Source: Narcine bancroftii | Lineage: Eukaryota | Assembly (NCBI RefSeq): GCF_036971445.1 | Contig: NC_091481.1 | Location: 1,612,001-1,676,000, forward strand | DNA length: 64,000 nt | Direction: 5' to 3' | Shown here: piece after piece, positions 1 to 64,000 of the stretch | How positions within the stretch are numbered: the first letter of the stretch is position 1 | Layout: every line of letters starts with the position of its first letter | The notes under the pieces: generated by a model | Seen by the model: the letters and a program-made list of their open reading frames with translations, nothing else | What the model was told of the DNA's origin: nothing | The model's database searches: none | Translations under genes and position numbers: made by a program

Positions 1-668
1 TAACATAACATATAACATAACATAACAATTACAGCACGGAAACAGGCCATTAGGCCCTTCTACTCCGCACCGAACCAAACACCCCTCTCTAGTCCCACCT
101 CCCTGCACAATGCCCATAACCCTCCATCTTCTTCTCATCCATATACCTGTCCAACCTTTTCTTAAATAATACAATTGACTCCGCCGCCACTATTTCTCCT
201 GGAAGCTCATTCCACACGGCTACCACTCTCTGAGTAAAGAAGTTCCCCTTCATGTTACCTCTAAACCTCTGCCCCTTAATTCTTAACTCATGTCCTCTTG
301 TTTTAATCTTTCCTCCTCTTAATGGAAATAGTCTATCCACATCCACTCTGTCTATCCCTTTCATAATCTTAAATACTTCTATCAAATCCCCTCTCGACCT
401 TCTACGCTCCAAAGAATAAAGACCTAATCTGTCCAATCTCTCCCTATACTCTAGATGCTTAAACCCAGGTAACATTCTGGTAAACCTTCTCTGCACTCTC
501 TCCACTCTGTTTATATCCTTCCTATAATTAGCCGACCAGAACTGCACACAGAACTCCAAATTAGGCCGCACCAACGTCTTATACAGTCTCAACATCACCT
601 CCCAACTCCTATATTCCATGCAATGATTGATAAAGGCCAGCATACTAAAAGCCTTCTTCACCACCCTA
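1..668 (-). mobile_element. CR1-clade (HER1-like) LINE, 5'-truncated 3' end, relatively young
   Basis: Open 191-aa ORF2 C-terminus (LYKTLVRPNLEFCVQFWS...ERVQRRFTRM...RGDLIEVFK...FFTQRVV) and (TAACA)n-type tail at 1-26. Confidence 0.9.
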
Positions 669-919
669 AGTATTTATAAAAAAATTACTAAAAAACTATC
701 AAATAAAATCTAACAAATTTTCTTGATTTTAGGAGTCAGAAGGTTCAGGTTGGGCGATTACAACTTAATTCCTACAGTTTATAAATAGGATTCCCAAATC
801 TTTCCAAAAATTTCAAATTTGTTACCTAAATTACATGTAATTATTTCAAGTGTCAAGGGACTTGGGGGGGTTCTCGTTCAGGAAAACATAGTGAGTGGGT
901 AACCACCAGGTTGGATCGG

Positions 920-1390
920 CAGGAAAAGAAAGCAAATTCTATGTTGGCCTTTGTTTCTAGGGTAGGGAGGTGTTGATAGGGCATGGGAGAGACCTCATTT
1001 GGAGAACTGCGAAGTTTATCTTAAAAAGGATGTGCTGATGTTGGAGAGAGAGCAGAGATTTACCAGGATGATATATCTCCACTCTTCATTGGAGTATAGA
1101 AGAAGGAGAGGAGATCTCAGAAACCTTTCCAATGCTGAAAGGATTGGACAGTAGATGTGAATAATGTTTCCCTTGGATAAAAAGACATTGTCTTAGAATT
1201 AGAAGATACCTATTTAAAGCAGATGAGAAATTTATTTCACCAGAAGGTCATGGAATTTGTTGCTGGACTGTTGAGAGAGTTTAAGTGGGGGTGTGGGGGG
1301 GGGTGGCGGAATTAATAGATGTTTAATGAGTCAGGGTATCAAGGGATCAGGGGAAAAAGCCAGAACTTGGAATGAGAGGCGAGAACTTGA
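920..1390 (+). mobile_element. Degenerate CR1-clade LINE fragment
   Basis: Decayed nucleotide similarity to the CR1 3' region seen elsewhere in the window. Confidence 0.6.
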
Positions 1391-1514
1391 TGACATCGAA
1401 GGAGATGGTTATAAAAGGGAATATATAAATCATTTTAGCACTTAAAGTAACTGTTATGTTTGAAATACTTGACAATGTTATCTATTGAGAGCAAGTCCTG
1501 GGTTATTTGTAGAC

Positions 1515-1700
1515 ATGCAGCACGGTAACAGGCCCTTCCGTCCCACGAGCCCGTGGTGCTCACATACCACAATTAACCAACAGCTCCCATACATTTTTGG
1601 ATAGTGGGAGGAAACTGGAGCACCCAGAGGAAACCCAGGCAGACAACAGCGGATTCAAACCCGGGTCGCTGGTGCTGTAACAGCGTGGCGCTAACCATTC
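1515..1700 (-). mobile_element. tRNA-derived V-SINE (HE1-like)
   Basis: Antisense B-box (ggattcaaaccc), central GGGAGGAAAC.GGAGCACCC.GAGGAAACCCA domain, CR1-like tail. Other copies at ~3850-4015(-), ~25720-25860(+), ~27800-27900(+), ~36790-36995(-), ~49855-50070(+), ~63750-63985(-). Confidence 0.75.
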
Positions 1701-1726
1701 TAACAGTCCCGTTCCCACCTTGGCAG

Positions 1727-1942
1727 AACTGGTGGAGAGCCTGCGACAACTGGTGGAAAGCTTGAAGCAGCCGCACATACCTGTGGCCACGCTGCGCGAG
1801 GGTCAGACGGGATCGGGTTCACGCCACTCCAATTCCACCGTCCAGCAACTGCGGGTGCGACTGGCAGAAATAGAAGAGAGCACCAGTGTCCCTGGCAGTC
1901 CTGTGGCAGCTCTGCAAATCCCTGTGCAGATCACTCATGTTG
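1727..1942 (+). CDS. DMTF1: DMTF1 (cyclin D-binding Myb-like TF 1) internal coding exon
   Basis: ttggcag|AA acceptor, G|gtacgt donor; ...STSVPGSPVAALQIPVQITHV resembles human DMTF1 SSPMAALQIPVQITHV; upstream exons lie outside the window. Confidence 0.9.
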
Positions 1943-3075
1943 GTACGTGGGCGTCCGCAGATCTCTACGCATGCTGGGGAAAATACCCTGCATTGCATCT
2001 GGTGTTAAATGATAATGTGGGCAGGAGGAAGGTGCTGATCATTATGTTATTAAGTAACAGCCTCAAATTATGTTGGAAATACTTGCCAAATTTCAAAATG
2101 TTGAGTCAAAAATATTAAACCCATCTTTTGAATTCATTCTGTTCATTTAAATCCTGCACAATAATGATTTATACGATGCTGATTTAACAATTTTGTGATG
2201 GGAGGTTGTGGATAATTAAATCAATATATTAAATTTCAGGTGGTGACGACTCCTGCTCCTGTTTCCTGTGTTCTGATTCCTGTTATCATTCTTGTAAACT
2301 TTTTCATTGACCAGGAAAGCTGGATTTTAGCCTTGACTGAATCGCACATTTAGGCGAACGTGGGAGGCCATTCAGCCCCTCTATCCCACCCCACCATTCA
2401 GTATACCATTGACGACCCATTTTCAGATCTGGTATCCTGAAGCGACTAATGGCAGATTCAACACCTCGGCATGGGAGGAGGCACCTTTCTCCCTCCACCC
2501 CATCATGGGCTTGCCAGCATGTTGTCTGAGCAGTCCAGTTTTCCAGTCGCTCTCTAAATGTGTGTTTCCTTGCCATCCTTGAGCTATTTGGCTTTTTGAG
2601 TTCCTGGCACAGTGAACAACTGCCAGGATTAGCCTGTCCTTTTCCCCAGCGCGGTCTGTACCAACATCAGCAGAGAGCTGCGATGTACAGGGCAGGCCAT
2701 CAAGGAGCTGATGTCCATTCCACCACCATCACCAGTCTGCCCCTGCTGTGAATCCTTTGCGCCTGGAGGGCTTTCAAAGCTGGCACACATTCCACAATGT
2801 GCCACGTGATCAATCTGTTATGCAACTTGGTTTTAACATTTGACCAGAGGGAACTACATTTAAATAGTGGGATTTGATGTTTTGATCTTTGCACTAAATG
2901 CATGAGATATCGATGAATATTCAGCCCAAGAACCAAACAGTAATTTACAACAATGAGCTGAGAGTTTCTTTGTTTTCTAAATGTTGCATGTGACAAAAGA
3001 ACCTTCGTGATTAAATTAAACACAGTCAGAATGAAACCAGTTGATAACTGTGCCCCAATCCCATTCCCATTCCAG

Positions 3076-3164
3076 CATCCGCAGGGGAGTCCTGTTGTAC
3101 CAATACTGACTGTGAAACAGTTGCACTGGGTGCAGGAACTCTGCAGAGATTCGAATTCCTCCCA
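3076..3164 (+). CDS. DMTF1: DMTF1 coding exon
   Basis: ttccag| ... |gtaagt; SAGESCCTNTDCETVALGAGTLQRFEFLP vs human DSETITLNSGTLQTFEILP; phase fits both neighbours. Confidence 0.9.
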
Positions 3165-3434
3165 GTAAGTACCACAAACCATCTAGAATTACAATGGTTC
3201 AATGTTGCCCATCTAGCAGATGAATTTAGTTTCAAAGGAGACCACTAACAAGGTAATAAAGTTATTAGGATTTCAGAGTTAATAGCAAACTGGGTCAAAT
3301 GAATTTAGGAAGGGGTGGTGGGGAGCTTAAGAGGGATGTACAGGGGGAGTTTATTACACAGAGAGTAGTGGGTGTCTGGAACAAACTGCCAGGAGTAGTG
3401 GTGGTGTTTAAGAGGACGTTATATGTTCAAAATC

Positions 3435-3735
3435 ACAATCAAAATTGATTATCATGAACATGTCACAGAATTCGTTGTTTTGCGGCAGCGTCACAGGTGC
3501 AAAATTGCTATAAATTACATTTTTTTAAAAATTTGTGCCAAAGGAAGAGAAAGTGAGGTCGTGTCTGTGGTTCATTGATCATTCAGAAATCTGATGGTGG
3601 AGGGGAAGAAGCCGTCCTTGTACCTCGGGGTGTTTGTCTTCAGGCTCCTGTACCTCCTTCCCAATGGTAGCAGTGTGAAGAGGGCATGGCCTGGGTGCTG
3701 GGGATCCTTGAGGATAGAGGCTGTTTTCTTAAGAT
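3435..3735 (-). mobile_element. Rex1/Babar-like LINE 3' fragment
   Basis: KKTASILKDPQHPGHALFTLLPLGRRYRSLKT...FFPSTIRFLN. Same family at ~30205-30440(+), ~32510-32840(+), ~48985-49430(-), ~56980-57480(-), ~58895-59520(-). Confidence 0.75.
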
Positions 3736-5202
3736 GGGAATAACGGGATAAAAGATCACGTACAAGTGAGGAGATTTTGTTTAATTTGGCAAGGTGTTTG
3801 TCACTGACGTTGTGAGCTGAACTCTGTCCCTGTGTTGTACTACTACACCTAATTGGCCTACAACTCCTGATACATTTTGAAGGGTGGGAGGAAACCAGAG
3901 CCCCAGGGGAAAACTCACACAGACACTGGAAGAACATACAAGCGCGGGATTCGAACCCCAGTCCTGATTGCTGGCACTGTAACAGCGTTATGCTAACTGC
4001 GACACCAACCGTGCCACATGGGTTCCACGTGCCACAAGATCTGAGCTGTACCAGAGACAGGTGATTTCAACTCAGCTGCCCCATAAGGCAGCGGAAGTCA
4101 CCCAGAGTTTTGTTCCCAGGTATAATCCTTGCTGGAAGTGCATCTGATGCGAATGTTGGTCCAGGGACAGTTCAGTTCTGTTCTAAACAGTAAAATAACC
4201 TGTTGATGCACCCTGAGCAAGGCCTTGAACAGAAAGACCTGTAAGCACCAGCTTGCCCCACTGTTTAATAAGATAACGGCTGATCTGACTCAGCTTTATC
4301 TACCCACCTGTTTCCCATAACCCTTAATTCCTGTTCTCAAAAATCTACCATCAGTCTTTTAAATAGATTAATTGAGGCAAAGACTTACACAGATTCACTC
4401 CTCTAGGGAAAAGAAGTTCTTTCTCATCTCCATCCTAAATCTGCTCCCTTTGATTTTGAAGCTGTATCCAACTGGTGAAAATGACTTTCTTATCCATACT
4501 TTTCATTGTTTTGTCCTTTTTTTAAAAAAAAGATCTCATCAAATTTTTCTGAATTCCAATGAGTACAGTCCCAGGCAACTCTCTCTCTGAGGAGAACCCC
4601 CTTATCTCTGGCATCAACTTGGTGAACCGCCCGTACATCCTGACTCCATTAACTCTGAGCGAAGGAGTGGATGCAGAAGGAGTGGGGTAGAGGTTGGAGA
4701 GAGTTGGCAGGTTGGAGAGAGCTCTCTTGTGGAGGTGTCAGTGATCAGTCTTTCTACAGAAGATTGAAAAGGGCTATGGGTGTGAGGGGTTAGATTTGTT
4801 GAATAGGTCAGCACAACATCATGGGCCGAAGGGCCTGTAGAGTGCAGCAGTGTTCTATTATATTTTCCTGAAAACCTCCTCCAACACGCATATAAATGCA
4901 CTTCCAGCAGGACTGCAAGATGGGAGAGAAGACTTGAGCACAAACCTCTGGTGCACCGTGAGGGTATGCAGAGGTTGGGTCCAGGCAATGACAGACCTAC
5001 ACCTGGAGTGATTGAATGCAGGGCCAAAATTGGGACATGGGGCCAGAGGAGCCGCATTTGACTGGTGGGAGCATGTATTCACTCTCCATCCTTAGCCTTC
5101 TGAGCAATTCCAAGCTCTGCTGTTTATTGCGTAACTGTGGCATAGGTAACTGGTTTGGATAACTGTGTGAAAGTTAACTTCTTTTGCCTCCGTCTTCTCT
5201 AG

Positions 5203-5352
5203 TCTTTCCGACTGCAGCCAACAGAAACCCCAGGTACCTACCTGATTCAGAGCAGCTCCAGCCCAGGGCTTCCCCTAACGCTGACGACAAGCCCAGCCAT
5301 CACACTCACCTCACCGCCCTCCCCTGAGCACATCATCGTACACACGCTCTCT
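5203..5352 (+). CDS. DMTF1: DMTF1 coding exon
   Basis: ctctag| ... |gtaagt; SFRLQPTETPGTYLIQSSSSPGLPLTLTTSP...PEHIIVHTLS vs human SFHLQPTGTPGTYLLQTSSSQGLPLTL. Confidence 0.95.
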
Positions 5353-6544
5353 GTAAGTCTGTCGTTCTTGATCAGTTCTCCTTGCTCCAAAGTATCACAA
5401 GATGTCAAGTTCCTGTCATGATTTGCCTTCATATTTCTTCTTCTGATTGCAGCCTTACAATGGTTTATTGTGGTTTATCTGGAACCTTCTCCCATTGGGA
5501 GGAGAGAGAAGAGTGTGTGTCTGGGGTGCAATGCATCCTTGGATGCACTCTCTTCTCCCTCCTCCCACTGGGAGAAATGAGTTATAGATGGAGTCCATGG
5601 AGGAGAGGGAAGTGTGCTATATCCACCACCTTCTGTAGCTTCTAATCCTGAGCAGAACAGCTCCCATCCATTGCTGTGGTACACCCAGCAAGGGACCAGT
5701 AGAAGTTGTCGAGGTGTCGGTGCTCATTCTCAATGGTGCACCTTTAGAAGTTGTCGAGGGACAATGGGGGGAGGGGGGAGATGTGCCAATCGACTGTCAC
5801 TTCGATGTGCTTTGTCCCAGGTAAGGTCATTGGAGATGTTTATTTCAAAGACCTTGAAGCGCTCTGTACTTTGAACTCCAGTGCCTTTATTGTGGATAGG
5901 GGGTGGAGTCTTCTCCTCTCCTGGTCAGTGATCATCTCCTATTGACTTTGAGAGGTTGTATCAACACTATGGACGCTTAATCTCTCTTTCCTGACTCATT
6001 GTTATTTGATACCTGGTTCACTGCCGTGGTGTTGTCGGTGAATTTGAGGATGGAGTTGGAACAGTATTTATCTGTACAGTGGTGGATGTAGAGAGACTAC
6101 AGTTGAGAATGATTACAACATCTTTGAAGAGCGCTGGTGTTGAGTGTGACCATGGAGAAGATGTTGTTACACCATCTTCACTGAATGTGGGCTGTTAGGC
6201 TCTGTGTCAAGGATCCATTTACAGTGGGATCACTGGGACCTGGTCATTTAATGCAGCCATTCTCAACTCTTTTGTTTCCGACTATGGCCCCCTGGGACTC
6301 TGCTCAAACTTTATGGGCCCCCTTCCCTGTGAAGCAGTCACATTTAGTTGGTTTATTTTGTACTTCTACTGACTACGTAAAAAAACATATTAAAAAAAAA
6401 ATGTGTTACATGAGGTGAAAAGAAAACGAGGCTTTTACATAAATGTGTTAGGCCCCCAGGGGTGTTGCAGGGTCCCCATTAAGATTGGGTGGTTTAATGG
6501 TTCCATAAATGGTGTTAACCCTATTGGTACAATATGTCCTGGAA

Positions 6545-7880
6545 TGTTCCTTGCAAGTCACTCTGGTTTGGCTTGAGACAGAGACCATGCACAAATTCGA
6601 GGAACAACCCCACATCTTCCGTCTGGACACCCTCCAACCAGATGGCATTAAAATCGACTTCTCAGGTTTCCATTAAACCCCTCCCCCCTCTTCTTCTCCA
6701 TGTCTCCTTTCCTCCAGCTCTCGCTCTCACTCTCGTTCACTCTCTCTCTCTCTCTTCCCTTTTTCCTCTTTCTCTTTTCACAGAGTCAAAAACCAAACCC
6801 CCCTCCCCCAATCAAATTCTCACATTTCCCCAGAGGCTTGTGGAGAAGGTGTTCTCACTGGGTCTTGTCACCCCTCTCTGTAACTGGATCCTGAAGAGAC
6901 CAGTCTGTCCAGATTGGTAGCAGAACATCAAGCACTGAGCACTGGCATACCGCAACTGTGTACTCAGCCCATTCTTGTTCATGCTACTGACCCACGACTG
7001 CATCACCAGATCCAGCTCCAACAGTGTCAAGTCTGCAGATGATACAGTGCGAGAATAACAACCTGAGTCTCAACATGGACAAGATGAAGGAGATGATTGT
7101 GGACTTCAGAGGACCAGAAACAACCACCCTCTATTACACATCAACAATTCAAGGCTACCGGCCACCAATATGTCATCCTTCTACAGTTGCTGCAGAGAAA
7201 GAGATTAGAGGTCAATCCACAGGATCATGAGTGTGGCAGAGAGAATCGCTGGAGTCTCCATCCCCACCATCAACGTGATCTACCAGGATCATTGTTTTAG
7301 GAGGATATGCACACAACTTACAGCTGGTCCTGTTGGGGAAGAGATTCAGGAGGATCAGAGCTAGCTCCACCAGGCTGAGGAACAGCTTCTTCCCACAGAC
7401 AGTGAGGACGCTGAACGACCCAAGGAACTGCTCACACTCCCCCTCCGAGACGCTCATATGTACAAGACAATATTTATTTATTTGTGTTGATGAGAACTTG
7501 TCCTGCATGTTTTATTGTTTGTCTGTACATGTGTTATGTCTGGTTGTGTGTCTGCGTGTTTTGCCCCGAGGACCAGAGAACGCTCTTTAATTGGGTTGTA
7601 CTTGTATAACTAGATGGCAATAAACTTTCCTCTCCTGTCCTCTCATCCAGTATCTTTTGTCTGTTGGTCTGCACTCCTCTCCCTCCCATTCTTCCCTTTT
7701 CACCAGTCTTTTAATTCAGGTGCCTGCCTCCTTTTTACTCATACCTTGAAGAAGGGCTCAGGCCTGAAATGTCAGTAATCGATCTTAACCTCCTACGGAT
7801 GCTGTGGGGCCAGCTGAGTCCTCTCGCATTTCTGTGTTTTCACTACAATCACAGAGTCTGCAGACTTTCGTGTTTCACTC
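6545..7880 (+). mobile_element. Penelope-like 3' fragment interrupted by a Rex1-like LINE (~6830-7630)
   Basis: EEQPHIFRLDTLQPDGIKIDFSGF plus pyrimidine tract at ~6590-6830, resuming at ~7630 with the tail and hammerhead-like motif; insert encodes LCNWIL, RIRASSTRLRNSFFPQTVR. Confidence 0.7.
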
Positions 7881-8379
7881 CAACACGAATGTTGTTCAAA
7901 GCAATTGCAATGTGAAATTTGTAGTGCACAGAATCGAATTGTTGTCGAGAAGCAAGGTCAAGTTCCACGAGAATAATGTCTGATGGAATAAAGTTACATT
8001 TGAAGAGAAGGAGAAGATTCTTCTGATGCAGATTTAAGAAAAGTTGTTGTTGAGTTGACGAATGCTTCAGATTGAAAGATGCTTGGTTTTTTTCTCTGTA
8101 ATTGTATGTTGAATGTGATATTGTTCACATGATGAGTGTAATTTTATCCCTTGTGACATTCCTCCCATGGTTAACGTTGATAAAATCTAATACGGTGGAT
8201 GTTCTATTCCAATGGAAGGTTAAACTGTTTCAGATGACTTTATGGTGTGTTTCAGGCTGAGTGGCACAGCTCAGGGTCACTCAGGGTAACTGCTTTAGAC
8301 TGTCTGGTGTCAGATTATCTGGGAGACCCTCTGGCCTTTGCACTCTGTATGCACTGACCATGAATACATGTAGTGTGTC

Positions 8380-9560
8380 ACTGGAGTTGCACTGAAACTG
8401 ACCCTTCGATCCAACACATCCAGGCTGACCTTTTGCCCATCACTCATCCCATTTGCCCACATTAGGAGCATTTCCTAATGCGGGACTCCTATAAAAACAC
8501 TGGTTGTCCCTCTGCCTCCACAGTCGTTGTCTGACCTATTGACATCCTCCAGCACTTTGTCCAGCAGCTGCTGTCTCCTGTATCCTTCTCTGCCTTGCCT
8601 GTTTAACGAATGTCTGAAGGTGGCTTAAGTGTGGTGACTGTCCGATTCCTCCCCAGCACAGTTCCTGATATCAACCACTGCATTAAAAACTTGGCCTTCA
8701 GATTCCTCTAAAATTCCTTCCTCTTTTTAAATCTTGTTTTTGATACCCTTAGCATGGGAAACCTATTTTCATTACCTTCCCTCTCTGGGCCTTTTATAAT
8801 TTTATGTCCCTCCATCACCTCATGACTTTAACCTTCTTTCCAGAAAAAAACAAGCCAAACCTATCCATTCTCTCCTCATAGCTAAAGTCCTCCAGTCCTG
8901 GCAACATCCGAGTTAATCTTTTCTGCACGCTCGCCAATACAACCACATCCTTCCTGCAGTGTGGCTCATGGTGCTCCAAGTGTGGTCTAACCATAGTTTG
9001 GTAAAGTTGCCACTTTACGTCCCAGCTAATGGCTTCTCTGCCCAACCGATGAGGTCAGGCCTGCTGTCTTCCTCCTTCACCACTTCAGGGAACCCAAGTT
9101 CCCTCTGCTCATCAGTAACCCTTAATGTGCTGCCATTTACTGTACATGCCCTGGGCAATCATTTGGAGAGCTTTATCAGTTCTCAAGTTGGGAAATTACC
9201 TCTATCCATTATAGATTTCTTAAAACATTACATTCAAAATGGTTCATAAGCTTAATCGAGTCATGGAGTTGCACATCATGGAAAATGTCCCCTCGGCAAC
9301 CAAAATGTCCACTAACACTGGTCCCACCTGCCTGCATTTGTGCTATATCCCTCCAAACCCATCTTATCCATGTATCCATCCAATTTTCTTCTTGAATGTG
9401 GCAATAGTACCTGCCTCAACCCTAATATAGCCCATTCCATATACCCACCCCCTTCTGTGTTCTCACCCTCAGGTTCCTGTTAAATCTCCTCCCCCTCCCC
9501 TCATCTTAAACCCATGTCCTCTGGTTACCGATTCTCCCAAATTGAGTAAAAGACTCTGCA
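8380..9560 (-). mobile_element. CR1-clade LINE fragments
   Basis: LYQTMVRPHLEH...SVQKRLTRMLPGLEDFSYEER plus 3' end motifs. Confidence 0.7.
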
Positions 9561-10047
9561 TTCGCCTGATGCTGGAGAAACCTGGCAGGTCAGAGTATTT
9601 AATGTAGCAAAGATAAAAATACATAACCATGTTTTAGACGAGCCCTTCATCAACCACCTGCTCAGTTTCTCCAGCATTGTTTTTAGAGGAGGTGATCTTT
9701 TTTCCCCCTTTACTGTTTCTAATCTCAATCCAAATGGGCTCAACATTTTGCTTCTTAGATCTTGTATCATCTCTCACTATTGCCCATATCTCATCCAAGA
9801 TAGCAAAGATAAAGATACAAGACCAACATTTTACTCAAGTCCGAAACATTGGTTCTGTATCTTTAGGATATGAAGGACACTGATTGGCCTGCTGAGTTTC
9901 TCCAACATTGTGTTTTTACTTCAAAGACTTTCGTGTTTGACCTTTAATTTAATATTCAATTCTCTGAAGGATGAAGTTCAGGACTTTTCAGCCAGTTGCT
10001 GGGTGAAAGCATTTATTAATCCAGCCAATTGTGCTGTGTCTCCACAG

Positions 10048-10437
10048 TCAGAAACTCTGCTCCACGGCACCAGTGAAAACGTCAGTGTACAAGTGGCACA
10101 TCCCAGTGTGATCATCCACGCAGTCGCCACTGACGACATCACTTCCTCTATAACGCAGGCAGAGCTGACGGTGGGTGGCGAAATGGAACACGCAGCTCTG
10201 ACTGGACACCAGTCTAGTGCACTCGGAACTACTGCCTACACTGATCTCCATCAGGCTAAGTTAACCGGAGACCAAAGCACCAGAGAGACAGCCCTCACTG
10301 AGACAGAGATTGGCCCAGGGAGCCTGAACTGTGACACTGGTGACGATATGATGGGCTCAGATGTAAACATTAACGAGACAGATCTCCGACAGGGAGTTGA
10401 AGTGCGGTCTGATCTAAGTGGTGCTTATGCCACTGAG
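10048..10437 (+). CDS. DMTF1: DMTF1 coding exon
   Basis: ccacag| ... GAG|gtaaga; contains VIIHAVATDDITSSITQAELTV and SDLSGAYATE (human VIIQTVATEDITSSISQAELTV / SDLASAYVTE). Confidence 0.95.
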
Positions 10438-11303
10438 GTAAGAGCTCTCTGGAAATCAAGTTCTGATTTGGTGAGATGATGATGAGAATATTGTCATATA
10501 CACAAGTACAGATGCACTGACATTCCTACTTGCTCCTGCCTGACTGATATATTAGATGCATCTACTAGAACAGTATAAATTGATTACAATATGCCCAAAC
10601 AGGAAAAGAGATACAGTAAAACCCCTGTTGTCCAGAATTCAAGCAACTGGTTAAAAAAAAATCCCAGAAAGCAAATAGGTAAAAAAACAGGTTAAAATTG
10701 GCACGCTTTCCTGTTAGTTTGCCAATCACACAGCACATAATCAACAGGCAGGCCAAACCATCATTGAATTATACAGATGATGTTTCAGAGGGAAATGTGT
10801 AGTTAATGCAAGGGCAGCATTGTGTTACTAATGAGAGAGGGGCCCATTGAAGAGACTGAAAACAGCAAGGAAGAAGCTGCAGGAACCTGGAAGGACATGT
10901 TTTCAAATTCCTGTGTTCTGTACCAGTCAGGCCCAACACTGACATCTATCTGATAGTCTTGATAATTGTCCAGGTGTGGCCGCTTCCAAATCCAATCCAT
11001 CATGCTACCTTGCATTTAGCACTAGTGAGCTCTATCACAGGTCAGAAATGGGCACCTTCACTGATTGCTCAATGTTCAATGCCATTCACAACTCCTCCGC
11101 TCAAGCCTGCACACAGCAAGACCGGAATAATGTTCTGCAATAACATTCCCATTGCCAAGGTATCAGGCAGTGATCATCTCCCAGTGTCTGGTTTACCATC
11201 ATCTTCTCAAGGACAACTGGGGACACGATAGCTCTGTCACTGATCTCCATGTCCTAACAAGCAAGTTATAAAAGTAACATCTCCCAACTCTTCCTTTTGC
11301 CAG

Positions 11304-11436
11304 GCTCTGGTATCTTCCAATATAGAAGCAGGCATTGATGAAGAAACGACATTGATTGTTCCCCCGGATCACCGATTTATGCAGTCAGCAGATGACATCG
11401 ACAATGATTCTGTTTTGCCATTATCGACACTGACCG
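11304..11436 (+). CDS. DMTF1: DMTF1 penultimate coding exon
   Basis: ttgccag| ... G|gtaagg; ALVSSNIEAGIDEETTLIVPPDHRFMQSADDIDNDSVLPLSTLT. Confidence 0.93.
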
Positions 11437-13273
11437 GTAAGGAATCCCAGCGACGTGGTTAACGTGCAAATTGAGTGAGACATGAAAGGCTGCAAATGCT
11501 ATGATTGTAGTAAAAACCCAGAAATGCTGGAAGAACTGGCAGGTCTCACAGTGTCCAGAAGAGGTAGAGATGTGTGTTTCGAGCCTGACCCCTTCAAGGT
11601 ACAAGTAAAAAGCAGACAGGTGCCTGAATTACCTCTCTTGTTCCATCCCTACTCAATTAACACCTTTTGTCCCTTGTGCATTCTTCCCTTCCCTGCCTTT
11701 TGAGCACCTTGGCTCGGTCTGCCACAACAGCGTGGATCTCTCAGTGGCCAACCTGCTTTTACCTTTAAGGGCTCAGGCTGAAACAGTATATCTGTCTGTC
11801 TGCTATGGACATTGAGACAGGCAGAGTTCCTCCAGAAATTGTGTTTTTACTACAAACTTCCATGTTTCACATACTTTTTAAATCTCATACCTTAAGGGCT
11901 CAGACTCAAAATGTTGGTTCTATGTATTTACCTCCTATGGATGATGCAAGACCTGCTGAGTTCCTCCATCATTTTTGTGTTTTAACATGCTAATTTGCTT
12001 CTGCAGCACCTTGCACTGGTGATCTCCAAAATCTTGCTTTGCATTTCTCATTTTACCATTCATGTAATGCATCCACAATGTGTCCCAGGGTATGGGCTGG
12101 TGATGTGTAGGCACTTTGCCACCATACCCAGTTCTGTGCTGGGAAGCAGACAAATTTCTATTTGGCAAACCCAGTTGCACCATTAGCTGCATGGGTACCT
12201 GAAAGCACAAAGCCAGCCAACTGGAGGGTGACAGTGTGTTGTCCTGTCGAGAACCTGCATCGGAACTGGGAGAGGGAAGGTAGTCAATCTACAGGGGTGA
12301 GAAAGGAGGGGTGGTTCATTCGTATAACTCAGCACAAGAAACAAGAGGTTACTGATCAGATCTGCACTCAAAGAAACAAAGGGTATTGAAGTCTTCCTGC
12401 AGGGGAATGAATGAGAGTAGGGATTGAAGGAAATATACAAGATAGTCAGCATCTGGAAAAATAGCACTTCAGGAAACTGTCTGGGAACTCTCTCCACAGA
12501 TGCTGCCTGACCAACTGATGTTTCCAATGGCGTGCTTTTATTTTGAAATATTAACGCCAAGAAATTGGTCTTTGAGGGCTAGAGTTTGATTAAGAATAAT
12601 TACATTTTGAGTACTAAAATGCCACCTTGTGTGACAAAGTACAAATTTTTCAGAATATTTTAAAATAACTGCTTAATAATTATGACATGCCAATTGGGGA
12701 GTACTGAATCATTAACCTCTAAACTTTCACAAACTTTGCTCATGTAAAATCCTGGAGTTGCCAATGGATCTGCAAACTGTCCACAATTTGCTGCTCGGCC
12801 TGCTGACCTCTTCCTGCTGTTTTTTTTTTGCTCCAGATTCCAGCATCTGCAACTCTCGTGTCTGAAAAATCTCTTCCAAAAAAATTAAATTACCAGCTTT
12901 CTTAACATTCACCTTTCATACATTGGTTTTGTGCGTATTTTCCAAGCTCCATGGATGTAATGTTGGTAAACTATTCTGCCCCTTTGTCTCTCAACTGGTT
13001 TCATATCTTAGCTAATTGGCACCTGAGGCAATTTCTCAGCCTTGAGCCAGGCATGGTGAACTCCAAGGGGTGCACGTCAGAGCCAGAAAGGGAAACTGCA
13101 CTGTCTTGTGGAAGGCAAGACAACTGTGGACAATGCTGGTCAGTTGGCCCCCTTTAGTCAAATGCAATAATGTCATAAAACTTGATTCTCACCTCGTTCT
13201 AGTGTTTTTAACTTCCTTTAGAAATTTTTTTAAAACCTTGAAGGATTGAGCCACTGTTATGTCTTCTTTGCAG

Positions 13274-13350
13274 ATCCTATTTTACAAACCCAAGGAGTCT
13301 GCTCAGACACCATTGGCTCGGCCTTGGAAAGCCCAGATCATGAGGACTAA
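13274..13350 (+). CDS. DMTF1: DMTF1 last coding exon (stop TAA 13348-13350)
   Basis: ctttgcag|AT; DPILQTQGVCSDTIGSALESPDHED* vs human DPILQHHQEESNIIGSSLGSPVSED. Confidence 0.9.
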
Positions 13351-14310
13351 GGAAAGCCCCTCCCGCAGAACTGCAATGGTCAATGAGCAATGCTGCTTAT
13401 TCACTGTTGGATGAACATTGACCAAGGAATCCTAATACTTTCATGGTGCTGCCTTCAAAAGACAAAATGAGATGGTTAATAGAATTATCAATCAATTTCA
13501 AAATTTTGGGTGCATATATTTACTAAATATGACCTTGTGCCAAGAAAACTGTACATTTAATAAATACATCACCCTTCCCCCGACTGCTCTCAAAGGTTGA
13601 CAGAAGATTTAATCAGTTGAGAAGCTGAAATGGAAGAGTTTTTAAAAAAATGTTAACAGGCGAAGTTTCAAATGTTAAAATCGTCACAGCTTACATTTTG
13701 TCCTATTCTTCAAACCCAAAAAAGCCTTGAAGCACATTGGGCTGTGTAATGGGACAAAGGCTGTGACGCACGCACATTCAGCCACTGGATGCACGGTGGT
13801 TCGAATGTTCCATCCATCTTGCTGTGACCCTGGAGGATGCAAGGAATGAGATGCTGGAATATCTCATCTGGGGGATGGAGAACAAGAGCATCCTAGTTGC
13901 ACCAACCTCGAAAACAAGACGCAGTCAGTTCCCGAGATATGTCAGAAGCTGCACCTGAAGAACTCTGCACAATAGCAGAGTTCCAGTTGTGAAACCTCCA
14001 CAAGATACTCAGCATTCAACTTATTTTTATGCACAAATAAACAAAGCATAGTATGTCCAATGTATATAAATTATTTTATTACTATTTATTCTTTAAAACA
14101 AAGTAAATGCTTTTTTCCAGTTGTGTTGTCTAGTACAAGTTCAGTCTTGGTTTGGCTAGATCATTTTATTGTACAAACTCAGTAGAGCAAGTAGTTGCAT
14201 AGTGCAGTCATTCATTCATTAATTAAGACAAAATAAAAATTTGTCTTGCAGTATCTTAATTTCTACTTTGTGAAATACTTTGTTGAAACAGAATAAAGTT
14301 CCAGTGCTTT
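13351..14310 (+). other. DMTF1: DMTF1 3' UTR with candidate AATAAA signals
   Basis: AT-rich, no recognisable repeats; AATAAA at ~13559, ~14036, ~14232, ~14292; true end unknown. Confidence 0.55.
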
Positions 14311-14624
14311 ATGTAATTTTAAAAAAACTGATTTCAGGAAGAAAACACCCTTACAAAAAGAGAAATGTGTGTATTTCAAAACATTGGCAAGTCTGGAATG
14401 TTCATTTAGTGCAAAGTTTTAAAATTTACTTTAGAAAATATTTCTAGCATTCCGAAGGAGACATCCAGTTCAACGTGACCATCTGAAGCTCACTCCACCT
14501 GCACAAAACGTCGCCTTGCAGTGTGCAGACCAAAATTCACAATCTTTCTTCTAAACACGTCCTTGGTGATGCCTCCATTTTGAAGCAGGGCACAGACACA
14601 AATTCTCTCCTGAGTGCGGTGAAA

Positions 14625-14747
14625 TCATTTCCCTACATCGTGAAAGTACAGGTTGGCACAGATGCACAGCAGGCTGATGGAGACCAAATTGTAGTAGATG
14701 AGATTGCGGAATTTAGGCTCCAAATCCCCTTGGCGATACCACCAAAT
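14625..14747 (-). CDS. TMEM243: TMEM243 last coding exon
   Basis: ttttcag| IWWYRQGDLEPKFRNLIYYNLVSISLLCICANLYFHDVGK* (human IYWYRQGDLEPKFRKLIYY...ANLYFHDVGR). Confidence 0.96.
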   Translation of the reverse strand: MWWYRQGDLEPKFRNLIYYNLVSISLLCICANLYFHDVGK

Positions 14748-14869
14748 CTGAAAAATACAAATTTAGTGCAGTGACAAGAAAATTACTCCAAGTCAAAAGG
14801 TTTCTGAGGGCAGGATTTGCAAGCTTTCATTTTTATCGTCAAGAGTACATACAACCCTGAGCTTCTTTT

Positions 14870-15340
14870 CCTGTCGTAAAGTTCTGGTCTCTTTACTTGA
14901 AGAGGGATGTACTGGCCTCAGAGGTGATGTAGTGGAGGTTCACCAAGTTGATTCTAGAGATGAGGGGGTTAGCTTATGGGATCGAGTTGCCTGGGACTGT
15001 TCTTGCTGGAATTTAGAAGAAAAATTATGAAAGGCATAGATAAGGTAAGTAAATGGTTTCCTTGGGGAGGGGGGTGAAGAGAGCGAGACCAGAACTACAG
15101 GGCAGAACTTCAAGATTCAGGATGGAGATGAGGAGGGTAGTGAATCCTTGGAATTCGCTGCCCATTGAAGCAATGGAGGCGACCTCAGTAAATATATTTA
15201 AGACAAGGTTGGATAGATTTTTACATCATAGGGGAATTAAGGGAAAAAGCAGGTAGGTGGGGATGAGCCGATCATCAGACCAGCCGTGATCTCATTGAAT
15301 GACGGAACAGGCTTGACGGCCAACTCCTATTTCTTACATT
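14870..15340 (+). mobile_element. CR1-clade LINE 3' fragment
   Basis: RVVNPWNSLP...NIFKTRLDRFL and typical 3' UTR. Confidence 0.7.
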
Positions 15341-16300
15341 ATAAAGGAACTCTTGCAGAAGCTGACTGACTGTCAAGAGAGACCATTGATCTCCCCACTC
15401 TCAAACTTTTCTTCAGACTACATTAAATCTGCCTTTTCCCACCAATTTATTTTGCTGCTGTCGTATCGACCTTTCCCCACAGTTGAATTTTCATTAAGTG
15501 TAATGGGCTTCAAAATATTTGCTTTAATCATTTTGATGCCACGGGCATTTTATCTATATTTTCTTTGTGTTGGCAGCACCTCTCTCTATCTGCCCTGGTT
15601 CACTAATTTCACATCCCCTTGTTTGTTTGGAGCTGTGGACCACTGTAGCAGAGCTAAAAGGACCAAGGCTCCAAAGGTAGTCAGGTGCTGGGAGAACATC
15701 TCAGAACAGCTGCTACTGCCCATTCACCCCACAAGTTAGCTTAGCATTTCAAAATGTAATTTGAATTATTACCCATCCCTTTCCAAAATCTAAGTAAATA
15801 CAAAATGATTGACTACATTTTAAAATCCATTCAGCTTTATCACAACTGCACTTGTAAGATCTAGTTTTGAAATTTGCTATTTTATTGCTTCACTCCAATC
15901 ATTAAATTTTTGGTACAGGTTTCCTGGACCTTTACCTTAATGTATGCCTTACAAAACAGTGCTGACCACAGTTTGTGCCATTGATTCACAACAGTGCTGT
16001 CCTCATTGGCACCAAGTATATGGCAGCTCTGTCCCATTTCACAGCTCAGGTCGATTTAGCAACACTCGTACCCTTGTACAAATTTCCCTGCCTTTTCAGA
16101 TGGCCGTGTGACCAAGAATAGTTAACCACCACAAAGTCAAACAGAAGGCATCATCTCCAAATCATTTGCTCCATTTCTTTAGTGCACAATCATGTACAGA
16201 ACACACCCTTCTGCCTCCACAGGAAAGTGATCTCTAAATGTAATGTCAACGGTATTGAATTACCATTACTCAAAGGAGAGTTGAAAGTCATGATACTTAC

Positions 16301-16405
16301 AAGAACACCAATCGAGACGCAGCTCAGTAAAATGCAGAAAACAAAGAAAATATTCAGTGGCTTTGGAGGTAATTGAGGGAAAACAATCGCACTAATCACC
16401 GTTAC
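16301..16405 (-). CDS. TMEM243: TMEM243 coding exon 3
   Basis: tgtag| VTVISAIVFPQLPPKPLNIFFVFCILLSCVSIGVL |gtaagt. Confidence 0.96.
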
Positions 16406-18527
16406 CTACAAGATGAAATTAGTAAAGCAAACAATAAGATGGATTATAAGCAAGGATTGATTTGACACAAAGCAACAACATTCCAAATAAAAATATTTGA
16501 TTGTCAATGTTATCTCTTTGCCCTCCCTCCTTCCAAATCTGCCCCGGCCTGTTCAACCATACACCAACGTCAAACACCGAGTGCAGTGTCTGTAGCCCAG
16601 GGTGACAATTTTCCATTCACTTCTTTCATTTTTCCTGGTTGAGTCACCTTCACACAGATCTCAGCCAGCACCATCTCTATTTGGAAGGACTATTTGGTAT
16701 GACATACACAGTGAGTGGTTGGGCACTGAGGAGTGCAGTAGAACAGGGATCTAGGAATACAGACTCATAGTTCCCTGAAAGAAATATCACAGGTAGATAG
16801 GGTTGTAAAGAGAGCTTTTGGCATATTGGTCTTTATTACATCAAAGTATTGAGTGTGGAACAAGCTGCCATCTGAGGTAGTGAATGCAGGCTCAATTTTA
16901 ACATTGAAGAAGAATTTGGGCAGGTACATGGATGGGAGGGATAAGGACTGGGTGCAGGTCAGTAGGACAGAACAATAGTTCAGCACATACTAGAAGGGCC
17001 AAAGGGGCCTGTTTCTGTGCTGCAATGTTCAACAGCTGACTTTCAGTCTCCCTCATTTCCACTTGATCCCTAACACTTTGCTTTACTCTCTGCAACTTAA
17101 AAAGGGGTTTGATTTCTGCTGTCAGCTCTTTAGTTTGAACGTGTCTGGGCCCATAGACTCTTCCAACATGCTCAACTTCCAAAACACACACCTTGTCAAT
17201 TAAAGTTTACATAAAAAGCAAAGCTCTCTCCATCTTGAAAATGCATTGCTTACAAGACAGTTTTTTTTTGGGGGGTGGTGAATGGGGTTGGATAAAGAAG
17301 AGAATGAGATTAGAGAAGACAATTGAAAAAATTGATTGAAGTACAAGGAGAGGTTTTAAAATTAGACTCAGAGGTACCAAAAAGTTCAGCATTGAGCAAA
17401 CCAACTGTATGGAGCGGAAATGGAGTTTCAATAGTATCTCCAAGGTCAAGGTAAGAGCTGGACATCTGTGACTCTTAACATTCAGGGAGAACAGTGTGAA
17501 GAGAATAATGTACTCATCAAAAATTCAAACTCATCACATGGTGCAGAAAAGTCAAAAGGATTTGTTCCAAAAAGAAGCAACAGGGCAAGGTTGGATTAAA
17601 GATTAAAATTGCAGTTGCTCGAAATCTGAAATAAAAACAGAAGGCTGGAAGCACTCATCTGTGGAGAGAGAAGAAAAACAGTTAACACTGTGCCTCTGCA
17701 GATGAAGGGAGGAGTGGCCAGTCGACTGCACGTCTTCTTTCCTTACGGGACCGCTGGCAGAGAAGCCACTGTGGTCACCACTCGCTGGAGAAACAAAAGT
17801 TGCAGAAGGAATCTCGAGTGAACTGAAAAAAGCTGGAGGGACTCAGCAGGTCAGGCCCATCTGTGTAGAGAGATGTAAATCTTGGCAAAGGAAGCCACAT
17901 GCAGATGTTAAGGAGCAGATGAGAATCAACAGGCGTCACGATCTTTCCTTCAGTCTGGTACAGAGGTACCAATGCACAGATCAGAAACAAGCTACAGAGA
18001 ATTGTGAACTCAGCCAGCACCATCATGAGCATCTCTCCAACAAGGTCACCTTTAAGAGGTGGTGCCTCTTAACCCAGGAAGCAATCTATTTAACTTTTTT
18101 CTCTACTGCCTCCACGCATGTACACCCTTTTAAAAACACCCACATGTACTTCAGGTGTGAGCTTTTACTGAGCCCCTTGTAAAACTAAAGCAAAACTCCT
18201 TTAAAAGACCTACCCATGTTTAATTTCATCACTCTTCTAGCTCCAGAGACGAAAGATCCCAGAGAAGAAAAAGTGTTGAATTGTTTACTGTCATCTCTAC
18301 CAAGCTGTAGTGTTATGTGCGCTATCCAGGCAAGTCAATCATAAAAGAGGTCGTGGAAGCAGAAAAGCCAAACTGCAGGATAGTGTTAAAGATAGAGGTA
18401 CACATTTAAGACAAATCAAGAACAGGTTCCATTAGTGAGAGGGATCACACCACAAGCTCAGATAGAGATGCACCAGTCTAAATGGATTGGTCCTTGCAGA
18501 ATAACAGTGCTGTCCTTCTGCCCATAA

Positions 18528-19168
18528 AAGTAAAACGCGAGAGTCTGCAGACACTGTGGTTGGAGTAAAAACACGAAGCTGGAGAAACTCAGCAGCTCAG
18601 TGTACTTTATAGAGCAAAGATACACAACCAACGTTTCGAGCTTGAGCCCTTCATCAAGGTATGAGCAAAATGTCGGCAGGCACCTGAACAAAATGGTTGG
18701 GGGGAGGGGCACAAGCACGGACTCAAAACCAGGGCGTAATAGATGGATAAGGGAGGGAGGGAGGGCACACCAGCAAACAGGGGGGTGGGATGGCTCTGTG
18801 AAAAGAGAGGGAAGGGGGTGGAGAGCTGGAGGAAGAGAGGGATGGAGAAGAAGAGAGTGGGCTAGCAGAAACCGGAGAAGTCGATGTTAATGCCATCTAT
18901 AATCTGCTGTGACTGCCCAGGAGACAGAACGCTGACCCTGTTGAAGTCAACAACCAGTCATCAATGGCCACTGACACCCCAGAAGATGGAGTCCATACAC
19001 TCAGCTCCTGGGTCCATTGCAGACTCTCGCAGGTTTCCTGCCATAACAGATCATTTTTACAGTAACAGACTTGAGCAGAGCTGAGGATTCAGTGTGACAT
19101 GTTATACAAGGCAACTTCCCCACCCTGATGCTTGATCCAGCAAACTACCCTATATTCCAAAAGCTCCC
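18528..19168 (-). mobile_element. Composite Penelope-derived element, copy A
   Basis: Penelope 3' end (DGINIDFSGFC*), pyrimidine tract, hammerhead-like motif and tail, preceded by ~270 bp shared with 40263-40515. Confidence 0.7.
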
Positions 19169-19657
19169 TACACATCTGAGTTTAAGCATTTATTGTCCGA
19201 ATTCATCTACTTATCACTCTACCGGACAGAGTGGCTGCAATCATAAAGCTTTCACAGTGACCACTGCCACTACTTGTAGTACTGTCCAGTCTCTCTTGAT
19301 CTTCAGGCTATCACTGATCTTCCCTTTGCTCTCCCCTCCCCTTGCCCTTCTCTGGAAATCAAACGTTACTTTCTGTTATCCCAGTTCTGAAGAAAGGTCA
19401 TCTCCTGAAATTATCATTTTGTTTGCTCTCCCTGTGGATGTTCAAGCCTGAAACTTTGATCCTGTGTCTTTATCTTGACCTGCTGAGGTTCTCTCCCAAT
19501 AAATATGGTTTCTCTTCTTAACCAATCCATTTTGTCAATGGAGAGGATTTAGCATTTGCCTTCATTTTGCCAATTATTGCAAACAGAACATTCGTAGATG
19601 GTGCTAAAGAATCACTACTGATAGAGAGCTGCTAAGATTCAAACTCTTGGTACTTAC

Positions 19658-19708
19658 TATGAGAAACACGGCGGTGAAGACACCAAAAACAAAGTTGATA
19701 ATTCGATC
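19658..19708 (-). CDS. TMEM243: TMEM243 coding exon 2
   Basis: ctttcag| DRIINFVFGVFTAVFLI |gtaagt; 51 bp, phase 0/0. Confidence 0.93.
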
Positions 19709-20059
19709 CTGAAAGAAAATGAGAACATGAAAAATCTCAAGCTACATTCAAAGCATTTAAATTCCACTCAATATTGCTTCAATCTGTAAGCATCTGGGGG
19801 ATTTTTTTTTTGTAAATAATATTTTTCATCATTTAGAAACATACAGGAGAATAGAGAGTCATGAACCATGTGTTCCCCAACCAGAAGCCCTGGATGAATC
19901 AGAGAATTCTCAACCTGCTGAAGGCGTTTAAGGCTGGGGATTGGAAGTCCAGCTCTGAAGCAAAGTGGCAATTCCGGAGGAAGCTAGAGACAGAGACATG
20001 CCAGCTGTGGCAGTGAGTGCAGGCCTACAAAGCGAGGGCACACACTATAGATGGCTGCA

Positions 20060-21250
20060 ATGGACATAAGAAATAAGAGCAGGAGTCGGCCATCTGGCCC
20101 ATCGAGCCTCCTCCTCCATTCATTGAGATCACGGCTGATCTGATCACTGACTCAACTCCACTTACCTGCCTTTTCCCCATATCCATTAATTCCATTTTTA
20201 TGTAAAAATCTAACAGAACCTTAAATATGTTTAATGAAGTCTCCTCATCTGCTTCCCTGGATAGAGAATTCCACAGATTCACGACTTTCTGGGAAAAAAC
20301 AGTTTTCCCTCGTCTCCGTCTTAAATCTACTCCCCTGAATCTTGAGGCGGTGTCCCCTAGATCTGGTCTCACCTACGAGTGAAAACAATTTTTCTGCCTC
20401 TATCTTTTCTATCCCTCTCATAATTTTATATGTTTCTACAAGATCTCCTCTCAGTCTTCTGAATTCGTGAATCTAATCCCAGGTCAACCCCCCTCATCTC
20501 TGGGATTAACCTGGTGAACCTCCTCTGGACTGCCTCCAAGACCAGTCTATCCTTCCTCAAGTATGGAGACCAGAACTACACACAGTTCTCCAGGTGCGGC
20601 CTCACCAGGACCTTGTACAGTTGCCACATGACCTCCCTGCTCTTGAATTCAATTCCTCTTGTGATGAGGCCAACATTCCATTTGCCTTCTTAATAACCTG
20701 TTGAACCTGCAACCCAACTTTTTTGTGATTCATGCACAAGCCCTCCCAAGTCCTTCTGCACTACAACAGGCTGCAGTTTTTCACTATTTAAATAATATGC
20801 TCTCCTATTTTTCGTACCAAAATGGTTGACCTCGCATTTACTAACATTGGACTCCATCTGCCAGACCTTTACCCACTCACCTACTTTAACTATATCCTCC
20901 TGCAGCCTCTCCATATCCTCTGTCCAATTTGCTTTTCCACTCAGTTTAGTTTCATCTGCAAACTTGGCTACACGACACTCTGTTCCTCTTCCACATCATC
21001 AGCGTAAATGGTGAATACCTGCAGGCCCAACACCAACCCCTGCGACCCCCCACTTACCACTGTCTGTTAATCAGAAAAATACCCATTTATCCCATCTCTC
21101 TGCCTTCTGTCAGTTAACCAATCCTCAATCCCTGCCAGTATATTTCCCCCGACTCCATTCACCTGGATCTTATTGATAAATCTCTTGTGCGGCACCTTAT
21201 CAAACGCCTTCTGGAAATCCAAATATACAACATCAACCTGTTCCCCTCGA
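20060..21250 (-). mobile_element. CR1-clade LINE RT/3' fragment
   Basis: VDVVYLDFQKAFDKVPHKR, LQEDI...WQMESNVSKCEVNHFG, FSQKVVNLWNSL. Confidence 0.85.
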
Positions 21251-21259
21251 AGTTGCTTT

Positions 21260-22050
21260 ACTTTCTGATGAACCAAACACTTTCTATGCCTGCTTTGAGA
21301 GAAGAACCAAACAGTGTCTACTAAAACCCCTGAAAAGGCTGAGGACCCTGTGCTGCCTGAGGGTGATGTCAGAATATCATTCAGAAAGGTGACCTCGCAT
21401 GGTGTCAGGCTCTGACGGTGTACCTGGCAGGGGACTGAAAATCTGTGTCAACCAACTAGCCTGAGTGTTCACAGACATTTTCAACCTCTCGTTGCTGCAG
21501 TTAGAGGTTCCCACCTGCTTCATATGGACATTAATCATCCCGGTACCAAGAAGATCAGCGTGAGCTGCCGCAACAACTACAGTCCAGTAGCACTAACTTC
21601 TACTGTGATGAAATGCATTGAGAGGCTGGTCATGGCCAGAATTAACACGTACCTAAGCACAGATCTGGACCCACTGCAATTCACCTATCGTCACAATCGA
21701 TCCACAGCAGATGCAATATCGCTGGCTCTCCACTCAGCTCTGGACCATCTCAAAAACAACTGCATATGGCTAATCTTCATTGACGACAGCCCACCCTTCA
21801 ATACCATTATTCCCTCAGCTCTGGTCGAGAAGCTACAAACTCTCAGCCTCTGTAACCCCACTCTGCAACTGGACCCTTGACTTTCTCATTGGAAGACCTC
21901 AATCAGTATGAATTGGAATCAATATCTCCTCCTCTCTGATTATCAACACAGGTTCACCCCAAGGATACGTGCTTAACCCATTGCTCTACTCATTATACAA
22001 CCATGTCTGTGGGGCCAGGCACAATTCCAATTCCATTTACAAGTTTGCCA
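21260..22050 (+). mobile_element. Rex1/Babar-like LINE RT fragment
   Basis: [20 protein letters not shown]...[18 protein letters not shown]...FNTIIP, LNPLLYSLY. Confidence 0.85.
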
Positions 22051-22099
22051 GTCTTGCAGCATCCATGAACATGAAATATTATCAAGAAATATTATACAG

Positions 22100-22530
22100 T
22101 TTTGGGGTTGAACCAGTGATCACCCATTTCAATTCTCCATCCCATTCCCTTGCTGACACGTCTGTCCATGGTTTTGTGTACTGCCAGACTGAAAGCACCC
22201 ACAAATTGGAGGAACAACACCTCATCTACCTTCTGGGCACCCTCAATCTGGATGGCATAAACATGTCCAGTTTCTATTAGCTTCCCTCCACCCTTCCCAT
22301 CTCTCCCTATCTCTCCTTTCCTCGAACTCTCTTTCTCTTACCCCAGCTCTATATTCACAGAGCCAATTCCCACCCGCACAATCAATTCTCACCTTTCTGC
22401 TCTCCTGGCCTCCTCTCCATGTCCAATTAACACCTTGGCTCAGGCCTGAAAGGTCAGTAATATATCTTTACCCCCTATGGATGCTGCAAGATCTGCTGAG
22501 TTTCTCCAGCATTTCTGTGTGTTTCATTAC
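22100..22530 (+). mobile_element. Penelope-like element 3' fragment
   Basis: HFNSPSHSLADTSVHG...KLEEQHLIYLLGTLNLDGIN. Similar fragments at ~25980-26445, ~28420-28820, ~40855-41097, ~55640-56130. Confidence 0.8.
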
Positions 22531-23199
22531 CCGGGGATTCACTTTATAATAGAACTGGCCTTAAGGAACAGAAAATCTCTTACTGCACCCCAAGTGCATC
22601 CACATTGGATATTTTGGACACTATTTTTAAAAAAGCGACTAATTTTAGGTTTTTTTTAATGTAGAGAGTGGTGGGTGCATGGAATGGGTTGCCAGCAACG
22701 GTAGTGGAGGTGGATACGATAGGGTCTTTGGATAGGTACATGGAGCTTAGAAAAATAGAGGGCTATGGGTAAGCCCTGTAATTTCTAAGGTAGGGACATG
22801 TTCAGCACAACTTTGTGGGCCGAAGGGCCTAAATAATGCTGCAGGTTCTCTGTGTAACTTTGCAAACAAGCATTTACAAACCCGTTACAATTGTCTGACA
22901 TTCCTTCCCGACAACAGCCAAAGCAGACAAACCCATAATTTCAAACTTAAATAAACATTAAATAATAACCATCACACACTACCAAGTTCAGGAGAGAAGG
23001 GAACTTCAAACATTTATACAAAATAATCCATTAAAAGTCAACTACAAAGTTGACTAAAACATAAAGAACACAACTACCAGAATTGAACAAGGATACTCTA
23101 AAGTCCTTAGAGGGATGATCCAACACTGATCCAAGTGGAACCACAGGCAGTGAAGGCTCGAGACAGGATCCAAACAATGGACAGAGAGAAACTTCACCA

Positions 23200-23765
23200 A
23201 ACACAAAAGTCTGCCTACGGTGTGGTTAGAGTAAAAACACGATGCTGGAGAAACTCAGGAGGTCAAACTCTGTACTTTACAGAGCAAAGATGAAGATGCA
23301 GAACCAAAGTTTTGGGCTTGAGCCCCTTCATCAAGGGATGAGTGAAATATAGGCAGGTGCCCACCTGTAAATTGGAGGAATAATGCCTAATAAATTTTCC
23401 ATTTGGGACGGCATTAACAACGACTTCTCCGGTTTCTGCTAGCCCACTCTCTGTTCTCTCTCTTCCTTCCCCATCCCTTGGACTCCTTTCCTCCAGCTCT
23501 CCACTCACTTCCCTCTCCATTCACAGAGCCATCCCCTTCCCTCTGCTTGCTACTGTGCCCCCCTCCCTTCTCCACCTATTACCTCCTGCCTGTAGGACTG
23601 TGCTCCTCCCTCTGCCCCGCCCCCTCCCCCACCATTTTGTTTGTGCGCCTGCCGACATTTTGACCCAACCTTGGTGAACAGCTCAAGCCCGAAACGTTGG
23701 TCCTGCATCTTCATCTTTGCTGTATAAAGGACACAGTTTGACCTCCAGCATGGTGTTTTTACTTG
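23200..23765. mobile_element. Inverted pair of Penelope-like 3' ends
   Basis: Minus-strand tail 23200-23365 faces away from a plus-strand copy 23365-23765; each carries the hammerhead-like motif. Confidence 0.7.
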
Positions 23766-24366
23766 AGGTTCAGCTTGGAAGAGGCATTACATTTTGTGCA
23801 AAGACAAAGGATCAAGAAAAGGAAATATCAAATGGGATGGTGGAATCACACATCTTTCGCACAGGAAGTGATTCACTATATCACTGTAAACTCCAAATCA
23901 GCACCAACTCGTTCTTCGACTGACATTTGAACTTAATAAGAAATGGGGACAGTATTATTGCAGAATTTCATGTACTTTTGAACATGTTCATTCAAAGTTT
24001 TTCAGATTTTTGATCTTACTGCTTCAATCTTCCCTCCCTTTCTTGAAATACTTTGTTAGGACTCAGAATTGAAAATAATTTATCTAATTTAAAATTATTA
24101 ATATTTGAAAGTTTGAAATGAAATGTCAATTCCAAATATTACAAGATTACAAAGATTTGTTTTGTTCTCTGTTGAGAATAACTGTAAATTTTTGTGTTAG
24201 TTTCATAATCTAAAAATAAATTGTTTTGAATACAGTTCATCTTCTTTATCAAGCCCAAAAAACACTTAATAAGAATCAAAACTGTCCGTGCACCTGGTTC
24301 TGAAAATAAAAATTAATGACATAATGTGCCCTTCTTCATGGATTGTTATCAAAATTAAATACACTT

Positions 24367-24812
24367 TACCATATATACTCATGTAATAGTCCAGTTTTGT
24401 GGACCAATCTTTAGGATGAAATTTAGCTGGTCGACTACTACACACATTCTATTTTTGACCAGCGTCGTTCAAGGCGTCAGGAGCTCGGATGGCCGGGACA
24501 AGGCAGTAAGTCCACGTTCGGGGCATCGGGGGCTCCAGCGGGCGGCCAGGGCCTGGGTGAGAGATGCCGGTCGGGGCATCAGGAACTCCAGTAAGTGGGC
24601 AGGGACTAGGCGAGAGATGGTGGCCAGGGCAACAGGAGATCAGATGGGTGGGTGGCTGAGGCGGGAACTTGGATGGACAGGCAGCCGAGGCCTGGGCAAG
24701 AGACAGCAGTTGGGGTGGACGGGCAGTCAGGAACGCGATGGGGGGGTGCTCAGGGCCAAAAATAGGGAGTCGACTTTTACTCGATATCGACTATTATACA
24801 CATATATACAGC
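24367..24812. mobile_element. Non-autonomous DNA transposon (Tc1/mariner-pogo-like MITE)
   Basis: Imperfect ~25 bp TIRs: taccatatatactcatgtaatagtc ... gactattatacacatatatacagca, with internal gtcgac subrepeats. Confidence 0.6.
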
Positions 24813-25016
24813 AATCATCCGTAATGAGCTCAGGGATACATCAGATAACTGTCGACTTTCACCTGAAGAACATTATTCATTTAAAACAAATCAACCATTT
24901 CAATTAGGAACTTAATAAAAAGAAATGTAAGGTTTCCTGGTGCTTGAGTGAGTCAAATAGACTAATTTGGCCTGTGCTGGAATTGAGAGACTGGAGATCA
25001 TGACCAACCCTCTTAC

Positions 25017-25094
25017 CCTTGCTGATGTCTCTCCAAATAAGGGCCTGTTGTCTTGTCCACTTGTCCCATATGACCGCGTCCCATATTCATCCAT
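25017..25094 (-). CDS. TMEM243: TMEM243 first coding exon (ATG at 25094)
   Basis: MDEYGTRSYGTSGQDNRPLFGETSAR|gtaaga (human MEDFATRTYGTSGLDNRPLFGETSAK); the four exons give 118 aa. Confidence 0.95.
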
Positions 25095-27151
25095 TGCAAC
25101 TTTACACAATATACTTTCAAGCAGACCAAATCTCAGCAGAGCTCCTTAACCATTTATCCCAAGCACATTGTGGGAAAAAAGTTATTCTCTTGGAGACATC
25201 TGATGTAAAGCACTTCAAATGCTTTTATTTTCTCTTGGTTTTCATGGTGAATTTTCCTGAAATGTCAAAGATGAGCCATTTAGAATAAATACACCCATTG
25301 CTGCCATTCGACTTCACACATCACAAGAAACAGAAATGGACAGTCTCCCAAGAGCAGGCAGAATCAAAGTCAAATTATATCTTCTAATAAACCATTACAT
25401 TTTTCAAATAAATATATTGTTATAGGGAAACATCACGAAAGAGAACAGCAGGCAAATGAAACTTCAATTATCCAATTTTCTTCACAGCAAACAATTCTTT
25501 TTTGACTCTTCTGGTCTCTTTTTAATTGAATTCAGCTTACTTGGTAGTTGTTAATTATAGATTTTTTTTGTAATTTTCTTTAGTTACTTCTGTAGATTAT
25601 TTTTTATCGAAGTACTTGTGGGCTACAGCATGAATTTCAGTGCATATACACTGTGAAAATTAGCATTTTGACAAAGAACATGTTGGATTATGTTTCTGAA
25701 GATAAATTATAAATGCACTGACTGTAAGGCGTTTGCACGTTCTCCCCACGACCACGTGGGCTTTCTCCCATGTTCCAGTGACGTAAAGGGTAAGACAATT
25801 GGACGCATGGGTGTATTTTTGCAGCGTGGCCTTGTGGGCCGGAAGACGTATTACTGATTATCTAAAACAGATAAAATCTGGTCAGTTCTGCACGAGATTT
25901 CCCCAGTGACTGTGGCAGCTTCCCTTTAATACCTTTCTCAGTTCTGAAGCAGGATTTTGACTTGAATTACAGGAACCTCTCAATGGACAACCACTTAAAT
26001 TCTGCCCCCCACACCCGCACTGACATGTCTGTCCGTGGCCTCATGCACTGTCAAACCAAGAGCATCTGTAATTTGGAGGAGAAACACCTATATTCCGTCT
26101 GGGTCCTCTCCAACCAGATGGCGTTAACATCAAACTCTCCGGTTTCTGCTAGACGACTCCCCGTTCTCCCTCCCTTCCCCATCTTCCTTCCTCCAGCTCT
26201 CCACCCGCTCCCATTCTGAGCCCCCACCGCCGTTTGCTGCTGTGCCCTCACTCCCTTCTCCACCTATTACCTCCTGCTTGGGGGACTGTGCTCCTCCCCC
26301 TCCCCCTTTTATTTGAACACCTACCAACATTTCGTCCATACCTTGATGAGGGGCTCAAGACCCAAGCGTTGGTTCTGTATCTTTATCTTTGCTAAAGGAC
26401 ACTGTTTGACCTGCTGAATTTCTCCAGTGTCGTGGTTTTACTTTTTAGCCTCATGGAGCAGCTGGATTTATTATTCAGAGTTTATTCCTGGAGAAGCTCC
26501 TCCCCGAACTGTTCACTGAAATCAAGACCTAGATACTGCAGTGCTATGTCATGGAATTGGAAAATAAGAACCAAATGCTGGAAACCCTCAGCAGGTTGAG
26601 AAGCTGGACTCATGAAACAAACTTTCTCACTGTCTCTCAGTATACGTGACAATGAACTTGATCTTGCAGCCAGGGCATGTCTGTGGGAACAAAGTCATCT
26701 CTGGTTGTCCTCTCTCTGAAATACATACTGCTCCTACAGATCAGATTTGACCTGGTACTTGCTGTTTTTTTTATTGTTCTGTAGATTGAGCGTCTACAAC
26801 TTTTGGATTACCTCAGCGGACGTGCAGTGCATGTCAGCAAATCAAGGCAGGGTGCAACGGTTACAGTTCCTGGCACAAACTGCAGGTCACATGCAAAAGC
26901 AGAACATGCACTGAAGTTTCCACCATCATCTTCCGAGAAATTAAATTAAAATGTTTGAATAGCAGCGACAAGACAGTTTCTCACATTCTTGTTTCATCTC
27001 GACCTACACAGTCACAGTCAAGAGCCTTGACTTCAGAAGATCCAATATACCAACAAAACTGCTGAAAGTACTAGCCCTCAGACATTCTCTTACTATTTAA
27101 CCACTTGACTAACCATTGCCAAATCGGTTTGCAGAGTTACATGTAACTGCA

Positions 27152-27748
27152 GCAGTGGCATATCTAGGTAAAGTGGTGCCCCAGGGCAAACACTGACATT
27201 GTGCCTCCCTCATGATAAAACCACTCAAAAAACTGCTACACGCCAACCGTGCTGCCCGAGACATGATATGAGCAGCCGATGAGGTACTGTCATAGCGCGC
27301 AGCCAGGGCAGGCTGTGACAGCCCTGCTGACCGTCTGGCCTCTGGCACCTCACCTGGCCACTCATCGGTGCCAGCAGCTCAATGGGAAAAATGCCCATCT
27401 TCACTCCCCATAATTCCCCCATGCAGCTGGAACCGCTCTGCATTTCCCTCGCTGGCAGAGCAGTTCAGTTGCGTGGAGGGTTATGGGTAGGGAAGAAAGC
27501 CATTTTGGTCATTGATCCGACATTGAGCCGCTGCCAGGTCCCCCTTGCGTGCTGGAACGGCCTCGAAGGGGTCTGATGAGATGCCTGCCGAGAGCAGCAC
27601 TCCGGGGCGCTCAAGTGGGATGGAATCTGATTTGGGCTAGTCCTGCTAGTGACTTGGATATTGGGAGGGCAAGGCGACGACAGTGGCATCCCCCTTCAAG
27701 TGGCACCCAGGGTCTGTGCCCTAGTTGCCATACCCTAGATAGGCCTAC
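27152..27748. mobile_element. Possible MITE (Harbinger-like TIRs)
   Basis: cagtggcatatctagg ... cctagataggcctac; subterminal gtggtgccccaggg / gtggcacccaggg. Confidence 0.45.
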
Positions 27749-30475
27749 AATCTGCAGTAGTGTGGGAAGAATCCAGGGGTCTCTGAGAAAATAAGACTGA
27801 CATGTTCAAATCCGGCACTGTTTGTGAGGAGTTTGTATGTTCTCCCCGTGTCTGTGTGTGTTTCCTCCCACCCTTCAAAACATACAGGAGTTGGGATAAT
27901 TAGGCTGGAAGGGTTCATGGCTGGAATTATTCTCAAGCACTATATGGGCATCATGTTCCGTGCTGACATTGTGGGCCATAGGGCTTGCCCCATGCTGAAT
28001 TGGCCTAACATTAGCTGAGGTAACAAGAAAACTTTTGTAAGAACAGTGTTCTTGATAAAGCAAATGGTCACAGAATGCACATCTACCTGGATTCCACTGA
28101 AAAATTCAGTTTACAAAAATGTTTTTCACACTTGTCAATTGTGCTCATTGTTGACATCTGTTCTCTTGAGATTTCCAGTGCTCTTAGGTAAAAAAGCCAC
28201 AGGGGGATTTTTTTAAAAAACCACAAGAAGAGCCTAACAAAGCAGAAGTCGATCTGCCAGGACTTTACAAATGGGGTTTCTTTGGAATGAAGTTCCACCC
28301 AGCAATGTGGACCCTTCTTTTGTCTCCCACTGAAGGTGATCAACCCACTGAGTTCTTCCAGCAGACTGTGGTGAGGTTCAGATTCCAAAGGAACCAACCT
28401 GGAGCTAACTCTGCCTCGAGTCTCGTGCACTGCCAGACTGAGACCACCCACAAATTGGAGGAACAACACCTCATCTTCTGCCTGGGGCCCCCCAACTGGA
28501 CTTTTCCGGATTCCATTAAGAGCCCCCCCCCACCTCTTCCCCATCTTCTTCCCTCTAGTTCCCTCTCTCCTTTTCCCTCTGTCTCCTTTCACGGAGCCAA
28601 AATCAATTATCACCTTTCCTCTGATCATATCCTTTTGGCTGTTAGTCTGGACTCCTCCCCGTCCCCCCCTCACCCACCCCCCACCCAACCCTCTCTCTAG
28701 CCTTTAGTCAAGATGCCAGCTTGCTTTTTCACTCATACTTTGAAGAAGGACTTGGGCCCGAAACATCAGTGATCTATCTTGACCACCTATGGACGCTGAG
28801 AGACCAGCTGGGTTTTACTAACTTACTAACTCTGCCTCCCGGGCCACATGCTTCCAGGATGCCCTGCTTTTTAAGGTGATGTCCTGCAATGTTTCTAACT
28901 GTACTTGTCTCGACTCTGTGCACTACCTAACTTATTGTATCGCTGCTCCACACACAGTCACCCCACTTATTTACTATTGCACTACCTACTGCACAGCTTG
29001 ACTTGCCTGGATAGCAAGCAATTTTTAAAAAATGCTTTGCTTATCTCAGCACGTAGAACTATTCACCTGAAATATTTTTTGCTTAAGTTCTGAAGCTCCC
29101 CTCAGTCTGTATCCAATCCAACAATGTGCCAACTAACTCCATGAACCTGGCCAGATAACATAACATAGAACATTACAGTAAGGCCCTTCAGCCAATGTTG
29201 TATTGACCTATATAAACCTACTCCACGACATTCTAATTTTTCCTATATCACATCCAAAGCCCCTTACATCCATGGAAAATTAGAATGTCCCTATTGTACC
29301 AGCCTCCTCCACCACCGGTAATACATTCCAGGCACCCACCACTTTGTGTCAAAAAAAAACTTACCCCCGACATCTCCCCTAAACTTTCCTCCCCTCACCT
29401 TTTCCAGATGGTCTCTGGTGTTTTCTACTGTCGCCCCAGGATAAAACTGCTGGCTGTCCACCCTATCAATGGCCCACTCTCACACACCTCTATTAAATCT
29501 CCTCTCATCCTTCTTCGCTCTGCAAACCTTGCCTCATAAAACATGTTCTCCAATCCAGGCAACATCCTGGAAAATCTCCTGTGCACTCTCTAAAGTATCA
29601 TTTCCCCTGATTTTTTCATAGGTCTTTGTTAACACAATCTACTTACAATCGACAATCACTTCTCCCAACCTTTTGACATAGACGTGTTTCCCAAAGTCAC
29701 TCCAGAATAACTCCATTGTCCCAGAATCCCAGTTTCACTCAATTTAACTTACTGGAAAACTTCAAACTAACCTTTAAACTTCTGAGTTTTAGAAACAGAC
29801 AGCACTCCAAAAGGCCAACTGTACAACTATGACAATCCTAAACTTTGTGTCAGAAACGAGCTGCTGCAACCCCTCCACAGGTTGACACCAGATGTGGAGG
29901 CACAGGGACAATTGACGTTTCCGGTTGAGGTGTATCACCCCTTCGTCCTTCAATCCCTGGGAGCCCAGTGACACATCATTGATCATTTCTCACTCCCTGG
30001 TGCCCAACACCAGTCACAACACCCAGGGCGTGATCCAATTAGAGCGTAATTTTCACATCCTTTTACTCTCGTCATTTGGACACGGAAGCATAGAATTGCA
30101 CGGGGCTATTCAGCCAGAGCAAGTTTGCATTCCATTTCCATGGACCTCCAACACCTTAAGCCTTCCAAACCAAAAATCTTCCCTGTGAAGGCATCAGCCC
30201 CTCTTCTAGAGGAGATGTCTCAAGAAAGCAGCCTCTATCCTCAAGGACCCCCAGCCCCCAGGCCGTGCCCTCTTCACACTGCTACCATCAGGAAGGAGGT
30301 ATAGGAGCCTGAAGACGAACACCCAGCAGCACAAGGACGGCTTCTTCCCCTCCGCCATCAGATTCCTGAACAGACAGTGAACCCCAGACACTGCCTGACT
30401 TTCTCTCGTTCTGCACTAATTTATTTGAAATGTAATTTAGGGAAAGGGGTGTGGGATAGGTGAGAAGGCTTAAGG

Positions 30476-31135
30476 GAGGGGGTAAGAGGGGTTGGGGGCG
30501 GGGGGTAAGAGGGGTTGGGGGCGGGGGTAAGAGGGGTTGGGGGCGGGGGGTAAGAGGGGTTGGGGGCGGGGGGTAAGAGGGGTTGGGGGCGGGGGGTAAG
30601 AGGGGTTGGGGGCGGGGGGTAAGAGGGGTTGGGGGCGGGGGGTAAGAGGGGTTGGGGGCGGGGGGTAAGAGGGGTTGGGGGCGGGGGGTAAGAGGGGTTG
30701 GGGGCGGGGGGTAAGAGGGGTTGGGGGCGGGGGGTAAGAGGGGTTGGGGGCGGGGGGTAAGAGGGGTTGGGGGCGGGGGGTAAGAGGGGTTGGGGGCGGG
30801 GGGTAAGAGGGGTTGGGGGCGGGGGTAAGAGGGGTTGGGGGCGGGGGGTAAGAGGGGTTGGGGGCGGGGGGTAAGAGGGGTTGGGGTGGGGGGTAAGAGG
30901 GTAGGGGAGGGTAGAGGGGGGTTGGGTGGTAGAGGGGTAGGGGAGGGTAGAGGGGGTAGGGGAGGGTGGGGAGGGTAGAGGGGGGTGGGGGTAGGGGGTA
31001 GGGGGTGGGGGTAGGGGGTAGAGGGATAGGGGAGGGTAGAGGGGTAGGGGAGGGTAGAGGGGAGGGTAGAGGGGAGGGTAGAGGGGGGGTAGGGGAGGGT
31101 AGAGGAGGCTAGAGGTGGGGTAGAGGGGGTAGGGA
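30476..31135 (+). repeat. G-rich ~23-bp minisatellite (GGGGGGTAAGAGGGGTTGGGGGC)n decaying into GGGTAGAGG repeats
   Basis: ~18 near-perfect units 30476-30890, then degenerate. Confidence 0.95.
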
Positions 31136-31148
31136 CTCCCTCACTCAC

Positions 31149-31260
31149 CGTCTATCGTCTCCGCACCGTCGGCCGAAAACAAATGGCCGTGACGTCACGA
31201 CGCCTTTTAAAGGGCGGTGTCTGTTAAAGGGGAGGGTGCGCTCGGTCCGTCCGGTTCATC
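31149..31260 (-). promoter_or_regulatory. TMEM243: Putative TMEM243 promoter and non-coding first exon
   Basis: CpG-rich patch; minus-strand donor ACG|gtgagt at 31149/31148; perfect palindrome CGTGACGTCACG (full CRE) 31188-31199; YY1-like AAATGGC 31181-31187. Confidence 0.65.
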
Positions 31261-31309
31261 CTCCCCCGAGTCCGGCTGAATGAGTGAGGCTGGGACCGTG
31301 AGGGTCGGA

Positions 31310-31319
31310 GGAGAAAGTG

Positions 31320-31352
<33 letters not shown>

Positions 31353-31985
31353 AAGGGTGAGGGTGAGGGTGTGGGAGGAGGGTGAGGGGGAGGGTGAGGG
31401 TGAGGGAGGGGGGAGGGGGGAGGGGGGAGGGGGGAGAGGGGGGAGGGGGGAGGGGGGAGGGGGAGGGGGGGGAGGGGGAGGGGGAGGGGGGAGAGGGAGG
31501 GGAGAAGGGGAGGAGGGGAGAGGGGAGGAGGGGAGAGGGGGAGAGGGGAGGAGGGGAGAGGGGGAGAGGGGAGAAGGGGAGAGGGGGGAGAGAGAGGGAG
31601 GGGAGGAGGGAGATGGGGAGGGGAGGAGGGAGATGGGGAGNNNNNNNNNNNNNNNNNNNNNNNNNNNNNNNNNNNNNNNNNNNNNNNNNNNNNNNNNNNN
31701 NNNNNNNNNNNNNNNNNNNNNNNNNNNNNNNNNNNNNNNNNNNNNNNNNNNNNNNNNNNNNNNNNNNNNNNNNNNNNNNNNNNNNNNNNNNNNNNNNNNN
31801 NNNNNNNNNNNNNNNNNNNNNNNNNNNNNNNNNNNNNNNNNNNNNNNNNNNNNNNNNNNNNNNNNNNNNNNNNNNNNNNNNNNNNNNNNNNNNNNNNNNN
31901 NNNNNNNNNNNNNNNNNGAGGGGAGGGAGATGGGGAGGGAGATGGGGGAGGGAGATGGGGGAGGGAGAGAGTGTGAGAGAGGGTG
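31310..31985 (+). repeat. (GA)n / polypurine G-rich tract containing the assembly gap (N at 31641-31917)
   Basis: Seen directly; 277 Ns. Confidence 0.95.
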
Positions 31986-34900
31986 ATGTGTGAGTGGGTG
32001 AGAGTGTAGGTGTGTGTTCATACAGTCACTTCCAATAAGTTGTAAACACAAGTGAAGCATGTGGAGGTCTGATGACCGACCCTTAATGTTACCCTCTGGA
32101 TGGAAATTCCAGGAGAACTGGGTTGGTCAGGCAGCATCAAAGGCCAAAACAGGGTTAACACAGCTGAAGGATCACTGCTCGGCTTGCTAAATGCTTCCAA
32201 CCTTTTGTAGTGTCTTTCGTTCCAATCTGTGTCACGATGGCGAAGATGGATGAGTGGAAATTTCCTCAACGAGTGTTAAGCAGGCTGAAGTCATCACTGT
32301 TCACTCCAGCCACAACCCAAACAAGCACTGACGCCAGCCTCTCCAGCAATTCTGAAAATGAATGAGGCTCTTCACTACCATACTCCGAATGGGATGTCTA
32401 CTGGCCTGCTCAAAAAACAACTTCTATCACTATTCTAAAAATCTCTTCGCAGTTCCATCTGGTGGTTATCTTTTCCAGTGGGTAACAGGAGAGGAAAAGA
32501 CGACAGAAGGTTGTGAACCAAACCAGCACCATCACAGGCATTAACTTCACTCCATCAAGAACATGTACAGGAGGGGGTGTCTTAACAAAGCAGTTTCTAT
32601 CCTCAAGGACCCCCCACCACCCAGGCCACTCTCTTCACTCTGCTGTCATCGGGAAAAAGGTACAGGAGCTTGAAAATGGCACTCAGCGGCACAAAAACAG
32701 CTTCTTCCCCTCCATCATCAGATTTCTGAAGACAATGAACCTCACTTTCTCTTATTTTTGCATTAATTTATTTTGACTGTAATTTATTACAATATTTGCA
32801 CCTGTGATGTTGCCACAAAACAACGAATTTCATGGCATGTTACAACAGTTTGGATTTATTGTTATGAACAACAGTGGCAGAAAATGGTTTGCAAAAATCT
32901 CTGAGATTGTCAGTATTTGAAATCGGAGTATTGGGTTTTGTGAATTCCACTGCTGAAATTTTGCAAGTTCCTGTTATTTAACACAAACCTCATTAGGTTG
33001 TCAGTTGCATTAACTACTTCCGATTACTATTTTCTAGTTGCTTAATTCTCTCCTGTTACCCAAGCAGATCTGTCAATACAGACATGTTGACCAAAGACAG
33101 ATCTTGGCTGCATTCAAGAATCTCTCTTTCCCACTTTAACCCCAAATCATCCCCTAATCTCAGAGCACTTCAGAACAACCATCCCTTGCATTTCTGTTAT
33201 CAAATAGTCAAAAGGAGCAACAATTCTCATCAGCTTTTGTGCCGTGCAGTTGTGTTCAGTTTGTTCACAGAGAGATGAGCGTGGAGACGAAGGCTACAAT
33301 CAAAGGAGACTTTATTGAACACACAGGATGCAAACAAATCTTAATTACTACTAAATAACTGTACCGTATGGACATTCACATCAGACCCAGGTTGGACTCC
33401 GATACCAGTGGCCATCTATCTTCTAAACGGTAAGAGACTAAAGCTATAATGGTGTAATGGGCTCCAATACTGGTGGATGCTTACCCCACCACGCTGTCCC
33501 GCACACGTACACACTTCAGAGACAGGGACTTTTGAACACACTCCCAATTCCCTGTACCAATGGGGGTGCAGCTCTCTGCAAGCACAGATCTAATGCAGTA
33601 CTGCAGCTCAGCTCTGTGTAGTGCACACCTTACCCACAACTCCTCCAGTGATGACCACAGTAGAAACCTGGCATGGAGTGATCTCCAGGACTTGGACAAA
33701 GGGGCAGAGAGAGAGAGAAATGTGGCGTGTTCGACACTTAATTCTGTTCCGAGCTGGGCATCTGGTCAATGATGACAATTAATCATTTAAATGAGCCAAT
33801 GGTTAGGTGTGCACTAATGGGTGGATGGAGTCCAACCTTGATTGGCAGGTGATGTGACTTTCAAACAATTTTCAAACGGGGGGGGTCATGTGACCCTTTG
33901 CAATCCACAATGTTCCAGACAGGGAGGCCACGAGTTTCTCCACAATCTGCATGTAACACGCTCAGTGAGAAATTCTGTGCCCATTATCTTCCTCATTGAG
34001 TCCTCTCCCCAGAAGCAAGATCAATGATTCTCTGCAAAGTCCAACCCAATGTACCGCTCCTTTCTAGATGCTAACTTGCAGATGCATACCTCAAAGAAGG
34101 ATGCTACAATAGGAACATTTAAAAGACTTAGAGAGGCACATGGATGTCAGAAAATAGAGTGTTAGGGGTGTGAGTAGGTTTGCATAGGTCAGCAAAACAT
34201 TGTAGGCTGAATGGCCAGTAATATGCTGGAATGTTAGAACCATAAAACATTACAGCACTGAAAGTAGGCCCTTCAGGTCTGTGCTGAACTATCGTCAGTA
34301 ATATACCTTTACCTCCCATGGACTCTGCAAGACCGGCTAAGTTCCTCCAGCATTTCTGTGTTTTTACAATAATCATGGTGTCTGAAGACGTTCGTGTTTC
34401 ACTTCAGATTACTTCCTTCTAACCTAATATGTTGATGCTGACTGTGACCTACATTCATTCCATTTGCCACTTTAGGCCAGTATTCCATTCCATTCCTATC
34501 CATGTACCTATGCAAGTGTCTTATGAAGGGTGTAACCCTTCCTAGTGAAAGACCTACCCTTCAGGTCTCCTTTTAATTCCTCCCCGCACTTTAAATCTCT
34601 GGCCTCTAGTTCAAGGCTCCCCTGCTCTGACGACCTATCCTTGACCCTCTTAATTTTATAAACCTCTATAATGTCACCCCTCAGCATCCCATGTTCCACT
34701 GAGAATAATCTCAGCTGGTCCAATCTCTCCATGTAACTCCAGCCCTCCATTTCAGGCAACATCGTAGTGAAGTAAAAACACAAAGTGCTGGAGAAGCTCA
34801 GCAGGTCAAACAGTGTCCTTCATGTAGCAACGGTAACAGAACCGACATTTCGGGCTTGAGCCCTTCATCAAAGTATGAGAGAATGCCAGCAGGAGTCCAA

Positions 34901-35306
34901 ACATCCTAATGAATGTTTGCTCTCTCCATTGCTACCACATCCTTCCAGTAGAACTGTAAATCATACTCCAAGGGCTAAGGATGCATCCTTGAGGTGCGCC
35001 TGTGTGGATCATCAGTGAGGAGATGACGTTGTGCTGTGTTCTGAGCAGACTCTGAGCTGCTGGGTGGATTTAGATGGTCAGGCAGCATGCATGGAGAGAA
35101 ATGGTCAGTCACCGTTTTGGGCCAGGGCTCCTCATTGAGACCACAGTTTTAGTTGTTTTAAACAGAGATCAAAGTGAACCCTGTACATTTATTTTTATGT
35201 ACATTTATTTTGGACAAGAAATAACACCAAAAAAAGTCACACAACTTTGAAGATATAACATTGTGAAGGTAAGCTTTGATTTATTTACACTTGAGAGTGG
35301 AATGGT

Positions 35307-35435
35307 TCAGTAGGCGTAAACCTTGACTTTCTGAACATCATTATCCTCACATTCCCGTTTCCTGCTGTAGTAGTAGAAGGTGTTGTCACGTCGTTGGAGT
35401 TTCTTCACGTACCCCGTTTCAGGCCAGCGATCCAC
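35307..35435 (-). CDS. MEIG1: MEIG1 last coding exon
   Basis: tgcag| [42 protein letters not shown]; minus-strand AATAAA at ~35188-35209. Confidence 0.97.
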
Positions 35436-35759
35436 CTGCATTCAACACAACACCTCAATCAGCATGTACCCTGTTTCATTCACTCAGATGCACAGGCACC
35501 TATCCCTCGAGACCCCTTCATAACCCTGGCCAACACCAGCTAGATTACTAGCTCCCAGTTCCCCTCCAGCCACACTTGGGATGACTTGGAACTCTCTCAT
35601 TTCTCCTTCATTTTTGCTGGTTTTAATACCTGGAAAATTCCCCCAAAACTCCTTAAGGCATTGGAGTGAAAGGCACCTTCTCAAGGACAATTCATGCTGG
35701 GCTTGTACTATAAAATCTTGTGAAACAATAAGGAAAAGAAAGCTGTATTTGTTATTCAT

Positions 35760-36460
35760 TCAGGAGTGGGCTTAACAGGATGAGTCAGCGTTTAATTGTA
35801 CCTCAAGAAAGTGGTGGGGAGCTGCCTTCCTGAACTACTGCAGTCCTTGGGTATCACAGTGGTGTCAGGGTGGGAGTTCCAGGAGTCTGACCCAGCGACG
35901 GAGAATGACGGTGATGTATTTCCCAGTCAGGATGGTGTGTGAGTTGGAGGGAAACTTCCAGAGGGTGGTGTCTCCGTGCTTTTTCTGGCCTTGTCCCTCT
36001 CGCTGGTACAGTTGGTGGGATCAGAAGGTATTGTCTGAGGGGTCTTGGGGAGTTGCTGCAGTGGATCCTTTGGATGGTACAGGATGCTGCTCCTGTGTGT
36101 GGGAAAAGGGGTTCCTGATCAAATGGGCTGACGTGTCCTGGATGGTGTCACACTTCCCAAGTGTTGAAGTTGCCCTCACCCAGGGGGAGGGGAGTGTGTT
36201 TCCTCACACTCCTGGCCTGAAGTTTGGAGATGGTGGATAGGCATTGGGAAGTTAGGGGGTGAGTTATTCACCATGGGGATATGAGTCTCTAACCTGTGTA
36301 CACAGCAACTCCAGTTCAGTTACTGGTCAGTGGTAATACCCAGGACGTTGGCAGTGGGAGATAGAGATGGTGGTGCCTTGGAATGTCAGGGAGTGAGAGC
36401 AGGATATTGTCATTGCCTGGCACTTGTGTTTACATGTTGCCTATCAGACCAGGCCGTATA
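35760..36460 (-). mobile_element. Old LINE (L2/CR1 superclade) 3' fragment
   Basis: Reverse-complement similarity to ~58040-58560(+); family assignment tentative. Confidence 0.5.
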
Positions 36461-37179
36461 TTGTCATGTGAATCGTGTGTCTGCCAGAGGCTGATATATC
36501 AGCGGAAATAAAATTAATTGAACATGATGCAGTTTATTCCAAATTTGGAAAAAAAAAGTGGAACAAATATTTTGAGAGCATAACCTGTAAGATTGCTTTT
36601 AGAACTAAAAAAAAGTTGTTTTTTTTTCTCCAAAAGTTATAAAATAATTTCTAATTCTGAATTTTAGAGTAATCTCTTTCCACTTTGATGTGTTTTAAAA
36701 ATAATACTCCCATGGTAAATCTTGGCCAAATCTACAATTTCTTCTTAATTTTGTCACACTTGAATTTAATTTCAACAAACAGCTCAGTAAAAGACCCTTC
36801 CAGACCAAGGGCCAGTGCCACCCAAATATCCCAATTAATCTACAACCCCCCCCCCATACATTTTTGGAGGGTGGGAGGAAACCGGAGCACCCAGAGGAAA
36901 CCCATGCAGACACGGGGAGAACGTACAAACTCCTTACAGACAGTGCGGGATTCGAACCCAGGTGGCTGGCGCTGTAACAGCATGGTGCTAACTACTAAGA
37001 TATGGAGGTATTTTATCTCACCACTGTTCACTGGTTCCTTTCCTTCCAAATAATAAAACATCGGGCAATAGGAATTTGTCCCATCTTCCAAAACTATAAT
37101 GATTATAATTATAATGATTTAGAAATTAGACAATTCCAGAGTACAGTCGGGATCTCCAGTTCTTAAAAGGGCAAATACA

Positions 37180-37790
37180 GATGCGGGGAAACACCACAGC
37201 TGAAGGTCGCCACACCGGTTGATAGGATAGGTAGGAAGGTCTATGGATGCTGGGCTTCATTAATTGATGGACTGAGTTCAGGAGTCTGGAGGTCATGTTG
37301 CAGCTCTATACATCTCTCGTTCAATCTCTGGAGTATTGTGTTCAGTTCTGGTCACCTCATTACAGGAAGGATATGGAGAGGGTTACCCGGATTGGAAAAG
37401 AAGTCTTATGAGGTCAATTTAGCAGAGCTGGGACTTTTCTCATTGGAGTGAAGAAAGATGAGAGGTGACTTGATAGAGGTCTACAAGATTATGAGAGGCA
37501 TGGATAATGTGGTCAGCCAGCATATTTTTCCCAAGGCTGGAACAGCAAACATCAGAGGACCTGTACAAAGTGAAAGGAGAAAAGTTTAGGGGAGATGCCA
37601 GGGGTAGGTTTCTTAGGGGGTGGTGGTGGAGGCTGGAACATTAGGGAAATTTAAGAAAATCTTAGGCACAAGGATGGAAGAAAAATAGAGGGTCGTGAAG
37701 CAGGGAGGGTTTCACTTTTTTTGCTCGGAATATATAGGTCAGCGCAACATTGAGGGCTGAAGGGCTGCACTGTGCTGTATCGTGTTTGAT
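37180..37790 (+). mobile_element. CR1-clade LINE 3' fragment (MEIG1 intron)
   Basis: gagtattgtgttcagttctggtcacctcattacaggaagg, RGDLIEVYKIMRG, typical 3' end. Confidence 0.75.
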
Positions 37791-37992
37791 GTCACCCTCC
37801 CATTCATGCAAAATCCCAACTTGAAACTAGGTCACCCTTGATTTTTTTTTAAAGATATAGATATTAATGATGATGTATATTCTCATTGACATTGGATCGA
37901 GGTGCTGAGGGAACACCTTCGCTCTCCAAAGGACAATGTGGGATGGTCAATAACTGCTGCGAAGCCTGAACCTGGAACCACAGAAAACATAC

Positions 37993-38154
37993 CCCATCGA
38001 CTTGCTTTATTTGCTTGTATTCTAGTTCATCTCTGTATCCAGCTTGTTGGAACCTGTATAAATTCTCTATTTCTTCAGTCCACTGCTTGGGACGACTCGT
38101 TATCTTGGGCTGAACTTCCTTTCCATTGCTTCCAATATCTTGCAGAGACATCAT
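37993..38154 (-). CDS. MEIG1: MEIG1 first coding exon
   Basis: acceptor ttcag| at 38165, then MMSLQDIG...[32 protein letters not shown]|gtatgt; 96 aa in total. Confidence 0.96.
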
Positions 38155-38999
38155 GTAATAAATACCTGAAGGGCAGAAGAAGAAAGAAAGTCACCTTCCA
38201 AAGTAATTTGGTAAAAAATAACCTCGTTGCTTTCAAGGAAATGGCAATCGTTGGCTGCCGATGACCAAAACCCTTCAGGAAGGGAATCTTGCATTTTTGC
38301 ACTGTTACTGACATCCATTTAGATCGGCCATTCTCAACAGGGAGCATCAAGGTGGTGTCTCTGCAGCCCGGGCACTATGAGTCAAGCGGTGTATTCCCAA
38401 TTTCGGTTTGCCAGCTGCTGTGATGAGATCCAAATTTGTATCTGGTGTCTGCAGTCAGGATCCTTGACCAAATCATGAATTGCCTGGCCAAAGTCCATGA
38501 TGTTGGAGGAGGTTCACAAAGATGATTCCAGGAATGACAGGGCTGTCCTACGAGGAGCATTTGACAGCTCTTGGCCTGGACTGGTTTGAGTTTAGGAGGA
38601 TCTCATTGAAACATTTTGAATGTGGAAAGGTTGGTTGCGATGGTGGGGTTCCAGTGCAGGGAGATGTCCACGAGGCAATGACCCTGGATATGGGGTGGAG
38701 GGGCGCTCAGTGAAACCAGCTTTGCAGAGGAAAGGCCACGGACTGGACCAGCCTTTCTCAGCCGGGGGGGGTGGGTGGGGGCTTGGGCTGAAGTCAGAGA
38801 GAAGTGGAAGAAAGTAACTCAACATGACTGTTTGACAGGGGAAACTTTGAGCAAAGTCCCAAGGTAAAACCAGGTTGAGAATGGCTGGGTGCTGCATGCC
38901 TTGAGCACAGCCTGTGGACACACACAGCCTTCATGGAGATGCAGGAAGGTAAGAGGATTCCTTTTCATTCGGGTGAGTGCTGGTCTTCTGCATTTGTGA

Positions 39000-39480
39000 C
39001 CAAGGGCCCGGGCCCCGGACGTCGGGTGCCTCTCTGGAAGCTGCGCGACCTGTCTGTCCGCTGACGTGACGGTGTGGCTGGGAATGGAGCGACCCAGTGG
39101 AAAACTCTCCGGTGAGGTTTGGGACAGGAAGAGCACGGAAGTGGTAGGAGAAAGGCGGCAGCGTCCTTGAGATGGGTGGGCACGGAGAGGAAGGGGCGGG
39201 GGCGGGGGCAAACTTACCGCGGGCCAGAGTCCAACCAGCCGGGCTTCGGGGCCGTGTTCAGCCAGCGGCCGCTGGCACTTTCTCCGCCCGCCCTTGTGGT
39301 GGCCGGTCGCCGGGCAACGCCTGACGCTGCTCCACTCCCCTGGCCGGGGGTCCCGTCCCGGCGCGTGAGCGAGTGGGAGGGAGTCGGCCGTCCGGCCCGT
39401 CGAGCCTGTCCCGCCTCTCAGCCCTGGGGGGGCTCTGGGCGCTGAGGTTTGGATGAGCGGCCACCATCCCCGGTCCAAGT
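39000..39480 (-). promoter_or_regulatory. MEIG1: CpG island: putative MEIG1 promoter and 5' non-coding exon
   Basis: High CpG; minus-strand donor GCG|gtaagt at 39218/39217; X-box-like GTCGCCGGGCAAC 39306-39318; TGACG 39322-39326; GC boxes. Confidence 0.6.
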
Positions 39481-39780
39481 GGCAGAACTGCGCTCTCTTT
39501 CTGTCGAGAGCCCGAATGGGACCCGGTTTCCAGCTGGGACCGACCCTGCGCAGCTTTTCTTCAGCCTGGAATCATGAACTCAGTCGGGTGGGGAAGGAAA
39601 GGATGAGCCCAGGCCAGAACTGGCCAGACGTGCGGGCTTCACTGCGAGATCAACCAAGCTTCATTCCTTCTTGTCGTTCGGAGAAGGAACGCTGGAGTTG
39701 CGCGCTCCTCTCTGCAGAAGAGTCACTTGAATCGGACGAATGGCACTGCCTGCCATCTGTTGCATGTTCGCTGATCAGAC

Positions 39781-39926
39781 TGGGGCTGGGGGGCTGGGGG
39801 GCTGGGGCTGGGGCTGGGGGGCGGGGGCTGGGGCTGGGGCTGGGGGGCGGGGGCTGGGGCTGGGGCGCTGGGGCGCTGGGGGGCTGGGGGGCTGGGGCTG
39901 GGGGGCTGGGGCTGGGGGGGGGGGGA
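39781..39926 (+). repeat. (GGGGCT/GGGGGC)n G-rich low-complexity repeat
   Basis: Seen directly. Confidence 0.9.
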
Positions 39927-40262
39927 TCAGCGACGTGTTCTCCTACCGCCTCGCCAATAAAGGCTTCACTCTGCGTCTCCTGGCCATTTCCCAACGTCGC
40001 GAATCCACAAGGATCCTTTCGCCAGAGCTGAGATAAGATAGAAAGCATGGCAGAGATTTCAGGTTGGGAGGACACACGTGACATCAGATCCAACCCTGAG
40101 ATTCTCTTCCCTGCGGGCCAGCCAGAAGGACCCCTTACTGTCAGTGCACGCCACAGACCCATGGAAATCAATGGAAACAATACCAAGATTTTGAAAAATC
40201 AATAAAGTGCACAAGTCAGAATCTTTCAATGAGTTGGTTCTGGAAGAGTCTGATGGTGGAGG

Positions 40263-40853
40263 GGGAGCTTTTGGAATATAGGGTAGCTTGCTGGATCAAG
40301 CATCAGGCTGGGGAAGTTGCCTTGTCTATCATGTCACACTGAATCCTCAGCTCTCCTCTTTCTGTAAAAATGATCTGCTTCTGGCAGGAAACTTGCCAGA
40401 GTCTGCAATGGACCCAGGAGCTGAGTGGATGGTCTGGGGTGTCAGTGGCCATTGACGACTGACTTCGACAGGGTCAGCGTTCTGTCTCCTGGACAGTCTC
40501 AGCAGATTATAGACGGCGTGAACATCCACATCTCTGCTTTCTGCTAGCCCACTCTCTCTTTCCCCATCCCTCTCTTCCTCCTGCTCTCCACCCCCTTCTC
40601 TCTCCATCCCCTGTTTGCTCCACCTATTATCTCCTACCTGTGGGACTCTGCTCCTCCCCCTGCCCCTCCCACCACCATTTTCTTCAGTCACCTGCCACAT
40701 TCTGCTCAGACCTTGAGGAAGGGCCGAAGCTTGAAACGTTGGCTCTGTATCTTTATCTTTGATACATAAAGTCCACTGATTGACCTGCTGAGTTTCTCCA
40801 ACTTTGTGTTTTTACTTCAATCACAGTGTCTGCAGACTCTAGTGTTTTACTTC
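40263..40853 (+). mobile_element. Composite Penelope-derived element, copy B
   Basis: Inverted paralog of 18528-19168 with the same internal junction. Confidence 0.7.
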
Positions 40854-41097
40854 AGTGAGAGCAGGCTCCAGCCCAACTGCTAACCAAGGTGCCTACCTTA
40901 GTGTGTCCCGTTTGCCGGCCTGGCCTGACTCCCTCCATGCCTTCCCTGTCCATGTCACTGTCCGACGACCATTTTCCCCTTGTCCTCCCCTACCATCCCA
41001 CCAGCCGGCCTCCGCATCCAACACATCCTTCTCTGCCTACCACTAGACACATATTCCCCTCTCCGCCTTCCGAGGGGACCACTCCCTCCGTGACTCC

Positions 41098-44000
41098 CAA
41101 ATTTGTTCGAATACTGTGACTTTATTTTTTTAATTATATGTACTTTTTTCCAATGGAATACATTTATTCATTTCCATGTACCATTGCTGTACACTCAGGC
41201 TCTTTTCTGATTTCCAGGTTGACATTAGACATTTTTTGGCTCCAGCTAAGGCTATTATAATAAATCTTTTTTGAGCTCCATCCAAATCGAGTCCAAGTTC
41301 TTTACTTCTTATATTACTTAGAAGAAAGATCTCTGGATTTTTTGGTCTGTTGCTTTTTTGTGATTTTATTTAAGACCTGATTTAGATCTTCCCAAAACTT
41401 TTCCACTTTCTCACATGCCCAAATTGCATGTACTGTTGTTCCCGTTTCCTTCTTACAGCGAAAACATCGATCTGATACTGTGGGGTCCCATTTATTTAAC
41501 TTTTGGAGTGTGATATATAACCAATTATATTGTATCATGCGTAACCTCATCTTTATTGTATTTCTCATAGTTCCGGAGCATAGCTTTTCCCATGTTTCAT
41601 TCTTTATCGTTATGTTTTGATCTTGTTCCCACTTTTGTTTGGATTTACAGCTTGTTTCCTCGTTCTCTTTCTCTTGCAGTTTGATGTACATGTTTGTTAT
41701 AAATCTTTTAATTATCATTGTGTCTGTAATCACATATTAAAAGCTGCTTCCTTCTGGTAACCTCAGCCTGTTTCCCAATTTGTCCTTTAAGTAGGTTTTC
41801 AGTTGGTGGTATGTAAACATTGTACCATATTTGCACTTCATTTGTTCAAAAGATAATAAATTATTTCCCAAAAAACAATTTTCTATTCTTTTGATCCCTT
41901 TTCTCTCCCATTCTCTTAAGGAAAGGTTACCGATTGTGAAAGGGATTAGTTGATTTTGCGTCAATATTAATTTTGGTAGTTGATAATTTGTATTTTTCCT
42001 TTCTACGTGAATCTTCTTCCAAATGTTGAGCCGATGGTGCAGTACTAGTGAACTTCAATGTTGCACCAGTTTTTCATCCCACTTATAAAGTATATGTTCT
42101 GGTACCTTCACCCCTATTTTATCTAGCTCTACTCTGGTCCAATCTGAATTTTCCCTTGTTTGATAAAAATCTGATAGTTATCTTAATTGTGCTGCTCAAT
42201 AATAATTCTTAAAGTTTGGTAGCTGTAAGCCCCCTTGTTTGTACCATTTTGTTAATTTATCTAGCGTTATCCTCGGTTTCCTCCCTTTCCATAAGAATTT
42301 CCTTACTATTTTCTTTAGCTCATTGAAGAATTTCTCTGTTAGGTGAATTGGTAACAATTGGAATAGGTATTGTATCCTTGGGAAGATAATCATTTTAATG
42401 CAATTTACCCTCCCTATCAGTGTTAGTGGTAAATCTTTCCAATGTTCTAAGTCATCTTGTAATTTCTTCATTAATGGCTGATAATTTCATTTGTATAGGT
42501 GGCCTAGATTATTATCTAGTCGAATACCTAGGTATCGGATTGCTTGTGTTTGCCATTTAAATGGTGATTCTTTCTTAACTTTGTGAAATCCGCATTATTC
42601 ATTGGCATTGCTTCACTTTTATTTGCGTTGATCTTGTACCCTGATACTTCTCCATATTCCTTCAATTTCTTATGTAATTCTTTTATTGATAATTCTGGTT
42701 CTGTTAAGTATACTATGATGTCATCTGCAAATAGACTGATTTTATATTCCTTCTCTTTTATTTTTATCCCTTTTATTTTATTTTCTGTTCTTATCAGTTC
42801 TGCCAAGGGTTCAATAGCTAAAGCGAACAGTGAGGGAGATAGTGGACATCCCTGCCTAGTTGACCTGCTTAATTTAAATTGGTTCGATATATATCCATTT
42901 ACTGTCACCTTCGCCAATGGTCCCTTATATAATGCTTTAATCCAATTAATATATTTCTCTGGTAGGTTGAACCTCTGTAGTACTTTGAATAAATAATTCC
43001 ATTCTACCCTGTCAAAGGCTTTCTCTGCGTCTAAAGCAACTGCCACTGTTGGCGTCTTATTTCCTTGTATTGCATGGATTAAGTTAATGAACTTACAGAC
43101 ATTGTCCTTTGTTCGTCCTTTCTTAATAAATCCAGTTTGATCTAGTTTTACTATTTTTGGTACAGTCAGCCAATCTGTTTGCTAATAGTTTTGCTATTAT
43201 CTCATAATCTGAGTTAAGTAGAGATATTGGTCTATACAATGCTGGTGTTAGTGGATCTTTCCCCGTCTTTGGTCTTACTGTAATTATTGCTGTTTTACAT
43301 GAATCTGGCATGTTTTGTGTTTCTTCAATCTGATTCATTACTTCCAGGAGAGGAGGAATTAATGTCTTTAAATGTTTTATAGAATTCTATTGAGAGTCCA
43401 TCCTCACCTGGCGTTTTATTGTTCGGTCGCTTTTTTAATATATCCTGTATTTCCTCTATTTCAAATGGTTTTATCAATTTGTTTTGCTCCTCTTCTTGCA
43501 ATTTTGGTAGTTCAAATTTAGCTAGAAACTCATCTATTTTGTCTTCTTTCCCTTCGTTCTCAGTTTGGTATAATTGCTCGTAGAATTCCTTGAAGTTTTT
43601 ATTGATCTCTGTTGGGTTACATGTAATTTGTTTGTCCTTTTTCCTTGATGCCAATACCATTCTTTTAGCTGCCAAGGTAGTATTTTGTGCGTTTTTTTCT
43701 CCTAGCTCATAATACTTCTGCTTTATCCTCATTATGTTCTTTTCCTCCTTACACGTTTCTAGTGTTTTGTATTTTATTTTTTTGTCTGCCAATTCTCTTC
43801 TTTTTGTTGTATCTTCCCTTATTGCTCGTTCTTTTTCTGTACTTACTATTTCCCTTTCCAGCTGTTCTATTTCCCGATTGTAGTCCTTCTTCATCTTCGT
43901 TACATAACTTATTATCTGCCCTCTGATGAAGGCTTTCATTGCATCCCACAGTATAAATTTATCTTTCACTGATTCCGTATTTATTTCAAAATACATTTTA

Positions 44001-46770
44001 ATTTGGCGCTCAATGAATTCTCTAAAATCCTGTCTTTTAAGTAGCATGGAGTTTAATCTCCATCTATATGTTCTCGGTGGGATCTCCTCCAGCTCTATTG
44101 CTAATAACAGGGGTGAGTGATCCAATAACAATCTAGCTTTATATTCCATTTTCCTAACTCTCCCTTGGATATGGGCTGACAACAGGAACAGGTCAATCCT
44201 TGAATATGTTTTATGTCTACTCGAATAATGTGAGTATTCCTTCTCCTTTGGGTGTTGTCTCCTCCATATATCCAAAAGTTGCATTTCCTGTATTGATTTA
44301 ACCATAAATTTGGCTACTTTGTTCTTTCTGCTAGTCTTTTGTCCAGTTTTATCCATCTTTGAATCCAAATTAAGGTTGAAGACCCCCTCCTATCAATATA
44401 TTCCCCTGCGTATCTACAATTTTCAAAAAAAACATGTTGCATAAACTCTTGATCCTCTTCATTAGGTGCATATATATTGATCAAATTCCAGAGTTCTGAA
44501 TATATCTGACATTTTAACATTGCGTATCTCCCTGCTGGATCTATTATTTCCTCCTCTATTTTGATTGGTACATTTTTATTGATTAATATAGCTACACCTC
44601 TGGATTTTGAATTATAAGATGCTGCCGTTACGTGCCCTACCCAATCTCTCCTTAATTTATTATGTTCCACTTCAGTTAGATGCGTTTCCTGCACGAATGC
44701 TATGTCAAATTTTAATTTTTTCAGTAAATTTAATAGCCTCTTTGATTTGGTTATGTATTCCATTAATATTTATAGTCATATAGTTCAACATGGCCATTTC
44801 ATACTTTGTTACCATCTCATTTCTGCTCCCTCACCACCACCAACCCCCTTTTCCCCATTTCCATTTCTCAGTTTTCTTTTTTTGAACGCACTGTATGACA
44901 ACACTTCTAAAACATAAAATACTTCAACCACTCCCACATCTAAAATTACCTTAACCCCAAGTGTCCCCCCCTCTCTGAGTCACCCTTTGTTCCTCGCCAG
45001 GCAACCACAACTCCCCTCTCCATTCGGACTGCGAACCCATTCGCAAGTGTCAACTGATTTCGCAGTGACTGTTATTTTCTCCCACCCAACCCTCTCCAGA
45101 AAACTTTTATCTTCACATTACAACAAAACTAGCCCTCGTTTCTTCTCTTTTTCTTTTTATGTTTTATTCATTTTATTTTTTTAACCCCTCCTCTTTTTCC
45201 ACCCTTCTCCCTTACTTCCCTTTTTTTCTCTCCTTACATACATTATTTTTACTTCTTTATATGTAGTTTCTCATTCTTTGTTCTTGTTACATCTCTTCAC
45301 CTCTCTTTCTGTCTTGCAGGCCTTCTGCAAATTCTCGTGCTTTCTCCGGATCCGAGAACATTCTGTTTTGCTGCCCCGGGATAACTATTTTAAGCACCGC
45401 TGGATATCTTAACATAAATAGCCTTTCTTCCATAGGATCGATTTTGCTGCGTTAAACTCCTTCCTCTTCTTCAGGAGCTCAAAACTTGTGTCTGGGAAGA
45501 AAAATTTTTTTTGAACTTTATATTCCAGTGGTTTTTTTGTCTTCTCTCATTTTATTCATTGCCTTCTGCAATATATTTTCTCTTGTTGTGATTCTCAGGA
45601 ATTTTACTAAATCGGATCTTGGTTTTTGTTGTGTCTGTGGTTTCGGGGCTAATGTTCTGTTTGCCCTTTCTATTTCCATTTCTTCCTGCATTTCTGGCAT
45701 TCCCAGGACTTTTGGGATCCATTCTTTTAAAAATTCTTTCATATCTTTGCCTTCTTCATCTTCCTTAAGGAAGATTTATATTGTTTTGCCTCCTATAGTT
45801 TTCCATTATTCCATCTTCTGAGCTAACAGCTCCTGTGTTTCTTTAACTTTTTTATCACTTTCTTCCAATTTTATTTTTAAGTCGTTCACTTCCATATCTA
45901 CCGCCATTACTCGTTCTTCCACATTTTCTAATCTTTTCCCTACATCTGTTATCCCAGCTCTATTCTACTCACTTTTTCTTCTGTACTTTTCATTTCACTA
46001 AATTCTAGTGTCAGCCATTCTTTTAATGCTTTCATTTGTTCTTGAATTTTTTAAAAATCTATGTACTGTCCATTCATTTTACCACCTATTCCTCTGTGCA
46101 GAGCTTGGTGTTCTCCTTCTTCTTCTGTGTCTGCTCATGGGTTTGTGTCTTCTATTTCTCTTCCTTGTATCTGTGGCTCTTCTGACTTTCATGTTGAGCT
46201 GCTTGTCTCAGTTTGTTGGGTATTTTTTTTCCATGGTGTCTTGATGTTGGTCCTCTTCTTCTGGTTTGGTTATCTGTTGGGTTTCTAGTTTCCTTTTTTC
46301 ATTCTCACCCCTCCTGTTCCCATTGTTTCCTTTATCCTCCAGCTGGGAGCCCTGCTGTCGCGTCTCTCTCAGCTGTTTGTGCTGTGGAGTTTCACTCCAC
46401 AGCTGGTCCCCCCTCCAGCTGTGACTTTTTCATGCGCTGTTATGCACCCGTTTGGCTCCGTAAGCCATCTTTGCAGTCCTGCTTTCGATGGGTCGAGACC
46501 CTGCAGGGTCTCCACTGACCTCGGGGAGTGGGCTCCTCTTTCCACGCCAGGTCCCTGCTTCTTCGTACAGGTAAGGCCTTCAACTTTCTTTCTTCTTCTC
46601 TTCCCATTGTTTTTGGCTTTTCTTTCTTAGGTGCCATTTTCTCCACACCTTTATTTTTTATTTGTTGTGATTTGTGTGTCTGGGGCTTTGCTTTTCCTTC
46701 ACTTTTTTCCTTCTTTTCTGGAGAGGGCAGGTATTCCCCTACCAGCCACTACTCCATCACGTGACTCCTC
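41098..46770 (-). mobile_element. L1-clade LINE, near full length, frameshifted, lacking its 3' UTR and tail
   Basis: 5' UTR; ORF1 pieces (MAPKKEK; EWIPKVLG...IERANR...LVKFL); ORF2 from ~44797 with endonuclease (FVQETHL, IYAPN, YSRIDLFL, DHSP), RT (YRPISLLN, LDAEKAFDRVEW, RQGCPLSP, LFADD) and CFRCKKETGTTVHAIWAC zinc knuckle. Confidence 0.92.
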
Positions 46771-46809
46771 TGTCTGTATACGTCTTAATGAGTTTAATAT
46801 CTCTTCTAA

Positions 46810-47370
46810 CATATTTATGTAAATCTGCTCTGTGGTCCTGGAGAAACGCTATCTCGTCTCTACTGTGCAAGATACACAGACAAACACTACATAGTTTCCA
46901 GGACAAGTATTTCATCTATACAAATAATAATGTTTCATGAATATGAGAGTCTGGGAGGGTGAATGTGAGCAGTTCCTTGGGTCGTTCAATGTTCTCACTG
47001 CCCGTGGGCAGAAGCTGTTCCTCAGCCAGGTGGAGCTGGCCCTGATCCTCCTGGAGCTGGCCCTGATCCTCCTGGAGCTGGCCCTGATCCTCCTGGAGCT
47101 GGCCCTGATCCTCCTGGAGCTGGCCCTGATCCTCCTGGAGCTGGCCCTGATCCTCCTGGAGCTGGCCCTGATCCTCCTGGAGCTGGCCCTGATCCTCCTG
47201 GAGCTGGCCCTGATCCTCCTGGAGCTGGCCCTGATCCTCCTGGAGCTGGCCCTGATCCTCCTGGAGCTGGCCCTGATCCTCCTGGAGCTGGCCCTGATCC
47301 TCCTGGAGCTGGCCCTGATCCTCCTGGAGCTGGCCCTGAACCTCCTGGATCTCTCCCCCGAGGGAACCGG
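46810..47370 (-). mobile_element. Rex1-like 3' fragment carrying an expanded tandem array
   Basis: EGECEQFLGSFNVLT..KLFLS.VELALILL matches the minus-strand reading of the 7330-7500 copy. Confidence 0.75.
47031..47349 (+). repeat. 21-bp minisatellite (CTGGAGCTGGCCCTGATCCTC) x ~15
   Basis: Near-perfect tandem array. Confidence 0.97.
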
Positions 47371-47549
47371 GTGGAAGGGGTCCTCACTGATTCACACAAG
47401 AGGTGTATTGCTCTGGATCCCTTCTGCAGACTTTGGTGGTGTGCAATACCACTGACTGTGGTCCGGGTGTAAATCAGCGGGATAAGGAAGGACGAGGGCC
47501 TGTTTCTCTGCTGCAGGAGGGGAAATGGGTGGGTTTTGATTGAACTTTC

Positions 47550-47735
47550 CGAGCTCCAGCGGTAGCCTGCAGTCCACCTCTTTTCGCGGACTCCGCTCGC
47601 ATTCTTCCGGGATCGTCATCAGCACAATCCCGCCCACGGAGCTCGCTGATTGGCCGGCGGGGCTTGCTCGTTACAGCCGGGCTGTAGCAATTCGAGTCCG
47701 AGGCCGGCCGGCCGGCGGGCGATTGGGAGCCGAGG
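47550..47735 (+). promoter_or_regulatory. DCLRE1C: DCLRE1C CpG-island promoter / 5' UTR
   Basis: CpG-rich; inverted CCAAT boxes (ATTGG) at ~47649 and ~47722; GC box; directly upstream of the ATG. Confidence 0.65.
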
Positions 47736-47844
47736 ATGAGTTCGTTCCAGGGGCGCATGGACGAGTACCCCGGCATCTCCATCGACAGGTTCGACAGGGA
47801 CAACCTGCTGGCCAAGGCTTACTTCCTCTCTCACTGTCACAAAG
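47736..47844 (+). CDS. DCLRE1C: DCLRE1C (Artemis) exon 1
   Basis: [37 protein letters not shown]|gtgcgc; 109 coding bp, as recalled for human exon 1. Confidence 0.97.
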
Positions 47845-47904
47845 GTGCGCGACTGCCGCCCAAAGCAGCGGGACTGGCCCAGGGCACCGGCGGCTCGGGC
47901 CAAA

Positions 47905-48125
47905 CAGGGTCCTCGATGGAGCAAAGAACCAACGTTTGGGGCTTGAGCCCTTCATCAAGGAGTGGACAATGTCGTCAGGGCGCCCGGGCATTTCGCTCAT
48001 ACCTCGATGAAGGGCTCAAGCATATTGGTTCTGTCCTTTGCCATATAAAGTACCTGCTGAGTTTCTCCAGTAATATTCTGTTCCTACTTCAACCACAGTG
48101 TCTGCAGACTTTCGTCTTTTACCGG
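47905..48125. mobile_element. Inverted pair of Penelope-like tails at the start of DCLRE1C intron 1
   Basis: Minus copy with AACGTTTGGGGCTTGAGCCCTTCATCAAGG (47931-47960); plus copy ctcgatgaagggctcaagc (~48003-48021) and tail. Confidence 0.7.
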
Positions 48126-48208
48126 CTACTCCAAGCTTGGATCAGTGGGGGGCGTCCAGCAAAGGCTCTGAGGGGGACTGCAATTATTCGCTTGCCTTTC
48201 ATAGGAAA

Positions 48209-48580
48209 GATTTAGAGCAGTGCTTCTCAACCTTTCTCTTTCCACACATATCACTTTAAGTAATCCCTGTGCCCTGGATGCTCTGTGATTAGAAAGGGAT
48301 TGCTTCGAGTGGTGTGTGAGGGGGAAGGGTAGGTTGAGAATCACTGCTCTGGATCCAATTGTTATTGAAATACTTTGCTTGAGAAAAATGGTCATTGGCC
48401 CATTTCCTTTGGAGTTAAGAAACCGTGCACATGACGAGTCAATGAGGGATGATTAAAATAGTGGTTTTCAAACTTTTTCTTTCCATCCTCTTATGAAGCA
48501 ATCCCTTACTGATCACAGACCACTGATGGCGTAGGGATTACTTCAAGTAGTATGTGAGTGGAAAGAAAAAGGTTGAGAGA
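48209..48580. mobile_element. hAT/Charlie-like MITE(s)
   Basis: TIRs cagtgcttctcaacct ... aggttgagaatcactg (48218-48346); second related unit ~48460-48580. Confidence 0.65.
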
Positions 48581-50795
48581 TGGCAGATGCTGAATAAACT
48601 GGAACAACTCAAAAGTGGAGGAGAAACTTGGGGAGGAGGGAGGGGGTGAGGTAGCATCTGTGGAAGGCAGTACGTAGTAAATGTTTCAGATGGTAGCAAT
48701 CAGATATTCAAAGAGGAATATGGGGCTAGCTGGGTTAGACAAATGGGTCAGTATCGATGAGTTGGGCTGAAGGGGCTGTTTCTGTGCTGAGTTATTCTTA
48801 AGGCACAATTATTGCCAAGGTAATTTAACATACTGTTGTTGGTGTACCTTGATGTACAGTGTTAACAGGTTATTTGATGCTGGGTGTATTTGGGCAGTGC
48901 GTCTTTGTGGATTGGAAAGACCTGTTACTGTGCTACATATTTTCCATCTCATTGAAAAGCAGGGGGCACTGCCCACTGCTTTAGACCAGAATTTATTGTC
49001 TGAACATGTCACAAAATTCATTGGTTTGCACCATATTTCAAAATAAATTAAAAATAGTGAAAGAAAAAGACAAAGTGTGGTAGTGGTTCATCGGTCATTC
49101 AGGAATCTGAGGGCAGAGGGGAAGAAGCCGTCCCTGTGCCGCTGAGTGCTCATCTTCAGGCTCCTATATCTTTTTCCCGATGGGAGCAGAGTGAAGAAGG
49201 CATGGCCTGGGTGGTGGGGGACCTTGAGGAGAGAGGCTGACCTTTTAAGACACCACCTCATGTAAATGTCCTCGATGGGGTGAAGTCTGGTGCCTGTGAT
49301 GTCACAGGCTGAGGTAACAACCCTCTGGGTTTTTTTTTCTGTCCTGAGTGTTGGCTCCTCCAGTGATGCAACCAGCTAGAAAGCTCTCCAGGGTACGCCA
49401 GAAGAGGTTTTTTGAGAGTGACCACCTTATTTACAACCAATCCTTGTGGAATTGGCCAGGTCATTTAAAGAATTGATATTGGCCACCAGATTATGAAGAA
49501 CCTACCCCTATTTTCCGTGAAAGAGTGTCATGGTTCATGTACCCTTTACTGAGAAGTCAGGCTGCCTAGTTTCACTCCTTACCAGAAAGACCTCTCCATC
49601 CAATGGCACTGCACTTGAGCATTAGATTAAGCGCTCAGCAGGTCATGCAGCATCTGTGGAAAATAAACCATTTTGTGTTGAGGAGCTCTCATCAGAAGAG
49701 GGAAAGTGATGAGTTGCAGTGAGGCTAGGACTACTGGCCAGATGTGCTGTGCTGAGCCCTTTGAGTCGATGAGGTTAGGACTGCTAGCCAGATGTGCTGT
49801 GCTAAACCCTTTGTGCAATAGACTAATAAGGGTAGTCAGAGCAAGACATCAAACAGGGTGGCACAGTTTGTGTCATGGTTAGAGCATCATCTTTACAGCA
49901 CCAGTGATTGGGACCAGGGTTCAAACCCCATGCTGCCTGTACGTTCTCCCCGTGGCTGCGTGGGATTTCCCCGGAGGCTCCGGTTTCCTCCCACCGTTCA
50001 AAACATACTGGGGGTTGTAGGTTAATTGGGTGGCACAGGTGCTAAAATGGGCTGTTACTGTGCTGTATGTCTACATTTAAAAATAAATTCACATTTAAAA
50101 GGATGTGTAAAAGCTGTGAGATGAAAACCCATTACTGTCTATCTTCCAGAACATCATTTTACAATCTCACATTTAATAAAGTAAAAGCAGAAAATGCTGG
50201 GGAAAAAATTCACAGCAGATCGGGTCACATCAGTGGAAAGAGAAATGGTTAGTGTTTTGTGTCTGGGCCCATACATCAGAAACGAGTTGAGGAACCAAGA
50301 TTATTTCTCGAATGGCGTGAGATAATGTCAACACTGAAAGGAATGGTTTCGGCAATGGCAGCCAGGGCTCCAGGATTCTAAATTCCTGCCCTAAATCTTC
50401 CCCTTTCCAGCTCTCTCTGCCCGTTAAACCGAGTCTGAAGTCGTTTGCTCTCTGTTTTTTCGGGTTGGATTTTGTTCAATCACATTCCTGCAGATAATTG
50501 TGTTGGTCAAGGTGCTATATAAATGCAAACTGCTCACGTTGACATAATATTTTGGTGGGTTATCAGGTGACTTTTGCCTAGCACCAACAGAGGGGAACAA
50601 ATGGAAGGTTCCTGGTTTATAAGATTATCTTGGGATGGGGAAGGGGCAGACATTAAACTTGGAATTTGCTCCAAAGTAACTGATACAGAGGTCACTGTGT
50701 AATGTGTCTTGGTGTCATTGGAATTAAAGTTACAGACTCCGCGAATGGGAAAAGGAATTATTGAGTAACAGGATTTCCAAACAATTTTTCTGCAG

Positions 50796-50847
50796 ATCAC
50801 ATGAATGGGTTGAGAGCACCAATCCTACAGAGACGATTGGAATGCAG
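50796..50847 (+). CDS. DCLRE1C: DCLRE1C exon 2
   Basis: tctgcag| (D)HMNGLRAPILQRRLEC(S) |gtactg; 52 bp; completes the metallo-beta-lactamase HxHxDH motif (SHCHKDH). Confidence 0.96.
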
Positions 50848-51067
50848 GTACTGATCCTGATTTGTTTTTCTCTTGGATGCTGTTTGCATGGTCTACCTGC
50901 TGGGCTTTCTGGTAAGGACATAGCTGCGTTGTGAAGGTTGCTTGCTTCAATAGTGTTTGATGGCGCTTTGAACTCCAACTCAGCACCGGAGAGATCAGTT
51001 CGCCAAGCTGAACCTGTGTGGAAAATCCTGTCCATGGTTAGGTCGTTCAGTGATGCACAGCACCCTG

Positions 51068-51299
51068 ATCACACACTTACACACACTCACACGCTCTCTC
51101 ACACACACGCTCTCTCACACACACGCTCTCTCACACACACGCTCTCTCACACACACACACGCTCTCTCACACACACACACGCTCTCTCACCCTCACACAC
51201 ACACGCTCTCTCACCCTCACACACACACGCTCTCTCACACACACGCGCACTCTCGCCCGCGCTCGCTCTCACCTGCTTACGCTCTCTCACACACTCACA

Positions 51300-51345
<46 letters not shown>
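51068..51345 (+). repeat. Compound (CA)n/(CT)n microsatellite
   Basis: Seen directly. Confidence 0.95.
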
Positions 51346-51348
<3 letters not shown>

Positions 51349-52390
51349 GTGACTGTTCCATTCAGGAAGCTCAGCAGCCAACTAGCCCTTGGAATGCTCC
51401 CACACAGGGCTTGCGGTGGCTTCATGGATGCTGTTTGAGGGTTCCCTACCTCATGCATTGCTGATGCCCTTGGGTTACACTCCGTCTGAGATCAGTGATT
51501 GGTCAATGCAGGAGACTGAACCAGGCAGCTGAATGGCTGCAGTCTTGTTGAGTAGGCAGTAAACAGGCGCCTGAACCAAGCCTATGTTTTCCTCGTACCC
51601 TGTTGAAGGACTCAAGCCTAAAACATTGCTTATGTATTTTTAACCTTTGCTATATAAAGTGCACTGTGTGACCTGCTGAGTTTCTCCAGCCTTGGAATCA
51701 TCATTGGAGTTGGAAGGTGATGTCGAAGCCCATGTAGAAAACGTCTATAACCCTGCCCTTGTCAATTCTCCTCTTCAAAAATATCAAATCTGTGAAACCA
51801 AAGTTTCTTCACCCCTGATCTCTCCCAACAAGAATGACAATGCACCATTGAAACACCCCCCTCCCCCCTCCACCACCCCAAAAATCTCATGTCAGCCTGA
51901 CTTGGGCACTGGGTTTCCAACTGGACTGGGGAACAACCAACATGGACTGTATCAGTTGAAGGTGGCCTGACCTTGTGGGGCAGTTTTAGAGCCAGTTCTT
52001 GCTGATGTTACCTGGAAGTCCTCTCTCTCAGACTGAAGACCATCAACACTAGCTATCAAGATTCAAAATTCTTTTATTGTAATAAAACAGAAAATGTAAT
52101 TTTACACCAAATTCCCTTTAGTCTGCTGTAAAGCAGCCAGAGAGTCACCATGAGCATTGTTTGGTGCCCCTTACAGTAGGAGAAAAAGCAGCAAAAGAGA
52201 GTCCCTTCAGAGACACTGAGTGTCTCCAGCAATTCCCGCAGCCTCTGAAGCTGCACCTTCTCCTGTTGGACCCATCAGCTCCAGATCCAAAACTCCGATG
52301 CGATCAGGAAGCCTTCAATGTCCAAGGCTCTTTGGGAACAAGTTGATTGTACATTACTGACAATTATTCTTTATTTCCTTTCCATTGAAG

Positions 52391-52475
52391 TTTGAAGCTG
52401 AGGTTGTATTGTTCACCGGTCACAAAGGAAATTCTGCTAACAAGCAGCAAATACAAATTCTGGGAGAATTATATT
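52391..52475 (+). CDS. DCLRE1C: DCLRE1C exon 3
   Basis: [28 protein letters not shown] |gtaagt; 85 bp. Confidence 0.96.
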
Positions 52476-52529
52476 GTAAGTTGCTTTTCCTTTTTCAATT
52501 CCTTGCTAAGTAGATTTCTTTTTTGTCAT

Positions 52530-53160
52530 TGAACCATAGAGCAGAGAAGCAGGCCCTACGGCCCATCTAGTCTGTGCCAAACTATTATTCTGCCTCGTCC
52601 CATCTGCACCCAATCCCAAACCCTCCATACCCCTCCCATCTCATTCAAATTTCTTTTAACTGTTGAAATCTAACCCACTTTCGCTGGCAGCTCATTCCCC
52701 ACTCTTGCCATTTTGCTTGAAAAAGTTCCCTGAATGTTCTCCTAAAACAGTTCACCTTTCAGCCTTAACCCATGTCCTCTGGTTCTTGTCTCGCCCAACT
52801 TCAGCAGAAAATGCCTACTTGCATCTACATCCCTCATAATTTTATATACCTCTATCAAATCTCCCCCTTTTCTCTGACACTGCAGGGAATAAAGTCCTGA
52901 CCTATTCCACTTTTCTCTGTAACTCAGCTCAAGACCCAACAACACCCTTGCATTCTTTCCATCTTATTGTCACTTTCCTGCAGGTAGGTGACAAAAAAAA
53001 CGACGCAATACTCCAAATTTGGTCTCATTGATGACTTATACAACTTCATCAGAACATCCCAACTCCTGTACTCAATACTTTGATTTATGAAGGCCAACAT
53101 CCCAAAACCTCTATTTACAACCCTATTCACCTGTGATGCCACTTTCAGGGAATTTTGTAT
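52530..53160 (-). mobile_element. CR1-clade LINE 3' fragment
   Basis: FGMLAFINQSIEYRSWDV...RPNLEYCV; GDLIEVYKIMR. Confidence 0.8.
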
Positions 53161-53479
53161 CTCTGCTTATTCTAGCTGACAGCTATTGGTCAAGTTTACT
53201 GGCAGGAAGGATCCATTCTACACAGAATGACAACAGGACAACCTAGTCCCTCCTGGGAAATTCCATCCAGCCATTGCCAATGACACAGTAGCTGCACCTC
53301 AGTGAGCTTCATGCACGTCAACATCAGGAGATGGATGAGGTGGGAAATGACAGAATTAGGTTGACTCTTTGATCCTCTAATTCTTTGTGACCCTCCTCCA
53401 CTCTTAAACCCATATACCAAGGAGTTGAAATAGGCTATTCAGCCATAGAACGGTATAGCACAGAAAATGGGCCTTCTTA

Positions 53480-54925
53480 ACTTTCCTGATTTCCTTCTTT
53501 ATTATTCTCTTACATTTTCTATACTCTGCAAGAACCTCATTAGCTCTTTGTTGCCTATACCGGTTATGAACCTCTCCTTCTTAATCATATCACCAATATC
53601 CTTTGAAAACTAAGGTTCCCTTTGCCTTTAATCCTGGAGGAACATGCAAACTCTGCACTGTCAAAATCTCACTCTTGAATGGCTTCCACTTGCCAGAAAA
53701 CAGCTGATTCCAATCAACTCCTCACAATTTCTACAGAATTGGCCTTTCTCCAATTTGGAACCTCAACTCGAGGCCCAGACCTATCCTTATCCATAAGTAA
53801 CTTGAACCTAATGACATTATGGTCATTGGACCTAAAATGCTCACCTCCAGACTTCTGCCACCTGACCTGCCTGGTTCCCTAACAGATTAAGTATTGCATC
53901 CTCTCTCGTTAGTACCTCAACATATTGATATAGAAAACTTTTTCTGTACACATTTGACAAACTCCAATCCATCCAGTCCTTTTACAGTAAGGGAGTCCCA
54001 TTCAATATGCGGAAAGATAAAATCCTACTACCACAACTTTCTGTATCTTACAGTGGTCTGCTATCTCCCAACAGATTTGCACCTCCAATTCTCCCGGACT
54101 ATTGGGCAGTTTACAAGAGAAGCCCATTAATGTGCTCACACCTTTTCCATTCCTTAGCTCCACCCATATGGCCTCTGTCAGTGAGTCCACACTGTCCTGT
54201 CTAAGCACAGCTGTTATATTTTCCCTGACTAGCAACACCACTCGTCTGCCTTTCATCCTCCCCTCTATCATGTCTGAAACATCGGAACCCTGGAACATTG
54301 AGCTGCCAGTCCTGCCCCTCCTGCACCCAAGCCTCACTCATAGCAATAATGTCCTAATCCCACATGCAAATCCACACCCTAAGCTCATCTGCCTTCCCGA
54401 CAATACTCCTCGCATTGAAATGGACACATCGGAGATCATTTCTATCATGTACAAAACCTCTGCTTTCTCTCTTTACATACAGTCCTCGCATGACCTGACC
54501 CTCCTCCTCCTCACTATCTGCTCTATCACTCTGCTTCCCCTCCCCCTGAGAATCTAGTTTAAACGCCCCTGGAGCAGCACTAGCAAACCTACCCACAAGG
54601 ATGCTAGTTCCCCCTCCAGTTCAGGTGCAAACCGTCCTGTCAGAACAGGCCCCCCACCTTCCATGGAACAGGGACCAATGACCCAGAAACATGAAGCCCT
54701 CCCTCCCGCACCATCTCATTAGCCACATGTTTAGCTGCATTATCTTCCAGTTTCTTGCCTCACCAGCACGTGGTGCGGGTAGTAATAGTGAGATCACCAC
54801 CCTGCAGGTCCCCTGCTTCAACGTTAACTCCCTAAACTCTCCCAGCAGGGCCTCCTCACCCTTCCTACCCATGTCATTGCTCCCTACATAGACCTCGACA
54901 TCTGGCTGCTCACCCTCCCTCCTTA
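53480..54925 (-). mobile_element. CR1-clade LINE 5' portion (ORF1 esterase-like end and ORF2 endonuclease start)
   Basis: VVISLLLPAPR...LNMWLMRWCGREGFMFL; CVHFNARSIVGKADEL; VVLLVRENITAV...EAIWVELRN. Confidence 0.8.
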
Positions 54926-56359
54926 GATTCAGGAGAACTCCATCGATCTAGTCTGCCCCACCATTCTATCAAGACAGGGTTAATCAGTTTCGTAGCTGAT
55001 TTCTGATTTTTCTGCTTCTGTGCTGTTCTCCTGACTCCTAATCCTGTAAACGTTACCCCTTAACGTCCTGAGGAAGGGCCCAGGTCTGAAACATTGGTTA
55101 CCCTTTACTTCCTATGGGCTCTGAGAGACCAGCTGAGTTCCTGGAGCTTTTCTATGTGTTTTACTGCAATCACAGTGTCTGCAGAACCTCATGTTTCACC
55201 CTAATCCCACTGAAGCTACTTTTCAACCTCCCTCATGCTTGACCTGCGGCATCAGAAAAAGTGGAATGTGTGACAACCTTCTCCCCTCACCAAAATTGTT
55301 AATGAGGAATGAACAGGAAGGCCTGTCGACCCGAGAAAGACCCTCTCTTTCCAGAAAGCCCATGTGGTCTTTTTACCTCGTCGGTGTTGTTTTTGTGCAT
55401 TCCATTTCCATATATTCTTGCTTTCATGTGCTGATTTGCCATGTACCACCATTGCCACCCAGTGACACCTTGACATTACTCCTGTCTCCATTGTTTAAGA
55501 GGCTTCCCTTCTAGTCTCAGCCTCTCAATGCAGAGGGACGCCAGACTGTGGTCCTTCCTCGACAAAGCACTCGCGTCAGCTCCACCAAGCCTCAGGTTGT
55601 CTCTCAGCATGTACTCCTGCAGCCTGGAATGGCTCTCAGTCCTTCCAGGTGAAACAGCATTTCACTTGTGAATCTGCAGGGGTTGTCTATTGCATCCACT
55701 ACTCCCTGATGTGGCTGCCTTTACATCGGAGAGACTGGGAGATCCTTTCATTGGGCACTTTGGCTCTGTCCATTGCAACAGCAAGAACCTCCCAGAACTG
55801 CTTCAATTCCACACCCATTGGCACACCAACCCCCTGTCCATGGCCTCCTGCAAACTGGAGGAACAACACCTTCTATCCTGTCTCAGCCATCTCCAACCAG
55901 ATGGCATTAATATCTGTTAACACCCCCACCCCTTCCCAATTCTCTCTTTCCCTCATCCTTCTATCTTCTTCTTGCAGCTCCCCACCCCCCTTCCCTTCCT
56001 TCTATCAGAGAGCTCTCAGCCCTCTCCCTCATCACCTTTCAATTCCCCCCCCCCCCCTTACCTGCACCTGCCAGCCTGTGTTGCTCCCCTTTCCCTCCCC
56101 CACACCCCCCATCTTCTTATTTGGGTGTAGGTGTCTGTGGGAACTTGCTGTGTGCCAGTTGGGAATGACAGCAGTGACTAGATTACAGTAGAGGACTTCA
56201 CAATAGGTTTGAAGGGATGCGAAAGGCACAATAAAATTCAAAGTCTTGCCAGAGCCAGCTAACGTTTTAGGTATTGAGGATGTAGATTTCGGTCTGCATC
56301 GACTGAAACTCCATTTGAACTTTGCAGGGAAAACTGCAGTGAGTGTTTGTTTTTTTCAG

Positions 56360-56419
56360 ACTGCCATTGAAGTGGAAACTCCAACTCAAATCTCCTTGGT
56401 CGATGAGACAGCAGGAAAG
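56360..56419 (+). CDS. DCLRE1C: DCLRE1C exon 4
   Basis: ttttcag| TAIEVETPTQISLVDETAGK |gtagac; 60 bp. Confidence 0.96.
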
Positions 56420-56594
56420 GTAGACGCACCTTGACCTCTCTCTGACCTTCACATTCGGACAGATATAAAAATAAGCGGTCCAAACTAATTTCAAGGTTTT
56501 CTTAAATTGTTACTAAATATTACCCCAAATTAAATTTCAAGAAAAAGTTGAAACAATTCAGAGCATTCTTCAGGTCATCACACACATTCCTCCT

Positions 56595-56852
56595 CCCCTC
56601 CACTGCCTCTATCCATCCATCCACCCCTCGATCGACCATCTTCCCCTCCACCGACTCTCTACCCCTCCACCATCTCCATCCACCCCTCGATCGACCATCT
56701 TCCCCTCCACTGCCTATATCCATCCCTCCACCACCTCCATCCACTTCTCGATCGACCATCTTCCCCTCCACTGCCTCTATCCATCCCTCCACCACCTCCA
56801 TCCACCCCTCGATCGACCATCTTTCCCTCCACCAACTCTGTCTATCCCTCCA
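56595..56852 (+). repeat. Imperfect ~52-60 bp C-rich minisatellite (~4.5 units, core CCCCTCGATCGACCATCTT)
   Basis: Seen directly. Confidence 0.9.
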
Positions 56853-59779
56853 CCTGTCCTGGAAAAGCAGCCAATATACTAAAGGACTCATCCTGCCCCG
56901 GCTGTATCAGAAAGAAGATTCATGTGGGGAAGATCACGTCGCCCCCAAATTTGAGGAAAACTTATCACTTGCATTGATCAGAATCAGAATTTATTGTCAT
57001 GAACATGTGAAATTCGTTGCTTTGCGCATCACAAGTGCAAATTTTGCTAAAAATTATATTTCTGAAAATATAAAAAGTAAATACATTAGTGTCTGTGGTT
57101 CTTTGTCCGATCAGAGGGGGAGAAGCTGTTTTTGTCACGTTTCGTGTTCGTCTTCAGGCTCCTGTAGCTCCTTTCGGAAGGTAACAGAGTGAAGAGGGCA
57201 TGGCCTGGGAAGTGGGGGTCCTTGAGGATAGAGGCTGCTTTCTTCACATGTCCTCGATGGAGTGAAGACTGGTGCCCATGATGGCACTGGCCAAGTTCAG
57301 AACTCTCTATAGCTTCTTCCTGTCCTGAACATTGGCACCTCCATACCAGACAGTGATGCAACCAGCCAGAATGCTCTCTACGGTCCACCTGCAGAAATTT
57401 GCAAGAGTCTTTGGTGATTTACCAAACCTGTCACGAAGTATAGCCGTTGGTGAGCATTCTTCATGATTGCGCAACGTGAAGACACCAAGATGATTCTCCC
57501 AGTGGTAAAGATATATTCCCTTTGCTCCGTACCAACTGATCTCTCTCTGTGACTGCGCTTCTGAACTGTGTTCACTGTATGTTGTCCTACAAATGAGTGG
57601 TCTACTGGTCTGCTCGCAAAACAACCTGTTACCACCACACCTTGGTACACTTGGCACTGAACTGGTGATAAACTGTGATGCTATTTTGTCTGCAATTTAG
57701 TACTTTTGGAACAATTTGGTTTGCAAATCTGCTCACCGTAAGGACAGGTTAAAACTAGGATCAGCTCCTTTCATTTGCAAGCGAGCAGGATGCTAGGCCA
57801 TCTCCCGCCTTTGGAAAGAATCTGTGCCTCTGCATGTGTAGAAGACCACCACATGCCATCCAGGTTTGAGGCAGAGTGCTCCAGTGTGGACATTTACCGA
57901 TGAGTTAGCTGTGGCCCAATGTGGTCGGCCTGGCTTGAAGCAGTTGAACTCTTTACTTCCCACTCCCTGCTGAAGATACTCTCCCCTGGATTCGTGGCTA
58001 GCATCAGCTGGGTTCCCTTGGTATCAGTGTCTTCGAGTGCAGAATCAGTACTGTCCACGCTGACCATCAAACTCCCATTTACGCCTCATTCCCTCCAAAT
58101 TCTTATCAACTCCCCACACCTCCTGACTTGGAAATGTATCAGCAATTTGTACCGTCCACAAGATCCACTGCAGCAACTCCCAGAGACCCCTCAGACAGCA
58201 CCTTCCGATCCCACCACCTGAACCAGCGAGAGGGACAAGGGCAGCAAAAACATGGGGACACCACCCTCTGACCCACACACTGGGAAAGATTATCATAATT
58301 CCTTCTCTGTCGCTGGGTCAGAACCCTCCCCAACAGTAGGCCCCACACCTCGAGGACTGCAGTCAAATCACACACCATCCTGACCTCCCTCCCCAGCAGT
58401 AGACCCACAGCTCAAGGACTGCAGTCATCAACAGTACATCTCGAGACTGCAGTCAGATCCTTGAAACTCCTTCCCCAACAGTACATTCCACACCTCAGGA
58501 TAGCAATGGATGAAGGCAGCTTCCCCTCCACCCTCCGTCAAGGCCAGTTCAATGCTGGCTCAACCTGCGAGGACCATACCCAGAGAAGGTGATGGTGCAG
58601 GGGAAGACCATTCAACCCTTCGAACCTGCACCACTATTCAGTATGATAACAGCTCCAATTCCTGCTTTCTCTGCAGACCCATTTAGCCATAAAGAACCAC
58701 AACCAACTTTGCAGGTAAGAAGTAGGAATTTGCAGGCAGGGGTCCAGAAGCAGGCGGACTGGATTGGGCTGACTCGCCAGTGTCCTCCCATGTCAACCAT
58801 TTCAATCTCGCTGCTTCACAACCTTGGCATCCTTTATCTGTCATGCAAGCAAGCCATGTTGCTTGTGATTGTAAAGCCTTGGCCTTGCAGCTGTGCAGAA
58901 TCAGAATTTATTGTCGTGAACGAGTCACAAAATTCGTTGTTTTGTGGCAGCATCACAGGTGCAAAAATTACTATAAATTACATTTTAAAAAATAAATTAG
59001 TGTAAAGGAAGAGAAAGTGAGGTTGTGCCTGTAGTTCATGAAAGAAGCTGTCCTTGTGCCGTTGAGTGCTCGTCTTCAGGCTCCTGTACCTCCTTCCTGA
59101 TATGGTAGTAGTGTGAAGAGGGCATGACCTGGGTGGTGGGATCTTTGAGGATAGATTCTTAAGCCATCGCCTCTTGTAGATGTCCTCAATGGAGTGGAGA
59201 CTGATGCCCAAGTTCACAACCCACTGTCATTTTTCCCCATCCTGTGCAGACCAGACAGTGATGCAAATGGACAGAATGCTCTCCATGGTTCATCTGTAGA
59301 AATTTGAAAAGGTCTGTGAGATGTACCAAATCTCCTCAAATTCTTCACAAAGCATAGCTGAGCCTTCTTCATGATTAGAACCATAGAACACTACAGCACG
59401 GAAAGCAGGCCATTTGGCCTTTCAAGGATGTGTCTACTTTACCATCATGCAAGCATCAACATGGAGGCCCAGGAATAGCTCTTCAAAGATGTCGATACCC
59501 TGGAATTTGAAGTTCTTCACCCTTTGCACTGCTGACTCCTCGGTGAGAACTGGTTCGTGTTCTCCTGATCTCCCTGTCTTGACTACTGACATGTTATCTC
59601 ATCACAATTCCCCCAACACAGAATCTCTTCCTTGGGCTGTTTGATCATCTGCTGTTGATTTTAAATTGGATAGATTGTGCATCTTAAGAGTACTACATTA
59701 TACAATCTTGTACAGAAGGAATGAGTCGCCCTTCGATTATTCTCTGCAAACATAATGACGCAGTATTTACTTTAAACAG

Positions 59780-59835
59780 AAGGAAGACGTCGTGGTGACT
59801 CTCTTACCTGCAGGACACTGCCCGGGATCAGTTAT
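59780..59835 (+). CDS. DCLRE1C: DCLRE1C exon 5
   Basis: aaacag| [18 protein letters not shown](M) |gtgggt; 56 bp; AGHCPGS motif. Confidence 0.96.
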
Positions 59836-60143
59836 GTGGGTATTAATGCTTTGAATGTCACAGCTTTACTTAACCATAAACTTCATGTTAGGGGACGAGA
59901 CTTTTTTTTAAAACATGAAGTTGTCTTTGAGGAGGGAGAGTGGAACTTTAAAAACTGGAGATTCACGGCCACAGGCTCTCTGAAGGGAGAAAATGGAAAA
60001 TTGTTTAGTGTTCAGAAAGAGTTTTCCTGTGCAGACAGAAGAATTTTCAGGAGTTTGGGGTTGACCTCAAGGACAAATTTGATTACAAGTGGAGTCACCG
60101 GGGAAGTTGTTCATCCAAGAGCAACTGCTTATTGACCAGAGTT

Positions 60144-60173
<30 letters not shown>
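60144..60173 (+). repeat. (TA)n microsatellite
   Basis: Seen directly. Confidence 0.9.
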
Positions 60174-60174
<1 letters not shown>

Positions 60175-61394
60175 CTGAACGGCTTTCTCCCTTAACTGGT
60201 GTTGTGATGAAGGCATATTTCTTGTGAAGCACTTTGTTGCTGTGAATATTCCCATCTAGAATAGATGGCCCTTCAGCCCGTGATGATATGCTGACCCAGA
60301 CATATCTACCAAGAAAAAACAAAATCCTCCCAACCCCATAACCCTCTATTTTTTAAAATAACATGTGCCTGTCTAAGGGTCTCTTAAATACCCTAATGTT
60401 TCAGCCTCCACCACCGTCCCCGGAAATGCATTCCAGGCACCCACATCTCTCTGTGAATATAAAAAAATATTACCCCGGATGTCTCCCCTAAACTTCCCTC
60501 CCTTCACTTTGTACAGATGTCCCCTGGTGTTTGGAACTCCCGCTCTGGGAAACAGGTGCTAACTGTTCACCCAATTTATATCTGTAGTTATCCGGATGAA
60601 AAGCTGTCTAATGCTTTAACCCGTACACAAAACAAGCTATGTCCAATTGTTTTATTCCCTTGAGTGCAGTTATCAAGTCTCTCCCTGGAGTTTATGGGAT
60701 GGTCTCTATGCAGGAAAGATCTCCCAGAGGCCACAGCCAGTTCAACCCCATTCTGACTTGGCCTCGCTGATCTCAGAGATGTTTTGCTTGTTGCTAAAGT
60801 AGCTCGTGTTTCCTTTGCTCATTAAATGTTACTGCTGTTTATTGACCATCGTGTTGATCAGTTTGGCTACTTTGTCCTGGATGGTGTCAAGCTCTGGGAT
60901 TGATTTGAGAAACCTTGTCTCTATTGTGGCTGCATAGTCTCTCTACATTTTATTTAATATTTTCTGGCTTTGTTCAAATATGTGAAATAGTGCCAGGAGG
61001 CCCGTCATTCAATAAGATTACATCTGATCTGGCCATGGACTCAGCTTCACTAACCCCGCCCCCGTTCCCCAGAACCTATAACTCCCCTACAATGCAAAAT
61101 CTATCTCTCTGCACCTTAAATATATTCAGAGAAGTAACCTCTACTGCTTCCTCGCACAGAGAATTCCACTACTCTCCAGAAGATGCAGTTCTTCCTCATC
61201 TCTGCCTCAAATCTAGAAGCTGTGTCCCCGGCTCTAGTCTCACCTACCAGTGGGAACAACTCTCCTTGCCCTTACCCTGTTCCTTTCATGATCTCATCCA
61301 CGTACATTTAATTAAAAAGAATGTAATTTATAGATATCCAGACTACTAGCTTTCACAGTGAGTTTTTGGTGAGTTTCTCTACTTCCTGCCACAG

Positions 61395-61496
61395 GTTCCT
61401 ATTTGAAGGAATGGCTGGCACTGTGCTGTACACCGGAGACTTTCGATTGGCAAAAGGAGAAGCTGCTCGCTTCGAGTTGCTGCATTCAGGAGGAAG
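61395..61496 (+). CDS. DCLRE1C: DCLRE1C exon 6 (gene continues beyond the window)
   Basis: ccacag| [33 protein letters not shown](R) |gtaaaa; 102 bp; TGDFR motif. Confidence 0.96.
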
Positions 61497-61807
61497 GTAA
61501 AACATTCATTTCCTTTGTAGTTTGGCTTCCAGACGATGACGTGTACATGTTTTGGACTTCATAAATCAAAATATTGAGCACAGGAGTTGGATGTTTTGTT
61601 AAGTTATACAAGACATTGTTGAGGCTAAATTTGGAGTATTGTGTGCAGTTTTGGTCACCTAACTACAGGAAAGATATCAGTGAGATAGAAAGAGTGCAGA
61701 GAAGATTTACTAGGATGTTTCCTGGACTTCAGGAACTGAGTTACAGGGAAAGGTTAAACAGGTTAGGACTTTATTCCCTGGAGTGTCAAAAAATGAGGGG
61801 AGATTTG

Positions 61808-62912
61808 GATCAGGTGTATCAAGGATTGTTATGAACAAGGGCCGTTTATGTCATTTAAAGAGCTGAGGAATAAGTATGATCTTCACATAAGATCTTAAAG
61901 GATAGTTTGGGACCATCTATGGCCCTGCCCATGCGTAGTGACATGGAGATTCTAATTCAAAAGGGGAATACACGCAGGTTTATCTCTACGACGTGAGGGC
62001 CTGAAGCCAGGCTTACACAAGTCTAGGGAAAGGTGGGAGACGAACTTGGGTACAACAATCCATGAGTGCTGTTGGTCAGACCTGTGTCTGTACACCATGA
62101 CAGCAGTCATTAATGCCAGGTACAGGTTGATGCAATACAATCTCCTGCACCAACTGTACCTCACACCACAAAAATTACACAAATCCAAGCCAGAAATTTT
62201 GGAAATGTGCTCTGGGTGGGGTGTGGAGATTGGATCCTTTATCCATTCACCCTGGCTGTATACAAAGGTGAGATCCTTCTGGGAGGACCTGGGGAACATT
62301 CTGGAAAAAAGAATTACAAAGGTGGATTTTCCACAGGATCTGGAATTGTACCTTCTGGGAAACATTATGGAGATGAGTTTTAAACTGTCCAGATATCAAG
62401 TTCAGTTCGTGAAGGCCGCCTTGTCAGTAACCAGGAAGTGTGTATTGGTCTTGTGGAAATCTGTCTCCCAACTAAACTACACAATGGAATACGGAAATAC
62501 AGAGTTGCATTCCCCTGGAGAAAATCACGTACAATTTAAGGAGGAAATATGGTACATTCATTAAGGTGTGGTCACCCTAACTGCAACACATTGGTACGCA
62601 GATATAATTCTACCCCTTCTGAATAAAGGAAATGTAACAGTCTGGGCCAGTGGTGAAATGATCGAGATCAGAAAAGTGGGTCATGGTACAAGCGACAGAC
62701 TCTTGTATTTTGTTCCCTATCTTTTTTATTTTAGGTTTCTTTGAGTTTTTGTTAAGTTCCCTTAAGGCTTTGTGACTTTGCTCATATTTGGTTCTTTATA
62801 TTTGTTTAATTTATATATAATTCTTTTGTCATATTAGGGCATAGGAGGGGGGAAGAGAGGGGTGGAGGAAAAATAGACCCTGTATGTTATCAAAAATAAA
62901 ATATTCAAAAAA
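61808..62912 (+). mobile_element. 5'-truncated L1-clade insertion with poly(A) end and 12-bp TSD
   Basis: RYRLMQYNLLHQLYLTPQKL...FWEDL; AATAAA ~62896 and A-run; AGGGGAGATTTG at 61796-61807 and 62913-62924. Confidence 0.85.
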
Positions 62913-63146
62913 AGGGGAGATTTGATAGAGGTGTTTAAAATTGTGAGGGGGACAGACAGAGTAAATGTAATTGGACTTTTTCCACTGAGGGTGGATGAGA
63001 TAAAAACCAGAGGACACGGGTTAAGGGTGAAAGGGGAAAAGTTTAGGGGAAACTTCTTCACACAGAGAGCAGTATAACCAGCTACCAGGTGATGTGGTGA
63101 ATGTGGGCTCAATGTTAACATTTAAGAAGAATTTGGATAGAAACAT

Positions 63147-63506
63147 GGAAGGATGGGTTACAGTGGGCTACGGACTGGAAGGATGGGTTACAGTGGGCTA
63201 CGGACTGGAAGGATGGGTTACAGTGGGCTACGGACTGGAAGGATGGGTTACAGTGGGCTACGGACTGGAAGGATGGGTTACAGTGGGCTACGGACTGGAA
63301 GGATGGGTTACAGTGGGCTACGGACTCGAAGGATGGGTTAGAGTGGGCTACGGACTGGAAGGATGGGTTACAGTGGGCTACGGACTGGAAGGATGGGTTA
63401 CAGTGGGCTACAGACTGGAAGGATGGGTTACAGTGGGCTACGGACTGGAAGGATGGGTTAGAGTGGGCTACGGACTGGAAGGATGGGTTACAGTGGGCTA
63501 CGGACT
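63147..63506 (+). repeat. 30-bp minisatellite (GGAAGGATGGGTTACAGTGGGCTACGGACT) x12
   Basis: Seen directly; 4 substitutions across the array. Confidence 0.97.
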
Positions 63507-64000
63507 GGGTGCAGGTCAGAGGGAGAAGGCAAAAGAAATGGTTCGGCACAGACTAGAAAGGCCGAAGGGGCCTGTTTCTGTGCTGTAATGTTCTATTGTT
63601 CTAATCACATGGAGGCGAGGGAGTCAGGTGTCACTGAGAGGCTCCCCCATCTTGGAAACATGAGCTCGGTTGTTCTCCCTCGATGGAGACTCCCTGTCCT
63701 GCTGAGTTTTTTTTTCAGTGCTGGGGATATTGGACTTTTTAATTTGAACATACAGCACAGTAATAGGGCCATTTCAACCCTCGAGTCCAGCCGCCCATTT
63801 ACACCCAATTAGCATACACTGACCCCCCCCCCCACCCCACCCCACCTCGGTACGTTTTGAAGGGTGGGAGAAATCCGGAGCACACGAAGGAAAAGCTACA
63901 CAGACACGTGGAGAATGTAAACTCCTTGCAGGCAGCACGGGATTCAAATCTCGGTCACTAGAGTTGTAATAGCAGTGTGCCAACCTCTTGGAGATTTGGA

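Follow-up and report, generated by a model that had tools for sequence, protein, structure and literature searches.

Why should a 64,000-nucleotide stretch of the Narcine bancroftii genome (the window, which here means that whole stretch) carry a scatter of short motifs that look like hammerhead ribozymes, some of them inside the introns of host genes, and could any of them still cut RNA? The motif is known in kind, real, and mostly dead. The copies are most likely passenger remnants of a weak hammerhead, dependent on dimerization and likely on a protein, that belonged to an extinct Penelope-like element (PLE) of the Neptune type. Within the window they are ordinary transposon debris; what is odd about them, and also useful, is a U3·G8 core that runs through the lineage.

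Motif copies in the window and the genes around them

The initial annotation had counted about a dozen copies, and the motif, in some cases decayed, is present at all 12 of the positions it gave. The count was nevertheless too low, since an HMM search of the window yields 22 fragments of the element's pseudo-LTR (pLTR), 13 of which include the hammerhead region. An ungapped scan with a genomic copy as the query finds 11 sites in the window with at most 10 mismatches and 7 with at most 6, compared to 0 in each of 30 local shuffles. A strict descriptor of the minimal hammerhead (min-HHR) passes 18627-18660 and 34841-34874 in the window and one more copy in 788 kb of other DNA (3 in 852 kb), with 0 in 5 shuffles. 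Four of the six copies that had been ranked as best (7743, 28737, 40710, and 55068) fail this descriptor through changes in stem I, stem II, or the CG of stem III. The copy at 55068, described as having a canonical core, does have C3, but its stem III palindrome is gone. Stem II, which had been drawn as 5 bp closing a 2-nt loop, is really 4 bp with a 4-nt loop (GGGC-UCAA-GCCC). What these motifs share with the Rfam hammerhead families is the core letters only, and both U3 and C3 copies are below detection at E<=10; the families (including RF00163) gave zero matches at this threshold, whether in the window or with a C3 copy. The Rfam hammerhead models do not cover the min-HHR form. The features of the window are as follows.

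18627..18660, minus strand: complete min-HHR, the sole one in the window, by sequence and descriptor (the full 34-mer of the lead copy)
18502..18899, minus strand: 5'-truncated Penelope-like copy around the lead motif (nhmmer E 1.1e-69), sense in TMEM243 intron 16402-19653
34841..34874, minus strand: min-HHR with core and stems I and II intact and the stem III CG changed to UG, ~320 nt beyond the MEIG1 polyA signals
7743..7776, plus strand: subfamily B copy (N7 = A) with an intact core and damaged stems I and III, sense in a DMTF1 intron
28737..28770, plus strand: copy with an ACU/AGU stem I, an intact core, a stem II mismatch, and a decayed stem III, intergenic
40710..40743, plus strand: intact-core copy with an altered stem I 3' arm, between MEIG1 and DCLRE1C
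55065..55098, plus strand: subfamily C (mixed) copy with C3, having lost the palindrome of stem III, sense in DCLRE1C
23195..23798: inverted pLTR pair (23303-23336 minus, 23668-23701 plus), both cores broken, the usual PLE insertion shape
47899..48135: inverted pLTR pair (47928-47961 minus, ~48001-48034 plus), both cores broken, directly after DCLRE1C exon 1
25985..26444, plus strand: PLE 3' end with a broken motif at 26340-26373
11470..12017: three decayed subfamily B fragments with their cores deleted (11574-11601 minus, 11754-11837 plus, 11883-11973 plus)
51564..51694, plus strand: decayed copy with a broken core, sense in DCLRE1C
35058..35141, minus strand: layer D copy (the oldest layer, with GUC/GAC in stem I), core broken, absent from the earlier list
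1723..14747, plus strand: DMTF1 3' exons, GT-AG joints in 3/3 runs, with the Myb exons just upstream of the window
14000..25863, minus strand: TMEM243 (PF10856; splice joints)
35310..38190, minus strand: MEIG1 coding exons (PF15163), a gene left unnamed in the initial annotation

In the lead copy, 18627-18660(-), an ACC/GGU stem I encloses the core UUGAUGA (U3 U4 G5 A6 U7 G8 A9), the extra A, stem II (GGGC-UCAA-GCUC, with one G·U), GAAA (G12 A13 A14 A15.1), a palindromic ACGU with its CG at 15.2-16.2, and U16.1 and U17; the cut is predicted after GUU (18630/18629). The fragment around it (18502..18899, minus strand) runs from the last codons of the GIY-YIG ORF through a pyrimidine-rich pLTR and the hammerhead to the conserved 3' tail, with the ORF end read from the sequence by matching to longer copies. 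The inverted pair at 23195..23798 is predicted to fold into a single long hairpin that sequesters the motif.

The placement of some copies in sense within introns, as first described, stands: 18628(-) and 23303(-) lie in TMEM243, 7743(+) in DMTF1 (within the spliced intron 5353-10047 of this plus strand gene), and 51598(+) and 55068(+) in DCLRE1C. Spliced contigs contain the TMEM243 joints in 4/4 runs (three joints, the first intron in 3/4) and five DMTF1 joints in 3/3 runs, all from one study. Contigs show neither ends nor strand, and they are therefore silent on cleavage. None of the sequencing runs listed is on record as RNA. We take the upstream gene to be DMTF1 from its motifs together with the splice joints, and the downstream gene is presumably DCLRE1C, with its motif-based exons at ~47750 and 61432. 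A search of the window with PF07522 for DCLRE1C gave no match, and a Pfam scan of 300 of the 489 candidate frames gave no DMTF1 or DCLRE1C domain.

Other features of these genes were seen along the way. The last exons of DMTF1 (+) and TMEM243 (-) overlap at 13273-14747 of the window, and single contigs span both. A 54-nt TMEM243 exon at 19654-19707(-) is detected by splice joints only, and an intronless TMEM243-family copy with many stops, likely a processed pseudogene, lies elsewhere in the genome (G000:C8:239189254-239189553). The intron after the DMTF1 exon that ends at 5352 contains a near-perfect 80-nt hairpin (5492-5571), with weak matches to miRNA models that are below the gathering score. 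Just beyond the MEIG1 polyA signals, two same-strand pLTR copies (35058-35141 and 34784-34893) lie 261 nt apart, one of them with a broken core.

The carrier element

The identification of the motifs as Penelope-derived minimal type I hammerheads is borne out by their location in the pLTR, sense to the remnants of an ORF with RT and GIY-YIG. The motif is found ~200 nt past the stop codon of this decayed ORF and ~70 nt ahead of a conserved 3' tail. Upstream of it, longer genomic copies have RT motifs (GTCMG, YIDD), a CX4CXXC linker, and CCHH residues within a GIY-YIG domain, and in the long copies L277, L278, and L281 the linker precedes a CxxC..YIGETG..H..H domain. The Neptune clade is described as having a CX2-5CxxC linker between RT and EN and CCHH in the EN (PMC8557442). 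Judged by its sequence, the carrier is an EN+ Penelope-like element with these Neptune marks (linker and CCHH). A 339-aa remnant matches 7 database proteins of 613-806 aa; all 7 contain PF26215, 5 also RVT_1, and 3 also GIY-YIG, so that 3 of the 7 have the full RVT_1 and GIY-YIG layout, and the match closest in identity, at 50%, comes from the shark Chiloscyllium. Pfam matches to the decayed ORFs alone are weak (best E 0.007).

The copies are 5'-truncated, and of 26 pairs of neighbors no more than 1 kb apart, 14 have a back-to-back inverted arrangement, which is the known PLE shape. Samples totaling 1.245 Mb gave densities of 146-250 fragments per Mb. Extrapolated to the genome, this would come to roughly 0.5-0.8 million fragments, 0.3-0.5 million of them including the motif region. 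A first-look genome search returned 84,406 endonuclease and 20,668 RT candidates. Among the best 150 + 150 scored protein hits and 12 long loci, there was no intact ORF (the longest open frame is 449 aa) and no active-element layout, in which an intact ORF lies between tandem pLTRs; a rare intact element may be present among the hits beyond the best 150 + 150. The long element bodies are 66-83% alike, members of the youngest family differ by 5-23% from their consensus, and the Penelope family looks extinct. In all 12 of the long copies (L270-L281), common homology breaks off within the RT, at a point ~1.3-1.9 kb upstream of the motif, and the 5' half of the ORF is found in none of them. In the anole element the ORF starts within the motif. 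Such a start was considered here and is unlikely because family B lacks the ATG (N7 = A), which is formed only when N7 = U.

The closest published relatives are the hammerheads of PLE pLTRs described by Cervera and De la Pena in 2014, which have a nucleotide between 9 and 10.1, a G10.1-C11.1 pair, and a palindromic 15.2-16.2; their monomers showed no cleavage and their dimers low cleavage, and a U3-A8 variant was described (PMC4209133). The motifs studied here are likewise type I, in the pLTR and sense to the ORF, with a short stem I, a U-rich 5' flank, the extra nucleotide at 9/10.1, G10.1-C11.1, a palindromic 15.2-16.2, and no stable stem III. They also occur mostly as single motifs in truncated copies, with opposite-strand pairs 100-700 bp apart. 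The extra A after A9 had been put forward as a trait of this lineage, but an extra nucleotide at this site defines all metazoan min-HHRs (PMC4209133). Unlike the published set, U3·G8 replaces C3-G8 in about 91% of the copies here, while the paper, where it takes up core variants, discusses U3-A8; stem II is 4 bp here, and the alignment rows seen in the paper are without cartilaginous fish.

Two further groups bear comparison. The PLE-associated dimeric hammerhead variants of Lunse, Weinberg and Breaker (2017), as reviewed in PMC6765202, have a tiny palindromic stem III and cleave as dimers, and the very short palindromic stem III is shared by the motifs here. Non-LTR retrozymes, reported from Chondrichthyes, are pLTR-derived, hammerhead-bearing tandem arrays (bioRxiv 10.64898/2026.07.22.740005). 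They are described as having at least 2 tandem units and a complete HHR, whereas the copies in the window are scattered PLE ends, which ORF remnants often accompany.

The U3·G8 core and its age layers

The claim that this lineage favors U3 holds across the genome. Exact-pattern counts are 915 U3 vs. 42 C3, and when stem II is left free there are 2,520 U3 vs. 254 C3 intact-core copies (2,520/2,774, or about 91%); reverse-pattern controls gave 0 in both cases. A set of 137 unselected copies has U at position 3 in 78% of cases and C in 18%. Because G8 is retained, the pair is U3·G8 in replacement of C3-G8, and the prevailing core here lacks the Watson-Crick C3-G8 (or U3-A8) that is a feature of the min-HHR. 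A rescue of U3 by A8 was considered and rejected, as A8 is a product of CpG decay: it occurs in 9 of 17 copies when N7 = C and in 8 of 117 otherwise. The extra nucleotide at 9/10.1 is A in 91% of 138 copies, G10.1 is kept in 91%, and C11.1 in 58%, with CpG decay.

Four layers of copies can be distinguished by their 3' flanks. Layer A is the youngest and has N7 = U, layer B has N7 = A, layer C is mixed with a C3 minority, and layer D, the oldest, has a GUC/GAC stem I and a stem II closed by U-A or U·G. The switch in stem I between layers, from GUC/GAC to ACC/GGU, is compensatory. The stem III palindrome is CG in consensuses A, B, and D and decays to TG or CA. In all four layers U3 is the commonest state. 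Since this includes layer D, U3 is older than the younger waves. Among the 100 matches listed of the 178 in layer D, positions 3-4 (tallied by eye) are UU in 57, CU in 14, and UC in 10; in layer D hits with A at position 5, UC is found in 15/38 and UU in 9/38. This reveals that the oldest layer, with GUC/GAC (L240-L269), contains a U3-C4 sub-lineage decaying at CpG. The idea of a large C3 family in its own right was also considered and set aside, as the C3 share of family A matches the T>C background (3/41 vs. 5.8%); it is modestly above that background in family B (7/38, p 0.026) and a real minority in family C.

The U3·G8 core already has a printed precedent. In supplementary Fig. S3 of the 2014 study, a PLE motif of Saccoglossus kowalevskii(1) is given with U3 and G8, without comment in that figure (PMC4209133). 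Because the alignment of that study includes this one U3·G8 row, the core seen here departs from its >80% consensus (CUGANGAH...GAAAN-palindrome-NUH in the supplement) and not from the published set. The Saccoglossus motif resembles those of the window in its U3 with G8, extra A, CG palindrome, U17, and association with a PLE, but it is a single listed example with a 6-bp stem II, while here there are thousands of copies from several amplification waves. A natural U3-A8 was reported by Perreault in 2011, and a halophile hammerhead variant with U3/G8 is described as functional (PMC7151607). A search of the literature for a published account of U3·G8 gave none beyond the Saccoglossus row and the halophile variant, though the Lunse 2017 set may already contain such variants.

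A lineage that drops C3-G8 yet keeps every other catalytic base could be considered a natural test of what PLE hammerheads do. If U3·G8 cleaves, mutagenesis has understated the tolerance of the core, and censuses that look for CUGANGA count too few hammerheads. A core that does not cleave would mean that the fold serves retrotransposition in some way other than catalysis.

Constraint, cleavage, and decay

The sequence of events that best accounts for these copies would begin with a Neptune-type retrotransposon, with a minimal type I hammerhead in its 3' pseudo-LTR, that left truncated, decaying copies genome-wide. In the once-active source elements, selection would have preserved the fold. The source ribozyme was probably weak, with two copies pairing via ACGU, likely aided by the element's own protein, and U3·G8 would have lowered its rate further, since U3 in place of C3 is predicted to weaken cutting. 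Once inserted, the copies appear to decay like neutral DNA without a partner and are likely inert, and any cutting of DMTF1, TMEM243, or DCLRE1C pre-mRNA would be below what selection sees.

Evidence for selection on the fold comes from comparison of the subfamilies. The core (U4 G5 A6 N7 G8 A9, G12 A13 A14, A15.1-U16.1, and H17) is found in all four subfamily consensuses and in 38/139 copies. Between the four consensuses, 0/11 core positions differ vs. 9/23 of the others (p 0.017, or 0.066 when the two columns that define group D are removed), with the copies gathered by an HMM that was built on the motif and favors intact motifs. The changes are located at N7 and position 17, in loop II, and in paired columns of the stems. 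Covariation in stems I and II had been proposed as a check on the fold, and 13 pairs were tested. Pair 2.3-1.3 is Watson-Crick in 74/120 copies vs. 62.3 expected (0/2000 shuffles; 0.0095 within subfamilies), and pairs 2.2-1.2 and 10.4-11.4 covary more weakly, a signal that is gone within subfamilies; 10.4-11.4 is C-G in 27/30 U3 picks and U-A or U·G in 22/30 layer D picks. None was seen at 2.1-1.1, 10.1-10.3 (stem II), or 3-8. The covariation seen is in stem I and, weakly, at 10.4-11.4, and it is mostly between subfamilies and not among inserted copies. In family A, non-CpG core bases have changed in 14/369 cases (3.8%) vs. 72/1073 (6.7%) in the 3' tail (p 0.04); no protection was found at the A bases of the family A core (4.4% vs. 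3.3%), nor in the older groups. The consensus and covariation results are suggestive of constraint in the source elements and of little or none after insertion.

The readings differ on whether the source ribozyme cleaved with this core. It is possible, though on balance doubtful, that a U3·G8 hammerhead which still cleaves, aided by dimerization and the element's own protein, carried an entire vertebrate Penelope lineage through several waves of amplification. If true, this would be a natural, genome-scale case of a dispensable C3-G8 Watson-Crick pair, with several hundred thousand motif remnants missed by CUGANGA descriptors and Rfam. Another explanation, also unlikely, is that U3 ended catalysis long ago and the source elements kept the fold as a handle for the RT/EN protein, as a part of the pLTR promoter, or as a transcript start. 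C3-G8 is a Watson-Crick pair in the active fold (PMC3884650), and in pairwise mutagenesis of a type III hammerhead, low activity is reported for all changes of the C3/G8 pair but the G-C swap (PMC9901934); by analogy, the low activity of the single changes would call any cleavage here into question. The hammerhead of the anole Poseidon element (PAc) is, like this one, in the pLTR of a vertebrate PLE, and according to Frangieh et al. (2024) it cleaves only with the PLE protein, yet catalytic mutants still insert in vitro and the RNA-seq ends reported are absent at the cut (PMC11167929). PAc differs in being an active element of the Poseidon clade with C3-G8 and an ORF start in the motif, while the carrier here is of the Neptune type and known from sequence. 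Naiad PLEs are reported to spread without canonical HHRs (PMC8557442). In the genome itself, few copies start at the cut site (5/230 5' edges are within 3 nt of it, and 75 are within 14 nt upstream of position 3, figures that are blurred by the clipping of local alignments), and homology in layer D ends 4 nt upstream of position 3. Positions 3-4 look relaxed because the oldest layer also contains the U3-C4 sub-lineage. Against a fold that had lost catalysis is the set of bases retained in all four consensuses: G8, G12, A9, A13, A14, A15.1, U16.1, H17, and the ACGU palindrome, with its two CpGs, are the set that catalysis needs. U3·G8 also arose in an unrelated PLE, and the halophile U3/G8 variant is called functional.

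A shift of register could in principle restore the textbook core, with the last C of ACC as C3 and one inserted U as a bulge. Hammerheads from a saltern do have core insertions beside C3 (PMC3088659), and some genomic copies (L036-L037) read C3 after losing one T, but under this reading a single pair would remain in stem I. Covariation at 2.3-1.3 and 2.2-1.2 (ACC/GGU, GUC/GAC, ACU/AGU) agrees with the U3 register and is lacking at the slid pair 2.2-1.3, which makes the shifted register very unlikely. It is, similarly, most improbable that the host has co-opted some intronic copies to cut or tune DMTF1, TMEM243, or DCLRE1C pre-mRNA. Cleaving intronic hammerheads do exist in RECK and C10orf118 (PMC3088659), the copy at 18627-18660 is complete and sense in TMEM243, and the family A core is the less changed part. 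However, that copy has no intact same-strand partner nearby, and min-HHR monomers did not cleave in the 2014 study; the fold of the copy drops out of the prediction once 274 nt of context are included, and TMEM243 is spliced across it in 4/4 runs. Strand bias is absent too: in eight spectrin-repeat gene spans, there are 62 sense vs. 52 antisense fragments (p 0.40), and 8 sense vs. 6 antisense intact cores, a number (n=14) at which a modest depletion could escape detection. An 86-bp array was masked before this count; unmasked, its span has 83 antisense and 7 sense. The earlier hint that intronic copies cleave host RNA is unsupported, because the sense share is that of chance and most copies are broken.

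The passenger reading agrees with the state of the inserted copies. In the 139 copies with the motif region (91/230 fragments are without it and were excluded from the core counts), the core is kept in 38, the core with stems I and II in 21, and every feature, including the CG palindrome, in 8. In family A, 62/164 CpG bases (38%) have changed, and this decay strikes C11.1-G12 (the general base) and the stem III palindrome. The centroid fold of the lead copy has stems I and II in a 58-mer and loses them in the 274-nt context, and in 0/6 copies was the fold energy better than that of shuffles (z -0.70 to 2.10). When two copies are cofolded, a non-hammerhead duplex is preferred, with the hammerhead dimer at -10.9 vs. 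-26.6 kcal/mol.

Two tandem arrangements outside the window deserve mention. In an intron of a spectrin-repeat gene (L112:1350-7939, in G000:C17), the 86-bp tandem array consists of ~77 units that derive from the pLTR 3' tail and do not include the hammerhead. At L174:7967-8132(-) (G000:C27:1823967-1824132), a direct 76-nt tandem contains two intact-core U3 motifs with AUGU in stem III. An inverted copy precedes this tandem and is predicted to pair off the first motif; the tandem is a candidate for a natural dimer.
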